The translations under genes and the position numbers were made by a program. From Actinomycetota bacterium (GTDB lineage Bacteria; Actinomycetota; UBA4738; HRBIN12): 47,275 nt of DNA. Shown here one piece after another: positions 1 to 47,275 of this stretch. Under the pieces are notes generated by a model. It ran no database searches. It had not been told where the DNA came from and saw nothing but the letters and a program-made list of their open reading frames with translations. Numbering within the stretch: position 1 is the stretch's first letter; the number at the start of each line of letters is the position of its first letter. The DNA lies in contig DATDJD010000375.1 of NCBI GenBank assembly GCA_036520695.1, positions 1-47,275 of the forward strand, in the 5' to 3' direction.

Positions 1-141
1 GACGCCAGGAACAAGGCGGAGGCCGCGCCCGAGAAGAAGGCCAAGAAGGCCAAGGACTGAGGTTGTGCTGACCGTCGCGGACTTCCGGCTATTCGCCTCG
101 ACCCCGATGGGGGACGCGGCTATCCAGAAGCTGCTCGACGA
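1..141. repeat. Terminal overlap, copy 1, identical to 47135-47275 (circular closure of the contig)
   Basis: Bases 1-141 (gacgccaggaacaagg...ctgctcgacga) recur exactly at 47135-47275. The repeat runs through the 3' end of one CDS and the 5' end of the next. Unique length is 47134 bp. Confidence 0.95.
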
Positions 142-607
142 CGCCTACACCTCGATCCTTGAGCGAGTCGGAAGGTTGGGCGTTGCGACGTCTTACCTGA
201 ACGGGGGAGGTGAGTTCCTCGTTCTCCCGACTCGTGCCGATCCTGATGAGGAGGTCGTCGTAACCGAGTGGTACGGTACGTCCTCACCGACGGATCTGGC
301 CGTAGACGACTACCAGCTGGGTGCCGATGGGGTCTCGCTGCGGCGGAAGAACGATGGCACCAACCCTGCTTACCTGTGGCCCGCGACTCTCAACCGGGTT
401 GTGTTCACGCGGCGCGACGATACCGCCAAGCGCGACATCGTTCAGCGCGACCTGGTCAAGCTGTCGTTGGATTACGAGCCGCTGATCTCCCAGGAGAGCA
501 TCGACGGCTACGCCTACAGCAAGGCCAGCAACTCGCTCCGATCCTACGAGGACGAATACGAGGCCATTCTGGCGCGGCTCGACCCGCCCGACGTGGGGTT
601 CCGATGA
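65..607 (+). CDS. head-tail connector/adaptor protein (gp6-like)
   Basis: GTG start; 180 aa. Lies just downstream of the capsid gene across the circular junction. The helical N-terminus (DAAIQKLLDDAYTSILERVG) resembles gp6-type adaptors. GC3 is high. Confidence 0.6.
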   Translation: MLTVADFRLFASTPMGDAAIQKLLDDAYTSILERVGRLGVATSYLNGGGEFLVLPTRADPDEEVVVTEWYGTSSPTDLAVDDYQLGADGVSLRRKNDGTNPAYLWPATLNRVVFTRRDDTAKRDIVQRDLVKLSLDYEPLISQESIDGYAYSKASNSLRSYEDEYEAILARLDPPDVGFR

Positions 608-1017
608 GCTTCGATGGCCTGATGATCCACCAGCTGGTGGCGGTCCGTCGGGTCACTTCTGACGACGAGGCGGATCTGGACGAGTCCGGTCACGAGACGG
701 TGATCGACGAGGTCACGACCGCGTTCTGGGGACGGGTGTATTCCAAGAACGCGCGGGAGATCGCACAGTCCACCCAAGATGGCGCGAGCATCAGTGACCA
801 CGTCATCCGCACCCGGAACCTGGACCTGTTGGGCATCGACTACATCACCTACGCCGACCCGGGCAATCCGTCCCAGGTGCACCCGACGGATCTGCGGCGC
901 TACGAAGTGCAGGCGGTACACATTCGCAACGACCGTCGCGGGCCGCACCACGCCAGCATCGAAGCGCAGCTCATCACGGCTTCGCCCGGGTCCATCCCGG
1001 TAGAGGCAGCCTCGTGA
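604..1017 (+). CDS. head closure / head-tail joining protein
   Basis: ATGA start/stop overlap with the upstream gene; 137 aa. Size and position match SPP1 gp16 / HK97 gp9-type head-closure proteins. Confidence 0.5.
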   Translation: MSFDGLMIHQLVAVRRVTSDDEADLDESGHETVIDEVTTAFWGRVYSKNAREIAQSTQDGASISDHVIRTRNLDLLGIDYITYADPGNPSQVHPTDLRRYEVQAVHIRNDRRGPHHASIEAQLITASPGSIPVEAAS

Positions 1018-1895
1018 TTGACGGCTACGCCTCGATGCCGCACTATGCCGACCACGTCAACACGGTCCTTGCCGCGCTGCCCGAGAACGTGCGCGGGCAG
1101 ATGGCGCTGAAGGGCGAAGGTCCGGTCCTGGTCGCCAGTTACCGTGACCACCGGGCCGTTCGCAGGGAAGGCCGCACCGCGATCGTCATGGAACACGGCG
1201 CAGGCCAGAGCTACTCGGACTCGCGGCCGGAGTACGCGGGTGGTCGGGATCGGGGCGACGCGGCGTTGTTCCTGGCACCCAACCATCACGCGGCTTCGCG
1301 GTGGAGTGAGGCGTACCCCGGTGTGCCGGTGGAGGTGGTCGGGAACCCTCGACTCGACCACCTCCCGGCCCGCGAGCCAGGCGAGGAGACGGTTGCGGTC
1401 ACGTTCCACTGGGACTGCCGCGCTGCGCCCGAAGCACGTAACGCCGAGCGGGTCTTCCGATCTGCGCTCCCGGCGCTGGCCAAGGAGTTCCGGCTGATCG
1501 GCCACGCGCACCCACGGGCCAACCTGGCTGGGTTGTTCAAGAGCCGCGGCATCGAGTGGGTGCCGGACTTCGCCGAGGTCTGTCGTCGGGCGGATCTTCT
1601 GGTGTTCGACAACACCTCGGTCGGGTTCGAGTTCGCCGCGACGGGTCGTCCGGTCGTGGTGCTGAACGCACCTTGGTACTCTCGCAACGCCAACCACGGG
1701 CTGCGCTTCTGGGACGCAGCCACCGTGGGGTTGCAGGTGGACGATCCGGCGCGCCTGGTCGAGATGGTGCGCGCGGCGTTGCGTGACACCCGCGAGATGC
1801 AGAGACGACGGGAGCAGGCGCTGGCGCTGGTCTATCCGGTTCGGTCGGGGGGTGCGCAGCTGGCCGCGGATGCGATCGTGCGGCACGTATGTTGA
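1014..1895 (+). CDS. glycosyltransferase-like protein (GT-B-like; TagF/glycerophosphotransferase-like C-terminal half)
   Basis: GTGA overlap start; 293 aa. The C-terminal half (LIGHAHPR...ADLLVFDNTSVGFEFAATGRPVVVLN) resembles nucleotide-sugar / CDP-glycerol transferase folds. First gene of a four-gene sugar-modification block. Confidence 0.45.
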   Translation: MIDGYASMPHYADHVNTVLAALPENVRGQMALKGEGPVLVASYRDHRAVRREGRTAIVMEHGAGQSYSDSRPEYAGGRDRGDAALFLAPNHHAASRWSEAYPGVPVEVVGNPRLDHLPAREPGEETVAVTFHWDCRAAPEARNAERVFRSALPALAKEFRLIGHAHPRANLAGLFKSRGIEWVPDFAEVCRRADLLVFDNTSVGFEFAATGRPVVVLNAPWYSRNANHGLRFWDAATVGLQVDDPARLVEMVRAALRDTREMQRRREQALALVYPVRSGGAQLAADAIVRHVC

Positions 1896-3193
1896 AGGAA
1901 GTCATCCTGGTCCCGCGTCGCGCCGACGATGGCCCGCGCGACGCGCTGTGGGAGTGGTGCCGCACCCAGAAGTGGGAACGCGAGCAGTCGCACATGCCGA
2001 TCTTCGAAGGGCATCACAACGACGGGCTGTTCAACCGATCCGCAGCGGTCAACAAGGCCGCGCGACTGGCAGGTGACTGGGACGTGGCGGTCATCATCGA
2101 CTCGGACGTGTTCATCGACCCGACGCGGCTGAAGGAAGCCGTCAAGCTGGCGCACAAGACCGGCAAGCTGGTCTATCCGCACGACGTCCGCAAGGATCTG
2201 ACCCGCCAGGGCAACCAGCGGATCATGGCTGGCTTCAACGGCAACTGGGAGCGGTTCGTCTACCGGCGCTACCCGGACATGGTCAGCTCGGTGGTTGTGG
2301 TGCCGCGGCGATTGTGGGATGAGATCGGCGGGTTCGACGAGTCCTTCCGCGGCTGGGGCTACGAGGACACCGCGTTCGCGGCAGCAGCAGCAACCTTCGG
2401 TGGCGACATTCGGATGCCTGGCGAGGTCTGGCACCTCTGGCACCCCACCGCCAAGGAAGGTCGCCCGGGGACCGAGACGCACATGCGCAACTCGGCCAAG
2501 GGTCAGCGTTACCGCGCCGCGATCGGCAACCGCGAAGCGATCCGCGCGCTCCAGTCCGAAGGCCGAGTCGAACGACCGGGCAGCGTTGGCATCCCGCGCA
2601 TCCTGCACCGAGTCGTGCCCGAGCAGCGCAACGTTCAGGCGGATAGCTGGTGGGCCGACTTCGAAGCGATGCACCCGGACTGGGATCTGATGACGCACCG
2701 CGACCCGCTGGACCCCGCTGAATGGCCTCTCACAGCCGCGCACTGGGACAAGGTAGCGAATGGTGCACAGTTCGCCGACCTCATCCGCCTGGAGGCGCTG
2801 CTGCGGTTCGGCGGAGTGTACGTGGATCAGGACGTGGAGCCGCTGCGACCGTTGGACCCGCTGCTGCCGCTGAGTGCATTCGCGGCCTGGGAAGATCCGC
2901 GCTCCGTTCCGAATGCGGTGATGGGCGCGACCCCAGATCATCCTGCGGTGTGGGCCTGCCTGGAGCTGATGATCGACCGGCTGCCAGGGGAGACGTGGAA
3001 GTCCGGACCCGGGGTGCTGACCGACGTGCTACCTGGCCGGAGTGACGTGCTGCTGCTGCCACCGGGATCGTTCTACCCGTACCACTACAAGGAGAAGGAG
3101 CGGGCGGGCGAGGACTTCCGGAAGAAGCAACCTTGGGCATTCGTTGCGCATCATTGGTGGGGCAGCTGGCTCGAGAAGGAGTCGGTCGCATGA
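1889..3193 (+). CDS. two-domain glycosyltransferase (N-terminal GT-A, beta4GalT/ppGalNAcT-like; C-terminal DXD sugar-binding, Och1/GT32-like)
   Basis: 434 aa. N-terminal domain has LFNRSAAVNKAA, IIDSDV (DxD) and GGFDESFRGWGYEDTAF. C-terminal domain has ADLIRLEALLRFGGVYVDQDVEP (DXD) and NAVMGATPDHP. Confidence 0.7.
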   Translation: MLKEVILVPRRADDGPRDALWEWCRTQKWEREQSHMPIFEGHHNDGLFNRSAAVNKAARLAGDWDVAVIIDSDVFIDPTRLKEAVKLAHKTGKLVYPHDVRKDLTRQGNQRIMAGFNGNWERFVYRRYPDMVSSVVVVPRRLWDEIGGFDESFRGWGYEDTAFAAAAATFGGDIRMPGEVWHLWHPTAKEGRPGTETHMRNSAKGQRYRAAIGNREAIRALQSEGRVERPGSVGIPRILHRVVPEQRNVQADSWWADFEAMHPDWDLMTHRDPLDPAEWPLTAAHWDKVANGAQFADLIRLEALLRFGGVYVDQDVEPLRPLDPLLPLSAFAAWEDPRSVPNAVMGATPDHPAVWACLELMIDRLPGETWKSGPGVLTDVLPGRSDVLLLPPGSFYPYHYKEKERAGEDFRKKQPWAFVAHHWWGSWLEKESVA

Positions 3194-3759
3194 TGGTGTT
3201 CGACCGGATCTACCGCACCAACGGGTGGAACGGCACCGAGTCGCGCTCCGGCCCGGGATCCGGCAGTGTCGCGACTCGGCACGTCGCTTCAGCGATCGCG
3301 GTGCTGGCTGAGGAGCTGAGGGTCGAGAGCGTCTTGGACCTCGGTTGCGGGGACGGCTATTGGATGCCGAAGCTCCCGGGGTACCTGGGGGTTGACGTCT
3401 CGGCCGAAGCGATCCGCCATGCCCGACGTAATCACCCGGACCGACGTTATCAGACGACGCCGCCGCTGGGGCATTTCGATCTGGTCATCAGCCGCGACGC
3501 GATGCAGCATCTGGCGCTCGTGGAGGCGGACCGGTTGCTGGACTTCGCGTTGACCGCGGGGGATTGGTTGCTGGCATCGACGTACATCAATGGCGCGAAC
3601 GTCGACATCGAGACCGGCCATTTCTACAGCCCGGACCTGACGGCTGCGCCGTTCAACCTGCCGCAGCCGAGCCAGCTGATCTTCGACGGCTACAGCTACC
3701 ACGACCCGGACCTCATTCGCGACCCGGGCAAGCACCTCGGACTGTGGGATCTGCGATGA
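3190..3759 (+). CDS. class I SAM-dependent methyltransferase
   Basis: ATGA overlap start; 189 aa. Motif I is VLDLGCGDGYW, followed by the acidic loop GVDVS and then DLVISRDAMQHL. Confidence 0.75.
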   Translation: MMVFDRIYRTNGWNGTESRSGPGSGSVATRHVASAIAVLAEELRVESVLDLGCGDGYWMPKLPGYLGVDVSAEAIRHARRNHPDRRYQTTPPLGHFDLVISRDAMQHLALVEADRLLDFALTAGDWLLASTYINGANVDIETGHFYSPDLTAAPFNLPQPSQLIFDGYSYHDPDLIRDPGKHLGLWDLR

Positions 3760-4343
3760 GGCCTCCGCAGTGCGCCGGGTTGGTGCAGAAGCCGGAAGGG
3801 TTGCGGCTGGCGCAGCTTGCCTCCGACGTGCCGCAGTACCAGGCCATCGTAGAGATCGGCACCCACACCGGGCTGTCGACGTGCTGGATGGCCGAGGGTT
3901 CGGAACGCGGGCGCGGCGCGCACATCACTGCGGTCGATCCTTGGGCACCTCCGCGTCCCGGTACGCAGGACGACCCGTTCGGGCTGGTCGATGGAGACGG
4001 GGTGTACCGGCAGTTCGCGAAGAACCTGGCCGACGAGCATCACTGGGGCACGGTCACTCCGCTGCGGGCGCGCTCTATCGAGGCGGCAGGGTTGTGGGTG
4101 CAGCCGGTGGGGCTGGTGTTCATCGACGCCATCCACGAGTACGACGCGGTCCGTCGGGACTACCTGGCCTGGGAGCCGCACGTTCCGGTCGGCGGGTGGA
4201 TCGCGTTCCACGATTACACCGAGGATCCGGCGCACGAGTACTACGGCGTCGCTGCGGCGGTCAACGGAGTCGTCGTTCCGTCCGGTAACTGGGGCACCCC
4301 GGAAGTGACGGAATACCTGTGGACGGCGAGGCGGGTGGCATGA
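3756..4343 (+). CDS. class I SAM-dependent (O-)methyltransferase-like protein
   Basis: ATGA overlap start; 195 aa. Has IVEIGTHTGLST (motif I-like), VTAVDPW and LVFIDAIHEYDAV, typical of Methyltransf_24/CmcI-like O-methyltransferases. Confidence 0.6.
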   Translation: MRPPQCAGLVQKPEGLRLAQLASDVPQYQAIVEIGTHTGLSTCWMAEGSERGRGAHITAVDPWAPPRPGTQDDPFGLVDGDGVYRQFAKNLADEHHWGTVTPLRARSIEAAGLWVQPVGLVFIDAIHEYDAVRRDYLAWEPHVPVGGWIAFHDYTEDPAHEYYGVAAAVNGVVVPSGNWGTPEVTEYLWTARRVA

Positions 4344-4543
4344 GGAAGCTGTGCCAGTGCGGCCACCCTGACGCTACTCACGTCGGGCCGGATGGGCCGT
4401 GCCGCATGAACAAGTGTCGCTGCGAGCTCTTCAACGAGGTCGGGGCCGCGGGCCGTCCGGAGCAGCCGTCGCGGATGGTGACGTTCGAGATCCCCGATGG
4501 CTACGTCCTCAACGTGCAGCTGGTGCCGGTCGATGGCTCGTAA
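4340..4543 (+). CDS. small Cys-rich protein (CxC...C...CxC)
   Basis: ATGA overlap start; 67 aa. Sequence MRKLCQCGHPDATHVGPDGPCRMNKCRCE suggests a zinc-binding knuckle. Last gene of the sugar-modification block. Confidence 0.5.
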   Translation: MRKLCQCGHPDATHVGPDGPCRMNKCRCELFNEVGAAGRPEQPSRMVTFEIPDGYVLNVQLVPVDGS

Positions 4544-4961
4544 GCGTTCCTCCCGAGTGGTCCTCAACCGGAGGAACATGCACGGCGTCGAGCTGGCGTT
4601 GGCGGACGGTGTCAACGCGGTCGCGCGGGCGATCGTCGAAGGGGCCGATCCGCCAGACGCAGCACCGTATGGCGTGGGCCTGGTCACCCGCGGCGGGTGG
4701 CTGACGTACATCGGTGACAAGAAGATCGACGGCGGTAGCACGTCGGGCAGGCAGCCGAAGAAGCCGCGATCGTTCCGAGTGAAGGGCACGGTCGGCATCG
4801 TGGCGATCGCTGGCTTCAGCTTCCCCGGGCGGTTCCAAGAGTTCGGCACCGTGCATCAGGCCGCGAAGCCGTTCCTGGCTCCGGCGCGGGATCGGGTGGT
4901 GCCGCATGTCGACTCGATCATGAAGCGCAACGCCTCGTACCGATTGGCGCGCATCCGATGA
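4533..4961 (+). CDS. HK97 gp10-like neck / tail-completion protein
   Basis: 142 aa. The C-terminal motif QEFGTVHQAAKPFLAPA is characteristic of the HK97 gp10 family. Start chosen at ATG 4533. Confidence 0.65.
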   Translation: MARKRSSRVVLNRRNMHGVELALADGVNAVARAIVEGADPPDAAPYGVGLVTRGGWLTYIGDKKIDGGSTSGRQPKKPRSFRVKGTVGIVAIAGFSFPGRFQEFGTVHQAAKPFLAPARDRVVPHVDSIMKRNASYRLARIR

Positions 4962-5401
4962 TGACCGAACCGCAGCTGCCGTTCTTGGGGCCGATCATCG
5001 TGGAGCTTCGGACCGACGTCGATCTGCGCGCGCTGGTCAGTACGCGAGTCCGTGGGTTCCGGCCGCAGGGCGGCGAGAATGGGGACGTCCAGCCCGCGGG
5101 CCACTACAAGCGGTTCGTGGTTCTCAGCATCCTCTCTGCGCCTGTAGAACCGTCCCTGCCGATCACCTTTGCCGAAGTGGCAGCCAGGTGCTACGGGACT
5201 GACGACACGGACGCCTGGACCGTTTGGGCGGCGCTGGTGAAGGCCATCCACGCGGTCGGGCCGCGGGTGAAGGACTCGGGCCTCGGGATCTACCGAACGG
5301 CCGTACTCACCGGAGGCGTACAAGACAGCGATCCTGACACGGACCAGCCGATGGTCACGGGATCATTCCAAGTCATCGCGACTACTCAGGTGGTCGTGTA
5401 A
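4958..5401 (+). CDS. tail terminator-like protein
   Basis: ATGA overlap start; 147 aa. Lies between the gp10-like gene and the major tail gene. Confidence 0.5.
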   Translation: MMTEPQLPFLGPIIVELRTDVDLRALVSTRVRGFRPQGGENGDVQPAGHYKRFVVLSILSAPVEPSLPITFAEVAARCYGTDDTDAWTVWAALVKAIHAVGPRVKDSGLGIYRTAVLTGGVQDSDPDTDQPMVTGSFQVIATTQVVV

Positions 5402-5444
5402 GTAGTACGGCCCTGGCACTGCCAGAGTCAAACGAAAGGACGAG

Positions 5445-5774
5445 ATGGAAGGCAACCTGCCGGGGATCGGCTTCCTGCCTCCGCGACTGGACGCATTGCT
5501 GAACGCACTGCGCTCGGTTACGGTGCGCCAGGTGCTGATCCGTGGTTGGGGATCTCCGTGCGCCGCGGACGAACATTCGATGGTGGATTGGATCACCGGG
5601 ATGTACCGAGCGCGCTATATCGTCATCCGGGTCTGTGAGTTGTGCGAGGCCGCGGAGATCCGCGACCGGACCACGGCGATCATCCCGGTGGTTGGAGGCC
5701 GGATGCAGTCGGCCCCAGACATCTTGTTGGGCTGGTACAGCGGCGCTCGCCGATCCCAGCGCGTGTATTCGTAG
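5445..5774 (+). CDS. hypothetical protein
   Basis: RBS gaaaggacgag lies before the ATG. About 80% GC3 by manual count; 109 aa. Confidence 0.5.
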   Translation: MEGNLPGIGFLPPRLDALLNALRSVTVRQVLIRGWGSPCAADEHSMVDWITGMYRARYIVIRVCELCEAAEIRDRTTAIIPVVGGRMQSAPDILLGWYSGARRSQRVYS

Positions 5775-5790
5775 ATAGGGAGAACCGGTC

Positions 5791-6303
5791 ATGCCAGTCA
5801 CCGCAGCCACCCCTGCCAACCTGTTGGTCGGCGCTGGGGACGTTTACGTCGATGGGGCCGTCCTCGGCGCGTCCATCGACGACAATGCCTTCCGCATCGA
5901 GCGGGACTACTTCACGCCAGAGCTGAACGGTGTGAAGGGGATGCTTCGCGGCACCACCTACATCGACCGATCCGAGGCGGTGCTGGAGTGCTCCATCCCG
6001 GAGATCAGCGCCACGATCATGGAGAGCCTGTGGCCGGGATCCGAAGAGGCGGGCGGGACCATCACCGAGGACGGCACCCGTCGGCTTCCTTCGACCGCGT
6101 ACCACGATTGGGCGCTCCAGGCCGAGGGCATCGACGGCAAGTGGTTCACTTTCGAAGCGGACGGCGGGCTCAACCTCGCCAACCTGGAGATGACCCTTGG
6201 CGACTCGTCGGTCGCCGCGCCGAGGGCGGAGGTCCATTCCACCTGGGATGCGGCTGACACCGACGCGGCACCGCACCGCATCATCGTCGCGGACGCTTCG
6301 TAA
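5791..6303 (+). CDS. major tail (tube) protein
   Basis: 170 aa, immediately upstream of the chaperone pair and tape measure. RBS is gatagggagaaccggtc. Confidence 0.6.
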   Translation: MPVTAATPANLLVGAGDVYVDGAVLGASIDDNAFRIERDYFTPELNGVKGMLRGTTYIDRSEAVLECSIPEISATIMESLWPGSEEAGGTITEDGTRRLPSTAYHDWALQAEGIDGKWFTFEADGGLNLANLEMTLGDSSVAAPRAEVHSTWDAADTDAAPHRIIVADAS

Positions 6304-6306
6304 GAG

Positions 6307-6978
6307 GTGTTCGAGGCGCTGATCCCGAAGCGCACCCCGGAGGACTTCGCCTCCGGGGTGATCCGGGTGCGGCTTGGCAGGCGCGATCTGGCGCTGGAAG
6401 AGCTGCCGATGGAGGCTATGGACGCCTGGTCTGCCAAGGTAGATCGGGAACTGGCCGTGCTGTTGGGGCGGTTGGACCGAGGCGACGACACCAACGCGGT
6501 CATGATGGCGCTGACGATGGCCAAGGATGACATCGTGAAGGTGCTGGTGCTGTACCCTGGCGTCCCGGACGAGGAGTATCTCCGGAAGAACGCCACCAAC
6601 TCTCAAGTCCTCCGAGCGTTGATGGGGGTGTGGTCCGCCGCGAACCCTTTAGTCGCCGCGCTCGTGGAAGCCGTGATGGTGTTGAGTCAGTCGACCGAGA
6701 CTGGCAACGCATCCGAGCTTATGGGCACGTTGCACAGGATCTCGGGTGGACGTTCCGCCAAGTTCGACAACAGCTCACCTACTCGGAGTTCGTCGCCAGG
6801 CTTGACATCGCGCAAGAACGGCTCGACGAGCATCTCGAAGCCGCGGTCGAGGCCACCCGTCTCGGGACGGGGTTCGCCCGCGACCGGAAGGCTTACGCCA
6901 AGTGGCGCAGGCGCGCCGACAAGCGAATGGGCATCGGACGTGGTCTCACGGGCGCGGCGCTCGAAAGGGCGGTCATGA
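6307..6978 (+). CDS. tail assembly chaperone, upstream (zero) frame
   Basis: GTG start. The first ~115-135 aa look protein-like. After that the frame continues with no stop to 6978 as an S/R/P/G-rich sequence. Confidence 0.5.
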   Translation: MFEALIPKRTPEDFASGVIRVRLGRRDLALEELPMEAMDAWSAKVDRELAVLLGRLDRGDDTNAVMMALTMAKDDIVKVLVLYPGVPDEEYLRKNATNSQVLRALMGVWSAANPLVAALVEAVMVLSQSTETGNASELMGTLHRISGGRSAKFDNSSPTRSSSPGLTSRKNGSTSISKPRSRPPVSGRGSPATGRLTPSGAGAPTSEWASDVVSRARRSKGRS

Positions 6979-7064
6979 GCATCGCCATGGTCGACCAGAA
7001 CATTCCGTTCCGGCACAGCCCGTCCGTAAAGGGCGGGATCGTCCAGTTCCGGAGGGCTGTCTAG
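6307..7064 (+). CDS. tail assembly chaperone, putative -1 frameshift fusion product (6307..6651 joined to 6651..7064)
   Basis: The -1 frame from about 6700 to 7064 has a normal composition (GHVAQDLGWTFRQVRQQLTYSEFVARLDIAQERLDEHLEAAVE...) but no convincing start of its own. It ends 2 nt before the tape measure start. A canonical heptamer lies at 6645-6651. Confidence 0.45.
6645..6651 (+). promoter_or_regulatory. candidate -1 slippery heptamer C_CCT_TTA
   Basis: Has the X_XXY_YYZ pattern in the zero frame (AAC CCT TTA). By established knowledge, TTA is a rare codon in high-GC Actinobacteria. It is the only canonical heptamer I found in the overlap zone. Confidence 0.4.
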
Positions 7065-7065
7065 C

Positions 7066-9216
7066 ATGGCCGGAGCCAACATCGGGGATCTGCTGATGCG
7101 AGTGGTGGCGGACCTGAAGGGGTTCTCCACCAGCATCGAGGTAGCTGGTGCCAAGGCCGGAGACAAGGCCGGAGCAGCGACTGGCAAGAGCTTCGGCTCG
7201 AAGTTCACTAAGACCCTGAAGGGCGGCTTGAAGGGCGGGATCCTTCAAGGCCTCGGCTTGGGGGTCGGGATCGGTGCGGTCGGTGCGGCGACGGCTGCCA
7301 TCGGGGCCATCGGTAGTGCGTTGAAGGGTGCGATCGACGATGCCATCGCGTTCGAGCGGGCCATGGCCAACGTCAACTCCATCGCCAAGTTCACCGATCA
7401 GGAGCTGGCCGAGGCTTCCGCGGCGGTCATCGAGTTGTCGAAGGAGTTCGGGCAGTCGGCCCTGACGATGGCGGAGGGGTTGTACGACATCACCTCGTCC
7501 GGGTTCGAAGGAGCCGAGGCGCTGCAAGTCCTGGAAGCTGCCAGCTTGGCGGCGACGGCAGGCCTGTCCGACACCGCGACGGCTTCGAGCGGGATCGCGG
7601 CGGTCCTGAATGCCTACGGCCTGAGCGCCGAGGAGGCCACGCGGGTCTCGGACATCATGTTCCAGACGGTCAATCGGGGCGTCATCACCTTCCCGGAACT
7701 GGCCGACCAGATCGGCAAGACCACCGCGCTGTCCGCACCGTTGGGCGTCTCGTTGGAGGAGGTCGCTGCGGCGGTGTCCCTGATGACCCGCAACGGCGTC
7801 GGGGCAGAGGAGACGTTCACCCAGATCAACGCGGTCATGAACTCGATGCTGAAGCCGTCGCAGGAGGCGGCAGAACTGGCGGCGGATCTTGGACTGGAAT
7901 GGGACGCTACCGCGCTGCGCACCAATGGGCTGGTCGGTCAGGTGCAGAAGCTCATCGTCGCCACGGGCGGTTCGCACGAGAAGATGGCGACACTGCTGGG
8001 TGACAGCCGCGCGATCCGGGGCGCGTTCGTCTTGGCCAAGGATGCTGGCGAGGAGTTCAGCACCGAGTTGGGCATCATGGAAGAGTCCGCGGGTGCGGCG
8101 GGTGCCGCGTTCGCTGTTCAGGCTGACACGGTCGACTTCAAGGTGAAGCAGACGGAGGCCGCGATCGGGGCATTCTCGACGCAGATGGGTACCCAGTTCA
8201 TCCTCGGCTTGGGCGCGTTCCTGGAGTTCTTGGACGAGGCCGCGACAGGTATCTCCGATTTCTTGGACTTCGTCACTCCCTGGGACGAGTACATGACGGT
8301 GGCCGAGGAGAAGGCCAAGGCCATGGCTCACACCGTCTCCGAGGAGGTCCGGCACAACCTGAAGGGGCCGGTCACGACGGCTCTGGAGGATACCGGCGCA
8401 GCCGCGGGCAACATGGCGCAGGAGTTCGACGATGCCGCGACTGACACCGTCGAGTCCTTCCAGCAGATGGTCGATCGGTTGACGCAGGAGGCCGACCGGC
8501 TGATCGACGACGTGCACGACCCGGCCATCCAAGCAGCCGAGCTGGTTGCCAAGGAGGAGGAACTGGCGGCGCTCGAGCGGATCGCCACCGCGGAGGGTGT
8601 GTCGGAGGCGTTCAAGGAACAGGCGCTGGCGGATGCGGATACGGACAAGGAACGCAAGGCCGCGCGCAAGCTGGTGACGGACGAGGAGATCGCGGACGCC
8701 GAGCGCCGGAAGCTGGAGGTCGCCAAGCAGTACGACGAGCTGCGCCTGGAGATGTTGACGTCGGGCAACCTGACGGCTAAGGATACGGACAAGTGGCTCG
8801 GTCAGTTGGAAGAGGACTACCGCACCGCTACCGGCAAGGCCAAGAAGAAGATCGGCGAGCTGATCGCGAAGATCAAAGAGCTGCGGGGCCAAGCTGCCAA
8901 GGGCATCACGGTCCGGATCACCTTTGGGAAGTATGAAGGCAAGTCGCTCGGTGAGGAACGAAGAGCCTCGGGTGGACCGATGAAGGAGGGTAAGCCGTAC
9001 CTCGTCGGCGAGGAAGGTCCGGAGCTGATGTTCCCGGACACCTCCGGGTTCCTGGCCAATGCGTCGCAGACCGCGGCCATGATGGACGGATCCTCGGGTG
9101 GTTCTGCGGGTGGTAACACCTACCAGGTAGCGCTGCCGGAGACGGTCAGCTACGAGAGTCCGCGCGATGTCATCGACGCGATGAAGATGCTGGGTGAGCG
9201 GGGGTATATGGGCTGA
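7066..9216 (+). CDS. tape measure protein
   Basis: 716 aa, the longest gene. It has a Gly/Ala-rich hydrophobic stretch (GLGLGVGIGAVGAATAAIGAIG) and a long Ala/Glu-rich helical body, and follows the chaperone pair. Confidence 0.9.
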   Translation: MAGANIGDLLMRVVADLKGFSTSIEVAGAKAGDKAGAATGKSFGSKFTKTLKGGLKGGILQGLGLGVGIGAVGAATAAIGAIGSALKGAIDDAIAFERAMANVNSIAKFTDQELAEASAAVIELSKEFGQSALTMAEGLYDITSSGFEGAEALQVLEAASLAATAGLSDTATASSGIAAVLNAYGLSAEEATRVSDIMFQTVNRGVITFPELADQIGKTTALSAPLGVSLEEVAAAVSLMTRNGVGAEETFTQINAVMNSMLKPSQEAAELAADLGLEWDATALRTNGLVGQVQKLIVATGGSHEKMATLLGDSRAIRGAFVLAKDAGEEFSTELGIMEESAGAAGAAFAVQADTVDFKVKQTEAAIGAFSTQMGTQFILGLGAFLEFLDEAATGISDFLDFVTPWDEYMTVAEEKAKAMAHTVSEEVRHNLKGPVTTALEDTGAAAGNMAQEFDDAATDTVESFQQMVDRLTQEADRLIDDVHDPAIQAAELVAKEEELAALERIATAEGVSEAFKEQALADADTDKERKAARKLVTDEEIADAERRKLEVAKQYDELRLEMLTSGNLTAKDTDKWLGQLEEDYRTATGKAKKKIGELIAKIKELRGQAAKGITVRITFGKYEGKSLGEERRASGGPMKEGKPYLVGEEGPELMFPDTSGFLANASQTAAMMDGSSGGSAGGNTYQVALPETVSYESPRDVIDAMKMLGERGYMG

Positions 9217-9689
9217 TGCCATCCACCATCGCGCTCATCACCGGGTTGGTCTACGGCGGAGTGGACCTGCAAGACCTGAGCGCGGGCCATCTGCGGATCT
9301 TCTTCGAGATCCGGGCAGGGCGTCCGTTCGACACCCCCGAGGTGCGCGGCGACGACCGAACGGTGCCCTATCGCGAAGGGCAATACTACGGGCCGAAGCG
9401 GTTCGACCGGCTGCCGATCCTGCTGGTGGGGTTCGTTGCTGGGGAAGGGTCGGATGAGGCGAGCCAGCGTTCGGACACTGCGGCGGCGCGGTGGGAGATG
9501 CGCACGTTGTTCGACCCGACTGCTGGTGAGCAGGTGATGACGTGCACCACCGAGGACGGTACGGACTGGACCATCAACCCTTACCCGGAGGCGCTCATCT
9601 GGGATGAGGTGCCACCGGCCACGACGCATTGGGGCGCGAGCGTGCGGTTGATGGCAATCGACCCGCCCTACTGGACGGCAGGCTCATGA
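9216..9689 (+). CDS. minor tail protein (distal tail protein position)
   Basis: Its ATG shares 1 nt with the tape measure stop; 157 aa. First gene after the tape measure. Confidence 0.5.
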   Translation: MPSTIALITGLVYGGVDLQDLSAGHLRIFFEIRAGRPFDTPEVRGDDRTVPYREGQYYGPKRFDRLPILLVGFVAGEGSDEASQRSDTAAARWEMRTLFDPTAGEQVMTCTTEDGTDWTINPYPEALIWDEVPPATTHWGASVRLMAIDPPYWTAGS

Positions 9690-11389
9690 GCGACGATCCT
9701 ACCGGCACGGTCGTGGTGGTGGAGATATTCACCCCGGACGACTACGCGACCCCGTACCTGACGTTCACCGACGGCTCGCTGTTCGCTGGTCCGCTGTTCC
9801 GCGACGCGGAGAACGAACTGGGGACCGTTGGGCCGTTCGCGATCCGGCGCGACCATCCGAACGCGGCGGAGATCCTGACCGGCTCGTACGTGAAGATCAC
9901 CATCCCCGCGGTCGATGCGGACCCGATCATGGGTGGCTGGCTGGACGAGGGCTACGAGACCCTTATCGGCACGGCGGAGGAGTCGTCCGAGATCGTCGTG
10001 CGCGGCGGGCCAGGGGTCATCAGCGTCCTGCGGCATATGCGGCTGCTCGACGAGAACTACGCGCCCGCGCCACCGGCGTCCGAGTTCCGCGGCAACTACA
10101 ACGTCGAGGGCAAGTGGACCTGGGAGAACGAACCCTTCGGAGCGATCCTGACCCGGGTCATCGAGGAGGGCCAGTCCGAGCCAGGCGTGCCGCTCGACGG
10201 CATCTCCATCGACTTCGACCGGACCGACGACACTGACTCCGATCCGTGGGCATCGTTCGTCGGCATCGTCGAGATGGACATCGGTACCGATGGCCTGGCA
10301 GCGTATTCGACGCTGGTTGCTTCCGGCGATCTGTACGTGCGCCCGACCCCCGAGCTGCTGATCCACGCCTACGGCACCCAGGCCTACGGCGTCGACCGAA
10401 CGTCAACGACCTTCGGCACTGGCAAGGTGCGGTTCGTCAAAGGCGTCAACATCTTGGACGGCTTGGACCGGGACGCAGCTGAGAGCGCCGGAGTCCGTGC
10501 GGCGGTGGGGCGCGGTGCACCGAGCGGATCGCTGCCGGTCGCCAAGGGCGGACGTGGGACTCCGGCGGGTTCGTTGCCGGTAGGCAGCAGTCGGGGAACG
10601 CTGCCTGGCTCCCACGCCGGAAGGGGCACGTTGCCGGTGCGCGACAACACCCACGCGACGCACGCGCTGGTCGAGGGCAAGGATCGGGTCTACCGGCAGG
10701 TGGTCAGTCCGCTGTACTCGACCGGTCGTGGTCGGTGGTCGAAGGTTCCGTACTACGAGAGCAACGATGAACCGCTGCTCGACTCGGTCGGCACGGAGAA
10801 CCTGCGCCGCGGAGCGCTGAGCCGCGAGGCCATCGTGCTCGAGATCCTGGCTGGTAACGACCAGGCGACCGGGTTGTACCTGCCGTACACTCACTTCGCG
10901 ATCGGTGACATCGTGACGCTGCACACCGGCACGGAGGAAGCCGATTACAACAACCAGGACGTCCGCGTCACGGGCATCACGTGTGTCCTGCTCGACGCCA
11001 GCGACGACAGCACCACGGATCTTGCGATGCGCTCGCTGAAGTGGATCATCGAACTGAACGGCGCTGGCCCGAGTGCCAGTGTCCGCACCCCGACGGCGAC
11101 CGTGACACCGGCTGGTACACCGGGCGGCGCTCGTGCTGGCGTCGGGGTTGCGCCGGGCGACTCGCCGACCATCAACGTCGGGGCTGACGAGGTCCTGCTC
11201 ATCTGGCCCGCGGCCGAGGGGATCAGCGTGTCGGACGGCACGCTGGTGGATACCTACAGCATCAACTACGACTTCGCCGGGGTCTACGTGAACGGTCCGG
11301 CCACGCTGGTCATCTCGCAGGTCAGCGTTGATGAGTTCTATTTCTGGATCGTCGTTAAGGGCAACGGCGCGACGGCGACAGGTGGCTAG
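9686..11389 (+). CDS. minor tail protein (tail-associated / Tal position)
   Basis: ATGA overlap start; 567 aa. Second gene after the tape measure. Contains an internal short repeat (GRGAPSGSLPV / GRGTPAGSLPV / SRGTLPG / GRGTLPV). Confidence 0.55.
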   Translation: MSDDPTGTVVVVEIFTPDDYATPYLTFTDGSLFAGPLFRDAENELGTVGPFAIRRDHPNAAEILTGSYVKITIPAVDADPIMGGWLDEGYETLIGTAEESSEIVVRGGPGVISVLRHMRLLDENYAPAPPASEFRGNYNVEGKWTWENEPFGAILTRVIEEGQSEPGVPLDGISIDFDRTDDTDSDPWASFVGIVEMDIGTDGLAAYSTLVASGDLYVRPTPELLIHAYGTQAYGVDRTSTTFGTGKVRFVKGVNILDGLDRDAAESAGVRAAVGRGAPSGSLPVAKGGRGTPAGSLPVGSSRGTLPGSHAGRGTLPVRDNTHATHALVEGKDRVYRQVVSPLYSTGRGRWSKVPYYESNDEPLLDSVGTENLRRGALSREAIVLEILAGNDQATGLYLPYTHFAIGDIVTLHTGTEEADYNNQDVRVTGITCVLLDASDDSTTDLAMRSLKWIIELNGAGPSASVRTPTATVTPAGTPGGARAGVGVAPGDSPTINVGADEVLLIWPAAEGISVSDGTLVDTYSINYDFAGVYVNGPATLVISQVSVDEFYFWIVVKGNGATATGG

Positions 11390-11428
11390 GCGCGTAAGAT
11401 TGGCAACAGGTAGCAGGAGGATCGAACC

Positions 11429-12040
11429 GTGAGTCTGTTCTGGACCGAGACGGCACTCGGCATCATGTTGGACGCAGCCATGGATGGAGACAACCCGTCC
11501 GTCTCCGTCACCCACGTCGGCGCATACGACGCTGGCACCGCACTCACCTCCGTCACGGGCGTCGCCTCGACGGACGTGTTTACCAAGACCTCGCACGGCA
11601 TGGCCGATGGGACCGTCGTCAAGCTGACGTCGCTCTCGGGCGGCACCGGGCTGAACGTCAACAAGTGGTATTTCGTCCGCGATCAGGCGGCGAACACCTT
11701 CAAGCTCGCGCCCGTGCCCGCAGGCACGGCGGTCGACTTCTCGGTCGACGTCTCGGCCGTGACCGTGACGCCGTATCTGGAGATCAGTGGCGGCTCGTAC
11801 GCGCGCCAGGTCATCGCGTTCAACGCGGCTGGCACGCACGCGGACGGCGCGACCATCGACGACTCGACCAACGGGGCGGTCATCCCGATCCCGGCTGGTG
11901 CGACCGTCGATGCGATCTCCGGCCACTCGGCGTCGAGCGCAGGGACGCTCCTGTTCTTGGACGACGTCACCCCGGAGGCGTTCGGTGGGGCCGGAACCTA
12001 CACCGTGACCGACGTCGACGGTTCGCTTAGCGTCACCTAG
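11429..12040 (+). CDS. minor tail protein
   Basis: GTG start after RBS gcaggagga; 203 aa. Lies in the tail-tip gene block. Confidence 0.5.
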   Translation: MSLFWTETALGIMLDAAMDGDNPSVSVTHVGAYDAGTALTSVTGVASTDVFTKTSHGMADGTVVKLTSLSGGTGLNVNKWYFVRDQAANTFKLAPVPAGTAVDFSVDVSAVTVTPYLEISGGSYARQVIAFNAAGTHADGATIDDSTNGAVIPIPAGATVDAISGHSASSAGTLLFLDDVTPEAFGGAGTYTVTDVDGSLSVT

Positions 12041-12042
12041 TC

Positions 12043-13341
12043 ATGGCTGACAACGTCACGCTGCCCGGCGACGGGTCGGTCGTCGCCACCGACGACGTCG
12101 GCGGCGCTCAGCACCAGTACGTCAAGGTCGAGTTCGGGGCCGACGGCACAGCCACCCCGGTCTCCAGCGCTGACCCGCTGCCGGTGCAGCTTGTCGATGC
12201 CGGAGGCGACCCGTTCGATGTGTTGGGCACGGGCGCGTTGCTCGTGAGCCACGACGGCTCCGTGACCGTGGAGGCCCCAGCCCTCGATTACACGGAAGGT
12301 GCCGAGGAAGCATCGGGCATCAAAGGCATCGTGCCGATGTGGCGCGACGGGGACGATCTGCTCCAGGTCATCTCGGTCGGTAATCCGCTGCCGGTCGAGA
12401 TCCAGGGGACACCTGTCGACGTCAACCTCTCAGCGTCCTCGACCACGATCGGCGTGGACGTCGAAACCTCGGCGCTCCCGAACGGCGCTGCGACCCTGGC
12501 GAAGCAGGACACCATCATCGGCCACGTCGACGGCATCGAGGCGCTACTCGGGACGATCGACGCGGATACGGGCAACATCGCGACGGCTGACGCAGCGATC
12601 CAGACCGCGGTCCAGATCATGGACGATTGGGACGAGTCCGACCGAGCCAAGGTCAACCCGATCGTCGGCCAGGCGGGCGTGCAGGGCGCTTCAGGGGCGG
12701 TGTCCGCCACCACCCAACGGGTCGTCCTCGCGACCGACGTCGCGCTGCCTGCCGGGACCAACAACATCGGCGACGTCGATGTTCTGACGCTCCCGGCCAG
12801 CACCAACACCATCGAGGTCGTCGGGGACGTCGCGCAGGACGTCGCGGTGGCGGGCAACCCGGTCCTGGTCGGGATGCGTGCCTCGACCGCGATCCCGACC
12901 GCGATGTCCGCGGACGGGCGGGCGGTCCATCCGTGGGCCAACCGGAACGGCGCGCAGGTGGTCACGACCGCGCCGCACATCGGCCTCAACTCCGACCCGT
13001 GGAACCTCGTCCACGAGACGGCGCAGTACACGACGACCCAGACCAGCACGGTCCTGGTCGCGGGCGGCGCGTCCGAGAAGATCGTCGTGACCAAGGTGCA
13101 GATCCAAGTCGGCGGGACGACGGCGGGCACGTTGCAGCTGTACTTCGGGACGGGCGCGTACTCCCGCGGTACCAGCAGGGCGATCTTTGACGGCGAGTTC
13201 AAGCCCAGCACGACACTCGCACCCGGCGTCGTCATGGACGGTCCGTTCATCGCGGGCACCAACGGCGACGACTTGATGGTGACGGACTCGGCGGCGATCA
13301 ACCCGCTGACGATCACCGTCTGGTACTACGTCATCACGTAA
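12043..13341 (+). CDS. minor tail / fibre protein
   Basis: 432 aa, with a Gly/Thr/Val-rich beta-type composition. Lies in the tail-tip block. Confidence 0.5.
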   Translation: MADNVTLPGDGSVVATDDVGGAQHQYVKVEFGADGTATPVSSADPLPVQLVDAGGDPFDVLGTGALLVSHDGSVTVEAPALDYTEGAEEASGIKGIVPMWRDGDDLLQVISVGNPLPVEIQGTPVDVNLSASSTTIGVDVETSALPNGAATLAKQDTIIGHVDGIEALLGTIDADTGNIATADAAIQTAVQIMDDWDESDRAKVNPIVGQAGVQGASGAVSATTQRVVLATDVALPAGTNNIGDVDVLTLPASTNTIEVVGDVAQDVAVAGNPVLVGMRASTAIPTAMSADGRAVHPWANRNGAQVVTTAPHIGLNSDPWNLVHETAQYTTTQTSTVLVAGGASEKIVVTKVQIQVGGTTAGTLQLYFGTGAYSRGTSRAIFDGEFKPSTTLAPGVVMDGPFIAGTNGDDLMVTDSAAINPLTITVWYYVIT

Positions 13342-14042
13342 TGGCAGCCACGGCGCTCGCCGGTACCACCGGGGCCGTCAGCGACGCTACCCCGACCCTG
13401 ACGCTCAAGACGGGCGGCGGGGCAGTCTCGGCGGGCGACCTGTGCGTCGCGTTCCTCGGCTACGACAACGCGATCACGGTCAGCGATGCCGTTGGCTTCA
13501 CGCCACTCGTCGGCGCGACGTTCACGGGTGGGATCGCACACATCCTGTACAAGAACTGCGCTGGCGGCGAGACGACGTGGACCCCGACGATGTCGGCGGG
13601 CGAGCGAGCAGAGTGGGTCGTCGTCCATATCCCCGCCGGAGAGTGGCACGGGACGACGGTTCCGGAGATCAACACGGTCGCCACTGGCAGCAGCACGACC
13701 CCTAATCCTGGCAACGCGACGCCGTCGTGGGGCACGGACAGCGGCGTCGCGACGCTGTACATCGCGTCGTGCTTCGCGGACGACTCCGCGACCCCATTCC
13801 CGATCACCGGCTGGCCGACCAACTACGGACTCATCAACGTCGAGTCGGCAGGTGACGGCACAGCGTCCGCGTGCGATGTGGCGGTTGCGGGCCGGTCCGT
13901 CAGCGCGGCCAGCGACGACGCGCCCGCGTTCACGATGACTTCGACCGAGACGTGGGCAGCGTACACGGTCATGGTCCGCGGTCCGGCTGCGGCTGGCGGC
14001 GACACGCTGGTGCCCATCATCGGGGCGGGGTACTACTGGTGA
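13341..14042 (+). CDS. minor tail protein
   Basis: Its ATG shares 1 nt with the upstream TAA stop; 233 aa. Confidence 0.45.
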   Translation: MAATALAGTTGAVSDATPTLTLKTGGGAVSAGDLCVAFLGYDNAITVSDAVGFTPLVGATFTGGIAHILYKNCAGGETTWTPTMSAGERAEWVVVHIPAGEWHGTTVPEINTVATGSSTTPNPGNATPSWGTDSGVATLYIASCFADDSATPFPITGWPTNYGLINVESAGDGTASACDVAVAGRSVSAASDDAPAFTMTSTETWAAYTVMVRGPAAAGGDTLVPIIGAGYYW

Positions 14043-14058
14043 ACCTACCGGGCGAGCC

Positions 14059-15600
14059 GTGAGCCTGCTCCTCCTCTTCCAAGGCGGCGTCGAGTCGTGC
14101 GACGAGGGGTTTCAAGGGGATGCGTTCCAAGACGACGCGTTCCAGATGTGCGTCGAGGCGGATCGCTCTGCCTCGGGATCGGCCACCGGCTCCGGCGACA
14201 CAACCGGTGCGAAGCAAGCCAGCGGATCCGCCTCCGGTTCGGCGTCTGTCTCTGGTGATACAGCGGGCCAGAAGCTCGCTGCCGGGACCGCGTCCGGCAC
14301 GGGCGGATCGTCGGGCCAGGCGACCGGTTCCAAGCAAGCTGCGTCGGTCGCGGACGGCTCCGGCTCCGGTTCGGGTTCCGGCTCCGGGACTGGAGGCCAC
14401 GCTGGCGCGGTAGCAGGCTCCGCTACGGCCTCCGGCGATACGAGCGGGGCCAAGGCCGCGAGTGGAACGGCCAGCGGCTCAGCGACCGTTTCAGGGGCGG
14501 TCACGGGCGAGAAGAATGCGGCCTCGGCTGTCTCCGGCTCCGGCTCCGGCTCCGGCTCGGCCAGCGGCGAGGAGGGCCACCCGGCGATCGTCGAAGGTTC
14601 CGCATCCGCGAGTGGCGCGGTCACCGGTGACAAGGCAGCCTCGTCGGCAGTCTCGGGCTCCGGCTCCGGGTCGGGCGAGGTCAACGGCCAGGAGGGTGCG
14701 TCGAACGTCATCGACGGGTCGGCTTCCGCCAGCGGCTCGGCAGTGGGCGAGAAGAACGCCTCAGGATCAGCCACAGGCTCCGCAACTACCAGCGGCGAGG
14801 TAGTTGGCGCCAAGCAGGCTAACGGAGCTGTAGCGGGCTCTGGAGCGGGCTCAGGGGAGTCCACTGGGAATGCCTTGCAACTGGCCGACGGGCAAGCCAT
14901 CGGCTCGGCGACGGCTTCCGGGTCTGTCGTCGGGGCCAAGTCGGCCAGCGGGGTCGCGGATGGTAGCTCCGGGACGTCGGGCGCGGTCGTCGGGGAGAAG
15001 GCGGCATCCGGCTCCGGGTCTGGTTCTGGCTCTGGTTCCGGCGAGGTCATCGGGGATGGTGCTCAAGCCGGGATCGCGGAGGGGACTGCCTACGCCAACG
15101 GTGAGGTGGTCGGGTCCAAGCAGGCGTCGTCGTCCGTCTCGGGTTCCGCGACCGGATCGGGTGAGACCGAGACCGAGTCACCCAGCGCAGCAGTCGAAGG
15201 CTCGGCGGGTGCGTCGGGAACGGTCGCCGGGTTCTCTGCACGCGCGTCGATCTCAGACGGCTCCGCGGCATCTGGCGGGACGACGGGCGGCGAGCATCTG
15301 GCGTTCGCCTCCATCGCGGGGCTTGTGGCTGCCACCGGGTTGGTCGCCGGATCGAAGCAGGCCAACGGATCCGCGTCAGGCTCGGCTACGGCAACAGGCT
15401 CGCTTTCCAACATCCCACCGTTCATCTTCCCGCGCGGGATCCGCGGTTCCACCACTGCTCCAGGGCTGGACGGATCGACCCGCGTTCCGGTGCTGGTTGG
15501 AGGCACCATTGCTCCATCCGGCCCGACCGGCTCTACCGAGACTCGTGAGCTGGTCGGTACTACCAGCGGCAACCACCCCACCGGCAACACGGAGGTCTGA
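14059..15600 (+). CDS. Gly/Ser/Ala/Thr-rich decapeptide-repeat fibre protein
   Basis: GTG start; 513 aa. The N-terminus (MSLLLLFQGG) resembles actinophage minor tail proteins. Residues ~37-450 are almost entirely G/S/A/T with a strict 10-residue periodicity. Confidence 0.6.
   Translation: MSLLLLFQGGVESCDEGFQGDAFQDDAFQMCVEADRSASGSATGSGDTTGAKQASGSASGSASVSGDTAGQKLAAGTASGTGGSSGQATGSKQAASVADGSGSGSGSGSGTGGHAGAVAGSATASGDTSGAKAASGTASGSATVSGAVTGEKNAASAVSGSGSGSGSASGEEGHPAIVEGSASASGAVTGDKAASSAVSGSGSGSGEVNGQEGASNVIDGSASASGSAVGEKNASGSATGSATTSGEVVGAKQANGAVAGSGAGSGESTGNALQLADGQAIGSATASGSVVGAKSASGVADGSSGTSGAVVGEKAASGSGSGSGSGSGEVIGDGAQAGIAEGTAYANGEVVGSKQASSSVSGSATGSGETETESPSAAVEGSAGASGTVAGFSARASISDGSAASGGTTGGEHLAFASIAGLVAATGLVAGSKQANGSASGSATATGSLSNIPPFIFPRGIRGSTTAPGLDGSTRVPVLVGGTIAPSGPTGSTETRELVGTTSGNHPTGNTEV
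14167..15408 (+). repeat. about 40 tandem degenerate 30-bp (decapeptide) units, with a 60-bp super-repeat
   Basis: Gly falls at every 10th residue from aa 10 to 270, and the pattern resumes after a 2-residue phase shift. Lys recurs at aa 52, 72, 92, 132, 152, 192, 232, 252, 294, 314 and 354, mostly 20 or 40 aa apart. Confidence 0.8.
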
Positions 15601-15601
15601 C

Positions 15602-15973
15602 ATGGGCGTTCTCACAGTGCGCCAGGGGGACGCCTATCTCGGCGTCCGGCGACTCATCCATACCGTCGTTGACAGCAACGGCGATCCGTACGACCTGACC
15701 GGCATGGAGGCCATGCGGTTCGAGGTGTTCCGACGCTCGACCGCCACAGCACCGCTGGTGGCCAAGGATCTGGACGACGGGATGGAACTGGCGGTCCAAT
15801 CTGGGGCAACGCTGGGGGTGGTCTACGTCGAGCTTCAGCCTGACGACACCGAGGACCTGGACCCCGACGACTTCATGACCTTCGAGGTCGAAGGCACTGA
15901 CACGATCGGGCCGGTCACCCTGGAGTCGGGTCGGTTCGTGTTGCTGGCAGAGCAGATCGTGGAGGGTTCCTGA
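15602..15973 (+). CDS. hypothetical tail-associated protein (Ig-like/BppU-N-like pattern)
   Basis: 123 aa. The pattern RQGDAYL...VVDSNGDPYDLTG...FEV...VYVELQPDDT resembles Ig-like domains of siphophage baseplate or fibre proteins. Confidence 0.45.
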   Translation: MGVLTVRQGDAYLGVRRLIHTVVDSNGDPYDLTGMEAMRFEVFRRSTATAPLVAKDLDDGMELAVQSGATLGVVYVELQPDDTEDLDPDDFMTFEVEGTDTIGPVTLESGRFVLLAEQIVEGS

Positions 15974-16410
15974 TGGCGATCACCCACGCCAAAGTCAGCG
16001 CCAAGTCGGACGGCGGCGATAGCTCGCTGGTCCTGCCGTCGGATTGGAACGACGACCATGTTGCGGATCTGTTGGCCATCGCGAACATTGCTCAGACCAC
16101 TCTGGGGTCGAGTAACACGGAGGTGGACCTCGGGTCGGCGTTCGACTGTGTCGGCGGGACCCTCATCGCGGCCACGATCACCCTGGTTACGGGCGGTCCG
16201 AGCGAGGCCGCGCCGTTCCTGTGGGTCGTCGGTGGCGGCGCTGCGTTCGCGTCTGGGACGTACAAGACCTCGGTCCCGGAAGGCTGGGTCTGGCACTTCG
16301 TCGGAACGGTCCCCGGGTCAGGCACGGTCTCGGTCAAGGCCACTGGCTACCGTTTCGGTGGTAGCGCCGGGGCGATGCGCGGCTTCGCGATCCGCACGTT
16401 GCCAGGCTGA
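15973..16410 (+). CDS. tail fibre-like protein
   Basis: 145 aa. The N-terminal SDWNDDH motif is common at fibre N-termini. Last gene of the late operon. Confidence 0.5.
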   Translation: MAITHAKVSAKSDGGDSSLVLPSDWNDDHVADLLAIANIAQTTLGSSNTEVDLGSAFDCVGGTLIAATITLVTGGPSEAAPFLWVVGGGAAFASGTYKTSVPEGWVWHFVGTVPGSGTVSVKATGYRFGGSAGAMRGFAIRTLPG

Positions 16411-16444
16411 ATGACTGCGACGACGAAGATCGGAGCGTAAACAA

Positions 16445-16478
16445 GGGGGTTTACATATTCGCGCGGATGGCGCATACT
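16445..16478 (+). promoter_or_regulatory. promoter-like motif P1 (GGGGGTTTACA, 17 nt, CATACT)
   Basis: The -35 TTTACA is at 16450-16455, the spacer is 17 nt, and the -10 CATACT is at 16473-16478. It lies in an intergenic gap and is one of six related copies. Confidence 0.6.
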
Positions 16479-16520
16479 TCCGTTGTTGGCCTCGTTCGGA
16501 TGAGGCCCAAGACGGAAGGA

Positions 16521-16670
16521 ATGGAACCACCGATGCGCGATCTTCTTCGGCTCTACCGCTCTTCCCGGCAGCGGAGCCAGCGGCTCTGTTTCCGGTCGTT
16601 CTGCCAACGCCCTTGCCGCGACGATAGCAGTTCGTTCTGCGAGCCGTGCCAGCGCGAGTTCGAGTCGTGA
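16521..16670 (+). CDS. small Cys-rich protein
   Basis: 49 aa (an alternative ATG is at 16533). The leader gacggaaggaatgga is shared with the gene after P4. Carries C...FC..PC...FCEPC. Confidence 0.45.
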   Translation: MEPPMRDLLRLYRSSRQRSQRLCFRSFCQRPCRDDSSSFCEPCQREFES

Positions 16671-16864
16671 TGGCCGAGGTCTGGTGCGTCCGCTGCCCTG
16701 AGGAAGCGGAGCGCGAAGTCCACGGGGAAGCGTACTGCCACAACCACGCGCTCGTCGAGGACTGGAAGGCCAACAGCCCGAGTTGGAACCCGGAGCGCAC
16801 CCTGCCGCAGCGGGTCGCGCCCGTGACCGAGAGCGAGCAGCGGCTCATGGACGGCAACCGATGA
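16670..16864 (+). CDS. small zinc-ribbon-like protein
   Basis: Its ATG shares 1 nt with the upstream TGA; 64 aa. Carries CVRC...CHNH. Confidence 0.5.
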   Translation: MAEVWCVRCPEEAEREVHGEAYCHNHALVEDWKANSPSWNPERTLPQRVAPVTESEQRLMDGNR

Positions 16865-17013
16865 GCGACCACCGCGCCGAACCGGTCTGGAGTGCGTCGC
16901 ACGGCAGCGTTGTCATCTGCAAGGTCTGCCGGAAGTCGGTCGTCGGGAACGGCACCGCCAAGAACCCTTGGCGGCACGCGGGCGAGCCGATTGAGAAGGG
17001 GGTCACGGGATGA
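16861..17013 (+). CDS. hypothetical small protein
   Basis: ATGA overlap start; 50 aa. Confidence 0.45.
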   Translation: MSDHRAEPVWSASHGSVVICKVCRKSVVGNGTAKNPWRHAGEPIEKGVTG

Positions 17014-17333
17014 GCAGCTACGACGAGGATCTTCGCGCCAGGCTCGAGGCCGATCCTGCCATCCAAGAACTGTTGGCCGAGCTGTGGCCGCGGGCCGCGC
17101 GCTACCGCTACTGGGAAGCACCGGACGGGCGACAGTTCGTCTACACCACCGAGCGCATGGGCGACGGCAAGTTCGCCTCCGCCATCTACGTCCCGAAGGG
17201 CAAGGGTGCCCGGTCGGGCAAGAAGGCCGTGACCCGTCTCAGCCCGTCCCGAGAGGTCCACCACGCCACGAGGCGCGGCGCGCGGGCGCGAGCTTACAAG
17301 TTGTACCAGCAGCATCTGGCAGGGCTGAAGTGA
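17010..17333 (+). CDS. hypothetical protein
   Basis: ATGA overlap start; 107 aa; basic C-terminus. Confidence 0.55.
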   Translation: MSSYDEDLRARLEADPAIQELLAELWPRAARYRYWEAPDGRQFVYTTERMGDGKFASAIYVPKGKGARSGKKAVTRLSPSREVHHATRRGARARAYKLYQQHLAGLK

Positions 17334-17698
17334 AGCCGCCGACCAAGAAGGCCAAGCTGGCTGCCATCAACGAGGTCCTCGTCATCAACGCGCGGGCGCT
17401 CGGGGAGCCGCAGCGGATCTTCGTCACCGACACCCGCCAGAAGGATTGGATCAGGATCGGGGAGTTCCGGCGCTGGCAGGGTTCGCGCCAGTATCCGAAC
17501 ATCGACGCGGCGCTCGCTGCGGCTTGGGAAGCGTTCGCGCGCTGCCGCACCGCGACAGGCGACCCAGGCGAACACCAGGTGGTGGCGTACGAGGAAGGCC
17601 ACGTCCTTCGCTGCCTGATCTGCGGCAAGCCTGCACGGACCGCTGGTGATCTGCGCGAGGATGGTTCGCTGCGCGCGATCCACGCGGTGCCGGGATGA
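17330..17698 (+). CDS. hypothetical protein
   Basis: GTGA overlap start; 122 aa. Confidence 0.5.
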   Translation: MKPPTKKAKLAAINEVLVINARALGEPQRIFVTDTRQKDWIRIGEFRRWQGSRQYPNIDAALAAAWEAFARCRTATGDPGEHQVVAYEEGHVLRCLICGKPARTAGDLREDGSLRAIHAVPG

Positions 17699-17922
17699 AG
17701 CGCAGGCCGAAGGTCGGGGATCGCGTGGTGGCACGGTTCGACATCTGGGATTACTTCACCGGGCTGACCGTCCCGAAGGGCACCGTCGGTGAGGTCGTGG
17801 CGGCTGGCATCGACGCGGCCTACGGGATGGTCAACGTCCGGTTCCCAATCGAGGGGGTCACGGATGGCCTGCCGCTCCAGGCGGCCGGACCGGACGCAGC
17901 TGTCGCGGAGTACCAGTCGTGA
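17695..17922 (+). CDS. hypothetical protein
   Basis: ATGA overlap start; 75 aa. Confidence 0.55.
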   Translation: MKRRPKVGDRVVARFDIWDYFTGLTVPKGTVGEVVAAGIDAAYGMVNVRFPIEGVTDGLPLQAAGPDAAVAEYQS

Positions 17923-18206
17923 AGCATCGTTGGCACGACCCCTACTCCAACAACCCGCCGCGAGCCGGGGACCGGGACGAGTGCCGTAGCTGCGGCAAGG
18001 CCATCGTGTTCGTCGCAGGATCGGCCAACCGTCGGGAGACCTGGCGCGCGGTCCCACCCAAGCCTGTAGCCAGGCCACCACGACGGGGCGTCGCCAGCGA
18101 CTGCGCCATGTGCAAGCTGCCTGGCAGGATGCGCCCGAGCCACGATCCGTCGCCGTTCTGCGAGTCCGGCAAGCGACCCCACTGCACCTGCGATTACTGC
18201 TTCTGA
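17919..18206 (+). CDS. hypothetical Cys-rich protein
   Basis: GTGA overlap start; 95 aa. Carries CRSC...CAMC...C...CTCDYC. Confidence 0.5.
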   Translation: MKHRWHDPYSNNPPRAGDRDECRSCGKAIVFVAGSANRRETWRAVPPKPVARPPRRGVASDCAMCKLPGRMRPSHDPSPFCESGKRPHCTCDYCF

Positions 18207-18221
18207 AGTTCGTGTAACTTT

Positions 18222-18255
18222 GGGGGTTTACATATTCCGCGGGATGGGGTAAAGT
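18222..18255 (+). promoter_or_regulatory. promoter-like motif P2 (GGGGGTTTACA, 17 nt, TAAAGT)
   Basis: The -35 is at 18227-18232 and the -10 is at 18250-18255. It begins 16 nt after the upstream stop codon. Confidence 0.6.
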
Positions 18256-18302
18256 TCTCTTACCGGAACGGAACCGGGGAACGGATCGAAGGAGTGGATG
18301 AG

Positions 18303-18533
18303 ATGACCGGAACCCGCAAGATGCCAGTCCCAGGCAAGCAGGTCAAGATGGCCAAGCGCCACGAGTTCCTGCACGTGAGCAACCCGTTCACCCCGCAGCA
18401 GCGGTCGGCCAACGTGGTCCTCCCGGCTGGCGCGGTGTATACGGTCCACGCGACGGATCGCGGGATGGTCCGGGTCAAGACCGCCGCGTTCGGGATCGTC
18501 GCGGTCCCCGCTGCCAAGGTGGTGGCGCTGTGA
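18303..18533 (+). CDS. hypothetical protein
   Basis: RBS GAAGGAG at 18288-18294. ATG 18303 was chosen; an in-frame GTG at 18294 is also possible. 76 aa. Confidence 0.55.
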   Translation: MTGTRKMPVPGKQVKMAKRHEFLHVSNPFTPQQRSANVVLPAGAVYTVHATDRGMVRVKTAAFGIVAVPAAKVVAL

Positions 18534-18775
18534 CCGTCAAGGAAGCCGCCTACCACAAGCCTGCCAACGCCGAAGGCGGGCTGTACGTCCTCCTGACCGA
18601 TCTGAAGGACGACGACATCCGCAACGGCGGAGCTACGGCGCTGGCCGAGGAAACGGCCTACGCCAACGGCTACCGACCGTGGGGTCGCAAGCACGTCGGG
18701 ATGCCGGTATGGGACGCGGCCACCCGCCGATCGTCGCAGGCGTTCTGGTATCACGAGAAGGGGAATGGACGATGA
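18530..18775 (+). CDS. hypothetical protein
   Basis: GTGA overlap start; 81 aa. Confidence 0.55.
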   Translation: MTVKEAAYHKPANAEGGLYVLLTDLKDDDIRNGGATALAEETAYANGYRPWGRKHVGMPVWDAATRRSSQAFWYHEKGNGR

Positions 18776-19227
18776 CCACCTACATGGACCTCCCCCACGA
18801 GCCGCAGAAGGTCATCATCTACCGCTGCGGCGACTGCGGGCGGGACATCGAGGATGTCGAGGAGAACGGACGGGTCGTGACCCGCCACGTCGAAACCTGG
18901 CGTGACCGAGCCGATCGCGAGAAGGCCGAACAGAAGGCGCGCGACCGTGCCGCGCAGGAGGCGCGCGTCGCTGCTTCTCCGTTGTACACCGGCAGCGCCA
19001 TCAAGCGTTGCCAGGCGAGCAGGTCCCCGTCTCGCGGCGCGCCGTATCGTTGTGGTAACGACACCGGGCTGCGGATCTTCCGAACGAACAAGTGGAGCAT
19101 CGAACGGGTGTTCGTCGCGTGCCTCGGCTGCGTGAAAGCGGACCGCGGTCTGTACAACGGCTGGGGTGGCGACCCGAACCCGGTCATCACCCCGATCGAG
19201 CCGGAACTGCTGGAGGCCATCAAGTGA
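18772..19227 (+). CDS. hypothetical protein with zinc ribbon (CGDC...CLGC)
   Basis: ATGA overlap start; 151 aa. Confidence 0.55.
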   Translation: MTTYMDLPHEPQKVIIYRCGDCGRDIEDVEENGRVVTRHVETWRDRADREKAEQKARDRAAQEARVAASPLYTGSAIKRCQASRSPSRGAPYRCGNDTGLRIFRTNKWSIERVFVACLGCVKADRGLYNGWGGDPNPVITPIEPELLEAIK

Positions 19228-19454
19228 GCGACCTCGAAACGCTGCGCCGTTTCGAGCAACGGCTCATCCCGATGCGGACCACCGCAGGCCAGGTCGAGGC
19301 TTGGGACGCGTACCGATCGGAATGGCTACCGGCCATGCCACCCAATGAGGAGGCGCTGCTGGCCCAAGGCTATGCCGCTGGTTACGATGCCGCGATGGCC
19401 CGCGTTCGCGGGCTGCTGGCAGACTCACAGACCGAAGCACTGAGGGGGAAGTAG
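19224..19454 (+). CDS. hypothetical protein
   Basis: GTGA overlap start; 76 aa. Confidence 0.5.
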   Translation: MSDLETLRRFEQRLIPMRTTAGQVEAWDAYRSEWLPAMPPNEEALLAQGYAAGYDAAMARVRGLLADSQTEALRGK

Positions 19455-19892
19455 ATGAAACGGATCCTCGCCGCAACCGTACTCGCCCTGTTCCTGCTGC
19501 CCGGGGTGGCAGCGGCGCACGGGAATGACTGCGACGATCGCCAGTCCACCACCGGGCACCACGAGAAGGAGAAGGAATGCCCGACACCTTCGCCGACGCC
19601 GTCCGCGTCGCCATCGCCGAGTCCGTCGCCGAGCGCCACACCGAGTTCCTCGCCTTCGCCGACGCCTACACCATCAGCGAGTCCGACCCCTACGCCAGAG
19701 CCTTCGCCATCGCCTACGCCTTCGGTCTCGCCTACTCCGAGTCCCACACCTTCGCCAACCGCGTCGCCGAAGCCTACGCCTCCGCCGACGGACGCTGCGT
19801 CTAGGACGCCGGTCAACGGGGCGACGATGTTGGGCGTGGTCCTGATCGTGCTCGGGTTGCTCGGGTTCGCGATCCAGCGTAACCGACGATGA
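19455..19892 (+). CDS. secreted, membrane-anchored Pro/Ser/Thr-rich protein
   Basis: 145 aa. Has a signal peptide ([23 protein letters not shown]), a ~65-aa (P-S/T)n tract, a C-terminal TM helix ([16 protein letters not shown]) and an RNRR tail. Confidence 0.7.
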
Positions 19893-20131
19893 GCAGCTGC
19901 GTCGACTGCGGACGGCCAACCGGAGGGATCCGGTGCCGTCCCTGCAACGGGCGACTGATCGCCGCCACCGCCCTGGCGCAGATGGCCGACGCAGACCGTG
20001 AACTGCTGCGGCAGGTAGATGAGGAAGGGTTGGACGGGGGGCGGCTGGCCATCCGATTGGGGGTCAGCCGCACCCGGGCCTACAAGAAGATCGCCGAAGC
20101 ACGCGCTCGTGAAGCGCGACGGAAGGAGTAA
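19889..20131 (+). CDS. zinc-ribbon plus helix-turn-helix DNA-binding protein
   Basis: ATGA overlap start; 80 aa. CVDC...CRPC is followed by [23 protein letters not shown], which is HTH-like. Confidence 0.55.
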
Positions 20132-20132
20132 C

Positions 20133-20255
20133 GTGGACCTCGGCCGAGCCAAGTACCGCCAGGCGCACCGGATGCCACCGCAGGGGTGGGACGCGGCGCT
20201 GCTGGCCATCTGCATCATCGTCATCCTGGCGCTGATCGTGACGGTGCCGCTGTGA
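20133..20255 (+). CDS. small membrane protein
   Basis: GTG start after RBS ggaaggag; 40 aa. One TM helix (AALLAICIIVILALIVTV). Confidence 0.4.
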   Translation: MDLGRAKYRQAHRMPPQGWDAALLAICIIVILALIVTVPL

Positions 20256-20488
20256 TCCGCGGTCGCGACCTGCCGGAGTTCCCCCCGGTGCCGGACGACC
20301 AGGTGTTCTGCTCCATCCGGGGCGAGCTGGTCGGGGTGTCGGTCTGCGCCAGCGATGCCTGCGTCGCACCCGAAGCGCGCCCGGTCTGTTGGGAAGGCAA
20401 CGGCTCCCGCTACCAGTGCACCCGCTGCGGCGCGTGGAACTCCGTCAGCCGGGACCGGTGCGGCAACTGCCGGAAGGTCCTGAAGTGA
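20252..20488 (+). CDS. small protein with RanBP2-type zinc-finger pattern
   Basis: GTGA overlap start; 78 aa. YQCTRCGAWNSVSRDRCGNC fits C-x2-C-x3-N-x6-C-x2-C. Confidence 0.55.
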   Translation: MIRGRDLPEFPPVPDDQVFCSIRGELVGVSVCASDACVAPEARPVCWEGNGSRYQCTRCGAWNSVSRDRCGNCRKVLK

Positions 20489-20763
20489 CACCGCTGCATC
20501 CTGCGCCGCAGCCGGTCCTGATCTACGAGGTCGTGTTCCGCACTGACGAGGCCTACTTCACCGTCGCCCACTTCGAACTGCGGCAGGACGCCGAAGCCGC
20601 AGCGGCCATCGGCAACGTCGGCCGCACCGAACGGGACAGCCGGTTCGAGGTAGCGGATCGGTTCATGTTCCGGGCCAACGACCAGCCGTTCGAGACGCTG
20701 GAGGATCTGAAGGAGACGCTGGAGGAAGTGATGGGCGACGTGGACGACTGGTTCGACGAATGA
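20485..20763 (+). CDS. hypothetical acidic protein
   Basis: GTGA overlap start; 92 aa. Confidence 0.55.
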   Translation: MTPLHPAPQPVLIYEVVFRTDEAYFTVAHFELRQDAEAAAAIGNVGRTERDSRFEVADRFMFRANDQPFETLEDLKETLEEVMGDVDDWFDE

Positions 20764-21791
20764 CTGAGGAAGCGAACGACGACGCGCGCCGCGAGTTCGT
20801 CGAGCAGCAGGCGTCCGGCCTCGGGGCCACCGATGCCGCGAAGATCCTCGGCCTGTCCCGCTGGGGGACCCCGCTGACGGTCTACAACCGGATCGTCCAC
20901 GGCGACACGGGCGGGCAGATGTCGCTCTCGGCCTGGCTCGGGCTGAAGCTCGAGCGAGTCGTGGGCGAGATGTACACGACCAAGACCGGCCAGGCGCTGC
21001 GGGTGGACAACAAGCACCACCGTCGCCCTGGCTACGATTGGCAGGTCGCACACTTAGACTTTCGTGCCCGGGGCAACCCGAAGCTGCTGGTGGAGTGCAA
21101 GACCCGGGCCTACGCCACCGGCTACGGCGAGGACGGGACGGGCGAGATCCCCGCGGACGTCTATGTCCAGGTGCAGCATGAGATGGCCGTGACCGGGGCC
21201 GAGCGCTGCGACGTGGCAGTCCTGATCGGGCACCATACGTTCAACGTCTACCCGATCCCGCGCGCCGACGACTTCATCGACAAGATGACCGAGCGGCTGG
21301 AAGCGTTCTGGCTCGGCAACATCGTGGCGAAGGTGCCACCGCTGCCGACCGGGCACGACATGGACAGCGACTACGTCAAGCGCAAGCACCCCGACCACGA
21401 CGATCTGCTGAAGCCTGCCACCCCGGAGCAGATCCTTCTCGCTAATCGGCTGCGTGTGGCCAGGGACACGGTGAAGGAAGCGGAGACGCAGCGGTCCGAG
21501 GTCGAGAACCTGCTGAAAGACATCATCGGGGACGCGGCAGGGTTGACCGGCCCGTTCGGGGAGATCACTTGGAAGAAGTCCCGCGACAGCGAGTCGGTGG
21601 ATTGGGAACAGGTTGCCATCACCTACGGCTCCGTCATCGAGGATCTGTTCACCATCGCCAACCCGGGCGACGATCCCGAAGTGGTCGCGCGGTTGGGTCG
21701 GGCGCAATCGGTCTACGGCACCGCCGTGGGCCTGGCCACCACCACCAAACCGGGGAGCCGTCGGTTCCTCGCCAGCTTCAAGAAGGACTGA
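20760..21791 (+). CDS. YqaJ-like recombination exonuclease (PD-(D/E)XK)
   Basis: 343 aa. Has GATDAAKILGLSRWGTP and HLDF...LLVECKT, which is D...ExK-like. Lies upstream of RecT. Confidence 0.75.
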   Translation: MTEEANDDARREFVEQQASGLGATDAAKILGLSRWGTPLTVYNRIVHGDTGGQMSLSAWLGLKLERVVGEMYTTKTGQALRVDNKHHRRPGYDWQVAHLDFRARGNPKLLVECKTRAYATGYGEDGTGEIPADVYVQVQHEMAVTGAERCDVAVLIGHHTFNVYPIPRADDFIDKMTERLEAFWLGNIVAKVPPLPTGHDMDSDYVKRKHPDHDDLLKPATPEQILLANRLRVARDTVKEAETQRSEVENLLKDIIGDAAGLTGPFGEITWKKSRDSESVDWEQVAITYGSVIEDLFTIANPGDDPEVVARLGRAQSVYGTAVGLATTTKPGSRRFLASFKKD

Positions 21792-21793
21792 CG

Positions 21794-22216
21794 ATGAGGG
21801 GTTGGATCTACGGTACTCCAAGCAGTCGGGACCGTCCCGATTGCCAGTGCTGGCGGGATACCTTGTGCCGCCACAAGGACGGGTGGACCTGGGACCCAAT
21901 CAATTGGGATGACTCGCCTTGCGAGCACCACACTTGGGCCTTCCTACCGGACGTCTTCATCAGTTTCGCAGACATGCTCCGAGACGCCGAGTTCGTCAGC
22001 GGTTCGCTGACTGCGGACCAGCGTGGTCGAGTCTTGTTTGGCTGGACAGCCGACCGGACTAGGGTCATCGAGGCATTCGTCATGCCCAAAGGAATGCCGG
22101 ACTCAGCGTTCGTGGACGACCACGACGTTGAGGGCAGCGAGTGGACGCCGCTGTTATATGCCCATTACACCGACATCGTTCCCCGAGGGAACGTGCGTAA
22201 GGAGATGATACGCTGA
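21794..22216 (+). CDS. hypothetical protein (lower-GC insert between exonuclease and RecT)
   Basis: 140 aa. Visibly lower GC and more A/T-ending codons than its neighbours. Confidence 0.5.
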   Translation: MRGWIYGTPSSRDRPDCQCWRDTLCRHKDGWTWDPINWDDSPCEHHTWAFLPDVFISFADMLRDAEFVSGSLTADQRGRVLFGWTADRTRVIEAFVMPKGMPDSAFVDDHDVEGSEWTPLLYAHYTDIVPRGNVRKEMIR

Positions 22217-23259
22217 TGCCTACCAACCCTGGACCCGCACCCGTCGCGACGCGCGCACTCGCCAAGCCCGAGGTCAACTATCAGGAGGTCGTGGATGAGA
22301 TGCGCGGGCAGTCCCGCAGCCTGCTGGCGATGTTCGCCGGAGACAAGCGGTTGCGCGACCGTTTCATGAGTTCGGCGCTGGCGATGCTGGCCCGCAACCC
22401 GGAGATCCTGCGCGACGCCACCCCGATCAGCATCGTGCACGCCATCAACGAGTCGGCCCGGTTGGGCCTGGAGCCGATGACGGAGGAGGCCGCGATCGTC
22501 GTGTACTCCGGCGTCGCCACGTTGCTGCCGCAGTGGCGCGGCTACGTCAAACGCATCCGCAACTCGGGCGAGGTCGTGGACTTCGACTGCCAGCTGGTCT
22601 ACTCCAACGACGACTTCCGTTGGCAGGCAGGGACGGATGCGTTCGTCCACCACGTCCCGGCACTGGAGGATCGCGGCGACCACTGGGGTGCCTACGCCTT
22701 CGCCATCATGCCTTCGGGCCGGGTCATCCCGGAAGTGATGACGTTCGCGGACATCGAAGCAGTCCGGTTGCAGTTCGGGAACACCAGATCCCGCAACAAC
22801 AAGCCGCTACCGTGGGAGACATCGTGGGGCGAGATGGCCCGCAAGACCGTCATCCGCCGACTGGCCAAGCGGCTGCCCGGTGCGGCGGTGAGCCATCTGC
22901 TGGAGGCCGACGCGCGGGCGGATCAGGTCATCGACGGCCAGGCGGCGAAGATCCGCGAACTGGACTCCGGGCTGTCCGAGGTCCGGAAGATGGCCCTGGC
23001 AGCCGTAGGCGTCCCAGAAGCGGAGCCGGACGACGATGTGGGCGAGGGGCAGGTTGTCGAGGTAACGGACCACCTGGACGCTCCAGCGGGCGCTGAGGAG
23101 CCGCTGACGGGCGGCATCGTGATGCACCCGGACGATGTGGCCGAGATCCGGGCAGGCGCGCTCGACACGGCTCCGGACCCGGGTGCCGACCCGAACGTAG
23201 CCGCAGCGATGAAACTCTCCGAGGAAGAGGAACAGCTGCGACGGAACCGTGGACGATGA
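22216..23259 (+). CDS. recT: RecT-family single-strand annealing protein
   Basis: 347 aa. Has ISIVHAINESARLGLEP, GYVKRIRNSGEV and WGEMARKTVIRRLAKRLP, followed by an acidic C-terminal tail. Confidence 0.8.
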   Translation: MPTNPGPAPVATRALAKPEVNYQEVVDEMRGQSRSLLAMFAGDKRLRDRFMSSALAMLARNPEILRDATPISIVHAINESARLGLEPMTEEAAIVVYSGVATLLPQWRGYVKRIRNSGEVVDFDCQLVYSNDDFRWQAGTDAFVHHVPALEDRGDHWGAYAFAIMPSGRVIPEVMTFADIEAVRLQFGNTRSRNNKPLPWETSWGEMARKTVIRRLAKRLPGAAVSHLLEADARADQVIDGQAAKIRELDSGLSEVRKMALAAVGVPEAEPDDDVGEGQVVEVTDHLDAPAGAEEPLTGGIVMHPDDVAEIRAGALDTAPDPGADPNVAAAMKLSEEEEQLRRNRGR

Positions 23260-23803
23260 CCGGGCCTGGTTGGCTACTGCGGATTGTCCGTTCACCAGTT
23301 GCCCGGATCGCGGCAGGCACACTTGGCTTGAGCATTGGCTCCTCGATTGGCGGATCCCACCACTCCCGTGGGTTCGCCGGACGCCAGCAACGTGTTGGCA
23401 TCTGGCCTACGGCATCCGGCTTGGTAGCGACCTGGTCAGTGTCTCCTGTCGTGGAGGTCGGTATGGGCACACCATCCCCGCGGCGACTGCCGAGTGGAGC
23501 GACAAGCCTCCGTTGGGCCGTTCCTACAACGACCCTGCCGGGAGAGCCTGTGCGCTCTGCTTATCTCGCTGGACCAAAGGAGTCGATCACGTGAGCGTTA
23601 CCATCCACGCTGTGAAGGTGAAGAAGGGCCAGCTGGCCAAGCTGCTGGAGGCTATTCCCGGTACCGACCTGATGGAGATCGAGCTACGGCCGACGCAGGT
23701 CGAAGGCAAGCCCGCCTTGCTGGCGTTGTTCACGGAGCGTGGCGGCAAGGAAGAAGTCGGAGTCCGGCTGCTCGTGGTCGGGGATGGGGTGGTGCGGCTG
23801 TGA
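23249..23803 (+). CDS. hypothetical Cys/Trp-rich protein (start and architecture uncertain)
   Basis: 184-aa ORF from GTG 23249. The 5' two-thirds has low GC3 (~67% by hand count). An internal GTG at 23591 follows a strong AAGGAG and could yield a separate 70-aa product. The alternative frame 23256..23594 has ATGA/GTGA couplings but a junk-like S/G/R/P composition. Confidence 0.35.
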   Translation: MDDDRAWLATADCPFTSCPDRGRHTWLEHWLLDWRIPPLPWVRRTPATCWHLAYGIRLGSDLVSVSCRGGRYGHTIPAATAEWSDKPPLGRSYNDPAGRACALCLSRWTKGVDHVSVTIHAVKVKKGQLAKLLEAIPGTDLMEIELRPTQVEGKPALLALFTERGGKEEVGVRLLVVGDGVVRL

Positions 23804-24132
23804 ACAAGAAGCGCATGAAGCGGCGGATCCGCCACCTGGAGCACGAGCTGTTCCAGGCCTACCATCCGACCACCTTCGACTACTTCACCGTGGACGTGGT
23901 GGTCAACGAGCCGAACGACGACGGGCCACTCATCCTGAGCTTCCCGCTGGACCACGCGGGCAACCATCAGATCGACGTCTCCCGAATGGGCCACAAGGTC
24001 GTACCGCTGCCGCGCGACGGTGTTCGGATTACCACTGCGGTCTTGGAGGAGACCCACAGCTGGCCGATCGGTGAAGCGGGGTTGACGGCTGCGCAGGCGA
24101 CCCGAGCGTTCGCGTTGGACCCCGAATGTTGA
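23800..24132 (+). CDS. hypothetical protein
   Basis: GTGA overlap start; 110 aa. Confidence 0.55.
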   Translation: MNKKRMKRRIRHLEHELFQAYHPTTFDYFTVDVVVNEPNDDGPLILSFPLDHAGNHQIDVSRMGHKVVPLPRDGVRITTAVLEETHSWPIGEAGLTAAQATRAFALDPEC

Positions 24133-24476
24133 CCGTCCGGAATGACGGTTGGGTGCAGGTTCGAAGTGCGGTGTTCAAGCGGGACGTCGGCTGCGTCGCG
24201 ACCCAGTGGCGCATCTTCGGGAACAACATCGCGCCTGATATGTGCCGTTCTCGCTGGGGCACGCCGATCGAGTGGGACGACTGGTCCGAGCTTGAGTTCG
24301 ACCACGTGAAGGAGAACCTCGAGGCCTCGAACAAGGCACCCGATGACGAGGCGCACGGTGTCGCGGTGTGTCCGTGGCACCATCGGCTGAGCCAAGTCTG
24401 GCGATCCGACAGCAAGTTCCATCGCGAACGCCTGCGCGACTGGCTGGCCAAGGCGTACCCCGAGGTGTGGTCGTGA
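24126..24476 (+). CDS. HNH endonuclease-like protein
   Basis: 116 aa. Has LEFDHVKENLEASNKAPDDEAHGVAVCPWHH, with H-N-H type spacing. Confidence 0.55.
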   Translation: MLTVRNDGWVQVRSAVFKRDVGCVATQWRIFGNNIAPDMCRSRWGTPIEWDDWSELEFDHVKENLEASNKAPDDEAHGVAVCPWHHRLSQVWRSDSKFHRERLRDWLAKAYPEVWS

Positions 24477-25216
24477 GGCCCGTACTCCGCTACCCGGGCA
24501 GCAAGGCGCGGTTGGCCGGAAGGATCGTCGCGATGATGCCAGAGCACGGTGCCTATCTGGAGCCGTTCTTTGGTTCGGGCGCCGTGCTGATGAACAAGGC
24601 GCGCTGCTCCACCGAGACGGTAAACGACCTGGACGGTAACGTGGTCAACTTCTTCACCGTTCTCCGCGACCAACCGGATCTGCTGGCTGGCGCGCTGGCG
24701 CTCACTCCCTACGCGCGGGACGAACTGGCGCGGCCACTTGTGTCGGACGACCCGGTCGAACGTGCCCGTTGGTTCGCGGTGGCACTGTGGCAATCGCGGG
24801 AAGGCGCGATCCGTGGATCGTCGCACTTTCGGGTGGATGTGAACGGGCGGGCGCTTGCGGCGACGTGGGCGCGGCTGCCAGGCAAGATCTTCGACGCTGC
24901 GCAACGGATGGTTGGGGTACAGATCGAGAACCGCGACGCGGTGGCGTTGATCGACGCGGCGCAACCGGGCACGCTCATCTACGCCGACCCACCTTACGTT
25001 GGGTTGGAACTGTACGGTGTCGGCTTTACCTTCCAAGACCACGAGCGGTTCCTGGAGGCAGCCGTGGCGCACGACGGGCCGGTCTTGATCTCCGGTCGCG
25101 AGTCCGGGCTGTACGACCGTAGGTTGCAGGGGTGGGACCGGCAGGTGGTAGAGACCAAGAAGATGAAGAACGTTCTCGAGGACGAGATCGTGTGGCGGAA
25201 CTATGCCAGTACGTGA
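24473..25216 (+). CDS. dam: DNA N6-adenine methyltransferase (Dam/D12 class)
   Basis: GTGA overlap start; 247 aa. Has RYPGSK, EPFFGSGAV (FxGxG) and YADPPY (motif IV). Confidence 0.85.
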   Translation: MRPVLRYPGSKARLAGRIVAMMPEHGAYLEPFFGSGAVLMNKARCSTETVNDLDGNVVNFFTVLRDQPDLLAGALALTPYARDELARPLVSDDPVERARWFAVALWQSREGAIRGSSHFRVDVNGRALAATWARLPGKIFDAAQRMVGVQIENRDAVALIDAAQPGTLIYADPPYVGLELYGVGFTFQDHERFLEAAVAHDGPVLISGRESGLYDRRLQGWDRQVVETKKMKNVLEDEIVWRNYAST

Positions 25217-25775
25217 GATGCGCGGGCGCTACCTAATGCGCGAGTTCTGGCAGGACGCAGAGATCCAGATTGACCTCTCCGACTCGGAGCGCTGGACGCT
25301 GGTCGGGTTGTGGATGCTGGCAGATGACGGGGGTTTCCTGGACTGGGATCTGCGGTACATCGGTAGCCAGCTGTACAACCATGAGGACCGCGCCGAACGC
25401 GAGCAGAAGGTAACCGACCACCTGGCCGCGATCGTGCGTGCCAAGAAGGCCAAGAAGTTCGCTTGCGGGCACGTGTTCCTGCCAGCCGCTGCCGAGTACG
25501 GTCGACCGGGGCGGAAGCTGCACGGGGTGGGCGATTATGGTGCTCGGGATGCTCATGCTGGGGAACCTTCTCGAAAGATGGGGCAACATTCTTCAAAGAA
25601 TGGTCAACGATCAGAAAAGATTACTCCACCTTACCTTACCTCACCTAACCTCAACCCTTCTCCAACCAGTCCTTTAGAGAGTTGTAAACCACGCGCTCGC
25701 CCGCGAGGGGCGGCGCTGTCCACCGTCGGCGACGAGATCGGCGAACTGAAGCGGAAGGTGGGCTGGGAAGGATGA
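25203..25775 (+). CDS. hypothetical protein, possible replication organiser (start uncertain)
   Basis: 190 aa. The N-terminus (FWQDAEIQIDLSDSERWTLVGLWMLADDGGFLDWD) resembles phage replisome-organiser N-domains. The 3' third is a low-GC repeat patch. Alternative ATGs are at 25218 and 25236. Confidence 0.4.
   Translation: MPVREMRGRYLMREFWQDAEIQIDLSDSERWTLVGLWMLADDGGFLDWDLRYIGSQLYNHEDRAEREQKVTDHLAAIVRAKKAKKFACGHVFLPAAAEYGRPGRKLHGVGDYGARDAHAGEPSRKMGQHSSKNGQRSEKITPPYLTSPNLNPSPTSPLESCKPRARPRGAALSTVGDEIGELKRKVGWEG
25565..25690. other. low-GC iteron-like patch (candidate replication origin) inside CDS 25203..25775
   Basis: Three ~21-bp units (GAAAGATGGGGCAAC / CAAAGAATGGTCAAC / GAAAAGATTACTCCA) are followed by pentamer repeats at 25627-25656 (ACCTT ACCTT ACCTC ACCTA ACCTC). 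The patch is much more AT-rich than its flanks. Confidence 0.35.
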
Positions 25776-25780
25776 TCTGA

Positions 25781-25813
25781 CCCCTTTACTTCTGTCGGTT
25801 AGTCCGGCATCAT
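25781..25813 (+). promoter_or_regulatory. promoter-like motif P3 (CCCCTTTACT, 17 nt, CATCAT)
   Basis: The -35 TTTACT is at 25785-25790 and the -10 CATCAT is at 25808-25813. The geometry matches the other five, but the upstream run is C rather than G. Confidence 0.45.
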
Positions 25814-26008
25814 TCGTGGTCGGACGGTGCGACGTGGTCACGGATGTCAAGGTCGGGACTAACAGACACCGGCACTACTTGGGAGAAGTTCGCCGCCTAA
25901 CGGCTGTGCGCTCCATTTCCTTCGGCCACTAGCGTGGTCGTCCCCTGGGTGCTCCGGCCACTCCCGGCCACCGTCCAACAATCGGATCTGACAGGAAAGG
26001 ATCAAGCA

Positions 26009-27109
26009 GTGACTGACTCCATCGCCGCATTCGAAGCGCGGATCGTCCCCGAACTGGCGCAGTTCGTCCGTCCCATCGGGGACGCCACGAGGCACCCGGA
26101 CAACATCCGCAAGCATCGCATCGACAAGATCGCGCAGAGCCTCCGGGCCCACGGCCAGCGCGCCGCCATCGTGGTCCAGAAGTCCACCGGCCTGATCGTG
26201 AAGGGCAACGGCACCCATGAAGCCGCGGAGCTTCTGGGGTGGACCGACATCGCGCAGATCTGGCAGGAGATGACCGACGAGGAAGCGTTGGCGTTCCTGT
26301 TCGCTGACAACAAGGCCAGCGACTTCAGCAGCTACGACCGGGACAAGACCGTGGCCGGGTTGAAGAAGCTCGCCGCTGGCCCGGGCCTGTTCGACTCCCT
26401 GTGGGAGATCGAGGAACTGGAGGATCTGGTCGAGCAAGCCGATGGCATGGCCGTTCTGGAAGCGCAGGGCACCACCGCAAGCCTGGCCACGGCAACCGCT
26501 GGCGGCACGCCGATCACCGAGGCTGCCAAGGCACCCCCGGAGCGGATGAAGGAGATCCCGCTGGTCATGACCCTGGCGGACCACTCGAAGTTCGTCGAGT
26601 CCCTGAAGGTGTTGGCCAAGCTGTTCAAGACCAACGGCACCATCGCCACCATCGTGGAAGCCGTGCGTCGCCAGGCTGCGGCCGAAGCGGGCGCACCGAT
26701 CGTCGGTTCGGCCGATCAGGATGCCGTGGTGTACGGAGCGCAGCGGGCGCTGGTCAAGGAACTGCGCGACTACATCGCCACCCAAGGCATCGAACGATCC
26801 TACTCCGGTACCTGGCTGATGGCGCAGCTGGAGTCGATGGTCCCGTACCGCGCGCAGCCAACGGCTGAGCCGGTGGTCGTTGGGCAAGTGGAAGCCTTCC
26901 CGGAGGGTGCAGAGGAGGCACCCGCAGTCAGCCCGCTACGGTCGCCGGATCCCCTCCCGGTGGCCGTAGCAGAGGCTGATACCGAGGACGACGTCGAGGC
27001 GCTCGAGATGCTGGCCCGGATCCGCAAAGGTGACGCCATGCCGCTGGTCCAAGCGCAGGCCGCAGCCGTCCTCGCCGCAGAGGCAGCCGATCCGAGCGCT
27101 GAACTGTGA
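26009..27109 (+). CDS. ParB-like nuclease domain protein
   Basis: GTG start after ggaaaggatcaagca; 366 aa. The N-terminus (HPDNIRKHRIDKIAQSLRAHGQRAAIVV...IVKGNGTHEAAELLGW) is ParB/Srx-like. Confidence 0.7.
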   Translation: MTDSIAAFEARIVPELAQFVRPIGDATRHPDNIRKHRIDKIAQSLRAHGQRAAIVVQKSTGLIVKGNGTHEAAELLGWTDIAQIWQEMTDEEALAFLFADNKASDFSSYDRDKTVAGLKKLAAGPGLFDSLWEIEELEDLVEQADGMAVLEAQGTTASLATATAGGTPITEAAKAPPERMKEIPLVMTLADHSKFVESLKVLAKLFKTNGTIATIVEAVRRQAAAEAGAPIVGSADQDAVVYGAQRALVKELRDYIATQGIERSYSGTWLMAQLESMVPYRAQPTAEPVVVGQVEAFPEGAEEAPAVSPLRSPDPLPVAVAEADTEDDVEALEMLARIRKGDAMPLVQAQAAAVLAAEAADPSAEL

Positions 27110-27501
27110 CCTTCGCACAGTGCACCGACTGCCCTGGGACAGTGATCGTCGGGCGGTACTCCACCATCACCGTCCCCCGGGTGGATGAGGAAGGCTTCCC
27201 CCAGCTGGGATCCGATGGGACGTTGCGCTACATCACGTTGCGGCTGCCCAATCACCGGGCCAGGTTCGTGTCCAGTAGCGGGCCGGACGTTCCGCACAGC
27301 ACCTTCGATCCGACCGGCCTTGCTCCGGCCGAATGCCAGCACGGGATCCCCGAGCATCCCGACGGAGTGCGACTGCGGTACGGTGGTCAGAGTTGGATCC
27401 GGTCGAAGTACCTCGATGTGGGTCGGGGGATCGGGGTGACCTGCCCTGTCTGCCGTGGCGAGGAAGCTCCCGAGGATCTGACCACTCCGAGAGTGGCGTG
27501 A
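27106..27501 (+). CDS. hypothetical zinc-ribbon protein (CTDC...CPVC)
   Basis: GTGA overlap start; 131 aa. Confidence 0.55.
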   Translation: MTFAQCTDCPGTVIVGRYSTITVPRVDEEGFPQLGSDGTLRYITLRLPNHRARFVSSSGPDVPHSTFDPTGLAPAECQHGIPEHPDGVRLRYGGQSWIRSKYLDVGRGIGVTCPVCRGEEAPEDLTTPRVA

Positions 27502-28496
27502 CCACCTATCGGCCCGTTCTCTCTGAGCATTCGGGCGACTGGCACGTCGAGAAGTTCGCGGAGTTCGATCGCCTGAAGGCACAGCTTGGCGAGCCGACCC
27601 CGCACATGAACATCGTCCGCTGGATGTCATCCGATGCAGATGATAGCGAACGACTGTGGCGGGCTGGAGCCTATGCCGCGGGCTACTCCGTCCTGACCGC
27701 AGAGGCGATCTGGCGGGAGTGGCCGGTGGAACGGGCAACGTCGGACCTGGCCGGACTGGAGGACTGGATCTTCGACAACTGGCAGGGCATCCACACCCGT
27801 ACCCCACGGCGGGCAGTTCGGACCCCGGATAAGTTCTTCCGCTGCCTGGCCAGCTACATCGACTGGATGCAGGCCGAACCGTTGCTGCACGATCGCTACG
27901 GCTACGACGCACCGTACGACGAGTGGTGGGCGTCGGCCAACAAGATCGACTTCATGGGCCGCTACATCGTCATCCGGCTGCTCGAGCTGCTGCGCCGCTG
28001 GGACTTCATGTCGGCGGAGCTGTATGACATCCGAGCGATGGAGGCCGAGTCCCCGATCCGGTGCCTGACGCTGCTGGTGCCCGAACGGGCCGGACCGCTG
28101 CTGGCGGGCGATACCAAGGTAGCGGACGAGATGGCCGACCTCATCTTGCGGGTGGCGTCGTCGGACCGGTCGTACTTCCGGTTCGCCGCGCTGCTCTGCG
28201 AGTACCGTAAGTCCTACGAGAACCAGGGCGACTACCCGGGCAACCAGACCGATGAGGAGTTGGGGTACACCTTCTCGAGGTACGCCACCTGGTGGTCTGA
28301 GCGAGGCCACGAGACGCAGCTGTTCGCGGCTCGCCGAGCGCTGGTGCCGGAGCAGGCGCGCGGCGAGAACCACGGCTGGGTTGGCCAACGGAAGCTGGCC
28401 GGATCCGCACTCCGCGAACACGGCGTCAATTGGACAGATATGCGTTACGATTGGGCTGCCTCGGAAGCAGCAGGAAGGCCGAAGGAATGGACGTAA
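27498..28496 (+). CDS. all-alpha protein of unrecognised family (candidate base-modifying transferase / aGPT-Pplase-like, by context only)
   Basis: GTGA overlap start; 332 aa. Trp/Arg-rich and helical (WRAGAYAAGYSVLTAEAIWREW, FMGRYIVIRLLELLRRW). Lies immediately upstream of the phosphatase, kinase and dioxygenase genes. Confidence 0.3.
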   Translation: MTTYRPVLSEHSGDWHVEKFAEFDRLKAQLGEPTPHMNIVRWMSSDADDSERLWRAGAYAAGYSVLTAEAIWREWPVERATSDLAGLEDWIFDNWQGIHTRTPRRAVRTPDKFFRCLASYIDWMQAEPLLHDRYGYDAPYDEWWASANKIDFMGRYIVIRLLELLRRWDFMSAELYDIRAMEAESPIRCLTLLVPERAGPLLAGDTKVADEMADLILRVASSDRSYFRFAALLCEYRKSYENQGDYPGNQTDEELGYTFSRYATWWSERGHETQLFAARRALVPEQARGENHGWVGQRKLAGSALREHGVNWTDMRYDWAASEAAGRPKEWT

Positions 28497-28939
28497 CCAA
28501 CCGCAAACGGCAAGGGGTGAACGCCATCATCCCGGGGCTGCTCTACCAGCGAGGTCACTTCCTGACCTGGCCGCACGAGCGCAAGATGACCATGCTGGAG
28601 GAACTCGGGATCTCCGTCGTCATCAACCTGTGGCACCGGGTGGACTCCGATCTGAGTCAGGACATCCCCGGGACGTTCTACATCAACGCACCGATGTCCC
28701 CGAGCGCCATGCCGCGGGACGCACGATCGCTGCTCGACTTCGCGGGCAAGCTGCTGGCAGCAGGGCATGTGACCCTCGTCCACTGCGAGGCAGGTAAGGG
28801 TCGTTCGGCGTGGTTTGCGACGCGCCTGATGGCGGAACGGTTGGGGATCTCGAAGGCGGAAGCCTGGCAGATCGTGCAACAGGCAGTGCCAGGCAACAGC
28901 GTGCACGGGCCGCTGCTGCGCGATCTGACGGAGGAGTAA
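28487..28939 (+). CDS. Cys-based (dual-specificity/PTP-fold) phosphatase
   Basis: 150 aa. The P-loop VHCEAGKGRS fits HCx5R(S/T). RBS is gaagga. Confidence 0.75.
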   Translation: MDVTNRKRQGVNAIIPGLLYQRGHFLTWPHERKMTMLEELGISVVINLWHRVDSDLSQDIPGTFYINAPMSPSAMPRDARSLLDFAGKLLAAGHVTLVHCEAGKGRSAWFATRLMAERLGISKAEAWQIVQQAVPGNSVHGPLLRDLTEE

Positions 28940-28942
28940 GGA

Positions 28943-29488
28943 ATGGACGCACTCTACGTAATCGGAGAACCAGGGGTGGGCAAGTCAACGTTCGTGAAAC
29001 GGCTGACCGACGGCCTACCGCACGAGGACGGCACCAGCCCGTTCGCCTTCCGGGCCTACGACTGCGGAGTCTACGAGTTGGGCGCGCGTCGCCCGGACTA
29101 CCCTGGCACGGATGCACTAGGTATGTCGGTTCAGCCGATCGTCGAGCAGTTCCTGGAGGGAATGAAGCCGCTGTATCTGCTGGCTGAGGGGGACCGGTTG
29201 GCGAATGCCAAGTTCTTTGACTTCCTCATCAGGATCGGGTACAATCTGCACGTGGTCATCTTGCGCGGACCGGAGGTCGCAGCGGTGCAGCGGAAGCTGC
29301 GCGGCTCGAACCAGGACCCGACGTGGCTGAAGGGGCGGCAGACCAAGGTGGCACGACTGGCCGAGCGGTTCGGTGGGGACGTGGTCGCGGCGGGCCGTCC
29401 CCTGGCGCAGATGGTCGAGGACGTGAACAATCCCGTGACGGAGCGGCTCGCCGAGGCGCGAGTCCTGGAGGCACTCGATGCAGTTTAG
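28943..29488 (+). CDS. P-loop kinase/NTPase (candidate 5-hydroxymethylpyrimidine DNA kinase)
   Basis: 181 aa. Walker A is GEPGVGKST at residues 8-16. LYLLAEGD is Walker B-like. Confidence 0.6.
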   Translation: MDALYVIGEPGVGKSTFVKRLTDGLPHEDGTSPFAFRAYDCGVYELGARRPDYPGTDALGMSVQPIVEQFLEGMKPLYLLAEGDRLANAKFFDFLIRIGYNLHVVILRGPEVAAVQRKLRGSNQDPTWLKGRQTKVARLAERFGGDVVAAGRPLAQMVEDVNNPVTERLAEARVLEALDAV

Positions 29489-30479
29489 CGAGATCCGCGT
29501 TCGCACCCGCATCCACCCCGACGAACTGGAAGCCAAGAAGGGCCTCGTCCTCGAATCTGGTGATCTGGATATCCAACTCACCGGGCCGACGATCGTCAAG
29601 AAGGCCACCGGGGAACGGTTGGCGACGTACCTGCCCGGTGTTCTGAAGGACCTGTCGGAGCCGATGTACGACATCCTCCATGGCCTGAAGGGCTACCAGA
29701 CCGACAACCGCGGGCTGGCATCCGGGTCTGGCCGAGGAGCGATGCGCGCTGGCCGGGAGTTGGCGGAACAGGTTGCGGAAGGGCAGTCTCGGACCCGGTC
29801 GATGCCGATCAGTAGCGCGATCGTCGGCAGCTTCGACGCCAAGCCACCCAAGAACTACTGCCGACTGACCGCCTGGACCGGCAAGGAGTGGGAGCAATAC
29901 CGTGGGTTGTTCCCATACTTCCAGCGGATCGGCGCTCACTTCGCCGAGCACGTGCCAGATCGGTACGCGGCGCAGATGGACGTGGTGAGTGAAACCAACC
30001 CGGATTGGGTGATCGAGGGGACACCCTTCTCGACCGCAACCGTAAATAACAGTTATCCCACAGGCGTGCACACCGATAGCGGCGACCTGGAGTCCGGCTT
30101 CAGCAACCTGGCAGTCATCCGGCGCGGCAACTACAGCGGCGGGATCTTCACCTTTGCCGAGTACCGCATCGGGGTTGACATGCAGGACGGGGACCTGCTG
30201 CTGATGGACGCGCACGAGTGGCACGGCAACACGAGCATGTGGTGCAACGTGTGCGGCGACCGCATCGGCCCGGGTGGCCGCGACGACCACGACGTGACCT
30301 GCGGGGTGGAACGGATTTCCACGGTGGCGTACTATCGAACCAAAGTCGCGAAGTGCGGATCCGCCGAGGAGGAGCAACGCCGGGCCATCGCGTGGCGGGA
30401 GCGCACGATTGCACTCGGCGGCGGGGCCGTCGACCCCGAAGTCATCGAGCAGATGGCTGCTGAAGCGGCGGGCGGCTAA
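29478..30479 (+). CDS. 2OG-Fe(II) dioxygenase, TET/JBP-like (candidate DNA base hydroxylase)
   Basis: 333 aa. Has VNNSYPTGVHTDSGD (HxD). A second His in AHEWHGNT lies ~49-52 residues later. A distal Arg sits in ERISTVAYYR. A CNVC...HDVTC insert lies between the His and Arg strands. Confidence 0.6.
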   Translation: MQFSEIRVRTRIHPDELEAKKGLVLESGDLDIQLTGPTIVKKATGERLATYLPGVLKDLSEPMYDILHGLKGYQTDNRGLASGSGRGAMRAGRELAEQVAEGQSRTRSMPISSAIVGSFDAKPPKNYCRLTAWTGKEWEQYRGLFPYFQRIGAHFAEHVPDRYAAQMDVVSETNPDWVIEGTPFSTATVNNSYPTGVHTDSGDLESGFSNLAVIRRGNYSGGIFTFAEYRIGVDMQDGDLLLMDAHEWHGNTSMWCNVCGDRIGPGGRDDHDVTCGVERISTVAYYRTKVAKCGSAEEEQRRAIAWRERTIALGGGAVDPEVIEQMAAEAAGG

Positions 30480-30928
30480 TGCCACGCAAGGGCTACAAGC
30501 AATCGCCCGAACACATTGCCGCGAGGATCTCCCCGCTGGTAGGCCGTAAGCGCGGGCCGATGAGCGATGAGCAGAAGGCCAAGCAAAGCGCGATTATGAA
30601 GGGCCGGGTGCTTACCCCGGAACACCGCGCGAAGGTGATCCAGACGCTGCGGCCGGGAACCTTCAATCGGGGCCGAAGGCGTGGCCCGTGGTCGGACGAG
30701 GTCCGCGCCAGGATCGGGGCCTCCGGCAAGGGCAAGCACTCGGAGCCGTGGCCGGTCAAAGGTGAGTGCGTCTACTGCGGCGGTGAGGCGACCACCCGCG
30801 ACCATGTCATCCCCAAAGGGCGTCCGGGCTGGGAAGCTCCGGACAACCTCGTGTTGGCTTGCCTGCCGTGCAACGCGAGCAAGGGACCGCGCACTCCGGA
30901 AGAGTGGCTCGCGGCGCTCACCTCGTGA
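30479..30928 (+). CDS. HNH homing endonuclease with three NUMOD3-like repeats
   Basis: 149 aa. The repeats are GYKQSPEHIAARIS, GRVLTPEHRAKVIQ and GPWSDEVRARIGAS. The HNH part is CVYCGGEATTRDHVIP...DNLVLACLPCNASK. Confidence 0.75.
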   Translation: MPRKGYKQSPEHIAARISPLVGRKRGPMSDEQKAKQSAIMKGRVLTPEHRAKVIQTLRPGTFNRGRRRGPWSDEVRARIGASGKGKHSEPWPVKGECVYCGGEATTRDHVIPKGRPGWEAPDNLVLACLPCNASKGPRTPEEWLAALTS

Positions 30929-31212
30929 TGATCTGCGGTGACCGGGTGCGCCTGGCCGCAGAACTCAGCCTATGCGACGACGGAACAATCGTCCACCGTG
31001 ACATCACCGGCATGGTGGTGGGTGGCAAGGGGAAGGATGGAGTGGTGGTGTCATGGGACGACCCGCGCGGACTTACGAGCCTCGTCCGGGAGCCGGACCT
31101 ACAGACCATCAACCGTGCCGGGGGTTCCCCGAGGACAAGCCTTGTGTCGTCACCGTACCCGCGACGACGCTCTACTGTCGTTCCTGCCGGGAAGCTCGCC
31201 AGCAGTTCATAG
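30925..31212 (+). CDS. hypothetical protein, upstream frame of a possibly split gene
   Basis: GTGA overlap start. It reads as protein-like up to ...LVREPDLQTINRAGG (about 31124) and then becomes S/R/P-rich. Confidence 0.4.
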   Translation: MMICGDRVRLAAELSLCDDGTIVHRDITGMVVGGKGKDGVVVSWDDPRGLTSLVREPDLQTINRAGGSPRTSLVSSPYPRRRSTVVPAGKLASSS

Positions 31213-31406
31213 CGGCAGGTATCCCGCTGTCCGGGGTGCTGCCCATCGGGATCATCTTGGAGGACTTCAACGCACCGCTGCTGGTGTGTCGCTGCGGTGG
31301 CGACCCGACCGCACCGAACCATCGCTTCTCGCTGACGCACCGGGCCTGGGAGTGGAAGCAGAGTAGCCCGGAAGGAGCGTTCCAGGACCGCCGAAAGTTT
31401 GTGTAG
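31053..31406 (+). CDS. hypothetical Cys-rich protein, downstream frame of a possibly split gene
   Basis: Protein-like from about 31116 (PCRGFPEDKPCVVTVPATTLYCRSC...). The only start codon is ATG 31053, which lies 160 nt inside the upstream ORF. Confidence 0.35.
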   Translation: MGRPARTYEPRPGAGPTDHQPCRGFPEDKPCVVTVPATTLYCRSCREARQQFIAAGIPLSGVLPIGIILEDFNAPLLVCRCGGDPTAPNHRFSLTHRAWEWKQSSPEGAFQDRRKFV

Positions 31407-31409
31407 AAA

Positions 31410-31444
31410 GGGGGGTTTACATTTCGCAACGGATGGCGCATGAT
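31410..31444 (+). promoter_or_regulatory. promoter-like motif P4 (GGGGGGTTTACA, 17 nt, CATGAT)
   Basis: The -35 is at 31416-31421 and the -10 is at 31439-31444. The spacer shares cGGATGGCGCAT with P1. Confidence 0.6.
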
Positions 31445-31489
31445 TACGTCAACGGGTCGAACGGAGGACCCGGCAGACGGAAGGAATGG

Positions 31490-31795
31490 ATGAAGATGGC
31501 TGAGATCACCGGGTTCTGGATGGCTAGCAATGAGACCATCCACGCGGCGGGTTGCGCTCACGCGATCAAGCTCCGCGTACTGTTCGATGCTCCCACGATC
31601 GAATACGCGAAGAAGTACGCCGACGAGCCCCGAAACGTGCGCGTGGCGCCGTGCGCCAAGAAGGCGGTGGCGAAGAAGCGCAAGACGTTCAACCCGGGAC
31701 CGGGCGATGGGAACTGCTTTCATTGCGGCACCAACGGCGAGGCGCACGCTAGGATCGGTGGGTTCCCAGTCTACTGCCCGGAGCCGGTTCGATGA
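31490..31795 (+). CDS. hypothetical protein
   Basis: RBS ggaagga at 31479-31485. Start is ATG 31490 or 31496; 101 aa. Confidence 0.55.
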   Translation: MKMAEITGFWMASNETIHAAGCAHAIKLRVLFDAPTIEYAKKYADEPRNVRVAPCAKKAVAKKRKTFNPGPGDGNCFHCGTNGEAHARIGGFPVYCPEPVR

Positions 31796-31950
31796 TCTGC
31801 AAGCAGTGCGGCATCGACACTCCCCGCCTTCGCCTACGTCAGCGCTACTGCCCGACCTGCGAGGTCGCGGTCGAGAAGCAGCTGCGATGGTTCGCGCGGA
31901 TCCCGCGTTGGCCGTTCGGCAAGGATCTGACGTGGTGGGTGCGGGCATGA
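31792..31950 (+). CDS. small zinc-ribbon protein (not in the supplied ORF track)
   Basis: ATGA overlaps at both ends; 52 aa. Sequence is MICKQCGIDTPRLRLRQRYCPTCEVAVEKQLRWFARIPRWPFGKDLTWWVRA. Confidence 0.5.
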   Translation: MICKQCGIDTPRLRLRQRYCPTCEVAVEKQLRWFARIPRWPFGKDLTWWVRA

Positions 31951-32306
31951 GCCAGCGCAATCTGGTCCTGCGCCTGCTCCGTGAGGCCGGACCCGAAGGG
32001 GTCGATAATCACGCTCTCGTATATGTCTATGGCGTGACGAGAGCCGCGTCCATCGTCCACGGCTTGCGGATCGATGGGCATCCCGTCGATACCATCGACC
32101 GCGGGTTCGCACCCGACGGTAGGCGAAGGCTCTGCACCTACGTCCTCAGAGGCGCTCAGGCGTCCCAGGCGGCTCCCGCGATCCCAAGTGAGCCAGGTGC
32201 GCCCGCTCCCGAGCTACCGCTGCCCTGTGGCTGTATTCGAGCCGCTGGCGGGATGGCGTGGAAGTCGCGTTGCGAGCGCCACGATCGGAACCAGGAGGCG
32301 ATATGA
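31947..32306 (+). CDS. winged-helix/HTH DNA-binding protein
   Basis: ATGA overlap start; 119 aa. Has LVLRLLREAGPEGVDNHALVYVYGVTRAASIVHGLRIDGHPV. Confidence 0.5.
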   Translation: MSQRNLVLRLLREAGPEGVDNHALVYVYGVTRAASIVHGLRIDGHPVDTIDRGFAPDGRRRLCTYVLRGAQASQAAPAIPSEPGAPAPELPLPCGCIRAAGGMAWKSRCERHDRNQEAI

Positions 32307-32584
32307 CGACCGAACCGCAGACGACGGCCGGCCGGGCGCTGCTCAAACGCGAGGAACTCAACAGCCGCTCGTTCGCGCTCATCACGACCGACGCCATCGT
32401 CGCCATCGAACGCGAAGCCGCCACCCGCGCCCGCTCCGGGCTGGACGCGGGGCTGCTGTACGAGGCCATTCGTCGGACTTGGGTCGCAGGGCACGACGAT
32501 CTGCGGAGCGGGCTGACTACGGACCCGATCGAGGCGACGCTCGCCGCCGCCATCCTCGCCCGTCTCACCGAGGCCGAGTCGTGA
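32303..32584 (+). CDS. mosaic small-gene family member 1
   Basis: ATGA overlap start; 93 aa. Shares the N-terminal TEPQT motif and a 66-bp block (AIEREAATRARSGLDAGL) with member 4. Confidence 0.6.
   Translation: MTTEPQTTAGRALLKREELNSRSFALITTDAIVAIEREAATRARSGLDAGLLYEAIRRTWVAGHDDLRSGLTTDPIEATLAAAILARLTEAES
32391..32456 (+). repeat. 66-bp dispersed repeat, copy A
   Basis: 63/66 identical to 33211-33276 (acgccatcgtcgccatcgaacgcgaagccgccacccgcgcccgctccggg...). Confidence 0.9.
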
Positions 32585-32865
32585 GCACCGATCGCGTGGA
32601 TGCGGTGCTCATCGGCATGATCCGAACTTCGTGGCCGATGAGCCGTGACCAGTACGAGAAGGGCTGGAACGAGGCCATCCACGCCGCCCGCAAGGCTCTC
32701 GCCTCGTCCGGGGAGGCCGCTCCCGTCGATGGGCTGGACGACATCGCCGATGGGGTCCGCTATGCGGGCGGCAACGGAACGTCGGACTACTGGCGCGGGT
32801 TCAACGACGGCATCGACAAGCTCGTAGCGGCCGCCCGAGAGGAGGCCGACGATGGCCGCTCTTGA
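32581..32865 (+). CDS. mosaic small-gene family member 2
   Basis: GTGA overlap start; 94 aa. Contains SSGEAAPVDGL and ends in REEADDGRS. Confidence 0.6.
   Translation: MSTDRVDAVLIGMIRTSWPMSRDQYEKGWNEAIHAARKALASSGEAAPVDGLDDIADGVRYAGGNGTSDYWRGFNDGIDKLVAAAREEADDGRS
32836..32860 (+). repeat. start-associated junction repeat, copy 1 (CGAGAGGAGGCCGACGATGGCCGCT)
   Basis: A 25-mer containing the RBS GAGGAGG and the ATG of the next gene. It also encodes the REEADDGR C-terminus of the previous gene. Confidence 0.85.
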
Positions 32866-33118
32866 CCGCATCCGCGACTGGTTCGATGCGCCGCGGTTCT
32901 GCCCGGACGACGGCCAGCCAATCAGCGTCACCAACAAACCGCGCTTCGACCCCAAGACCGGAGCAAAGCGCGACTCGTGGTACTGGCGATGCCCCGACGT
33001 AAGCGTCTACCACGAGGGCGGGTCCATCCAGTGGAGCCAGAGAGGCACACACAGCGTCCACGTCCACGGTCAAGGCCGCCCCCGTTGGTTCCGAGAGGAG
33101 GCCGACGATGGCCGCTGA
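32852..33118 (+). CDS. mosaic small-gene family member 3
   Basis: Its start lies within a junction repeat; 88 aa. Ends in REEADDGR. Confidence 0.6.
   Translation: MAALDRIRDWFDAPRFCPDDGQPISVTNKPRFDPKTGAKRDSWYWRCPDVSVYHEGGSIQWSQRGTHSVHVHGQGRPRWFREEADDGR
33092..33116 (+). repeat. start-associated junction repeat, copy 2
   Basis: Identical 25-mer to copy 1. Confidence 0.85.
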
Positions 33119-33674
33119 CCTGACCGAACCGCAGACGGCGGCAGGACGCGAGCTGCGCGACGACATCCAAGAGAGCATCGACGCGGGTGGCGGTCTGCAC
33201 GGCTACCGCGACGCCATCCTCGCCATCGAACGCGAAGCCGCCACCCGCGCCCGCTCCGGGTTGGACGCGGGGTTGCGAGAGGCGCTGCGTCACTGGCTCC
33301 AACATGGCGCGGAGTGCGGTTACACCAGCGACGTGACGTTCACAGGCCAGTGTGAGTGTGGACTGGAAGCCGCTCTCGCCTCGTCCGGGGAGGCCGCTCC
33401 CACGACGTCGTGGAAGTACGACCAACGATGCGAGGTGACAGCAGAGGACCACGAACTGGGGGCGGCCTGCTATCCGCTCCTGCCACACTCCCATCGAAAC
33501 GGAACCATCAAGTGGGCGCGTCGGTTTCCGTCCGGGGAGGCCGCTCCCGTCGATGGGCTGCGAGCGGCGGCGCGTGAAGTCGTGCGCCTGTTCAGGGAGC
33601 ATCCGGCCAGCCTCGCGGGTGTCCACGTCAGGGCACTGGACCGACTCCGAGAGGAGGCCGACGATGGCCGCTGA
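33108..33674 (+). CDS. mosaic small-gene family member 4
   Basis: Its start lies within a junction repeat; 188 aa. Carries TEPQT, the 66-bp block and two SGEAAP segments. Ends in REEADDGR. Confidence 0.6.
   Translation: MAADLTEPQTAAGRELRDDIQESIDAGGGLHGYRDAILAIEREAATRARSGLDAGLREALRHWLQHGAECGYTSDVTFTGQCECGLEAALASSGEAAPTTSWKYDQRCEVTAEDHELGAACYPLLPHSHRNGTIKWARRFPSGEAAPVDGLRAAAREVVRLFREHPASLAGVHVRALDRLREEADDGR
33211..33276 (+). repeat. 66-bp dispersed repeat, copy B
   Basis: 63/66 identical to 32391-32456. Confidence 0.9.
33648..33672 (+). repeat. start-associated junction repeat, copy 3
   Basis: Identical 25-mer to copy 1. Confidence 0.85.
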
Positions 33675-33993
33675 CCCGACCGAACCGCAGACGGTGGTTA
33701 TCGAACTCCCGACCCAGTTCGACCCTATAAACGACACCCTCGCCCTCGTCCTGCCCCACGGCCTCACCTACACCCGCGTGGACAGGGTCCCCTACGTCGG
33801 CTCCAATGACTACGCCGTCACGCTCAGCCTCGACGCCACCCGCGCCTCCGTCGATGGGCTGCGAGCGGTCGCTGATGCGTGGGCGGCGTTCGCGCCGCAC
33901 GTTCGGACGTGGGACCCGTTCTGCGACGAAATCCGCGACGCGGCATACGACGCTCTGACCGCCCTCGCCCGAGAGGAGGCCGACGATGTCTGA
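33664..33993 (+). CDS. mosaic small-gene family member 5
   Basis: Its start lies within a junction repeat; 109 aa. Carries TEPQT and SVDGLRAVA. Ends in REEADDV. Confidence 0.6.
   Translation: MAADPTEPQTVVIELPTQFDPINDTLALVLPHGLTYTRVDRVPYVGSNDYAVTLSLDATRASVDGLRAVADAWAAFAPHVRTWDPFCDEIRDAAYDALTALAREEADDV
33970..33988 (+). repeat. start-associated junction repeat, copy 4 (19-bp core CGAGAGGAGGCCGACGATG)
   Basis: The core is identical through the ATG of the VRR-NUC gene. Confidence 0.85.
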
Positions 33994-34321
33994 GCCTCAC
34001 TACGCCGAACTGGACATGTTCGAAGCCGATCTGAAAGCCGCGGTCATCAAGATCGCCAAGCGCGAACGCTGGCTCGTCCACCACACCGCCAACCGCCAGG
34101 GATCCCGCAACTCGGCCAAAGGATCCGGGGTGCCGGACCTCATCATGGCGCACCCCGGGGGTAGGCTTATCCTGGCTGAGTTGAAGAAGCAGAAGGCCAA
34201 GCTCGAGCCGTTGCAGGAACAGTGGCAGTTCGCGTTGGAGCGGTGCCCTGGCATCGAGTACTATGTCTGGCGACCGTCGGATTTGCCGGACATCGACCGC
34301 ATCCTGGGAGGAACGCAGTGA
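33986..34321 (+). CDS. VRR-NUC domain nuclease
   Basis: 111 aa. Has GVPDLIMAHPGGRLILAELKKQKAKLEPLQEQW, a PD-(D/E)XK D...ExK pattern. Confidence 0.7.
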   Translation: MSEPHYAELDMFEADLKAAVIKIAKRERWLVHHTANRQGSRNSAKGSGVPDLIMAHPGGRLILAELKKQKAKLEPLQEQWQFALERCPGIEYYVWRPSDLPDIDRILGGTQ

Positions 34322-34890
34322 GCATTCCCGGTAGGTTCCACGCCGAAACGATCGCGCCATTCGACGTCCTGCCAGGGCAGACGGTAACGATCCCGCTGTT
34401 CGATGCGGGGATCAGCACCAAAGAGTTCGCGCTGCCGACACAGGATACCGACTTTGACACCGAGGTCAGCGACGTCTCGCTACCATCGTTGGTGGCGCAA
34501 CGACCAAACCGGACGGTCGTTGACATCGTGCGCTTGCGGGACGTCGGGCCGGACGATGATGACCGTACCGGCAGATCCGTTCGTGCCATCTCCCCGCCGA
34601 CGCATAGTCACGGGCCGAACAAGACCGTGGCTGGGACGACCGTGGCTGGGGCGATGAGCGCTGGAGCGTCGGGAACATCGACGTGGGCCGACACCTTCCA
34701 CAAGGAGGAGTTCGTCAACGAGACCGACGGACCGTTCTGCCTGCGGATCGCGCACAATGGCTCGGGGAAGATCACGGTCGGCAAGGTTGTGTTCCGCGCC
34801 AACAACGACGATGCCAAAGACATCTACCGCAAGGGCGGCTACAACCTGATGTCGGACGGATCCGTCTCCCGGTTGCCGGTGATCGTATGA
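34318..34890 (+). CDS. hypothetical protein
   Basis: GTGA overlap start; 190 aa. Confidence 0.55.
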   Translation: MSIPGRFHAETIAPFDVLPGQTVTIPLFDAGISTKEFALPTQDTDFDTEVSDVSLPSLVAQRPNRTVVDIVRLRDVGPDDDDRTGRSVRAISPPTHSHGPNKTVAGTTVAGAMSAGASGTSTWADTFHKEEFVNETDGPFCLRIAHNGSGKITVGKVVFRANNDDAKDIYRKGGYNLMSDGSVSRLPVIV

Positions 34891-35270
34891 AGAAGGCATT
34901 GGCGTTCATCCTGCTGTTGGCCCTGGGAACGACTACCGTTTCTGCGGCAGTCCGCGGTACGGCGACGTTCTACTGTTCCGATGGTCGCGACGGCTCGCCG
35001 GTCAGCCGCTGCACCCGCGGCTTCGGCCCCAGCGATCTGGTAGGTGCGATCGACCGGAAGGACAGCACCTACCGCAAGGGCGACTTCGTAAAGGTGTCCC
35101 ACGAGGGTAAGTCGGTGACGGTCCTGATCGTGGACACCTGCGCTTGCGGTGGCGATCGACTGATCGACTTGACGATCGGTGCGTTCCAGCACCTGGCACC
35201 GTGGGGCGCAGGTGAGATCCGGGTCAAGCTCTCGAACGCTGGACTTCCGGCAACGGACACGCAGCCATGA
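34887..35270 (+). CDS. secreted RlpA/3D-like double-psi beta-barrel protein (putative lytic transglycosylase-like)
   Basis: ATGA overlap start; 127 aa. Has a signal peptide (MKKALAFILLLALGTTTVSAA), then GTATFY...GKSVTVLIVDTCACGGDRLIDLTIGAFQHLA. Confidence 0.6.
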   Translation: MKKALAFILLLALGTTTVSAAVRGTATFYCSDGRDGSPVSRCTRGFGPSDLVGAIDRKDSTYRKGDFVKVSHEGKSVTVLIVDTCACGGDRLIDLTIGAFQHLAPWGAGEIRVKLSNAGLPATDTQP

Positions 35271-35767
35271 CCACCCCCACCGAAGCCCTCGCCGCGGCCC
35301 TGCTGCGGGCTGTCCCCGGATACCAGCGATGGCTGACTCACCCGGCCAACACCGCGAACGCGGCGGCGGGTCAGGTCGCCACGATGGAGTCCGAGGCGCA
35401 CGTCCACGCCTTCACACTCCTCTCCGCCCTTTCCTCCTCCGGTTGGTCACTGGTACGGACGGAGGGGCTGGCCGAAACGCGCGAGGCGCTGGAGAGCATG
35501 GCGCTTCAGTTCGGCTACTGGTCGGATGGCGTCGGCGGCATCGGGACGGGCGGGCTATCGGCGCTGGAGGAAGCCTTCGACGTGCTTGGCTGGGACGACC
35601 CCCATCCACTCCCCGAGCGGCGCTGCGACGAGCCGGGGTGCATGCAGGACGGCACGATGGGATGGCCTACGCGACCGGGCGGAACCGGACCGAACGGCGG
35701 CTACCGGCGAACGTGCTGGGGCCACTCCGACATCGGTAAGGCGCGCGCCGCTGAGTCCCGTCCATGA
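35267..35767 (+). CDS. hypothetical protein
   Basis: ATGA overlap start; 166 aa. Confidence 0.55.
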   Translation: MTTPTEALAAALLRAVPGYQRWLTHPANTANAAAGQVATMESEAHVHAFTLLSALSSSGWSLVRTEGLAETREALESMALQFGYWSDGVGGIGTGGLSALEEAFDVLGWDDPHPLPERRCDEPGCMQDGTMGWPTRPGGTGPNGGYRRTCWGHSDIGKARAAESRP

Positions 35768-35874
35768 CCCTCATCTACTTCTCCATCGACTACCCCGGAC
35801 GCCTGGCCATCATCGCCTGTTCGTTGATCGCGTACTGGTTGCTCGTGATGCTGTTGCGGCGGCTGTTCCGGTAG
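35764..35874 (+). CDS. small membrane protein (not in the supplied ORF track)
   Basis: ATGA overlap start; 36 aa. Sequence is MTLIYFSIDYPGRLAIIACSLIAYWLLVMLLRRLFR. Confidence 0.4.
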   Translation: MTLIYFSIDYPGRLAIIACSLIAYWLLVMLLRRLFR

Positions 35875-35906
35875 GGGTTTACTTCCGGGGGGTTGTAGCG
35901 CAGGAT
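35874..35906 (+). promoter_or_regulatory. promoter-like motif P5 (GGGGTTTACT, 17 nt, CAGGAT)
   Basis: The -35 is at 35878-35883 and the -10 is at 35901-35906. It starts at the stop codon of the upstream gene and precedes the lysis cassette. Confidence 0.5.
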
Positions 35907-35938
35907 TACGTTCCGTGAGACTCACGTGGTCGCGGTGA

Positions 35939-36172
35939 ATGCCAGATCCGGTCGTGCTGGCCGAGGCTGGCCCGGTCGCCATCTTGTTGGTGGGGATCGG
36001 TGCGTTGACCATCGGTTTCGTACGGGGATGGGTCGTGCCTGGTTGGCTGTATCACCAGGAACGCGAGCAACGGCTGAAGGCCGAGACGCAGGCCGAGCGC
36101 AACACCGACGCCATCGAAGCGATTGCGGCTGCCGTGAGGTCGTCGCTCAATGAACGCAACCGCGGTGCGTAA
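35939..36172 (+). CDS. membrane protein (N-terminal TM plus coiled coil), lysis-cassette member
   Basis: 77 aa. TM helix is GPVAILLVGIGALTIGFV. Confidence 0.55.
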   Translation: MPDPVVLAEAGPVAILLVGIGALTIGFVRGWVVPGWLYHQEREQRLKAETQAERNTDAIEAIAAAVRSSLNERNRGA

Positions 36173-36344
36173 CACGCGCGGGTGGCGGCACCTTGTGGAG
36201 CGGTTGCTTCCTTGGTTCGACCCGGAAGCGGAACGCCAGCGTGACGAACACACCGAGGCCATCCGGCTGCGTGCGATCCGGGCCAGGATCAATGCCGAGC
36301 AGGTGGTCCGCGCATACCGTGACGCGCCGTGGCCGCGAAGGTGA
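36150..36344 (+). CDS. hypothetical Arg-rich protein
   Basis: 64 aa; good GC3. Overlaps the upstream gene by 23 nt; an alternative GTG is at 36165. Confidence 0.45.
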   Translation: MNATAVRNTRGWRHLVERLLPWFDPEAERQRDEHTEAIRLRAIRARINAEQVVRAYRDAPWPRR

Positions 36345-36655
36345 GCGACGGGCTGATCTCGCCCGCGGTCATCGCGCTGGGTGCGATCGTGTCCTGGCTC
36401 TCTGCCTTGGGGCTGATCGCTGCTGCCAGATCCGCCAATCCGCGCGTCAACGCTTTGACGGAGCGTGCCGTGATCGCGGTCGTCATCTCGATATTCCTGA
36501 CGATCTACGTGTTCATCGCGGCCAATACTGAAGCCGAGTTCGCGATGCTGCCACCGGAAGCAACGATCCGACTGCTGCGTATCGCGGTGTTGGGCCTATC
36601 GTTCATCGGTCCGGCTTGGCTGGTGTTGTGGGCGACTGGCCGATTGGGCCGATAG
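36341..36655 (+). CDS. multi-pass membrane protein (holin-like)
   Basis: GTGA overlap start; 104 aa; three to four hydrophobic helices. Confidence 0.55.
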   Translation: MSDGLISPAVIALGAIVSWLSALGLIAAARSANPRVNALTERAVIAVVISIFLTIYVFIAANTEAEFAMLPPEATIRLLRIAVLGLSFIGPAWLVLWATGRLGR

Positions 36656-36665
36656 GAGGAACGGA

Positions 36666-37796
36666 ATGCCGAAGGAACTGCCGACGATCTACCTGAAGGC
36701 GGGCCAGACCGTCGTCGTGAGCGGTCCCGCGCCGCTGACCCACAACTACGACAAGGCCAAGACGCGCATCCGTGCGACGGCTCCGGGGACCTACGTCGAA
36801 CCGGGAGATCCAGACCCGCCCGGTCCGCCCGATCCCCCGACCGCGCGGACGGGCCTCATCATCGACCGCGCGGTGCTGATGGCATTGCCGACCAGCGGTC
36901 CGGCTTGGAACGCGGTCGTAGCAGCGGCAGGGCAGCCCATCAGCCCGTCGCTCTCCGATCAGGACAGTCCGGCCAACGTGCGCTGCCTTGCTGCGGCACT
37001 GGTAGCGGCTCGGACCGGCGACAACGCGAAGCGGGCAGCGGTGGTCAATGCGTTGCGGACACTCAGAACTGCCAGCCTCGACCGAGCGCTGGCGCTGGCA
37101 CGCGAACTGCCAGCCTATGTGATCGCGGCGGACCTCATCGGTGTGACGGATGCAGAGCTTGGCTACGACTTCAAAGCCTGGCTGCGACAGATCGTCGTTG
37201 CTCCGACATCGGGAGGTCCGTCGTCGCTCACGGCGTCCGCCAAGGAACGTCCGAACAACTGGGGCACCCACGCTCATGCGGCGCTGGCAGCGGCTTGGGC
37301 CTACGTCGGGGACCAGGCCAAGCTCGATGAGGCGCACGCCATCGTGTTGGGTTGGTTGGGGGATCGGTCGAAGTACAGCGGCTTCAAGTACGGCGACCTG
37401 GCGTGGCAGGCCGATCCATCGAAGCCGGTCGGCATCAATGCGGTTGGTACGAAGATCCAAGGCCACGACGTCGACGGTGCGCTGCCCGAGGAGATGCGCC
37501 GATCCGGTGGCTTCAGCTGGCCTCCGCCGAAGCAGAACTACTGCTGGGAAGCGTTGCAGGGGTCGTTCTTGGCGGTGCTCATCCTGCAACGGACGGGCCG
37601 CGAGACGGTCTCCGCCAGCAGCAATGCGTTGGAGCGTGCCTACGAGTGGTTGGTTGGGGCCGCATCCTTCCCACCTTCCGGCGACGACACCTTCCTGATC
37701 CCGATGTGCAACGCGATGTACGGGGTCACGGACGCGGTCAACTCCCCGGTCGGCCAGGGCAAGAACTTCGGCTTCAGTGATTGGCTGTGGCCGTGA
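36666..37796 (+). CDS. alginate-lyase-like (alpha/alpha)-toroid protein; candidate envelope polysaccharide lyase/depolymerase
   Basis: 376 aa; RBS aggagga. Has a small N-domain and a Pro-rich linker (PGDPDPPGPPDPP). The helical body carries ERPNNWGTHAHAALAAAWAYVGDQ, which resembles the NNHSYW region of alginate lyases. Confidence 0.4.
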   Translation: MPKELPTIYLKAGQTVVVSGPAPLTHNYDKAKTRIRATAPGTYVEPGDPDPPGPPDPPTARTGLIIDRAVLMALPTSGPAWNAVVAAAGQPISPSLSDQDSPANVRCLAAALVAARTGDNAKRAAVVNALRTLRTASLDRALALARELPAYVIAADLIGVTDAELGYDFKAWLRQIVVAPTSGGPSSLTASAKERPNNWGTHAHAALAAAWAYVGDQAKLDEAHAIVLGWLGDRSKYSGFKYGDLAWQADPSKPVGINAVGTKIQGHDVDGALPEEMRRSGGFSWPPPKQNYCWEALQGSFLAVLILQRTGRETVSASSNALERAYEWLVGAASFPPSGDDTFLIPMCNAMYGVTDAVNSPVGQGKNFGFSDWLWP

Positions 37797-38098
37797 CCCT
37801 CACGCAGCGCCGGACTTATACGCGGACCACGATCCACTGTGACAACTGTGGGTTCGAGGAGAACGTGGTCAACCTGGATGAGGAGCCACCCGACTCCGTG
37901 CATCAGCTGCCGGTGGTCAAAGGGTGGATCATCGTGCCTGTCCATTCGTTCGCGAAAGCTGACCAGCACGCCTGTTCCCGTCGATGTGCCGAGATCCTCG
38001 CGGCGAAGGCCATCAGCGAGGCCAACCCACGTTGCGACTGCGTCTACAGCCGGGGAACGTTCCAAGGACGGTGCGTCGAGTGTGGTCGGCCAACGTAG
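37793..38098 (+). CDS. hypothetical Cys-rich protein
   Basis: GTGA overlap start; 101 aa. Carries CDNC...C..RC...CDC...CVEC. Confidence 0.5.
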   Translation: MTLTQRRTYTRTTIHCDNCGFEENVVNLDEEPPDSVHQLPVVKGWIIVPVHSFAKADQHACSRRCAEILAAKAISEANPRCDCVYSRGTFQGRCVECGRPT

Positions 38099-38947
38099 AT
38101 GGCTGAGTACTTTCGGAAGCAGTTCGATGGTGGCGCGGTTGCCTGCGATGGCAGGAACTGCGCCTGTGCCAGCGGCGCGATGGCGGTCGCCTACGGCACC
38201 AGCGGGCAGAAGCAGCCAACGTCGGACCAGTTCCGCGCCCGATCCGGTGTCAGCTGCTTCCCTGGGGCGCACAGTCCGTCCGGTGGCCTGTACATCAGCG
38301 ACGTCGAGCGGACCTGCGCCAGCTATGGCGTCAAGATTGACTACGGCAGGGACCACGGTCGGATTACGCGCTGGACACCAACTCAGATCCGCACGCGGCT
38401 CCGGACACACTTGTACGGCGCGGTCCTGCTGGGTGACTACGACCAGCTTCCAGCCAGCATTGACGAACAGCCATCGTTCCGTGGCGACCATTCGGGCTGG
38501 ATCCATGATTACCGCGCCAGCGACGATACGGTCTGCTGGCATGATCCGTTGGCCGACAAGCCGAAGCGCGTGCGCCTGATCGCGATGCTGCGCTACAACC
38601 AGAAGCCAGGTTCCGAGGTCCGTGGCTATGTCGGTTGGGTGAAGCTCGTCGGCCTACCCGACACCAGTACAGGAGGCAACATGGACTCATTCGCGATCCC
38701 GGAGAAGCCAAGCGTGGCGATGGCTCGGGCTGGCGCGGTGCTCTACAAGGAGTCGACCTTCAAGACCAAGGCCGTGACGCTGAGTAAGGCCACGTCCGTC
38801 CGCTATGTCGGACACCTTGATGGGGGTAGCATTCATATCGTGGGCTGGGACCAGAGTCCGGACATCGACGGCAAGTCCACGCTGTTCGCCAAGGAAGGGG
38901 ACGTGTCGGGGATCACCCCAGCGATCTCCTCCGCGGCACTGAAGTAA
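38099..38947 (+). CDS. endolysin: papain-like Cys peptidase domain plus C-terminal SH3-like binding domain
   Basis: 282 aa. Candidate nucleophile lies in GRNCACASGAM and candidate His in GDHSGWIHDY. The C-terminal ~80 aa is a beta-rich module. Flanked by holin-like genes. Confidence 0.6.
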   Translation: MAEYFRKQFDGGAVACDGRNCACASGAMAVAYGTSGQKQPTSDQFRARSGVSCFPGAHSPSGGLYISDVERTCASYGVKIDYGRDHGRITRWTPTQIRTRLRTHLYGAVLLGDYDQLPASIDEQPSFRGDHSGWIHDYRASDDTVCWHDPLADKPKRVRLIAMLRYNQKPGSEVRGYVGWVKLVGLPDTSTGGNMDSFAIPEKPSVAMARAGAVLYKESTFKTKAVTLSKATSVRYVGHLDGGSIHIVGWDQSPDIDGKSTLFAKEGDVSGITPAISSAALK

Positions 38948-38960
38948 GGGGAGGGAAGCG

Positions 38961-39101
38961 ATGCTCGGACGGGATCGCGTCTCAGAAGATGTCGCGCTGG
39001 TCGCTGACATCATGGACATCCCGCTTCGGCTCGTAGCCGAAGTGGAGCCGACGGAGGACGATCCGACCGTCGAAGTGGAACAGGTGGAGGAACCGGAATG
39101 A
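38961..39101 (+). CDS. small acidic protein (not in the supplied ORF track)
   Basis: RBS aaggggaggga; 46 aa. ATGA overlap with the next gene. Confidence 0.4.
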   Translation: MLGRDRVSEDVALVADIMDIPLRLVAEVEPTEDDPTVEVEQVEEPE

Positions 39102-39451
39102 CCGGAGTGAAGATATTCGGCAGGGAGCCTACCCTGTACATCGCGCTGATCACAGCGTTCATCAGCTTGGCCGGGACGCTCGGCTACTCGCTCCTGACCG
39201 GCGATCAGGCGAGTCTGTGGATCGTCCTCGTCAATGCACTGGCCGGTGCGGCTACGGCTTGGGCAGTTCGGCCGATCAGTCCCGCAGCGTTCACCTACGC
39301 CATCGGTGCGATCCTTGCCCTAGCGGCAGGCTACGGCTTGGAAGTCCCACCGGCAACGGTCGCTGCCATCAATGCGCTGGTCATCCCTGCGCTCGCGCTC
39401 CTGACCCGTAATCAGGTGAGCCCGCGCGAGACCGTCGTTACGAACGCCTGA
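39098..39451 (+). CDS. holin-like membrane protein (3-4 TM)
   Basis: 117 aa; very hydrophobic. Lies directly downstream of the endolysin. Confidence 0.6.
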   Translation: MTGVKIFGREPTLYIALITAFISLAGTLGYSLLTGDQASLWIVLVNALAGAATAWAVRPISPAAFTYAIGAILALAAGYGLEVPPATVAAINALVIPALALLTRNQVSPRETVVTNA

Positions 39452-39452
39452 C

Positions 39453-39665
39453 ATGGCGTTCATCGTAGGGTTCGCGCTCCTCATCATCGGGATCCTCATT
39501 GCCTTCCAAGCAGAGGTCGACATGGGGCGAGTCATGGGCCTGCTGCTATTCGGTGGAGCTACCTTCGGCCTGGGGGTACTGTGGGCTGTGTACGGTGGCA
39601 CGCTATGGTGGGACCAGGAGGATCTACCCCACCCAAGGGATACCGAGGAGGTAGCCGGGGTCTGA
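39453..39665 (+). CDS. holin-like membrane protein (2 TM)
   Basis: 70 aa. Two TM helices and an acidic C-terminus. Confidence 0.55.
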   Translation: MAFIVGFALLIIGILIAFQAEVDMGRVMGLLLFGGATFGLGVLWAVYGGTLWWDQEDLPHPRDTEEVAGV

Positions 39666-40117
39666 TGCCTACCCTAGCCCGAGCCTGCTCCCAACCCTTC
39701 TGCCCTGGCACTGTTGTAGATCGTGGTCGTTGTGCTGCACATCAACAGTCTCAGGATCAGCGTGGCTATGGGCGTGAGCATCGAGCTGAACGTAGGGCTG
39801 CAATGAGTAAGCCGGTATGCTCCGGGTGTGGGTGTAGGGGGGAGCTTCAGAGAGACCACATCGTGCCTGTTTCGCTAGGTGGTTCGCAAGAGGCATCGAA
39901 CAAGCGCTGGCTGTGTGTGTGCTCTGAGCATCGTTGTCATAGTCGTCTGGGTGCGCGCAGTGATCGCAACTTTGGCAACGAGTCCACCCCCCCCCAAACC
40001 TCCGAGCCCATTCCACGGGCGGCGTCATACGGAGGCGGGTCATCGGCTCCTCCTCAGCGCTCCGTGGAGCCACCCAGCGACCCGAAGGGTGAGAAGCCGG
40101 ACGTGGGGTTCGCCTGA
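39665..40117 (+). CDS. HNH endonuclease (terminase-associated)
   Basis: 150 aa. Has CSGCGC...LQRDHIVPVSLGG...NKRWLCVCSEHRCHSRLG. Visibly lower GC than the flanks. Abuts the small terminase gene. Confidence 0.75.
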   Translation: MPTLARACSQPFCPGTVVDRGRCAAHQQSQDQRGYGREHRAERRAAMSKPVCSGCGCRGELQRDHIVPVSLGGSQEASNKRWLCVCSEHRCHSRLGARSDRNFGNESTPPQTSEPIPRAASYGGGSSAPPQRSVEPPSDPKGEKPDVGFA

Positions 40118-40719
40118 TGCCGAACAAGCCCACAGGGCGAAAGCCTGGTCGACCCGGTGAGCCGGTGGAGTTGCGCGTCCTGAAGGGCAACACCCAGCGC
40201 CGACCTATCAACGCGCCGTTGGACACGCCGAAGCCGGACGGAGTTCCGGATCCGCCACGCCATCTGAAGGCCGCGGGCCGCGCCGCATGGGATCGGTACT
40301 GGCGATATGGCAAGGTCTGGCTGGCGGAGACCGATGTCTCGACCATCACCGAGCTGTGCGAGATCCACGACGAGGTCACGCGGCTGCGGCGGCTGCTGGA
40401 CAAGGAAGGTTGGACGCAGCAGACCGGCACCCTGCCGTTCTTGGAAGCCAAGGCCACCCGCAACCTGCTGATGCAGGTGTTCGAAGGCGACGATGTGAAG
40501 GTCAATCTCGTTCTGTACCAGCTGCGGCAGATCGCGCTGGACGTCGGTGACATCAAGAGCCGTCCGCATCCCGCGTACCAGATGCTGCTTCAGGTGCGAT
40601 CCCGGTTGCTGCCGCTGTGGATCGACGCGCACATGACGCCATCCTCCCGCGGTCGAGCCAACGTGAAGGTGCCGACCACCGATCCGTTGGATGCCTGGGA
40701 GAAGGGCATGGCCAAGTGA
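40117..40719 (+). CDS. terS: terminase small subunit (P27-like)
   Basis: 200 aa. Its position between the HNH and large terminase genes supports the call. The N-terminal basic segment and the PPRHLKAAGRAAWDRYW pattern are typical of P27-family small terminases. Confidence 0.65.
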   Translation: MPNKPTGRKPGRPGEPVELRVLKGNTQRRPINAPLDTPKPDGVPDPPRHLKAAGRAAWDRYWRYGKVWLAETDVSTITELCEIHDEVTRLRRLLDKEGWTQQTGTLPFLEAKATRNLLMQVFEGDDVKVNLVLYQLRQIALDVGDIKSRPHPAYQMLLQVRSRLLPLWIDAHMTPSSRGRANVKVPTTDPLDAWEKGMAK

Positions 40720-42479
40720 CCCTCTCGACCCTGGCCCCGAAGGCACGCCGTAAGATGGAGCCGCCACCTCCAGCCGACCCGATTACGGAGTACGCGCTGG
40801 ACGTCATCGCGGGCCGGATCGTGGCAGGCAAGCTGGTGAAGAAGGCGGCGGAACGGCACCTGTCGGACCTGGCCACCGGAGCCGAACGCGGGTTGCGCTT
40901 CGATGCCGCGGCGGGCATGAAGGCCGTGCAGTTCTTCGCCCTGCTGCGGCACTACAAGGGTGATCTCGGCAAGGCCAACAACGGACTCGGGGAGTTCGTC
41001 AAGCTCGAGTCGTGGCAGGTGTTCATCGTCGGGTCGGCGTTCGGGTGGAAGCGCGCCGATGGACTGCGGCGCTTCCGGCGGATCTACATCGAGGTCGCGA
41101 AGAAGAACGGCAAGACGTTGATGGCCGCGGGCCTGGCGCTGCTCCTCGCGTTCTTCGATGGTGAGCCGGGTGCCGAGGTCTACTCACTCGCGACCAAGGA
41201 GGACCAGGCCAAGCTCTCCTGGAACGACGGTGCGCAGTTCGTCCGCAAGAACGCCTCGCTCCAGAACCGGATCCGGCAGGTGGGCAAGCGGTTGGTCAAT
41301 GTGGACACGGCGTCCTTCTGGACCGTTCTCGGACGTGACAGCGACACCGGGGACCAGGGCATCAACCCGCACGGCGCAGTGATCGACGAGCTGCACGTCA
41401 TCGCCACCCCGGACACCATCGACAACGTCGAGACGGCAACCGCGGCTCGGTCGCAGTGGATGGTCATCAAGATCACCACCGCTGGCGTGAAGGGAATGAC
41501 CGTCTGGGAGAACGAACGTTCGGATGCCGTGGCCGTGGTGGAAGGTCGGGCGACGGACGACTCGATGTTCGTGGCGATCTACACGCTGGACGAAGGCGAC
41601 GACCCGTTCAACGAGGCGGTCTGGCCCAAGGCCAACCCGAACCTCGGCGTGTCGGTGATGGTCGAAGGGTTGCGCGAAGCAGCGGAACTGGCCAAGCGAT
41701 CCCCAGCCAAGATGGCACCGTTCCTGCGCTTCCGCATGAATATTCCGACCAACGTGGCCGAGCGTGCCATCGACATCGACGTCTGGGATCGCTGGATGGA
41801 TGCCGAAGGGGTGTTCCACCCACAGGCCGAGTACCAGCCCGAGCCACCTGCCGGTGCCGGATGCTTCGGCGGGTTGGACCTGGCGTCGGTGCGCGACCTA
41901 ACCGCGCTCATCCTGTGGTTCGCGGCGCACGACGCCGAAGGGTTGGAGATCCCGGGCTACTACGATCTGCTGGCGTGGTTCTGGTGCCCGGAGGAAGGCG
42001 TCCGCGAGCGCTCCCGGAAGGACGGCGTGCCGTATGCGGATTGGGTGCGGGACGGCTACCTGATCGCTACCCCGGGCAACGTGACCGACTACAACTTCAT
42101 CCAAGCCAAGATCATCGAACTGGCCGAGCTGTATAACATCGGGGAGATCGGCTATGACAAGTGGAACGCGACCCAGCTGGCTGTCAACCTTCAGGCCGAT
42201 GGCGCAGCCATGGTTGCGGTCCCGCAGACCTATGCTGGGTTGGGTCCGGCCTGGCGCGAGTTGGACAAGCTCCTCATCCAAGGCCGCGTTCGCCACGGCG
42301 GGCACCCGATCCTGCGCTGGATGGCCGGTAACGTACAGGTGGAGACAGACCCGTCCGGCAACCAGCGGCCGAGCAAGGCGCATAGTGCGGAGCGCATCGA
42401 CGGTATGGTAGCGACAGATATGGCGCTCGGGCGTTGGGTGGCCAACGGTGGGGCACCGGGGATCTGGACGGCAGCATGA
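40716..42479 (+). CDS. terL: terminase large subunit
   Basis: GTGA overlap start (alternative ATG at 40755); 587 aa. Walker A-like VAKKNGKT, Walker B AVIDELH, and a C-terminal nuclease-like half. Confidence 0.85.
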   Translation: MTLSTLAPKARRKMEPPPPADPITEYALDVIAGRIVAGKLVKKAAERHLSDLATGAERGLRFDAAAGMKAVQFFALLRHYKGDLGKANNGLGEFVKLESWQVFIVGSAFGWKRADGLRRFRRIYIEVAKKNGKTLMAAGLALLLAFFDGEPGAEVYSLATKEDQAKLSWNDGAQFVRKNASLQNRIRQVGKRLVNVDTASFWTVLGRDSDTGDQGINPHGAVIDELHVIATPDTIDNVETATAARSQWMVIKITTAGVKGMTVWENERSDAVAVVEGRATDDSMFVAIYTLDEGDDPFNEAVWPKANPNLGVSVMVEGLREAAELAKRSPAKMAPFLRFRMNIPTNVAERAIDIDVWDRWMDAEGVFHPQAEYQPEPPAGAGCFGGLDLASVRDLTALILWFAAHDAEGLEIPGYYDLLAWFWCPEEGVRERSRKDGVPYADWVRDGYLIATPGNVTDYNFIQAKIIELAELYNIGEIGYDKWNATQLAVNLQADGAAMVAVPQTYAGLGPAWRELDKLLIQGRVRHGGHPILRWMAGNVQVETDPSGNQRPSKAHSAERIDGMVATDMALGRWVANGGAPGIWTAA

Positions 42480-42556
42480 GCGGTAGTGCGTTGTTGGGGT
42501 TGGCATTCTTGGCCCTGGCGTTCGTCTTGGGAGTACTGGTCGGAGGGTGCTTGTGA
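42476..42556 (+). CDS. possible 26-aa hydrophobic peptide
   Basis: ATGA and GTGA couplings at both ends, but it uses several TTG Leu codons that are atypical for this genome. Confidence 0.25.
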   Translation: MSGSALLGLAFLALAFVLGVLVGGCL

Positions 42557-44055
42557 ACGGGATTGTGTCAACTGCGATGCGGCCGTTCGCGGCGGTCGGG
42601 TCGGTGTTCAGTACCACGGGTGCGACGGTGGCGTTGGGTAGTCGGATGCTGTTCGCCCGAGCACGCGGTTGGGGTGTGTACCTGTCTCGGACGCGGATCG
42701 ACTACCGTAACGAGATCGGTGACCCGTCCACCAACTCCATCATCGGAGCGGTGGTCGGCTGGATCGCGCGCAACTTCCCGGAGGCTCCGGTGCGGATCGT
42801 CTTGGAGAGCGACCCGGAACGCAAGCCGATCGTGCGCTCCCTGAACGGTCCGGGTGCGATGCTGCGGCTTCTGGAGCGACCGAACCCGTACTACTCTGGC
42901 GTGCTCCAGTGGAACGCCACGATCGTGGACTACATGTTGGGCAACGCCTACTGGATCAAGCAGCGCGCGTCGGCCAGTAACCGGCGCGTCATCGCGCTGT
43001 GGTGGGTGCCGGATGCACTGATGGAGCCGAAATGGCCGGACAACGATCCGTCGGTGTTCATCAGCCACTACGAGTACATGGTCGACGGGGTGCCGATCAT
43101 CGTTCCGGTCGATGACGTCGTCCACTTCCGGAATGGCATCGACCCGGCCAATCCGCGCAAGGGTCTGTCGCGGCTGGGTTCCCTGTTCCGGGAGATCTTC
43201 ACCGACGACGAGTCGGCTAACTTCACCGCATCACTGCTCCGGAACCTCGGCGTCCCGGGTGTCATCCTGGCACCTTCGAACACCGCACCCGGTGGGAAGG
43301 TCGATGCGGACACCATCAAGTCCAAGTACAACGAGGCGTTCGGCGGGGACAACCGTGGAGCCGTGATGGTGATGACCGGGCCGACCGAAGCCAAGGTGCT
43401 CTCCTGGTCGCCCGAGCAGATGAACCTGAAGGAACTGCGCCGGATCCCGGAGGAACGTGTCAGCGCAGTCCTGGGAGTCCCTGCGGGTGTCGCAGGCCTG
43501 GGTGCAGGGCTGGACCGCAACACCTTCTCGAACTACGGCGAGGCCAACAAGGCGGCCATCAACCAGGGGGTCGTGCCGCTGCACCGGCTGATCGCGGCCG
43601 AGCTGGAGGTCCAGCTGCTGCCCGAGTTCGCTGACACCGAGTCTACTCCGTACGACGTGTTCTTCGACATCACGGTCATCGCCGCGATGCAGGAAGCGCT
43701 GGACGCGATCTGGAAGCGCAACCAGGAAGCCGCTACGAAGGGTCTTGTCACCCGGGCGGACTTCAAGCGCGCGGTCGGTCTGAAGGTCGCGGCGGACGGA
43801 TCGGATGACGTCTACATCCTGCCCAACAACTTCGTGACCGTGCCACTTGACGAGGCGGGGGAACCAACCCCCCGTCTCACCGTCGTCCCCGCGCCCGGGC
43901 CTGGTGCGCCGGATGGCGGTGAGGCAGATGAGCCAGCTGCGGCAGCGGAGATCCGGTGCGCCAACGCGGACTGCGGCAAGCTGCTCGCCGAGGAAGCGAC
44001 GGCACCGTATCGCTTCACCTGCCCGCGCTGCAAGACGGTCAACGCAGCGGCGTGA
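42547..44055 (+). CDS. portal protein (HK97-like) with C-terminal zinc ribbon
   Basis: 502 aa (GTG 42547 or 42553). Follows the large terminase. The C-terminus is CANADCGKLL...FTCPRCKTVN. Confidence 0.8.
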   Translation: MLVNGIVSTAMRPFAAVGSVFSTTGATVALGSRMLFARARGWGVYLSRTRIDYRNEIGDPSTNSIIGAVVGWIARNFPEAPVRIVLESDPERKPIVRSLNGPGAMLRLLERPNPYYSGVLQWNATIVDYMLGNAYWIKQRASASNRRVIALWWVPDALMEPKWPDNDPSVFISHYEYMVDGVPIIVPVDDVVHFRNGIDPANPRKGLSRLGSLFREIFTDDESANFTASLLRNLGVPGVILAPSNTAPGGKVDADTIKSKYNEAFGGDNRGAVMVMTGPTEAKVLSWSPEQMNLKELRRIPEERVSAVLGVPAGVAGLGAGLDRNTFSNYGEANKAAINQGVVPLHRLIAAELEVQLLPEFADTESTPYDVFFDITVIAAMQEALDAIWKRNQEAATKGLVTRADFKRAVGLKVAADGSDDVYILPNNFVTVPLDEAGEPTPRLTVVPAPGPGAPDGGEADEPAAAAEIRCANADCGKLLAEEATAPYRFTCPRCKTVNAAA

Positions 44056-44240
44056 CCATCACCCTCCTGCGGGATGGCGTCCGCCACCGGATCCGTAGCC
44101 GCGAAGATGACCCTCGGGTCGCATGGACGGAGTGCGGCCTGCGAGTAGCATTCGTTGCGCCGTGTGATCCGACGAGCGCGTATCAGCGGCGGGTGCGCCA
44201 CGACTGCGGGCCGGGTAAGTCGTGCGAGGCCTGCGGATAG
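44052..44240 (+). CDS. hypothetical small Cys-containing protein
   Basis: GTGA overlap start; 62 aa. Confidence 0.45.
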   Translation: MTITLLRDGVRHRIRSREDDPRVAWTECGLRVAFVAPCDPTSAYQRRVRHDCGPGKSCEACG

Positions 44241-44272
44241 GGGTTTACATTCACCGATTGTTCCGGTAACGT
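44240..44272 (+). promoter_or_regulatory. promoter-like motif P6 (GGGGTTTACA, 17 nt, TAACGT)
   Basis: The -35 is at 44244-44249 and the -10 is at 44267-44272. It lies between the portal block and the protease gene. Confidence 0.5.
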
Positions 44273-44384
44273 TCCGGCAAACGGGCCAGTCTCCTCTGAG
44301 CCGAGCCTGAATACGAACAGATAATCGCAGTGGCCTCCGTGCCTGGCGTGCTATGTCGCACCCCTGGGAACGGAGGCTTCTACT

Positions 44385-45602
44385 TTGGGCGGAGATAATC
44401 ACTACCCCCAGATCGTCCGGGCGATCCTGGCACGGCCATGGGCCATCGACCCCGACTCTCTGGCGTGGGCGTCCATCATGGAAGTCCTCGCGCTGCGCTC
44501 CGTTGGCCAGCTGTTCAGTGATGAGCAGATCGCGGCCCGGATTGCAGCAGCCAACAACGGACCCCGGGCAGGCGGTAGCCGCCAGCGCAACGTAGCGGTC
44601 ATCCCGATCTACGGCGTCATCTCCCCGCGGCAGTCGATGATGGCTGCTACCAGTGGCGGGACCAGCGCAGCTTCGGTCGCGGCGGACTTCCGCGCGGCCA
44701 TGAAGGATCCCGAAGTGGACGGCATCGTGTTCGACGTCGACTCTCCGGGTGGATCGGTCGAAGGCGTCGACGAACTGGCCGCGGAGATCCAAGCTGCGCG
44801 CGGCGTCAAGCCGGTGGCGGCGCACGCCAACCACATGGCAGCTTCCGCAGCCTATTGGGCCATCGCGGGTGCGGATGAGATCGCGGTCTCTCCTTCCGGG
44901 ATGGTCGGGTCTATCGGGATCTTCACCGCGCACGACGACATGACCGAGGCGCAAGCCAAGCTCGGCGTCAAGCGATCGGTCATCAGCGCGGGCAAGTACA
45001 AGGCCGAAGGTGCCCTGGGGCAGCCACTCTCAGAAGAGGCCGTGGCGCACCTCCAGGAACAGGTGGATACGTTCTACGGCATGTTCACCAGCCGCGTCGC
45101 CCGGGGCCGTGGGGTTCCGGTCGAGGCGGTTCGCAACGGGTACGGCCAGGGCCGCGGGGTGCTCGCCAAGCGCGCACTCGAGTTGGGCATGGTCGACCGC
45201 GTTGGTTCTCTCGAAGATACGATCCGTCGCGTAGCTCGCGGTTCCGTCGGCTCATCGCCGAAGGTCGCGCTGGACCGCATGTCGGTCTGGGGCGAGACTG
45301 AAGAGGACGCACGTGTGGCCCTGGGAACGGGGTTGCCATTCGCCGAGCGGCTCGAGCTGGTAACGGCAGAGGCGCAGGCACTTGCGGATCACGCTCGGTC
45401 GCGGGCCGAGCACCGGGCCGAGGATGGGCGACCCCTGTCCGAAGCGACCCGAGCCGGACTGGCGCAGCTTTCAGGATCGCTGGCGGTACTCGCTGCCGAT
45501 CCGGAGCCCGAGCCGGTGCCGGATCCCCCGGAAGCACGTCGGCGGGTCGACCTCGAGTTGCTCGAGGCAGCCTTTGCTGGCGGCTACCGTCTACCCGAAT
45601 AA
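44385..45602 (+). CDS. S49 (ClpP/SppA-like) head maturation protease with C-terminal scaffold-like region
   Basis: TTG start 8 nt after GGAGG; 405 aa. Has VFDVDSPGGSVEG and MAASAAYWIAGADEIAVSPSGMVGSIG, followed by a helical Ala/Glu-rich C-terminus. Confidence 0.8.
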   Translation: MGGDNHYPQIVRAILARPWAIDPDSLAWASIMEVLALRSVGQLFSDEQIAARIAAANNGPRAGGSRQRNVAVIPIYGVISPRQSMMAATSGGTSAASVAADFRAAMKDPEVDGIVFDVDSPGGSVEGVDELAAEIQAARGVKPVAAHANHMAASAAYWAIAGADEIAVSPSGMVGSIGIFTAHDDMTEAQAKLGVKRSVISAGKYKAEGALGQPLSEEAVAHLQEQVDTFYGMFTSRVARGRGVPVEAVRNGYGQGRGVLAKRALELGMVDRVGSLEDTIRRVARGSVGSSPKVALDRMSVWGETEEDARVALGTGLPFAERLELVTAEAQALADHARSRAEHRAEDGRPLSEATRAGLAQLSGSLAVLAADPEPEPVPDPPEARRRVDLELLEAAFAGGYRLPE

Positions 45603-45617
45603 ACCTCAGGAGGAACA

Positions 45618-46940
45618 ATGTCAACCGCTGCATCCAAACGCGAGGAGGCACTCGGCAAGTTGGTCGAGGCCAAGGCGCTCCAGGGTGAGGACGGCACGAT
45701 CAGTGCCGAGAACACCCCAGCGTTCGACGCGATCATGGACGAGTTCCGTGCGCTCGACGCCGAAGCTGGCAAGCTCTCCAAGACCGAAGGCAACGCGGAT
45801 ACCCTGGCCGAACGCTTCGCCGAGTACACCGGCAAGGCCACCGGCACCGCGATGACCTTCCAGCGAACGGTTCTCGATTCTTCGGCCCCCCGGTCGCTGG
45901 GTGAGCAGTTCGTGTCCTCGAAGGCGTACAAGGAACTCCAGGAGTCGGGCGCACTCGCCTCGGAGAACAGCCGGTTCCGTTCGGACCCGGTGATCGCTGA
46001 CTCGCGCATCGCGGGCCGATCGTTCCAAGGCGCGGCGACCGACATTATCCAGACGGAGACGTCGGGTCCCAGCAACGCGCTGGTCCTGCCGCACTACCTG
46101 CCGGGGATCCTCCCGCTGCCGCAGGCACCGCTGACGGTCCGGAGCCTGTTCGCCAACGAGAACATGCCTTCCGGTGACACGATCAGCTACGCTGCGCAGA
46201 CCGGCTTCGACAACGCGGCGGCTGCCGTGGCGCAGGCGGTCGCAGCCGACGGTTCCGGTGCTTCGGGTGGCGTCAAGCCGCAGTCGAGCATCGCTTGGAC
46301 CCGCCGGACGGCACCCGCCGAGACGATCGCCACGTGGATGGCAACCACCCGCCAGTCGCTCTCCGATGCGAGCCAGGCTCGTTCGCTGATCGACAACCAG
46401 GGTCGGCTGATGATCAAGATCGAAGAGGACGATCAGCTCCTCAACGGCAACGGCACCTCGCCGAACATCAGCGGCATCTTGGACCAGGTGGGCATCCAGA
46501 CCCTCGACCTCACGGGCGAGGACAATCTGGACGGCGTCCGCACGGCACGGCGGCTCGTCAAGACCGGCGTCAGCCGTCTCGACCCGACGTTCATCGTCCT
46601 CAATCCGGAGGACTCGGAAGAGTTCGATCTCCTGAAGGACGGGAACGGCCAGTACCGTGGTGGCAACCCGATCGGCAACTTCAACTTCAACCAGCCCATC
46701 TGGGGTCTCCAGCGGGTTGAGTCGGAGTCGTTGGCGCAGGGCACCGCGCTCGTCGGCGCTCGCGCCGGAGCGACGGTGTTCGATCGCCAGCCGCTGACCG
46801 TCCTGACGGCGGATCAGCACGCGGACTTCTTCGTCCGCAACCTGGTCGTGATCCTCTTCGAGGAGCGGCTGGCATTCCCGGTCTACTTCCCGACGGCGTT
46901 CGTTGAGATCACTCTCGGCGACTTCACCGACGGCAGCTAG
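45618..46940 (+). CDS. major capsid protein (HK97 fold) with N-terminal delta domain
   Basis: RBS aggagga; 440 aa. Has a coiled-coil N-terminal ~100 aa, then a typical HK97-family body (LNGNGTSPNISGIL, LDPTFIVLNPED). Confidence 0.85.
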   Translation: MSTAASKREEALGKLVEAKALQGEDGTISAENTPAFDAIMDEFRALDAEAGKLSKTEGNADTLAERFAEYTGKATGTAMTFQRTVLDSSAPRSLGEQFVSSKAYKELQESGALASENSRFRSDPVIADSRIAGRSFQGAATDIIQTETSGPSNALVLPHYLPGILPLPQAPLTVRSLFANENMPSGDTISYAAQTGFDNAAAAVAQAVAADGSGASGGVKPQSSIAWTRRTAPAETIATWMATTRQSLSDASQARSLIDNQGRLMIKIEEDDQLLNGNGTSPNISGILDQVGIQTLDLTGEDNLDGVRTARRLVKTGVSRLDPTFIVLNPEDSEEFDLLKDGNGQYRGGNPIGNFNFNQPIWGLQRVESESLAQGTALVGARAGATVFDRQPLTVLTADQHADFFVRNLVVILFEERLAFPVYFPTAFVEITLGDFTDGS

Positions 46941-46955
46941 GACCCCCAGTGAGTT

Positions 46956-46989
46956 CCGCCCGCTGTCCCGTTTGCGGGGTGGCGGGCGG
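46956..46989 (+). terminator. GC-rich stem-loop downstream of the capsid gene (possible attenuator/terminator)
   Basis: CCGCCCGC (46956-63) pairs with GCGGGCGG (46982-89). An inner CCCG/CGGG stem lies around a tttg loop. The hairpin is followed by tgctt, a weak U tract. Confidence 0.35.
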
Positions 46990-47050
46990 TGCTTGCCTCG
47001 GTCACTTGCCCTTCGAACCATCGAAGGTCATCAATACGGAAGGAGCCGTT

Positions 47051-47194
47051 GTGGCAACCGAGAAGATCTATCTCCCGAAGCAGCGCGTCAAGCGCGGCGT
47101 GGCGGGCTATCGCGGCAAGGACATCGTCGTGATGGACGCCAGGAACAAGGCGGAGGCCGCGCCCGAGAAGAAGGCCAAGAAGGCCAAGGACTGA
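47051..47194 (+). CDS. small Lys-rich protein
   Basis: GTG start after ggaaggag; 47 aa. Ends in AAPEKKAKKAKD. Its 3' end is duplicated at 1-60. Confidence 0.5.
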   Translation: MATEKIYLPKQRVKRGVAGYRGKDIVVMDARNKAEAAPEKKAKKAKD

Positions 47195-47275
47195 GGTTGT
47201 GCTGACCGTCGCGGACTTCCGGCTATTCGCCTCGACCCCGATGGGGGACGCGGCTATCCAGAAGCTGCTCGACGA
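47135..47275. repeat. Terminal overlap, copy 2, identical to 1-141
   Basis: See copy 1. Confidence 0.95.

Follow-up and report, generated by a model that had tools for sequence, protein, structure and literature searches.

Organization of the locus

The window analysed here, a stretch of 47,275 nucleotides from a metagenome bin labelled Actinomycetota, holds the complete, circularly assembled 47.1 kb genome of an uncultured phage, in which a five-gene cassette occupies positions 1014-4543 (Table 1). The genes encode a TagF/TarL-like transferase, a fused two-domain glycosyltransferase (GT), two SAM methyltransferases (MT1 and MT2) and a small Cys-rich protein. They are co-directional and overlap one another or their upstream neighbour by GTGA at 1014, by 7 nt at 1889-1895 and by ATGA at 3190, 3756 and 4340, which confirms the initial annotation of five translationally coupled genes bounded by a head-closure and a gp10-like neck gene. 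The true starts of MT1, MT2 and the small protein are likely to be 3190, 3756 and 4340 rather than the longest-ORF starts. The gp10-like gene begins at 4533 or 4578, its homologue in a 90%-identical relative (L171) being called from the 4533-equivalent start, and is followed by a tail terminator gene (phrog_123) and the major tail protein gene. No promoter- or terminator-like sites were found within positions 1-7000.

Table 1. Features of the cassette, its neighbours and the candidate acceptor proteins
Feature	Position	Strand	Length	Motif or C-terminal end	Family or other basis
Head-closure protein; upstream neighbour of the cassette	604..1017	+	137 aa	...VEAAS	Position; homologues adjoin Phage_HCP-type genes
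TagF/TarL-like GT-B fold transferase	1014..1895	+	293 aa		PF04464 Glyphos_transf
Fused GT, N-terminal GT-A domain, GT2/GT7/GT27-like	1889..2566	+	aa 1-226	DSD, GWGYED	PF02709, phrog_1721
Fused GT, C-terminal GT-A domain, GT32/toxin-like	2582..3193	+	aa 232-434	YVDQDVE (DXD)	PF04488
MT1, class I SAM methyltransferase	3190..3759	+	189 aa	LDLGCGDG	Methyltransf_23
MT2, Methyltransf_24 SAM methyltransferase	3756..4343	+	195 aa		PF13578 (2.6e-24)
Small Cys-rich orphan protein	4340..4543	+	67 aa	...PVDGS	No family match
HK97 gp10-like neck gene; downstream boundary	4533..4961	+			TIGR01725 (2.2e-5), phrog_5
Major tail (tube) protein; predicted acceptor, Ser170	5791..6303	+	170 aa	...VADAS	phrog_885
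Distal-tail-like (Dit-like) protein	9216..9689	+	157 aa	...WTAGS	3/6 unique homologues end in [AG]S
Major capsid protein; predicted main acceptor, Ser440	45618..46940	+	440 aa	...FTDGS	PF05065

Predicted activities of the cassette proteins

The first enzyme matches PF04464 (1.4e-7; 31.2 bits, gathering cutoff 22.1) in its C-terminal part only, over the C-terminal third of the profile, and is named CDP-glycerol glycerophosphotransferase family protein at NCBI. Its AlphaFold (AF2) model consists of one GT-B fold (pLDDT 94), for which the best Foldseek TM-scores (0.60-0.66) were obtained with TagF, TarL and UDP-GlcNAc 2-epimerase, SdgB, PimA and BshA being among the further matches. More than 1450 homologues were found, with H14, H61, H132 and H166 invariant, and in 13 of the 21 related loci that combine a full-length fused GT with full flanks a TagF-like gene lies at most 6 kb from it. 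What it shares with TagF/TarL of wall teichoic acid synthesis is a GT-B fold that scores best against these two, several conserved histidines and a Pfam match that exceeds the gathering cutoff; the enzyme differs from them in having only 293 aa, a partial Pfam match, no membrane-association region and a gene placed in a phage structural operon. Being TagF/TarL-like, it is not necessarily a glycosyltransferase and may transfer polyol-phosphate, so that the earlier count of three GT catalytic domains was an overstatement.

The N-terminal domain of the fused enzyme matches PF02709 (7.5e-8), PF00535, PF10111 and phrog_1721 ('galactosyl transferase', 1.4e-29), and structurally B4GalT1/7, ppGalNAc-T2 and K4CP. 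By BLASTP it is 29% identical to gp109 of mycobacteriophage Che8, 26% to Corndog gp37, and 38% and 35% to Phrappuccino gp144 and gp143. The C-terminal domain is a PF04488 DXD domain (7.3e-9) that shares 52% identity with Phrappuccino gp142 and 44% with prophiGD91-2 gp73, both stand-alone genes, and its Foldseek matches include the protein-glycosylating toxins YeGT, PaToxG and SetA as well as Och1. The AlphaFold model shows two GT-A folds (pLDDT 91) joined by a linker at aa 227-231 (pLDDT <50); D71/D73, E159/D160 and D313/D315 are invariant in 37 homologues, and relatives can have the two domains as separate units or in the opposite order. With the whole model as query, Foldseek ranked the Escherichia coli K4 chondroitin polymerase K4CP first; this enzyme likewise carries two GT-A domains per chain, each with its own DXD motif, but the identity is 12-13% and the overall TM-score is low (0.32).

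MT1 matches Methyltransf_23 (1.3e-9), Methyltransf_25/11/12 and phrog_3382 (8.4e-16), and has a homologue in 10 of the same 21 loci, usually beside the fused GT. MT2 is probably a sugar O-methyltransferase: PF13578 is common to MT2, Corndog gp35 and the methyltransferase domain of Che8 gp108, the latter two also matching TylF, and the best PDB sequence match of MT2 is 6g7d (3.9e-7), which we take to be the mycobacterial methylmannose-polysaccharide 1-O-methyltransferase MeT1. The PHROG label of its family is 'DNA methyltransferase'. MT2 is dispensable, having shrunk to a 61-aa remnant in L171, and is rare in other cassettes. The domain identities proposed in the initial annotation (a GT-B-like enzyme, a fused two-domain GT and two SAM methyltransferases) are thus upheld by Pfam and PHROG searches and by the AlphaFold folds, and all of its motifs (FNR, DSD, GWGYED, YVDQDVE, LDLGCGDG, VEIGTHTG and FIDAIHEYD) are found in the translations.

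The 67-aa protein has no match in Pfam, PHROG or NCBIfam, and a search of 5.8 billion proteins returned only the protein itself. An 87% identical copy in L171 keeps the end ...PIDGS, and the protein is possibly a tagged virion protein in the sense described below. The gene is present as first described, but as it is confined to this phage and its close relative, it is not a conserved member of the cassette.

Relation to known phage glycosylation genes

Among 79 IMG/VR loci the module recurs at differing points of the structural operon, namely after the head-closure gene, after the capsid gene, in the gap between protease and capsid genes and in that between portal and protease genes. Che8 gp108-110 and Corndog gp35-38 are mycobacteriophage virion glycosylation genes, as Freeman et al. 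(2023, Cell Host Microbe 31:1216) are cited in PMC11256854, PMC11600133 and PMC12363180, and the GT25 enzymes Che8 gp110 and Corndog gp38 are described as the essential glycosyltransferases (PMC12363180). The cassette resembles these clusters in being phage-encoded, in combining several glycosyltransferases with an O-methyltransferase of the Methyltransf_24 type, and in its GT-A N-domain, which falls into the same PHROG (phrog_1721) as Corndog gp37 and Che8 gp109 (8.9e-114 for the latter). The Corndog cluster likewise belongs to the structural operon, with the portal-region genes on one side of it and the capsid gene on the other. Unlike both, the cassette lacks a GT25 homologue; instead, a GT32/toxin-like DXD domain is fused to the GT-A domain and a TagF-like GT-B enzyme is present, along with MT1 as a second, unrelated methyltransferase, and the whole is placed between the head-closure and gp10-like genes. 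Che8 and Corndog have been studied experimentally, whereas the present cassette is known from sequence alone. In the mycobacteriophage system, capsid and tail-tube subunits reportedly carry their glycans at the C terminus.

Among isolates, the nearest homologues are the GT/methyltransferase clusters Phrappuccino gp142-145 and prophiGD91-2 gp73-80. Class I methyltransferases adjoin GT genes in these as well, but the two GT domains are separate genes, the cluster lies outside the head-tail genes and there is no TagF-like gene; the Phrappuccino capsid also differs in having no Ser tag.

C-terminal serine tags in virion proteins

The major capsid and tail-tube proteins both end in a small residue followed by Ser, and the same holds for all nine unique homologues of the capsid protein in cassette loci (ending in [AG]S) and all five of the tube protein (ending in AS); capsid homologues without a cassette end in ...DLTA, ...DVAA or ...ITLP. 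Across the cassette loci, Ser is the last residue, mostly as [AG]S, in 36 of 37 unique capsid sequences (four unrelated families) and in 19 of 20 tail-tube sequences (four families), compared with 1 of 32 TerL and 0 of 18 portal sequences. The share of proteins ending in [AG]S is 10.2% for cassette loci and 3.0% for loci without one, against 3.2% among six-frame ORFs. All of these tag statistics draw on sequences related to each other and on crude gene calls, so that P-values are only indicative. Between close relatives, L094, L100 and L101, which have no cassette and capsids 47-59% identical, show no [AG]S ends, and L092 and L097, with a cassette, have them. L171 keeps its tags despite changes in neighbouring C-terminal residues.

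The head-closure and Dit-like proteins are possible further acceptors. Homologues of the former end in [AG]S in L017, L085, L088 and L092, and in L171 its C-terminal region has diverged and still ends in ...EEAS; the Dit-like protein of L171 ends in ...WTAGGS, an insertion that preserves the GS end. In L042-L045 and L048, which have the fused GT but neither a TagF-like nor an MT1 gene within 10 kb, the tail tube and neighbouring proteins are still Ser-tagged, which suggests that the fused enzyme holds the tag-recognising activity.

The same type of end occurs in isolates, in the capsid proteins Che8 gp6 (...KTGS), Corndog gp41 (...LVGS) and that of prophiGD91-2 (...SSGS) as well as in Che8 gp11 (...SDGS), and is absent from L5, Bxb1 and TM4. 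The Phrappuccino capsid, gp55, ends in ...RKAA, and only the neighbouring gp54 ends in ...AGGS. In cluster N mycobacteriophages such as Charlie, the capsid ends in ...TSGS and the tail tube in ...QPAS, and a glycosyltransferase is neither annotated nor detectable with Pfam, which means that the tag can exist without a phage cassette.

The cluster N ends would fit a different reading, in which virion proteins are glycosylated mainly on the Ser/Gly-rich repeat fibre (14059-15600) or at internal Ser/Thr sites and the [AG]S ends are an unrelated feature of the lineage. The fibre, named in the initial annotation as the obvious substrate, is a protein of 513 aa built from SGSASGS-type repeats, and SdgB, a glycosyltransferase acting on Ser-Asp repeat proteins, is among the structures that the model of the GT-B enzyme resembles. 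We nevertheless regard this reading as unlikely: the fibre has no family match, no homologue in the 79 cassette loci (whose flanks rarely reach that far) and ends in ...NTEV, whereas the tag goes with the cassette in eight unrelated families of capsid and tube proteins as well as in comparisons of close relatives, and agrees with how the Che8 and Corndog substrates end. The likely acceptors are accordingly the C-terminal Ser of the capsid (...TDGS) and of the tail tube (...ADAS), and not the fibre.

Proposed function

The gene content, the folds, the homology of the Che8/Corndog type, the operon position and the co-variation of tag and cassette were observed directly, and are best explained if the cassette is, as it probably is, a late-expressed module that O-glycosylates virion proteins with a methylated glycan, in the manner of Che8 and Corndog; the existence and identity of the glycan, the residue that carries it and the enzyme that acts first are what we infer from them. 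The enzymes would be translated alongside the head and tail proteins, and one GT domain would place a sugar on the C-terminal Ser hydroxyl of proteins ending in small-residue-Ser-COOH; our guess is that the toxin/GT32-like C-domain of the fused enzyme initiates. Major capsid and tail-tube proteins would be tagged in this way, and possibly the head-closure, Dit-like and 67-aa proteins. The chain would then be extended by the B4GalT/GT2-like N-domain and by the TagF-like enzyme, which may add polyol-phosphate or sugar-phosphate, and MT1 and MT2 would O-methylate the sugars. If so, a short methylated glycan would be displayed on the capsid and tail surface in several hundred copies, masking the protein surface. 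The earlier proposal of a methylated oligosaccharide on virion proteins survives as the best reading, the cassette being homologous in part to the genes of the Che8/Corndog type and seated in the late structural operon as in Corndog, but with its fibre substrate, DNA target and GT count set aside. Counted against virion glycosylation were the missing GT25, the cluster N tags without a GT, the untagged Phrappuccino capsid, the membership of the TagF-like enzyme in a family of teichoic-acid-type polymer enzymes and the PHROG label of MT2.

Phages are well known to encode enzymes that change the surface glycans of their hosts, and the cassette could instead modify a host envelope polymer (teichoic-acid-like, an arabinogalactan-type glycan or a glycolipid) against superinfection or the re-adsorption of progeny to lysed cells, with virion proteins not the target. 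The TagF/TarL family, to which the first enzyme belongs, comprises builders of wall teichoic acids, and the best solved relative of MT2 is presumably MeT1 (on the biology of which see PMC9883506). This is, however, improbable, as Pfam, PHROG and NCBIfam searches revealed no membrane-spanning, flippase or lipid-carrier component in the five genes, which are coupled inside the head-tail operon and do not form a moron flanked by a promoter and terminator of its own, and the ORFs tested yielded no integrase. It would also leave unexplained the C-terminal Ser tags on the capsid and tube of cassette phages.

DNA bases had been put forward as an alternative target, in that the cassette would glycosylate and methylate 5-hydroxymethyl-pyrimidines produced by a TET/JBP enzyme, on the model of base J or T-even glucosylation. 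A Tet_JBP protein is indeed encoded at 29478-30479, the MT2 family is labelled as noted above, and glycosyltransferases are associated with some phage 5mYOX enzymes, according to PMC13229309 (see also bioRxiv 10.1101/2023.12.21.572611). The TET gene, however, lies 24 kb away in the early/replication region, among genes for a ParB_N-like protein (25934-27109), an amino acid:DNA transferase (AADT; PF18724, 6e-7), a DSPc protein and a P-loop kinase (PF18751, 2e-22). ParB-associated TET enzymes pair with kinases and AADTs, and glycosyltransferases pair with the ParB-independent clade (PMC13229309), so that this ParB/kinase/AADT module places the enzyme in the subclass reported without glycosyltransferase partners. 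In none of the 79 related loci is there a TET homologue up to 10 kb from the fused GT, and no such gene is annotated in the retrieved regions of the Che8, Corndog and Phrappuccino genomes, which have homologous GT genes. A DNA target is thus disfavoured as very improbable, the cassette being found always among virion genes and co-varying with the C-terminal tags of proteins.

The five-gene cassette lying among the head-tail connector genes of this uncultured actinobacterial phage probably glycosylates virion proteins with a methylated glycan, which is the best-supported reading and one already put forward in the initial annotation. The main addition made here is a candidate substrate assignment, the C-terminal serine of virion proteins.

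Genome and gene organization

An exact 141-bp repeat occupies positions 1-141 and 47135-47275 of the window; with these identical ends, the window is therefore a circular assembly and the complete phage genome of ~47,134 bp, which is also present as a Logan contig. The terminase, portal, protease and capsid genes are found at 40.6-46.9 kb and the window start runs directly on into head-tail genes, the capsid gene at the window end leading into the connector genes at its start. The G+C content is ~65% across the window, and the composition of the cassette is not distinct from the rest. A near-identity search with positions 1-6500 against 50,697 phage records retrieved no isolate phage similar at the DNA level.

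The junctions within the cassette are all 4-nt GTGA/ATGA overlaps, apart from one 7-nt overlap, and no promoter- or terminator-like sites were found in positions 1-7000. Domain calls from Pfam, PHROG and NCBIfam bear out the genes and domains originally described for the cassette, and all the motifs quoted for them are present in the translations.

The gene that immediately follows the capsid gene encodes a lysine-rich protein of 81 aa, whose N-terminal part has a CPVCG...C motif. It is kept in three compared loci (L016, L025 and L037; 37-55% identity), where the cassette comes next after it; a role in capsid decoration or as a DNA-associated head protein is possible.

Coordinates of the features discussed (window positions)
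Feature	Position
Adaptor	65-607
Head closure	604-1017
TagF-like GT-B protein	1014-1895
Fused glycosyltransferase	1889-3193
MT1	3190-3759
MT2	3756-4343
67-aa Cys-rich protein	4340-4543
gp10-like gene	4533 or 4578 to 4961
Tail terminator	4958-5401
Major tail protein	5791-6303
Ser/Gly-rich fibre protein	14059-15600
Dam-like MethyltransfD12 gene	~24.4-25.2 kb, upstream of hypermodification block
ParB_N-like protein	25934-27109
131-aa ORF	between ParB_N-like protein and PF18724 gene
Amino acid:DNA transferase (AADT), PF18724	27498-28496
DSPc phosphatase	between PF18724 and PF18751 genes
P-loop kinase, PF18751	28943-29488
Tet_JBP	29478-30479
HNH gene	30479-30928
Three consecutive ORFs	32852-33993
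81-aa lysine-rich protein	46949-47194

Fused glycosyltransferase and methyltransferases

The AlphaFold model of the fused glycosyltransferase (pLDDT 91) contains two GT-A domains joined by a disordered linker (aa 227-231), and the DXD motif of each, D71-S-D73 and D313-Q-D315, is invariant in 37 homologues. Fold comparison shows a likeness of the N-domain to B4GalT1/7 and ppGalNAc-T2, and of the C-domain to YeGT, PaToxG and SetA, toxins that glycosylate proteins, as well as to the GT32 enzyme Och1; the chain as a whole resembles the bifunctional chondroitin polymerase K4CP. The N-domain matches phrog_1721 (1.4e-29), as does gp109 of mycobacteriophage Che8 (8.9e-114), and is aligned by BLASTP with Che8 gp109 (29% identity, E 1.9e-12) and Corndog gp37 (26%, E 4.8e-12). 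The fused enzyme matched 210 phage records by tblastn, 205 of them mycobacteriophages. Phrappuccino and prophiGD91-2 encode the two GT domains as separate adjacent genes, adjoining class I methyltransferases.

MT2, the second of the two class I methyltransferases, matches PF13578 (2.6e-24) and so shares its Pfam family with the C-domain of Che8 gp108 and with Corndog gp35, both of which match PF13578 and TylF; MT2 gave no match to TylF, and its PHROG differs from theirs. The best solved relative of MT2 is PDB 6g7d, which we take to be the mycobacterial sugar 1-O-methyltransferase MeT1.

The window cassette thus has one family of GTs and one of methyltransferases in common with the Che8 and Corndog gene sets, in which gp108 is a GT2-Methyltransf_24/TylF fusion and gp35 a TylF/Methyltransf_24 enzyme. 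The composition otherwise differs: Che8 gp110 and Corndog gp38 are GT25 enzymes matching PF01755, whereas no window protein matches PF01755 or aligns to either of them, and a GT32/toxin-like domain and the TagF-like enzyme stand in their place. These two GT25 enzymes have been reported as essential glycosyltransferases for capsid glycosylation (PMC12363180). The Corndog cluster likewise lies inside the structural operon, and the position of the window cassette among connector genes therefore has a precedent.

The TagF-like protein and the host envelope

Three GT catalytic domains had originally been counted in the cassette. The two GT-A domains stand, but the first enzyme is TagF-like, because it matches PF04464 above threshold (31.2 bits, cutoff 22.1, with the match confined to profile positions 259-357 of 367) and because its AlphaFold model, a GT-B fold with pLDDT 94, finds its best TM-scores (0.60-0.66) with the teichoic-acid polymerases TagF and TarL and with UDP-GlcNAc 2-epimerases. 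Ordinary GT-B glycosyltransferases, PimA, BshA and SdgB among them, score below these against this model. A sequence search of the PDB returned noise only (HIV gp41, E ~0.2) and a profile search of PDB sequences gave no match, so that, compared with these searches, the relatedness is visible by fold search only; hhalign found no relationship between the GT-B family and Corndog gp36. Four histidines (H14, H61, H132 and H166) are invariant among homologues. The enzyme may transfer polyol-phosphate rather than sugar.

A TagF-like enzyme hints at an envelope polymer as the target, and the cassette could on that account be taken to modify the host envelope; we consider this quite unlikely, as it leaves the operon position, the missing membrane components and the C-terminal tags of virion proteins unexplained. 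No membrane-protein families were detected in the cassette by Pfam, PHROG or NCBIfam, and the ORFs that were tested included no integrase. The genes are translationally coupled, belong to a late operon and have no promoter or terminator match, and so lack the moron-like features of lysogenic-conversion modules of the gtr-like or TarP-like kind.

C-terminal serine tags

Five window proteins end in [AG]S, namely the capsid (...TDGS), tail tube (...ADAS), head closure (...EAAS), Dit-like (...TAGS) and 67-aa (...VDGS) proteins. The genes of all five lie in the structural block and four of the products are virion proteins, while no such end occurs among the ~45 other gene calls of the window. The capsid and tail-tube homologues in cassette loci all have the same kind of end. 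To survey the tag, all plus-strand gene calls (longest ORF) from 80 cassette loci were clustered and unique sequences counted. A terminal Ser was present in 36 of 37 unique capsids, belonging to four unrelated families (PF05065 of the window type, phrog_10, phrog_2263 and phrog_283), and in 19 of 20 tail tubes from four families (phrog_885, 158, 117 and 792), as against 1/32 for TerL, 0/18 for the portal and 1/7 for the protease. The residue preceding it is mostly G, A or S, and the tag is also frequent in two tail-terminator families. Overall, 10.2% of the unique proteins encoded in cassette loci have an [AG]S end, as against 3.0% where loci of that capsid family lack the cassette and 3.2% for six-frame ORFs. 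The Fisher P (0.005) and the binomial values should be read as indicative only, because the sequences are phylogenetically related and the gene calls simple.

The tag follows the cassette within the window capsid family, whose members end in ...DLTA, ...DVAA or ...ITLP when no cassette is nearby and in ...DLTAGS, ...DLAAGS or ...DWGS when one is present. Two loci with the cassette (L092 and L097) carry [AG]S on the capsid, head closure and tube, whereas three without it (L094, L100 and L101; capsid 47-59% identical) have no [AG]S ends at all. The ends of the window capsid and tube also compare with those of experimentally glycosylated proteins, Che8 gp6 (...KTGS), Che8 gp11 (...SDGS) and Corndog gp41 (...LVGS); the pattern was not seen in L5, Bxb1 or TM4. 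Freeman et al. (2023) reportedly placed the glycans at the C-terminal end of the capsid and tail-tube subunits, and a literature search for the exact glycosylation site found no description. From this reported C-terminal attachment and the tag pattern, we infer that the terminal Ser would be the acceptor.

The Ser/Thr-rich fibre, initially singled out as an obvious candidate substrate, is a 513-aa protein without a family match that starts with a Cys/Asp-rich segment, contains ~20 SGSASGS/GxxGxK-type repeats and ends in ...GNTEV; comparison across loci lends it no support, and its role as an extra or alternative acceptor seems rather unlikely.

An origin of the tag as a by-product of start/stop overlaps was considered and rejected: only the head-closure and Dit ends overlap GTGA/ATGA starts, the capsid, tube and 67-aa protein ends overlap none, and the Ser codons vary (TCG, TCA and AGC).

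Several tagged or untagged proteins fall outside this pattern. Cluster N mycobacteriophages (Charlie and Redi) have ...SGS capsids and ...PAS tubes with no detectable glycosyltransferase. In Charlie (L170, NC_023729; 4372-5664 and 7877-8935), the capsid, 37% identical to that of the window, ends in ...TSGS and the tail tube in ...QPAS, and a Redi-type capsid (L110) ends in ...SSGS; Charlie has neither an annotated nor a detectable glycosyltransferase, and its gp62-64 gave no Pfam or BLAST matches. Possibly a host enzyme uses the tag there, or the tag is a relic or has another role. In Phrappuccino (L172, NC_054727; 36656-38227), the capsid gp55 ends in ...RKAA, despite this phage having the closest isolate homologues of the fused glycosyltransferase. 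Its only tagged neighbour, gp54 (178 aa, phrog_2783, just upstream of gp55), ends in ...ALAGGS, which makes it a possible tagged surface protein of that phage. Among the TagF-like proteins of cassette loci L011-L089, 8 of 38 unique sequences (21%; background ~3%) themselves end in [AG]S, that of L020 in ...WLSAS, which could reflect self-modification or chance.

The DNA hypermodification block

The TET/JBP-like enzyme had suggested phage DNA as an alternative target of the cassette glycosyltransferases. This now looks highly improbable: 24 kb separate the cassette from the Tet_JBP gene, which sits in a ParB_N/AADT/kinase block of its own, with a ParB_N-like protein, an AADT, a DSPc and a P-loop kinase for neighbours, and many cassette-bearing phage loci have no TET gene within 10 kb. 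ParB-dependent phage T-dioxygenases are consistently tied to P-loop kinases and AADTs, while glycosyltransferases go with the ParB-independent dioxygenase clade (PMC13229309). The window block at 25934-30928 fits the gene neighbourhood described for the ParB-dependent enzymes (PMC13229309), a match based on the neighbouring genes. With TET neighbours of the kinase/AADT subclass, the DNA pathway appears to be self-contained and of non-glycosyl type, and the block is predicted, by analogy, to carry out an amino-acid-type thymidine hypermodification.

Distribution in environmental phages

The fused architecture gave >690 matches (55-90% identity) in a word-indexed search, and in an exhaustive search (E <= 1e-30) the relatives of the fused glycosyltransferase fell into 246 clusters when grouped at 50% identity, their domains being fused, in swapped order or present singly; 206 relatives are found in IMG/VR, and the TagF-like protein has >1450 homologues. 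Among 21 loci with full flanks, a TagF-like gene is present in 13, an MT1-like gene in 10 and an MT2-like gene in 2. In the closest relative, L171 (Logan SRR26541668 contig), whose fused glycosyltransferase is 90% identical, the MT2 catalytic core is lost and a 61-aa in-frame fusion of the N- and C-terminal ends is left (4837-5022); this relative retains the 67-aa protein and every C-terminal Ser tag. These counts and the MT2 remnant point to a conserved core made of the fused glycosyltransferase, which the TagF-like gene and MT1 may or may not accompany, and show MT2 to be optional. No relatives of the 67-aa protein were found beyond L171, and it is specific to the window lineage.

The position of the module in the structural operon varies across 79 IMG/VR loci: it comes after head closure, as in the window (L017, L020-22, L031-32, L085 and L088), directly after the capsid gene (L025, L037, L052, L077, L081, L084 and L086), between protease and capsid (L028) or between portal and protease (L058). 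Elsewhere it follows the lysis genes and, in a phage with an unrelated SPP1-type portal, comes right after Phage_HCP.

To our knowledge, phage virion glycosylation has been shown only in a few mycobacteriophages, and Freeman et al. in 2023 reportedly considered it rare beyond the phages of Mycobacterium, Gordonia and Streptomyces. The 206 IMG/VR relatives, the 246 clusters and the >1450 TagF-like homologues put this judgement in doubt, suggesting that uncultured actinobacterial phages commonly carry an enzyme set that is related but made up differently. The worth of the finding lies in this breadth of the module and in the C-terminal Ser end co-varying with the cassette, a simple sequence rule that would predict which proteins are glycosylated; if it is true, glycan shielding could be added to or removed from therapeutic phages. 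A more far-reaching and doubtful reading would join these elements into a widespread, mobile tag-and-coat system of environmental actinobacterial phages, in which a small residue followed by Ser-COOH would suffice to make any virion protein an O-glycosylation target of the fused enzyme, each arrival of the cassette would have led to an independent gain of the tag, in no fewer than eight unrelated families of capsid and tail-tube proteins, and polyol-phosphate added by the TagF-like enzyme would yield a methylated, teichoic-acid-like particle coat. We know of no description of such a coat on any virus.

Two further observations were made. In L007, a GCA_034680565.1 contig with an SPP1-type portal, a 459-aa protein with Collagen and Gp10_C domains (4728-6107) lies right after Phage_HCP and precedes the cassette, another repeat-rich virion protein adjoining glycosylation genes. 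In the window, three consecutive, partly overlapping ORFs end in ...REEADDGR, ...REEADDGR and ...AREEADDV, and these near-identical end peptides suggest tandem paralogues or a repeated DNA segment.

Follow-up and report, generated by a model that had tools for sequence, protein, structure and literature searches.

Organization of the locus

The window, that is, the whole stretch of 47,275 nucleotides that was analysed, carries a cassette of six genes extending from a ParB-like gene to a dioxygenase gene (25934-30479; Table 1). The five ORFs downstream of the ParB-like gene were re-checked and lie on the forward strand exactly where the original prediction had placed them. Their tight coupling was also confirmed at every junction. 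The ParB-like and zinc-ribbon-like genes, and the latter and the transferase gene, each overlap by 4 nt at a GTGA, the transferase and phosphatase genes overlap by 10 nt, the phosphatase and kinase genes are separated by 3 nt, and the kinase and dioxygenase genes overlap by 11 nt. The dioxygenase gene in turn overlaps the HNH gene directly downstream by 1 nt. In-frame GC3 ranges from 0.77 to 0.83 across all five ORFs. The identical gene order was found again in three other loci (L036, L064, and L002), and related orders occur in 17 loci of the TET type. A promoter-like motif, P3, had been proposed upstream of the ParB-like gene and was not recovered: a scan of 23800-32500 for sigma-70-type sites returned two against 1.0 ± 1.0 expected, neither of them upstream of that gene.

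Table 1. Genes of the cassette, with window coordinates and main basis of assignment
Predicted product	Length (aa)	Coordinates	Strand	Remarks
ParB-like protein	391	25934..27109	+	phrog_620; probable activator of T-dioxygenase
Zinc-ribbon-like protein	131	27106..27501	+	No Pfam/PHROG match; travels with ParB/TET module
Amino-acid:DNA transferase (AADT, aGPT-Pplase2 fold)	332	27498..28496	+	Pfam PF18724 and fold
Dual-specificity-type Cys phosphatase (DSP)	150	28487..28939	+	Pfam DSPc; obligate partner of AADT subclade
P-loop kinase, predicted 5-hydroxymethyluracil (5hmU) DNA kinase	181	28943..29488	+	Pfam PF18751
TET/JBP Fe(II)/2OG dioxygenase, predicted T to 5hmU	333	29478..30479	+	Pfam PF12851 and fold

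The dioxygenase module

The dioxygenase belongs to the TET/JBP family and not to the AlkB family, as had been proposed from its 2OG-Fe(II) motifs. It scores 64.3 bits against Pfam PF12851 (cut-off 34.9), and the motifs are located as announced: VHTDSGD starts at residue 197 (H198 and D200), EWHGNT at residue 247 (H249, 51 residues past H198), and ERISTVAYYR at residue 278 (R279 and R287). Across a 45-sequence alignment of dioxygenase homologues, 1,024 of which were found at E ≤ 1e-10, H198, D200, H249, R279, and R287 never change. A fold search of the PDB with the predicted model (pLDDT 85, pTM 0.84) returned CcTet, NgTET1, TET2, and CMD1 as its top 26 matches; the first AlkB-family protein ranks 27th, and E-values for that family are weaker by four orders of magnitude or more.

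A Pfam search of 75 ORFs returned 34 families at E ≤ 1e-4, and among the 25 of these that were listed there is no thymidylate synthase/hydroxymethylase, C5-methyltransferase, or DNA polymerase. When real examples of these enzyme classes were compared with the whole window by tblastn, the best E-value was 0.058. Both searches bear out the earlier statement that hydroxymethylase, C5-cytosine methyltransferase, and DNA polymerase are missing from the genome. 5hmU would therefore have to arise from thymine on polymerised DNA, as was originally suggested and as the TET/JBP family and fold of the dioxygenase also support.

The ParB-like protein matches phrog_620 (ParB-like; E = 1.2e-22), and its residues 60-127 align with the Noc/ParB N-terminal domain in the PDB. 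Its score against Pfam ParB_N (21.8 bits) lies under the cut-off of 26.3, and the Pfam search matched no DNA-binding domain in it. In 17 of the 26 loci of our first clustering, the dioxygenase has a ParB homologue nearby, and most TET-type loci of the transferase subclade described below also have one. The original prediction had noticed this gene upstream of the operon but missed its likely role in the cassette. We count it as a member because ParB-dependent phage T-dioxygenases, linked to P-loop kinases and AADTs, were shown experimentally in 2026 (PMC13229309); this precedent and the adjacency of the two genes suggest that it is probably an activator of the dioxygenase.

The zinc-ribbon-like protein has five homologues at 52-64% identity in a large protein database, which indicates that its ORF is a real gene, although no Pfam or PHROG family matches it. 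It carries CxxC motifs at residues 6 and 113; C77, H79, H84, C113, and C116 are invariant in the family, and the N-terminal CxxC is kept in 8 of 9 members. Copies in L035, L036, L040, L063, and L064 lie between the ParB and AADT genes in every case where the contig shows both neighbours, and the loci of the inositol-synthase type (see below) have none. This protein goes with the ParB/dioxygenase half of the system.

The P-loop kinase

The kinase matches Pfam PF18751 (Ploopntkinase3; 80 bits, E = 2e-22), and the N-terminal Walker A motif noted earlier, GEPGVGKS, occupies residues 8-15. Two other phage kinases score in PF18751 as well: that of Rhodococcus phage Tonitrus (171 bits) and that of Gordonia phage Wooper (199 bits), which is annotated as a 5-hmU DNA kinase. 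Kinase-dioxygenase fusion proteins occur in L041 (2206-3741) and as P0096 (PF18751 and PF12851). PF18751 is a P-loop kinase family of base-modification operons, not one of housekeeping nucleotide kinases, and the proposed base-modification role of the kinase is supported. The window kinase nevertheless lies outside the Pfam family of both biochemically proven kinases compared: M6 gp54 belongs to PF18748, and PaMx11 gp49 matches neither PF18751 nor PF18748. To our knowledge, no member of PF18751 has been assayed. Relatives of the window kinase have been labelled "adenylate kinase" by GenBank annotators.

A transferase subclade with a remodelled pocket

The product of the transferase gene had been described as a helical protein that fits no family. 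It is indeed all-alpha in its AlphaFold model (pLDDT 94, pTM 0.91), but it can be placed. Its score against Pfam PF18724 (ADDT) lies narrowly above the cut-off (29.8 versus 26.2 bits), and the sole real PDB match of the model is the 5-PmdU glycinyltransferase PaMx11 gp46 (probability 1.0, TM-score 0.51-0.60). By family and modelled fold, the protein is an AADT, formerly aGPT-Pplase2, the very type of downstream enzyme that the original prediction had named.

Functional roles of the pocket residues are known for gp46 (PMC11472151), whose numbering is used here for pocket positions. The catalytic Cys is kept in the window AADT as C234, and residues for co-substrate and metal are changed. Where gp46 has W146, Tyr is found in 19 of 19 subclade AADTs and Trp in six of seven others; in the window AADT, K150 is replaced by Arg (R160), and E243 and T244 are both replaced by Ala. 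E243 is the essential Glu of both M6 gp51 and PaMx11 gp46, and the transferase mechanism may consequently differ in the window. The window AADT belongs to a distinct subclade with a remodelled co-substrate pocket.

In five loci (L052, L061, L062, L065, and L066), 5hmU is made via a thymidylate-synthase-type enzyme, and the AADT gene has a myo-inositol-1-phosphate synthase gene (PF01658, Inos-1-P_synth) as its direct upstream neighbour. Of the five synthase-linked AADTs, four are sister to the branch that contains the window AADT; they have T34, P103, Y156, R160, A230, and E235 in common with it, at the positions where it departs from other AADTs. Five of the 26 evaluable subclade loci carry the synthase gene; it is missing from all TET-type loci and was not found in the window.

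Association of the phosphatase with the transferase

The phosphatase scores 36.5 bits against Pfam DSPc (cut-off 33.5). The HCx5R(S) loop recognized earlier corresponds to C100-x5-R106-S107, whose three named residues are invariant in eight divergent phosphatases. A profile of eight phosphatase homologues retrieved DUSP28 and other DSPs from the PDB (E = 3e-13).

The Cys-phosphatase is an obligate partner of the window's AADT subclade. Among 29 distinct subclade AADTs, 26 had loci evaluable for a DSP, and all 26, spanning 31-68% GC, carry one beside or near the AADT gene (within 50 bp in 21). True control loci, including eight with other AADT clades, contain none; the sole match among 27 loci outside the subclade set (L034) is an incomplete copy of an L035-type contig. 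The two genes remain adjacent even where the kinase, TET, and ParB genes are on the opposite strand (L030 and L033), and despite another 5hmU source and another kinase family in the five synthase-linked loci. Of the 150 best representatives of the family, 13 are AADT-DSP fusions. The L056 locus also encodes such a fusion, to which P0266, one of the 13, is identical at 476 of 477 positions. Among the examined loci and long representatives, the phosphatase is fused to the transferase only, never to the kinase.

Proposed pathway and alternatives

The core pathway leading from T through 5hmU and phospho-5hmU to a substituted thymine is supported but not new, and its novelty had been overrated. TET_JBP metavirome contigs with a kinase and aGPT-Pplase2, and without dUMP hydroxymethylase, were reported and the pathway predicted in 2021 (PMC8989533), the T-dioxygenase step was demonstrated by experiment in 2026 (PMC13229309), and the cultured actinophages Wooper and Tonitrus are already annotated with a matching gene set. 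We agree that no described pathway includes the Cys-phosphatase or the zinc-ribbon protein. The novelty lies in a transferase subclade with a constant phosphatase and, elsewhere, an inositol-phosphate synthase. This combination suggests a DNA modification not described before; the product of the cassette is most likely a bulky modified base made from thymine in finished DNA.

We propose with moderate confidence that the cassette hypermodifies thymine on already polymerised phage DNA by using a phosphorylated co-substrate, most likely 1L-myo-inositol-1-phosphate, which the DSP dephosphorylates. First, the dioxygenase, probably with help from the ParB-like protein, would convert T into 5hmU, as suggested by its family, fold, and context and by the lack of another 5hmU or 5mC source. 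Second, the kinase would phosphorylate the hydroxymethyl group to yield 5-phosphomethyl-U, given its context and the kinase-TET fusions. Third, Cys234 of the AADT, whose fold and catalytic Cys are observed, would attack C6, expel the phosphate, and join a nucleophile to the exocyclic methylene by analogy with PaMx11 gp46 and M6 gp51. Finally, the phosphatase, whose genetic coupling to the transferase is observed, would perform the step peculiar to this subclade, presumably stripping the phosphate before or after transfer to leave an inositol-substituted thymine. Actinomycetota synthesise inositol-1-phosphate. The co-substrate would thus be supplied by the phage where a synthase gene is present and by the host in the window's Actinomycetota phage, for which phylogenetic proximity and this host trait make inositol phosphate a possible co-substrate.

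A generic eraser should suit any kinase/AADT system, whereas the phosphatase is restricted to one subclade (26 of 26 loci against no true control), stays with the transferase whichever of the two kinase families or two 5hmU sources is present, and is, among the loci and long representatives examined, fused to it and never to the kinase. We thus consider it unlikely that the phosphatase serves to erase or proofread, returning leftover 5-phosphomethyl-U to 5hmU so that packaged DNA is free of reactive phosphate esters, while the transferase attaches a common amino acid or amine. DSP-fold enzymes often act on non-protein phosphomonoesters, and the phosphatase gene sits between those of the transferase and the kinase. 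The DNA phosphomonoester is moreover the sole phosphorylated species certain in the pathway (PMC8989533). Proofreading would however leave the adjacent inositol-phosphate synthase genes and the remodelled pocket unexplained.

The phosphatase could also act before transfer on a small molecule, in the manner of an inositol monophosphatase, and a free nucleophile such as myo-inositol would then be attached, giving the end product of our preferred pathway with the steps reversed. Free myo-inositol is classically made in two steps, by the synthase and then a phosphatase, the synthase-linked loci have the gene order synthase, transferase, phosphatase, and a phosphatase-transferase fusion would channel the product; yet all 17 TET-type loci keep the phosphatase without a synthase gene. 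Actinobacterial hosts have free inositol and monophosphatases of their own, so a phage copy seems dispensable, and the replacement of K150 by R160 would fit a phosphorylated ligand. We assign this order of events a low probability.

Strict co-occurrence with one transferase subclade over 31-68% GC, 13 independent fusions among the best 150 representatives, and the lack of a phosphatase in any other TET/ParB/kinase locus examined make it very improbable that this enzyme is a merely linked protein phosphatase, for example countering kinase-based host defence or regulating ParB/TET, even if the solved structures nearest to it in sequence are those of protein phosphatases (DUSP28, DUSP16, archaeal PTPs, and TpbA). 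It is just as hard to believe that the dioxygenase converts 5mC into 5hmC, hydroxylates proteins, or serves in repair like AlkB, accompanied by a nucleotide kinase in a phage whose virion DNA lacks thymine hypermodification: 5mC-oxidising phage TETs do exist, 5mYOX97 and 5mYOX176 are described as also oxidising 5mC in vitro (PMC13229309), and kinase relatives bear the GenBank label mentioned above, but neither Pfam (among the families listed) nor tblastn revealed a C5-methyltransferase in the genome, Pfam and fold place the dioxygenase with TET rather than AlkB, the kinase belongs to a base-modification family fused to TET in other phages, and the cassette includes an AADT that retains its catalytic Cys.

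Two observations speak against the preferred pathway with inositol phosphate as co-substrate. Some TET-type loci are marine contigs of 45-49% GC whose hosts may not make inositol-1-phosphate. The set of other accessory genes (FkbM methyltransferase, HAD hydrolase, TAGT glycosyltransferase, and radical SAM) also changes from one locus to another, and the products may differ accordingly.

Gene Organization and Novelty of the Cassette

The genes at 27106-30479 had been read as a thymine hypermodification operon, in which thymine in polymerized DNA is converted to 5-hydroxymethyluracil (5hmU) and then to phospho-5hmU. This core interpretation is supported by the present analysis yet is not new, as the core pathway of the operon is already known. 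5-hmdU DNA kinases and aGPT-Pplase2 enzymes, now called amino-acid:DNA transferases (AADTs), build hypermodified thymidines through 5-phosphomethyl-dU (Lee et al., PMC8989533). Moreover, phage T-dioxygenases have been demonstrated, and their ParB-dependent subclass is "consistently linked" to P-loop kinases and AADTs (O'Toole et al., PNAS 2026, PMC13229309). What is new is the pairing of a transferase subclade with a Cys-phosphatase. This module, to which some loci add an inositol-phosphate synthase, was encountered repeatedly in varied metagenomes, and no description of it was found in the searched literature.

The five open reading frames are present exactly as the original prediction had them, as are their junctions (GTGA overlaps at the first two, then an overlap of 10 nt, a gap of 3 nt and finally an overlap of 11 nt). 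The proposed promoter "P3" could not be confirmed, given that matches to consensus promoters and terminators in 23800-32500 occur at chance level, and the case for an operon consequently rests on the coupled junctions. The ParB-like gene lies 5' of the dioxygenase gene, with the four other cassette genes between them and all junctions overlapping or nearly abutting; the cassette should be extended in the 5' direction to take it in. The reported lack of a thymidylate synthase or hydroxymethylase, of a C5-methyltransferase and of a DNA polymerase holds for the whole genome: none occurs among the 25 Pfam families listed for its 75 ORFs, and a six-frame search with real enzymes from related loci gave a best E of 0.058.

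Dioxygenase and ParB-like Protein

The dioxygenase matches the Tet_JBP family of Pfam (PF12851; 64.3 bits for a cut-off of 34.9, E 1e-17), and no AlkB or P4H family match was reported at E <= 0.1. Since sequence profiles of the dioxygenase and of the transferase found nothing in the PDB, both proteins were compared by fold. With the dioxygenase model (pLDDT 85, pTM 0.84), Foldseek ranks 1-26 were occupied by CcTet, NgTET1, human TET2 and CMD1 (E 8e-12 to 2e-7), and the AlkB-family proteins FTO, ALKBH1 and ABH2 came first at rank 27 (E >= 6e-6). By Pfam and by fold, the enzyme therefore groups with TET proteins and not with AlkB. The expected iron triad (H198, D200 and H249, as HxD...H) is invariant together with R279 and R287 in two alignments, one of 10 and one of 45 sequences. 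C293 is also invariant and is followed by about 40 residues that form two helices, according to the alignments and the model. Between the second iron-binding His and the 2OG-binding Arg lies a Cys-rich insert, CNVCGDRIGPGGRDDHDVTCG (residues 256-275), which may form a small zinc site. Conservation of its C256 and C259 is 90% or higher across 45 homologues, and the whole insert is missing from some members of the dioxygenase clade (loci L010, L019 and L042).

The ParB-like protein (391 aa) matches phrog_620 (E 1e-22), its residues 60-127 match the Noc N-terminal domain, and no HTH or other DNA-binding Pfam domain was detected in it at E <= 0.1. In the ParB-dependent subclass, the ParB is reported to combine an N-terminal nucleotide-binding domain with a C-terminal dimerization domain, and the dioxygenase to extend beyond its last conserved Cys (C280 in 5mYOX176) and to need its cognate ParB for activity on duplex DNA (PMC13229309). 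The gene context expected of a ParB-dependent T-dioxygenase is present, with ParB, kinase and AADT in one cassette and no C5-methyltransferase in the window. Nine sister loci from the clade of the window dioxygenase (L009, L012-L014, L016, L018, L020, L021 and L025) combine ParB and TET with a TAGT glycosyltransferase and have neither kinase nor transferase, indicating that this clade feeds at least two downstream chemistries.

Kinase

The kinase matches PF18751 (Ploopntkinase3; 80.1 bits, E 2e-22) and carries the Walker A motif GEPGVGKS at residues 8-15; PF18748 (HMUDK_HMUD1) is absent from its matches at E <= 0.1. The proven kinase of phage M6, gp54, reaches 65 bits with the PF18748 profile, and PaMx11 gp49 matches generic P-loop families only, neither PF18748 nor PF18751, so that the predicted role of the window protein as a 5hmU DNA kinase rests on context. 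The kinase of Gordonia phage Wooper (OP910132), annotated as "5-hmU DNA kinase", scores 199 bits on PF18751, to which the kinase of Rhodococcus phage Tonitrus (PP978825) also belongs. We know of no PF18751 member that has been assayed. Two natural fusions, one in locus L041 (2206-3741, 511 aa) and the other the database protein P0096 (488 aa), join an N-terminal PF18751 domain to a C-terminal TET/JBP domain and support a functional coupling of hydroxylation with phosphorylation.

Kinase homologues of about 40% identity are also encoded in 367 Mycobacterium phage records, those sampled being about 68-71 kb long. The homologue is usually gene 1, as in Orion (NC_008197, 31-483), and is annotated as "adenylate kinase" or "terminase small subunit".

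A Transferase Subclade with a Remodeled Co-substrate Pocket

The 332-aa protein encoded downstream of the zinc-ribbon-like gene had been described as helical and impossible to place in a family. Its model is indeed all-alpha (pLDDT 94, pTM 0.91), but the protein can be placed: it is an AADT, both by a marginal Pfam match (PF18724, ADDT; 29.8 bits for a cut-off of 26.2) and by fold, its sole real PDB match being PaMx11 gp46 (8z2n, 8z2m; prob 1.0, TM 0.51-0.60). PaMx11 gp46 is a 5-phosphomethyl-dU glycinyltransferase in which glycine is held by Trp146, Lys150 and Asp24, and in which Glu243 and Thr244 hold a metal beside the catalytic Cys247 (PMC11472151).

The catalytic Cys, C234 in the window, is invariant in 26 of 26 aligned AADTs, and the RR..R motif (R104, R105 and R108) and the two pocket Tyr (Y59 and Y63) are retained. 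The residues that contact the co-substrate are changed. W146 of gp46 is replaced by Tyr in all 19 aligned members of the subclade (Y156 in the window) and remains Trp in 6 of 7 other AADTs, and K150 and D24 correspond to R160 and T34 in the window transferase. These changes argue for a different co-substrate, and are no argument against either the fold or the Cys mechanism. The essential Glu243-Thr244 pair of gp46 is A230-A231 in the window, as opposed to the Glu-Thr retained in 7/7 AADTs outside the subclade, and an acidic residue follows the catalytic Cys in 19/19 aligned subclade members (E235 in the window). In the tree, the window transferase sits in a monophyletic subclade, apart from the enzymes of M6, PaMx11, Wooper and Tonitrus.

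One database protein, P0218 (761 aa), carries two transferase domains of this subclade in a row, at residues 26-345 and at residues 435-746, but lacks one of the phosphatase type.

Association of the Phosphatase with the Transferase Subclade

The Cys-phosphatase loop noticed originally, C100-x5-R106-S107, proved invariant in eight homologues of only 17-45% overall identity. The protein matches PF00782 (DSPc; 36.5 bits for a cut-off of 33.5), and a profile built on the eight homologues retrieved DUSP28 and other dual-specificity phosphatases (DSPs) from the PDB (E 3e-13), all of them generic DSPs that give no hint of a substrate.

Related loci were gathered from IMG/VR, metagenomes and a protein database, the locus finder being run with a four-sequence transferase alignment, and every ORF was scored with HMMs of the components. 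De-duplication at 95% identity left 29 distinct members of the subclade, 26 of them evaluable, i.e., with at least 450 bp of downstream sequence. All 26 evaluable loci, with GC contents between 31% and 68%, encode a DSP-type phosphatase; its distance from the transferase gene is no more than 50 bp in 21 of them and 415-1,450 bp, with genes inserted, in the other five. The three subclade members that have no phosphatase (3/29) all stop at a contig edge. L019 had appeared to be devoid of phosphatase by BLAST alone, a reading that was rejected when its ORF was found to have the CX5R loop, a finding that the HMM confirmed. Outside the subclade set, 27 loci were scored in the same way. The sole DSP match among them came from L034, which, like L060, is a truncated copy of a subclade contig; HMM scoring detected no phosphatase in the remaining 25, of which eight carry AADTs of other clades.

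The pair also withstands rearrangement of its surroundings. In L030 and L033, transferase and phosphatase genes are adjacent even though ParB, the kinase and a TET of much greater divergence are encoded on the opposite strand, and the pair persists in phages with a 5hmU source of the thymidylate-synthase family, a PF18748-type kinase and their own DNA polymerase. In L056, the two proteins are one, a polypeptide of 477 aa with no internal stop. An exhaustive profile search of the transferase family over 1.84 billion representatives yielded 212 members at E <= 1e-30, and 13 of the best 150 of these unite transferase and phosphatase in one protein that keeps its CX5R-S loop intact; one of the fusions, P0266, is identical to the L056 protein at 476 of 477 positions. 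These observations make a strong comparative case that phosphatase and transferase act together, and they speak against linking the role of the phosphatase to the kinase or the dioxygenase.

The Inositol Link and a Proposed Chemistry

All five loci of the thymidylate-synthase type encode a myo-inositol-1-phosphate synthase (PF01658), whose gene lies directly 5' of the transferase gene and overlaps or nearly abuts it. In the tree, four of the five synthase-linked transferases group as sisters to the branch that holds the window enzyme, and share with this enzyme T34, P103, Y156, R160, A230 and E235. The synthase is present in only 5 of the 26 evaluable subclade loci and is absent from the window phage. 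Actinomycetota make inositol-1-phosphate for mycothiol and phosphatidylinositol, and a supply from the host could thus explain why this phage needs no synthase gene. Some of the TET-type loci are marine contigs, and their hosts may not make inositol-1-phosphate.

The remodeled co-substrate site, together with the synthase gene found 5' of the transferase, led us to propose the transfer of inositol or its phosphate. The subclade transferase would move inositol phosphate, or inositol, onto the exocyclic methylene, and the phosphatase would take the phosphate off. The product of inositol-phosphate synthase is a phosphorylated cyclitol, and finishing a free cyclitol or a cyclitol-DNA adduct would require a phosphatase. 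In its full form, which we put forward tentatively and regard as somewhat doubtful, the proposal is that the phage makes an undescribed hypermodified base of the cyclitol type, namely 5-(myo-inosityl-oxymethyl)uracil or a closely related thymine: the ParB-assisted TET/JBP enzyme would supply 5hmU, host-supplied inositol-1-phosphate would act as nucleophile on 5-phosphomethyl-uracil under catalysis by the Cys-dependent transferase subclade, and the often-fused Cys-phosphatase would remove the phosphate. In the literature searched, no paper was found to link a phosphatase or inositol with these pathways.

Accessory genes differ between the transferase-phosphatase loci and include FkbM methyltransferases, HAD hydrolases, TAGT glycosyltransferases and a radical SAM enzyme, a variation that suggests further tailoring in some phages. 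Two synthase-type loci carry a C5-cytosine DNA methyltransferase gene near that of the thymidylate-synthase homologue (L052, 1015-2184; L062, 10080-10940), and these phages may modify cytosine as well.

Zinc-ribbon-like Protein

The zinc-ribbon-like protein (131 aa; in-frame GC3 0.77) has no match in Pfam or PHROG. Its family is a small one, five homologues at 52-64% identity having been found in 5.8 billion proteins, and C77, H79, H84, C113 and C116 are invariant in it. In the related loci where both flanks can be seen (L035, L036, L063 and L064), the gene separates ParB from the transferase, and in L040 it lies just 5' of the transferase gene; none was found in the inositol-synthase-type loci. 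Being sited by ParB and never in synthase-type loci, it travels with the ParB/dioxygenase half of the cassette. As the ParBs associated with 5mYOX enzymes are reported to be devoid of a DNA-binding domain (PMC13229309), a role of the zinc-ribbon-like protein in DNA binding or specificity is conceivable, if speculative.

Comparison with Known Systems

Among the closest known parallels are the clusters of the ParB-dependent 5mYOX clade C1 (PMC13229309), which associate TET/JBP and ParB with no neighboring C5-methyltransferase, include links to an AADT and a P-loop kinase, and act post-replicatively. Unlike the window cassette, they come with no phosphatase or zinc-ribbon protein in the main text of that paper or in its preprint.

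Wooper and Tonitrus, like the window phage, are actinophages and have the same four families, annotated as ParB, Tet-like JBP, aGPT-Pplase2 and a kinase (PF18751), with no hydroxymethylase in the stretch examined. Tonitrus is nevertheless distant, the window proteins being 38% (kinase), 25% (dioxygenase) and 25% (transferase) identical to its own. Both phages differ from the window in gene order, in having neither a phosphatase nor a zinc-ribbon gene, and in transferases that retain the gp46-type Trp and Lys co-substrate residues as well as the Glu-Thr metal site. They also have a gene of about 290 aa after the kinase; the related loci L004 and L022 carry an FAD oxidoreductase.

PaMx11 (gp46-gp49) and M6 (gp51-gp54) follow the logic predicted for the window, phosphorylating 5hmU in DNA and displacing the phosphate with a Cys-dependent transferase (PMC8989533, PMC11472151), and the window enzyme has the gp46 fold, catalytic Cys, RR..R motif and pocket Tyr in common with PaMx11. 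These phages, however, obtain 5hmU pre-replicatively through a homologue of thymidylate synthase, have their own polymerase, use glycine as co-substrate through the Trp, Lys and Asp that are Y156, R160 and T34 in the window, depend on the Glu-Thr pair that is Ala-Ala there, and have no phosphatase.

In kinetoplastid base J synthesis (JBP1/2 and a glucosyltransferase) and in TAGT loci, TET/JBP also hydroxylates thymine, and a polyol-type group is joined via the hydroxymethyl carbon. The window operon differs in its predicted activation through a phosphate ester and a Cys-transferase, and not through a nucleotide-sugar glycosyltransferase; tblastn of the six-frame translation found no TAGT in the window. 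Inositol-1-phosphate is used and subsequently dephosphorylated by MshA/MshA2 in mycothiol synthesis and by phosphatidylinositol-phosphate synthase and phosphatase in Actinobacteria. The resemblance of the proposed chemistry to these pathways, which pair a phosphorylated cyclitol as acceptor or nucleophile with a dedicated finishing phosphatase, would be one of analogy only; there is no homology, and the acceptor in the window operon would be DNA.

Hypermodification shields the DNA of phages from restriction enzymes and CRISPR nucleases, and the enzymes involved serve base mapping and labeling. The obligate transferase-phosphatase module and its link with the synthase amount to a specific and testable chemical prediction. 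Moreover, the six-gene cassette is a minimal and fully post-replicative version of such a system, which can do without a polymerase of the phage and without a pool of modified nucleotides, and should be portable to heterologous hosts. Were its product an inositol-thymine, this would represent a new class of natural DNA base, and, for DNA hypermodification, the first instance in which the co-substrate is phosphorylated and a phosphatase completes the product.

Phage Genome around the Cassette

The window is a complete, circularly permuted genome of siphovirus type, with nearly every gene on the + strand; identical proteins on an NCBI contig labeled as an Actinomycetota MAG all bear the name "hypothetical protein".

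Features of the window and accessory genes of related loci
Feature	Location	Remark
Glycerophosphotransferase-like gene	1014-1895	cassette directly after capsid gene
Two-domain glycosyltransferase	1889-3193	same post-capsid cassette
SAM methyltransferase	3133-3759	same post-capsid cassette
Methyltransf_24 gene	3564-4343	same post-capsid cassette
Tape-measure gene	7066-9216	
RecE-like and RecT recombination pair	20760-23259	just 5' of hypermodification cassette
D12-class N6-adenine DNA methyltransferase (Dam)	24368-25216	just 5' of hypermodification cassette
ParB-like gene	25934-27109	hypermodification cassette
Zinc-ribbon-like gene	27106-27501	hypermodification cassette
Transferase	27498-28496	hypermodification cassette
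Cys-phosphatase	28487-28939	hypermodification cassette
Predicted kinase	28943-29488	hypermodification cassette
TET/JBP dioxygenase	29478-30479	hypermodification cassette
HNH endonuclease with NUMOD3 homing-endonuclease motif	30479-30928	overlaps dioxygenase stop codon by 1 nt
376-aa protein	36666-37796	alginate-lyase-like domain, E 1.9e-7
Small and large terminase, portal, protease, capsid (packaging/head genes)	40117-46940	
FkbM-type methyltransferase	L049 1397-2125; L045 169-828	3 distinct loci
HAD hydrolase	L010 3875-4513; L041 1554-2216	2 loci
Radical SAM/SPASM enzyme	L053 2055-3044	1 locus
TAGT	L035 4022-4897; L063 7104-7811	weak match also in L053

The phage has no close cultured relative, considering that its large terminase reaches at best 40% identity to any phage record, that the cassette region has no megablast match in 50,697 phage records, and that the dioxygenase has only partial matches in cultured phages, at 25-38% identity. 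The transferase found no tblastn match in the same 50,697 records. Its profile detected no prophage copy over 185,579 bacterial and archaeal genomes, and that scan therefore provides no clue to the host.

Given the D12 methyltransferase gene, m6A is probably also present in virion DNA. The HNH gene that follows the dioxygenase was rejected as a component of the system on account of its NUMOD3 motif and of the lack of a tblastn match in 29 related loci; on the same grounds, a mobile homing endonuclease is its probable identity. Nor do the genes for glycosyltransferase and methyltransferases behind the capsid gene probably encode DNA modifiers, as they belong to the structural module, about 23 kb from the operon, a position that suggests virion glycosylation as in some actinophages. 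Finally, the 376-aa protein with the alginate-lyase-like domain may be a depolymerase.

Follow-up and report, generated by a model that had tools for sequence, protein, structure and literature searches.

Organization of the array and its repeats

The 47,275-nt stretch of DNA analyzed here (contig DATDJD010000375.1 of assembly GCA_036520695.1; referred to below as the window) derives from an uncultured soil phage and carries an array of five small, overlapping genes (g1 to g5), followed directly by a gene for a VRR-NUC nuclease. The genes are assembled from variable modules that are joined by about six short DNA blocks of 15-66 nt (5' junction-A, A, B, C, D and E), all of which are read in frame. 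The locus lies in the non-structural region between the RecE/RecT/ParB genes and the terminase gene. The features are as follows, all on the + strand.

20760-23259 (+): RecE-like exonuclease (20760-21791) and RecT-like annealase (22216-23259)
31416-31444 (+): promoter-like site (TTTACA, 17-nt spacer, CATGAT), the third copy of a 36-nt repeat and the likely start of the operon containing the array
31947-32306 (+): conserved upstream gene, about 119 aa, no family match, 92% aa identity to its counterpart in locus L010 (see below); left flank of the array, with its last 17 nt belonging to the 5' junction block
32286-32323 (+): 5' junction-A block, CGGAACCAGGAGGCGATATGACGACCGAACCGCAGACG (Shine-Dalgarno, ATG, MTTEPQT)
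32303-32584 (+): g1, 93 aa, N-terminal domain (A...B) plus one C-terminal module
32389-32456 (+): block B, copy 1, AIVAIEREAATRARSGLDAGL
32581-32865 (+): g2, 94 aa, GTG start overlapping the g1 stop as GTGA; unique N-terminal part, then C-D linker, C-terminal module and E
32695-32736 (+): block C-D, copy 1, ALASSGEAAPVDGL
32833-32860 (+): junction E, copy 1 (AREEADDGR, stop; Shine-Dalgarno GAGGAGG; ATG of g3)
32852-33118 (+): g3, 88 aa, Cys/His-rich, sharing only E at both ends with the other genes
33089-33142 (+): junction E, copy 2, fused to block A (start of g4), part of a 52-nt repeat at 96%
33108-33674 (+): g4, 188 aa, module order A-B-C-C'D-E
33209-33280 (+): block B, copy 2
33372-33407 (+): block C, copy 2, ALASSGEAAPTT
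33526-33569 (+): block C'-D, copy 2, SGEAAPVDGLRAA
33645-33697 (+): junction E, copy 3, fused to block A (start of g5)
33664-33993 (+): g5, 109 aa; A, a unique module, D, the C-terminal module and E
33843-33874 (+): block D, copy 3 (ASVDGLRAV)
33967-33988 (+): junction E, copy 4 (AREEADDV, stop; ATG of the VRR-NUC gene), right boundary of the variable array
33986-34321 (+): VRR-NUC nuclease gene, 111 aa, conserved right flank

This analysis was motivated by an initial annotation, made from the sequence alone, that described an array of five mosaic genes joined by identical start-associated junction repeats. We confirmed this observation: the junction, the five genes, and every other repeat that had been listed are located where they were reported, although the start given for the array (32295) lies 8 nt upstream of the g1 ATG. 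The junction, CGAGAGGAGGCCGACGATG, occurs exactly four times, at 32836, 33092, 33648 and 33970, all on the + strand; no other copies were found in the window with up to three mismatches allowed, 0.06 copies are expected by chance, and none of 100 shuffled sequences reached four. The first three copies are identical over 26 nt, CCGAGAGGAGGCCGACGATGGCCGCT. Each copy encodes REEADD(GR/V) followed by a stop, carries GAGGAGG six nt before the ATG, and supplies the ATG of the next gene, giving overlaps of 14, 11, 11 and 8 nt. ACCGAACCGCAGACG, which encodes the shared gene start, is present at 32309, 33123 and 33679. The 66-nt block is 63/66 identical between 32391-32456 and 33211-33276 (reported as 68 nt at 96% by the repeat search), C-D is repeated over 32 nt at 100%, and the SSGEAAP/VDGL segment recurs at 32695-32736, 33372-33401, 33519-33560 and 33843-33877. 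The description of the five genes as paralogous is only partly right. Based on blastp, g1 and g4 share a real N-terminal domain (E 5e-14) and g2, g4 and g5 share a C-terminal module (E about 3e-5), while g3 shares only the junction.

The window is a circular assembly with a 141-nt terminal overlap. Independent k=31 contigs from the same run confirm every unique segment at 100% identity; however, these contigs break at the three repeats that share at least one 31-mer, and the order across these repeats therefore rests on the assembly of the window itself. Raw reads were not available, and neither the gene order nor within-sample recombinants were examined at the read level. The product of the right flanking gene matches Pfam PF08774 (VRR-NUC) with 24.5 bits against a cut-off of 23.8 (E 3e-5) and PHROG 93 (endonuclease) with E 3.5e-11. 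In contrast, g1-g5 gave nothing above threshold in Pfam, PHROGs and NCBIfam, and a PDB sequence search with the family profile returned nothing. An AF2 model of g4 from an 18-sequence alignment had a mean pLDDT of 56.6, which is too low for a fold search, and none was run. In protein clusters at 90% identity, g1, g3, g4 and g5 are singletons; g2 was not looked up. Searches of GenBank phage DNA in near and distant modes and tblastn of g1 against GenBank phages found no match, and TerL is at most 40% identical to that of any cultured phage, so that no host was assigned.

Conservation of the blocks in other phages and habitats

The blocks recur at 93-100% nucleotide identity in five other metagenomic phage loci, one of which has an unrelated backbone, while the sequence between them is unalignable and differs in length. 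In the metagenomic locus L008, block B matches copy 2 of the window over 66 nt at 97%, C over 33 nt at 100%, C'-D over 38 nt at 100%, and E over 34-37 nt at 92-94%, whereas orthologous neighbor genes in the same comparison are 66-84% identical. L052 is a phage of roughly 19 kb. Apart from the mosaic protein itself (36% aa), its only protein matches to the window are a VRR-NUC at 40% and a TerL at 24%, based on tblastn of called genes, which replaced a tblastx comparison that gave only noise. L052 still carries the 5' junction-A block (38 nt at 100%), C (39 nt at 97%), D (43 nt at 93%) and E (24 nt at 100%), and a 31-nt core of C'-D is identical in the window, L008 and L052. The 5' junction-A block is also 97.7% identical over 44 nt in a further locus, L055. 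The 17 nt upstream of the g1 ATG are conserved whether they are coding, as in the window, or intergenic, as in L052 and L055.

Conservation extends to synonymous sites. In runs of five or more identical residues, 54 of 57 block codons are identical between the window and L008, compared with 46 of 84 in orthologous genes (Fisher p 6e-8). For the window and L052, the figures are 40 of 42 and 13 of 27 (p 9e-6); here, the baseline counts runs of three or more identical residues because runs of five gave only five codons. The identity of the blocks is not codon bias: block codons are 95% identical between phages, while conserved residues of orthologous genes in the same phage pairs give about 50%. 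The blocks also retain minor codons (GCT 0.11, CGA 0.10, CCC 0.19, GGG 0.22, GAA 0.27), and the probability of the exact codon string given its peptide is about 1e-7 for B and 8e-6 for C.

Block B is far more widespread than the phage. Its 31-mers occur in at least 11 runs from seven studies, whereas the array as a whole was found in only one run. Contigs in eight of those runs match only blocks, in new orders and spacings. Contigs from bog, sediment, wastewater, freshwater and mine-tailings runs match several blocks and nothing between them, and wetland and two other runs match one or two. In IMG/VR, a block B 18-mer gave 19 hits, all chance matches such as methyltransferase genes, and a block C 18-mer gave none; a junction 18-mer gave seven unrelated contigs, close to the chance expectation except for the repeated junction of one viral contig, L001. 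A second block B pattern gave 12 hits in the metagenome and GTDB genome collections that carried no other block and were judged to be chance, providing no host or prophage lead.

Differences between relatives start and stop at blocks. Locus L010 has two genes where the window has five; its first gene equals the N-terminal half of g1, then B, then the middle of g4, exactly as a deletion between the two B copies would give. L057, L010 and the window share the VRR-NUC gene at 84-85% nucleotide identity, but each has a different gene upstream, joined through E. L054 and L055 are 99.1% identical from inside block B onwards and unrelated before it, and L054 and the second gene of L010 are 88.9% identical up to the end of B and unrelated afterwards. 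L054 and L055 may be paralogous copies within one genome rather than alleles, in which case they show a block-bounded duplication and not exchange between phages. We also note that only about six relatives with usable context were found, that most of these are short contigs, and that alignment ends are biased towards conserved blocks because conserved sequence extends alignments. The initial annotation had named in advance an outcome that would count against it, namely, that related phages carry the same five genes in a fixed order with divergent junctions; rather, relatives carry different cassettes joined by conserved junctions. The wider family, which has 323 representative clusters, shows the same pattern, and many members carry lineage-specific linker peptides repeated within one protein.

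Proposed module exchange at in-frame linkers and alternative explanations

We suggest that the locus is a translationally coupled operon of small, multi-module proteins that belong to an uncharacterized phage family with the N-terminal domain M-T-(T)-E-P-(Q/R)-T-x-A-G-R-x-L-L ... I-L-A-I-E-R-E-A. Inside a gene, a block encodes an inter-module linker; at E, it encodes the C-terminus of one gene, a strong Shine-Dalgarno sequence and the ATG of the next gene. According to this model, which we hold with moderate confidence, homologous recombination between the blocks inserts, deletes, duplicates and swaps modules in frame, both within a genome and between co-infecting phages, plausibly using phage single-strand-annealing systems such as the RecE/RecT pair encoded by this phage. 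Modules flanked by consensus blocks would spread most easily, which would keep the blocks nearly identical across a wide pool of phages while everything between them turns over. Rad52-like phage recombinases are reported to promote relaxed homologous recombination (PMC3945230); however, the involvement of RecE/RecT is inferred only from their presence in the genome. What our data show is that the repeats exist as described, that the blocks are conserved at the nucleotide and synonymous level across unrelated backbones and habitats, and that differences between relatives are bounded by blocks, while the recombination mechanism, the enzymes involved and translational coupling at E are inferences. 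All evidence is comparative, and no recombination event was observed directly. Frequent exchange alone may not be enough to keep the blocks identical worldwide, and a DNA-level function, such as a site for a nuclease or recombinase, or strong peptide-level selection on the linkers could contribute and is not excluded. We have no function for the proteins, and early-expressed host-interaction proteins would be only a guess.

The initial interpretation, a cassette array diversifying by homologous recombination at the junctions, is supported, including the suggestion that the last junction, at the VRR-NUC gene, takes part. It requires additions, because the exchange points are not only the start-associated junction: at least four internal in-frame blocks behave the same way, and the blocks are shared with phages of unrelated backbone. 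Its alternative, a shared translational control element, is compatible with E but cannot explain B, C and D, and its suggestion of an anti-defense or host-takeover locus was not examined here. More speculatively, and in our view less likely than not, the blocks could form a dedicated, globally shared recombination "grammar," in which a fixed set of in-frame linkers is maintained by selection for exchangeability, possibly with a cognate nuclease or annealase acting on them. This would let phages of unrelated lineages trade protein modules and whole small genes without breaking reading frames and would amount to a natural domain-shuffling system for a family of early proteins.

Among the alternatives, all of which we consider unlikely, the least unlikely by a small margin is that the blocks are cis-acting DNA or RNA sites held constant by that function, e.g., as recognition sites for a phage nuclease, recombinase or regulator or as RNA processing or structure elements, with module exchange as a by-product or actively stimulated by cleavage at the sites. 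Identity at synonymous and non-coding positions across unrelated phages is consistent with this possibility. Moreover, the arrays abut nuclease genes in the window, L010 and L057 (VRR-NUC), in L052 (a 244-aa protein that looks like a PD-(D/E)XK nuclease by eye but was not family-tested) and in L054 (weak HNH match upstream). However, predicted RNA folding of the blocks is no better than that of shuffled controls (z from -1.25 to +0.8), Rfam gave only sub-threshold chance hits, no promoter or terminator consensus lies at the junctions, there is no palindromic symmetry typical of protein-binding sites, and no motif shared by all the blocks was found by eye.

It is also conceivable, but doubtful, that the blocks are conserved only because they encode functional peptide motifs, such as linkers, helix caps or short linear motifs of a fast-evolving protein family, and that the sequence between them has simply diverged beyond recognition, recombination being incidental or absent. 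Consistently, every copy is read in the same frame and gives the same peptide, the wider family conserves the N-terminal and C-terminal motifs at the protein level even where the DNA differs, and the blocks fall at helix ends and loops in the low-confidence AF2 model. The synonymous codon identity, the retained minor codons, the conservation of the 17 nt before the g1 ATG in coding and non-coding contexts, the unalignable inter-block segments of different lengths, and the step from 99% identity to nothing inside a block between L054 and L055 argue against this explanation.

Equally doubtful is that the repeat is mainly a translation element, i.e., an optimized Shine-Dalgarno, spacer and ATG with an overlapping stop codon, repeated because of selection for expression and not for recombination. 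GAGGAGG lies 6 nt before the ATG in all four copies, and the stop codon of each upstream gene lies 8-14 nt inside the next gene. Moreover, the unrelated viral contigs L001 and L002 use the same 16-mer, GAGGAGGCCGACGATG, at gene starts, and L001 has it at two exact junctions plus a third, diverged copy (GAGGGAGGGCGACGATG). In addition to the internal blocks, this explanation does not account for the conservation of 5-10 nt upstream of the Shine-Dalgarno sequence and of 6 nt after the ATG, and relatives differ in which genes sit on either side of E. The two functions are not mutually exclusive.

An assembly artifact is very unlikely: although the k=31 contigs break exactly at the repeats, the k=31 graph allows four orders of the pieces, and piece depths are uneven (7.5-16.2x against a 12.8x backbone), exact repeats are at most 41 nt, shorter than any read, the window was assembled with a k of 141, every unique piece is confirmed, and the same blocks and the same kind of mosaic occur in independent samples, studies and assemblers. 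Integron attC sites, shufflons and diversity-generating retroelements were dropped without a dedicated test because the repeats are direct and lie in frame within coding sequence and no integrase, invertase or reverse transcriptase was seen among the genes examined; likewise, programmed frameshifting at E was dropped because there is no slippery heptamer.

Relation to known module-exchange systems

The idea that phages swap gene modules by recombining at conserved linkers is old and rarely documented, and it lost favor because linkers are rarely found at mosaic boundaries (PMC3029335). The locus is a clear natural case in which the linkers can be named base by base, which makes the model directly testable; it also defines a widespread family of modular small phage proteins.

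In Cluster K mycobacteriophages, start-associated sequences (SAS and ESAS; Pope et al. 2011, PMC3203893) are asymmetric repeats with a Shine-Dalgarno core that lie 3-7 nt upstream of mostly ATG starts of non-structural genes, in one orientation, and are conserved beyond what rRNA pairing needs. Junction E resembles them in position, with GAGGAGG ending 6 nt before the ATG in all four + strand copies, but the analogy, raised in the initial annotation, is one of position only: the 13-nt consensus GGGATAGGAGCCC has no match in the window with up to two mismatches. SAS occur 11-19 times, dispersed and mostly after intergenic gaps of more than 50 bp, and half carry 17-bp inverted repeats (ESAS), while the four copies here lie within 1.2 kb, each overlapping the C-terminus of the upstream gene, and no inverted repeat lies next to any copy.

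In gp38 adhesins of T-even phages, glycine-rich motifs separate hypervariable segments, and genetic exchanges that create chimeras occur within or near these conserved in-frame motifs (PMC3157838, which cites Tetart et al. 1996 and 1998). That system is a single structural host-range protein with fixed motif order inside one phage group. Here, the array comprises tandem non-structural small genes with variable module number and order, the blocks double as gene junctions and are shared between phages with unrelated backbones, and g1-g5 have no Pfam or PHROG tail or adhesin match.

In the PeSL (promoter-early stem-loop) cassettes of T4-type phages (Arbiol et al. 2010, PMC2839356; PMC4122927), short conserved repeats flank small, mostly ORFan genes in variable regions, and recombination between the repeats accounts for insertions, deletions and replacements between relatives. 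Differences bounded by repeats were likewise seen here for the window and L010, the window and L057, L054 and L055, and L054 and L010. PeSLs are intergenic regulatory cassettes made of a sigma-70 promoter plus a terminator stem-loop, whereas the repeats here are coding, lie within genes as well as at gene boundaries, and carry a Shine-Dalgarno and ATG; no promoter-like or terminator-like site lies at any junction, the only promoter-like site being that at 31416-31444 and the only terminator-like sites lying on the minus strand at about 34810-34839. The formation of circular DNA by exchange between neighboring repeats was not assayed; the only hint is contig L056, whose ends overlap by 126 nt to give an 854-nt unit, which a tandem repeat would explain equally well.

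Finally, the modular theory predicts short sequences conserved at module boundaries and shared by otherwise dissimilar phages, and the blocks that are 93-100% identical between the window and L052 fit this signature. The comparative breakpoints also fit recombination at the linkers but, without a directly observed event, leave open whether it actually occurs there. PMC3029335 reports one case with the same feature as junction E, i.e., Island3 genes 67 and 68, which share about 50 bp encoding 18 C-terminal residues. Here, the linkers form a multi-member set that is reused many times per locus, lies inside coding sequence, and is documented across many habitats.

Repeats, genes and genomic context of the array

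We confirmed the repeats and the five small genes that were reported in the initial annotation. The 19-mer CGAGAGGAGGCCGACGATG occurs four times exactly, at 32836, 33092, 33648 and 33970, and no further copies were found in the 47 kb window, even with three mismatches allowed, compared with a chance expectation of 0.06. Three of the copies are identical over 26 nt. Each copy encodes REEADD(GR/V) followed by a stop and carries GAGGAGG six nt before the ATG of the next gene, and successive genes overlap by 8-14 nt. The genes, read from the sequence, are as follows.

Genes at the locus, all on the + strand
32303-32584 (+): g1, 93 aa
32581-32865 (+): g2, 94 aa, with a GTG start in a GTGA overlap with g1
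32852-33118 (+): g3, 88 aa
33108-33674 (+): g4, 188 aa
33664-33993 (+): g5, 109 aa
33986-34321 (+): VRR-NUC gene, 111 aa, just above threshold for Pfam PF08774 and with a PHROG endonuclease match

The other listed repeats are also present, i.e., ACCGAACCGCAGACG in three copies, the 66-68 nt block at 96% identity, and the SSGEAAP/VDGL segment in four copies. However, the description of the genes as paralogous holds only in part, because g1 and g4 share an N-terminal domain (E 5e-14) and g2, g4 and g5 share a C-terminal module (E about 3e-5), while g3 shares nothing but the junction. Genome-wide, this locus holds most of the direct-repeat families of 20 nt or more. The main ones elsewhere are a promoter-like triplet and Gly/Ser-rich repeats at 14314-15062, which have spacings that are multiples of about 60 nt (five copies of roughly 83 nt at 60-77% identity) and lie inside a 513-aa ORF (14059-15600) without a PHROG match that is possibly a tail-fibre-like protein.

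The first and last 141 nt of the window (1-141 and 47135-47275) are identical, making it a circular or terminally redundant assembly, and a Logan contig from the same run joins its end to its start. It represents a complete siphovirus-like phage of about 47.1 kb and 65% GC from a soil metagenome. All genes lie on the + strand, and the annotated genes encode a tape measure protein, a RecE-like exonuclease and a RecT-like annealase (20760-23259, with a short ORF between them), a ParB-like protein (25934-27109), the terminase small and large subunits, and the portal, protease and major capsid proteins. The phage carries its own putative short-homology recombination system. A tandem 21-nt duplication (GAGACGCTGGAGGATCTGAAG / GAGACGCTGGAGGAAGTGATG) is located at 20692-20733, just upstream of, and running into, the start of the RecE-like gene. 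TerL is at most 40% identical to that of any cultured phage, so that no host could be assigned. A 36-nt promoter-like repeat, GGGGGTTTACAT...GATGGCGCATACTTC, with a −35 TTTACA and a −10-like CATACT, TAAAGT or CATGAT, is present in three copies (16445-16480, 18222-18257 and 31411-31446), two of which are followed by a conserved leader (16492-16525 and 31457-31490) ending GACGGAAGGAATGGA. These are probably the phage's own early or middle promoters. The third (promoter-like site at 31416-31444) lies 0.9 kb upstream of the array and likely drives the operon that contains it; this operon probably runs on into the VRR-NUC gene.

Independent k=31 contigs from the source run confirm each unique piece of the array at 100% identity but break at the three repeats that share at least one 31-mer, and the k=31 graph allows four orders of the pieces. 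The pieces across 32411-33675 have uneven depths (7.5, 9.7, 12, 16.1 and 16.2x against a 12.8x backbone, with the shared B node at 23.6x), which could be noise at this depth or could reflect a mixture of array variants in the sample. The order of the pieces was not examined in raw reads. Because the exact repeats (41 nt or less) are shorter than reads and the window came from a k=141 assembly, misassembly, which the initial annotation had named as a finding that would overturn its reading, is unlikely.

Conservation of the blocks in other phages

A protein search with g4 found only two relatives. Reading their DNA showed that five short stretches were nearly identical to the window, while everything between them was unalignable. 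The junction is one of a set of short blocks.

Blocks and what they encode
5' junction-A: Shine-Dalgarno, ATG, MTTEPQT
A: TEPQT
B: AILAIEREAATRARSGLDAGL
C: ALASSGEAAP(TT)
D: VDGLRAA
E: AREEADDGR, stop, and the next ATG

A profile search and contig look-ups added more loci. In the phage locus L008, B is 97% identical to the window over 66 nt, C 100% over 33 nt, C'-D 100% over 38 nt and E 92-94% over 34-37 nt, while its orthologous neighbour genes are only 66-84% identical in DNA and 49-59% in protein. L052 is a phage of roughly 19 kb, for which the only protein matches to the window, apart from the mosaic protein itself (36% aa), are a 40% VRR-NUC and a 24% TerL; it still has the 5' junction-A block at 100% over 38 nt, C at 97% over 39 nt, D at 93% over 43 nt and E at 100% over 24 nt. 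The same island pattern occurs outside the array. The gene at 35267-35767 shares with its L008 counterpart (L008 3207-3479) only its first 11 codons (35262-35298; 37 nt, 100% identical) and an internal LSALSSSGWSLVRTEG block (35419-35468; 50 nt, 96%), while the rest is unrelated and the proteins differ in length (166 against 90 aa). The words sampled from this second island (35405-35475) were found only in the source run.

This pattern is not just peptide conservation plus codon bias. In runs of five or more identical residues, 54 of 57 codons are identical between g4 and its L008 homologue, while orthologous genes of the same two phages give 46 of 84 (Fisher p 6e-8). Against L052, the figures are 40 of 42 and 13 of 27 (p 9e-6); the baseline in this case counts runs of 3 or more identical residues because runs of 5 gave only 5 codons. 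Moreover, the blocks are full of minor codons for this genome (GCT 0.11, CGA 0.10, CCC 0.19, GGG 0.22, GAA 0.27), and the probability of the exact codon string given the peptide is about 1e-7 for B and 8e-6 for C. The 17 nt before the g1 ATG are the end of the upstream ORF in the window but intergenic in L052 and in the locus L055, and they are conserved in both settings. Finally, the two B copies within the window are no closer to each other (65/68) than to the copy in L008, arguing for exchange between genomes rather than only intragenomic gene conversion.

Rearrangements at the blocks, their distribution and the protein family

A comparison of the locus between relatives had been proposed in the initial annotation as a test of exchange at the junctions, and in every case that we could examine, the rearrangements map to the blocks. 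The close relative L010, with flanks 84-87% identical, has two genes where the window has five. L010 502-1000 aligns to window 31936-32456 and L010 934-1122 aligns to window 33210-33398, and the overlap between these two alignments is block B. Its first gene is, therefore, the N-terminal half of g1, B, and then the middle of g4, exactly as a deletion between the window's two B copies would produce. The loci L054 and L055 are 99.1% identical from inside B for 440 nt and unrelated before it, while L054 and L010 gene b are 88.9% identical up to the end of B and unrelated after it. However, L054 and L055 may be two copies within one genome, and we note that alignments naturally end in conserved sequence. 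A 982-nt contig, L056, has ends that overlap by 126 nt (1-126 and 855-980), giving an 854-nt unit made of a 64-aa gene, P0017 and the MADDP gene, which implies either a tandem repeat or a circular form; L054 and L055 suggest two successive copies whose 99%-identical part begins inside block B.

The window, L010/L051 and the relative L057 share the VRR-NUC gene at 84-85% nucleotide identity (about 91% amino-acid identity between the window and L010/L051), but the upstream genes are three different ones, each ending in the E junction. In L057 (350-859), the VRR-NUC ORF runs on into the C-terminal part of the DPBB (RlpA-like) gene, giving a 169-aa product, and the 190-aa gene and the DPBB N-terminus present in the window (34318-35270) are missing. 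Similarly, E is followed by different genes in different loci, i.e., a small membrane protein in L008, a nuclease-like gene in L052, and yet another gene in L054 and L055. The unrelated viral contig L001 (IMGVR_UViG_3300017992_000005) has its own run of three gene junctions (3860-4650) of the form ...GAGGAGGCCGACGATGAGTGAG, which give ...EEADDE followed by a stop and then MSE...; these, and a site at about 8505 in the viral contig L002, use the same 16-mer as the window junction. This is either convergence on an optimal Shine-Dalgarno, spacer and ATG, or distant shared descent.

The whole array is found in one public run only. By contrast, the 31-mers of block B occur in at least 11 runs from 7 studies, covering bog, sediment, wastewater, freshwater, soil, wetland, freshwater sediment and mine tailings. 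When contigs from eight of those runs were aligned to the array, depth peaks sat on the blocks and depth was zero between them. Individual contigs carry the blocks in new orders and spacings, and a 12-nt deletion variant of B, also seen in L010 gene b and L052, recurs there.

A profile search of 1.84 billion representatives found 323 clusters at E ≤ 1e-3. These are small proteins with the same N-terminal domain followed by variable modules. Many members repeat a lineage-specific linker peptide within one protein, as in the case of AAAGPRD (three times), ASQERPxPD (three times), PEPTPDTGL (three times) and ERAARATPDA (twice). Repeated linkers flanking variable modules are, therefore, a family trait, and the window's lineage is one exchange pool with its own linker set. 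No Pfam, PHROG, NCBIfam or PDB relative that names the family was found, and these proteins have no known function. An AF2 model of g4 has low confidence (mean pLDDT 56.6), with only the N-terminal helical hairpin moderately confident; in this model, the blocks fall at helix ends and loops.

Proposed mechanism and comparison with known systems

While the repeats, their conservation and the block-bounded differences between relatives were observed directly, the mechanism is inferred from them. The best-supported reading is that homologous recombination at short, in-frame, conserved DNA blocks shuffles the modules. Altogether, our findings support the main inference of the initial annotation, i.e., diversification by recombination at the junctions, and extend it, because the exchange points include internal blocks as well as the junction. 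Blocks of 24-66 nt may be long enough for phage single-strand-annealing recombinases. This phage encodes a RecE/RecT-type pair, and such enzymes are reported to promote relaxed homologous recombination (PMC3945230). Because the blocks are in frame, every exchange would yield an intact protein or an intact gene boundary. E additionally provides a strong Shine-Dalgarno sequence and an overlapping stop and start, so that a newly inserted gene would be translationally coupled at once. In this view, the identity of the blocks across phages would follow from frequent exchange, in that modules with consensus flanks would spread while mutated flanks would drop out of the pool. A direct DNA-level function is not excluded. 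In contrast, predicted RNA structure in the blocks (z from −1.25 to +0.8), an Rfam search in which no family reached threshold, and promoter and terminator scans that found nothing at the junctions give no support for an RNA or transcriptional element.

The Cluster K SAS (PMC3203893) resemble E only in position, and their consensus is absent here. The PeSL cassettes of T4-type phages (PMC2839356) are closest in working principle; however, PeSLs are intergenic promoter-terminator units. The glycine-rich motifs of gp38 (PMC3157838) are the closest precedent for in-frame conserved motifs as exchange points, but they are located within a single adhesin. As a system of a known kind, this is unusually clean and widespread, and it occurs in an uncharacterised protein family. 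Finally, this locus fits the signature predicted for the boundary sequences of the modular theory.
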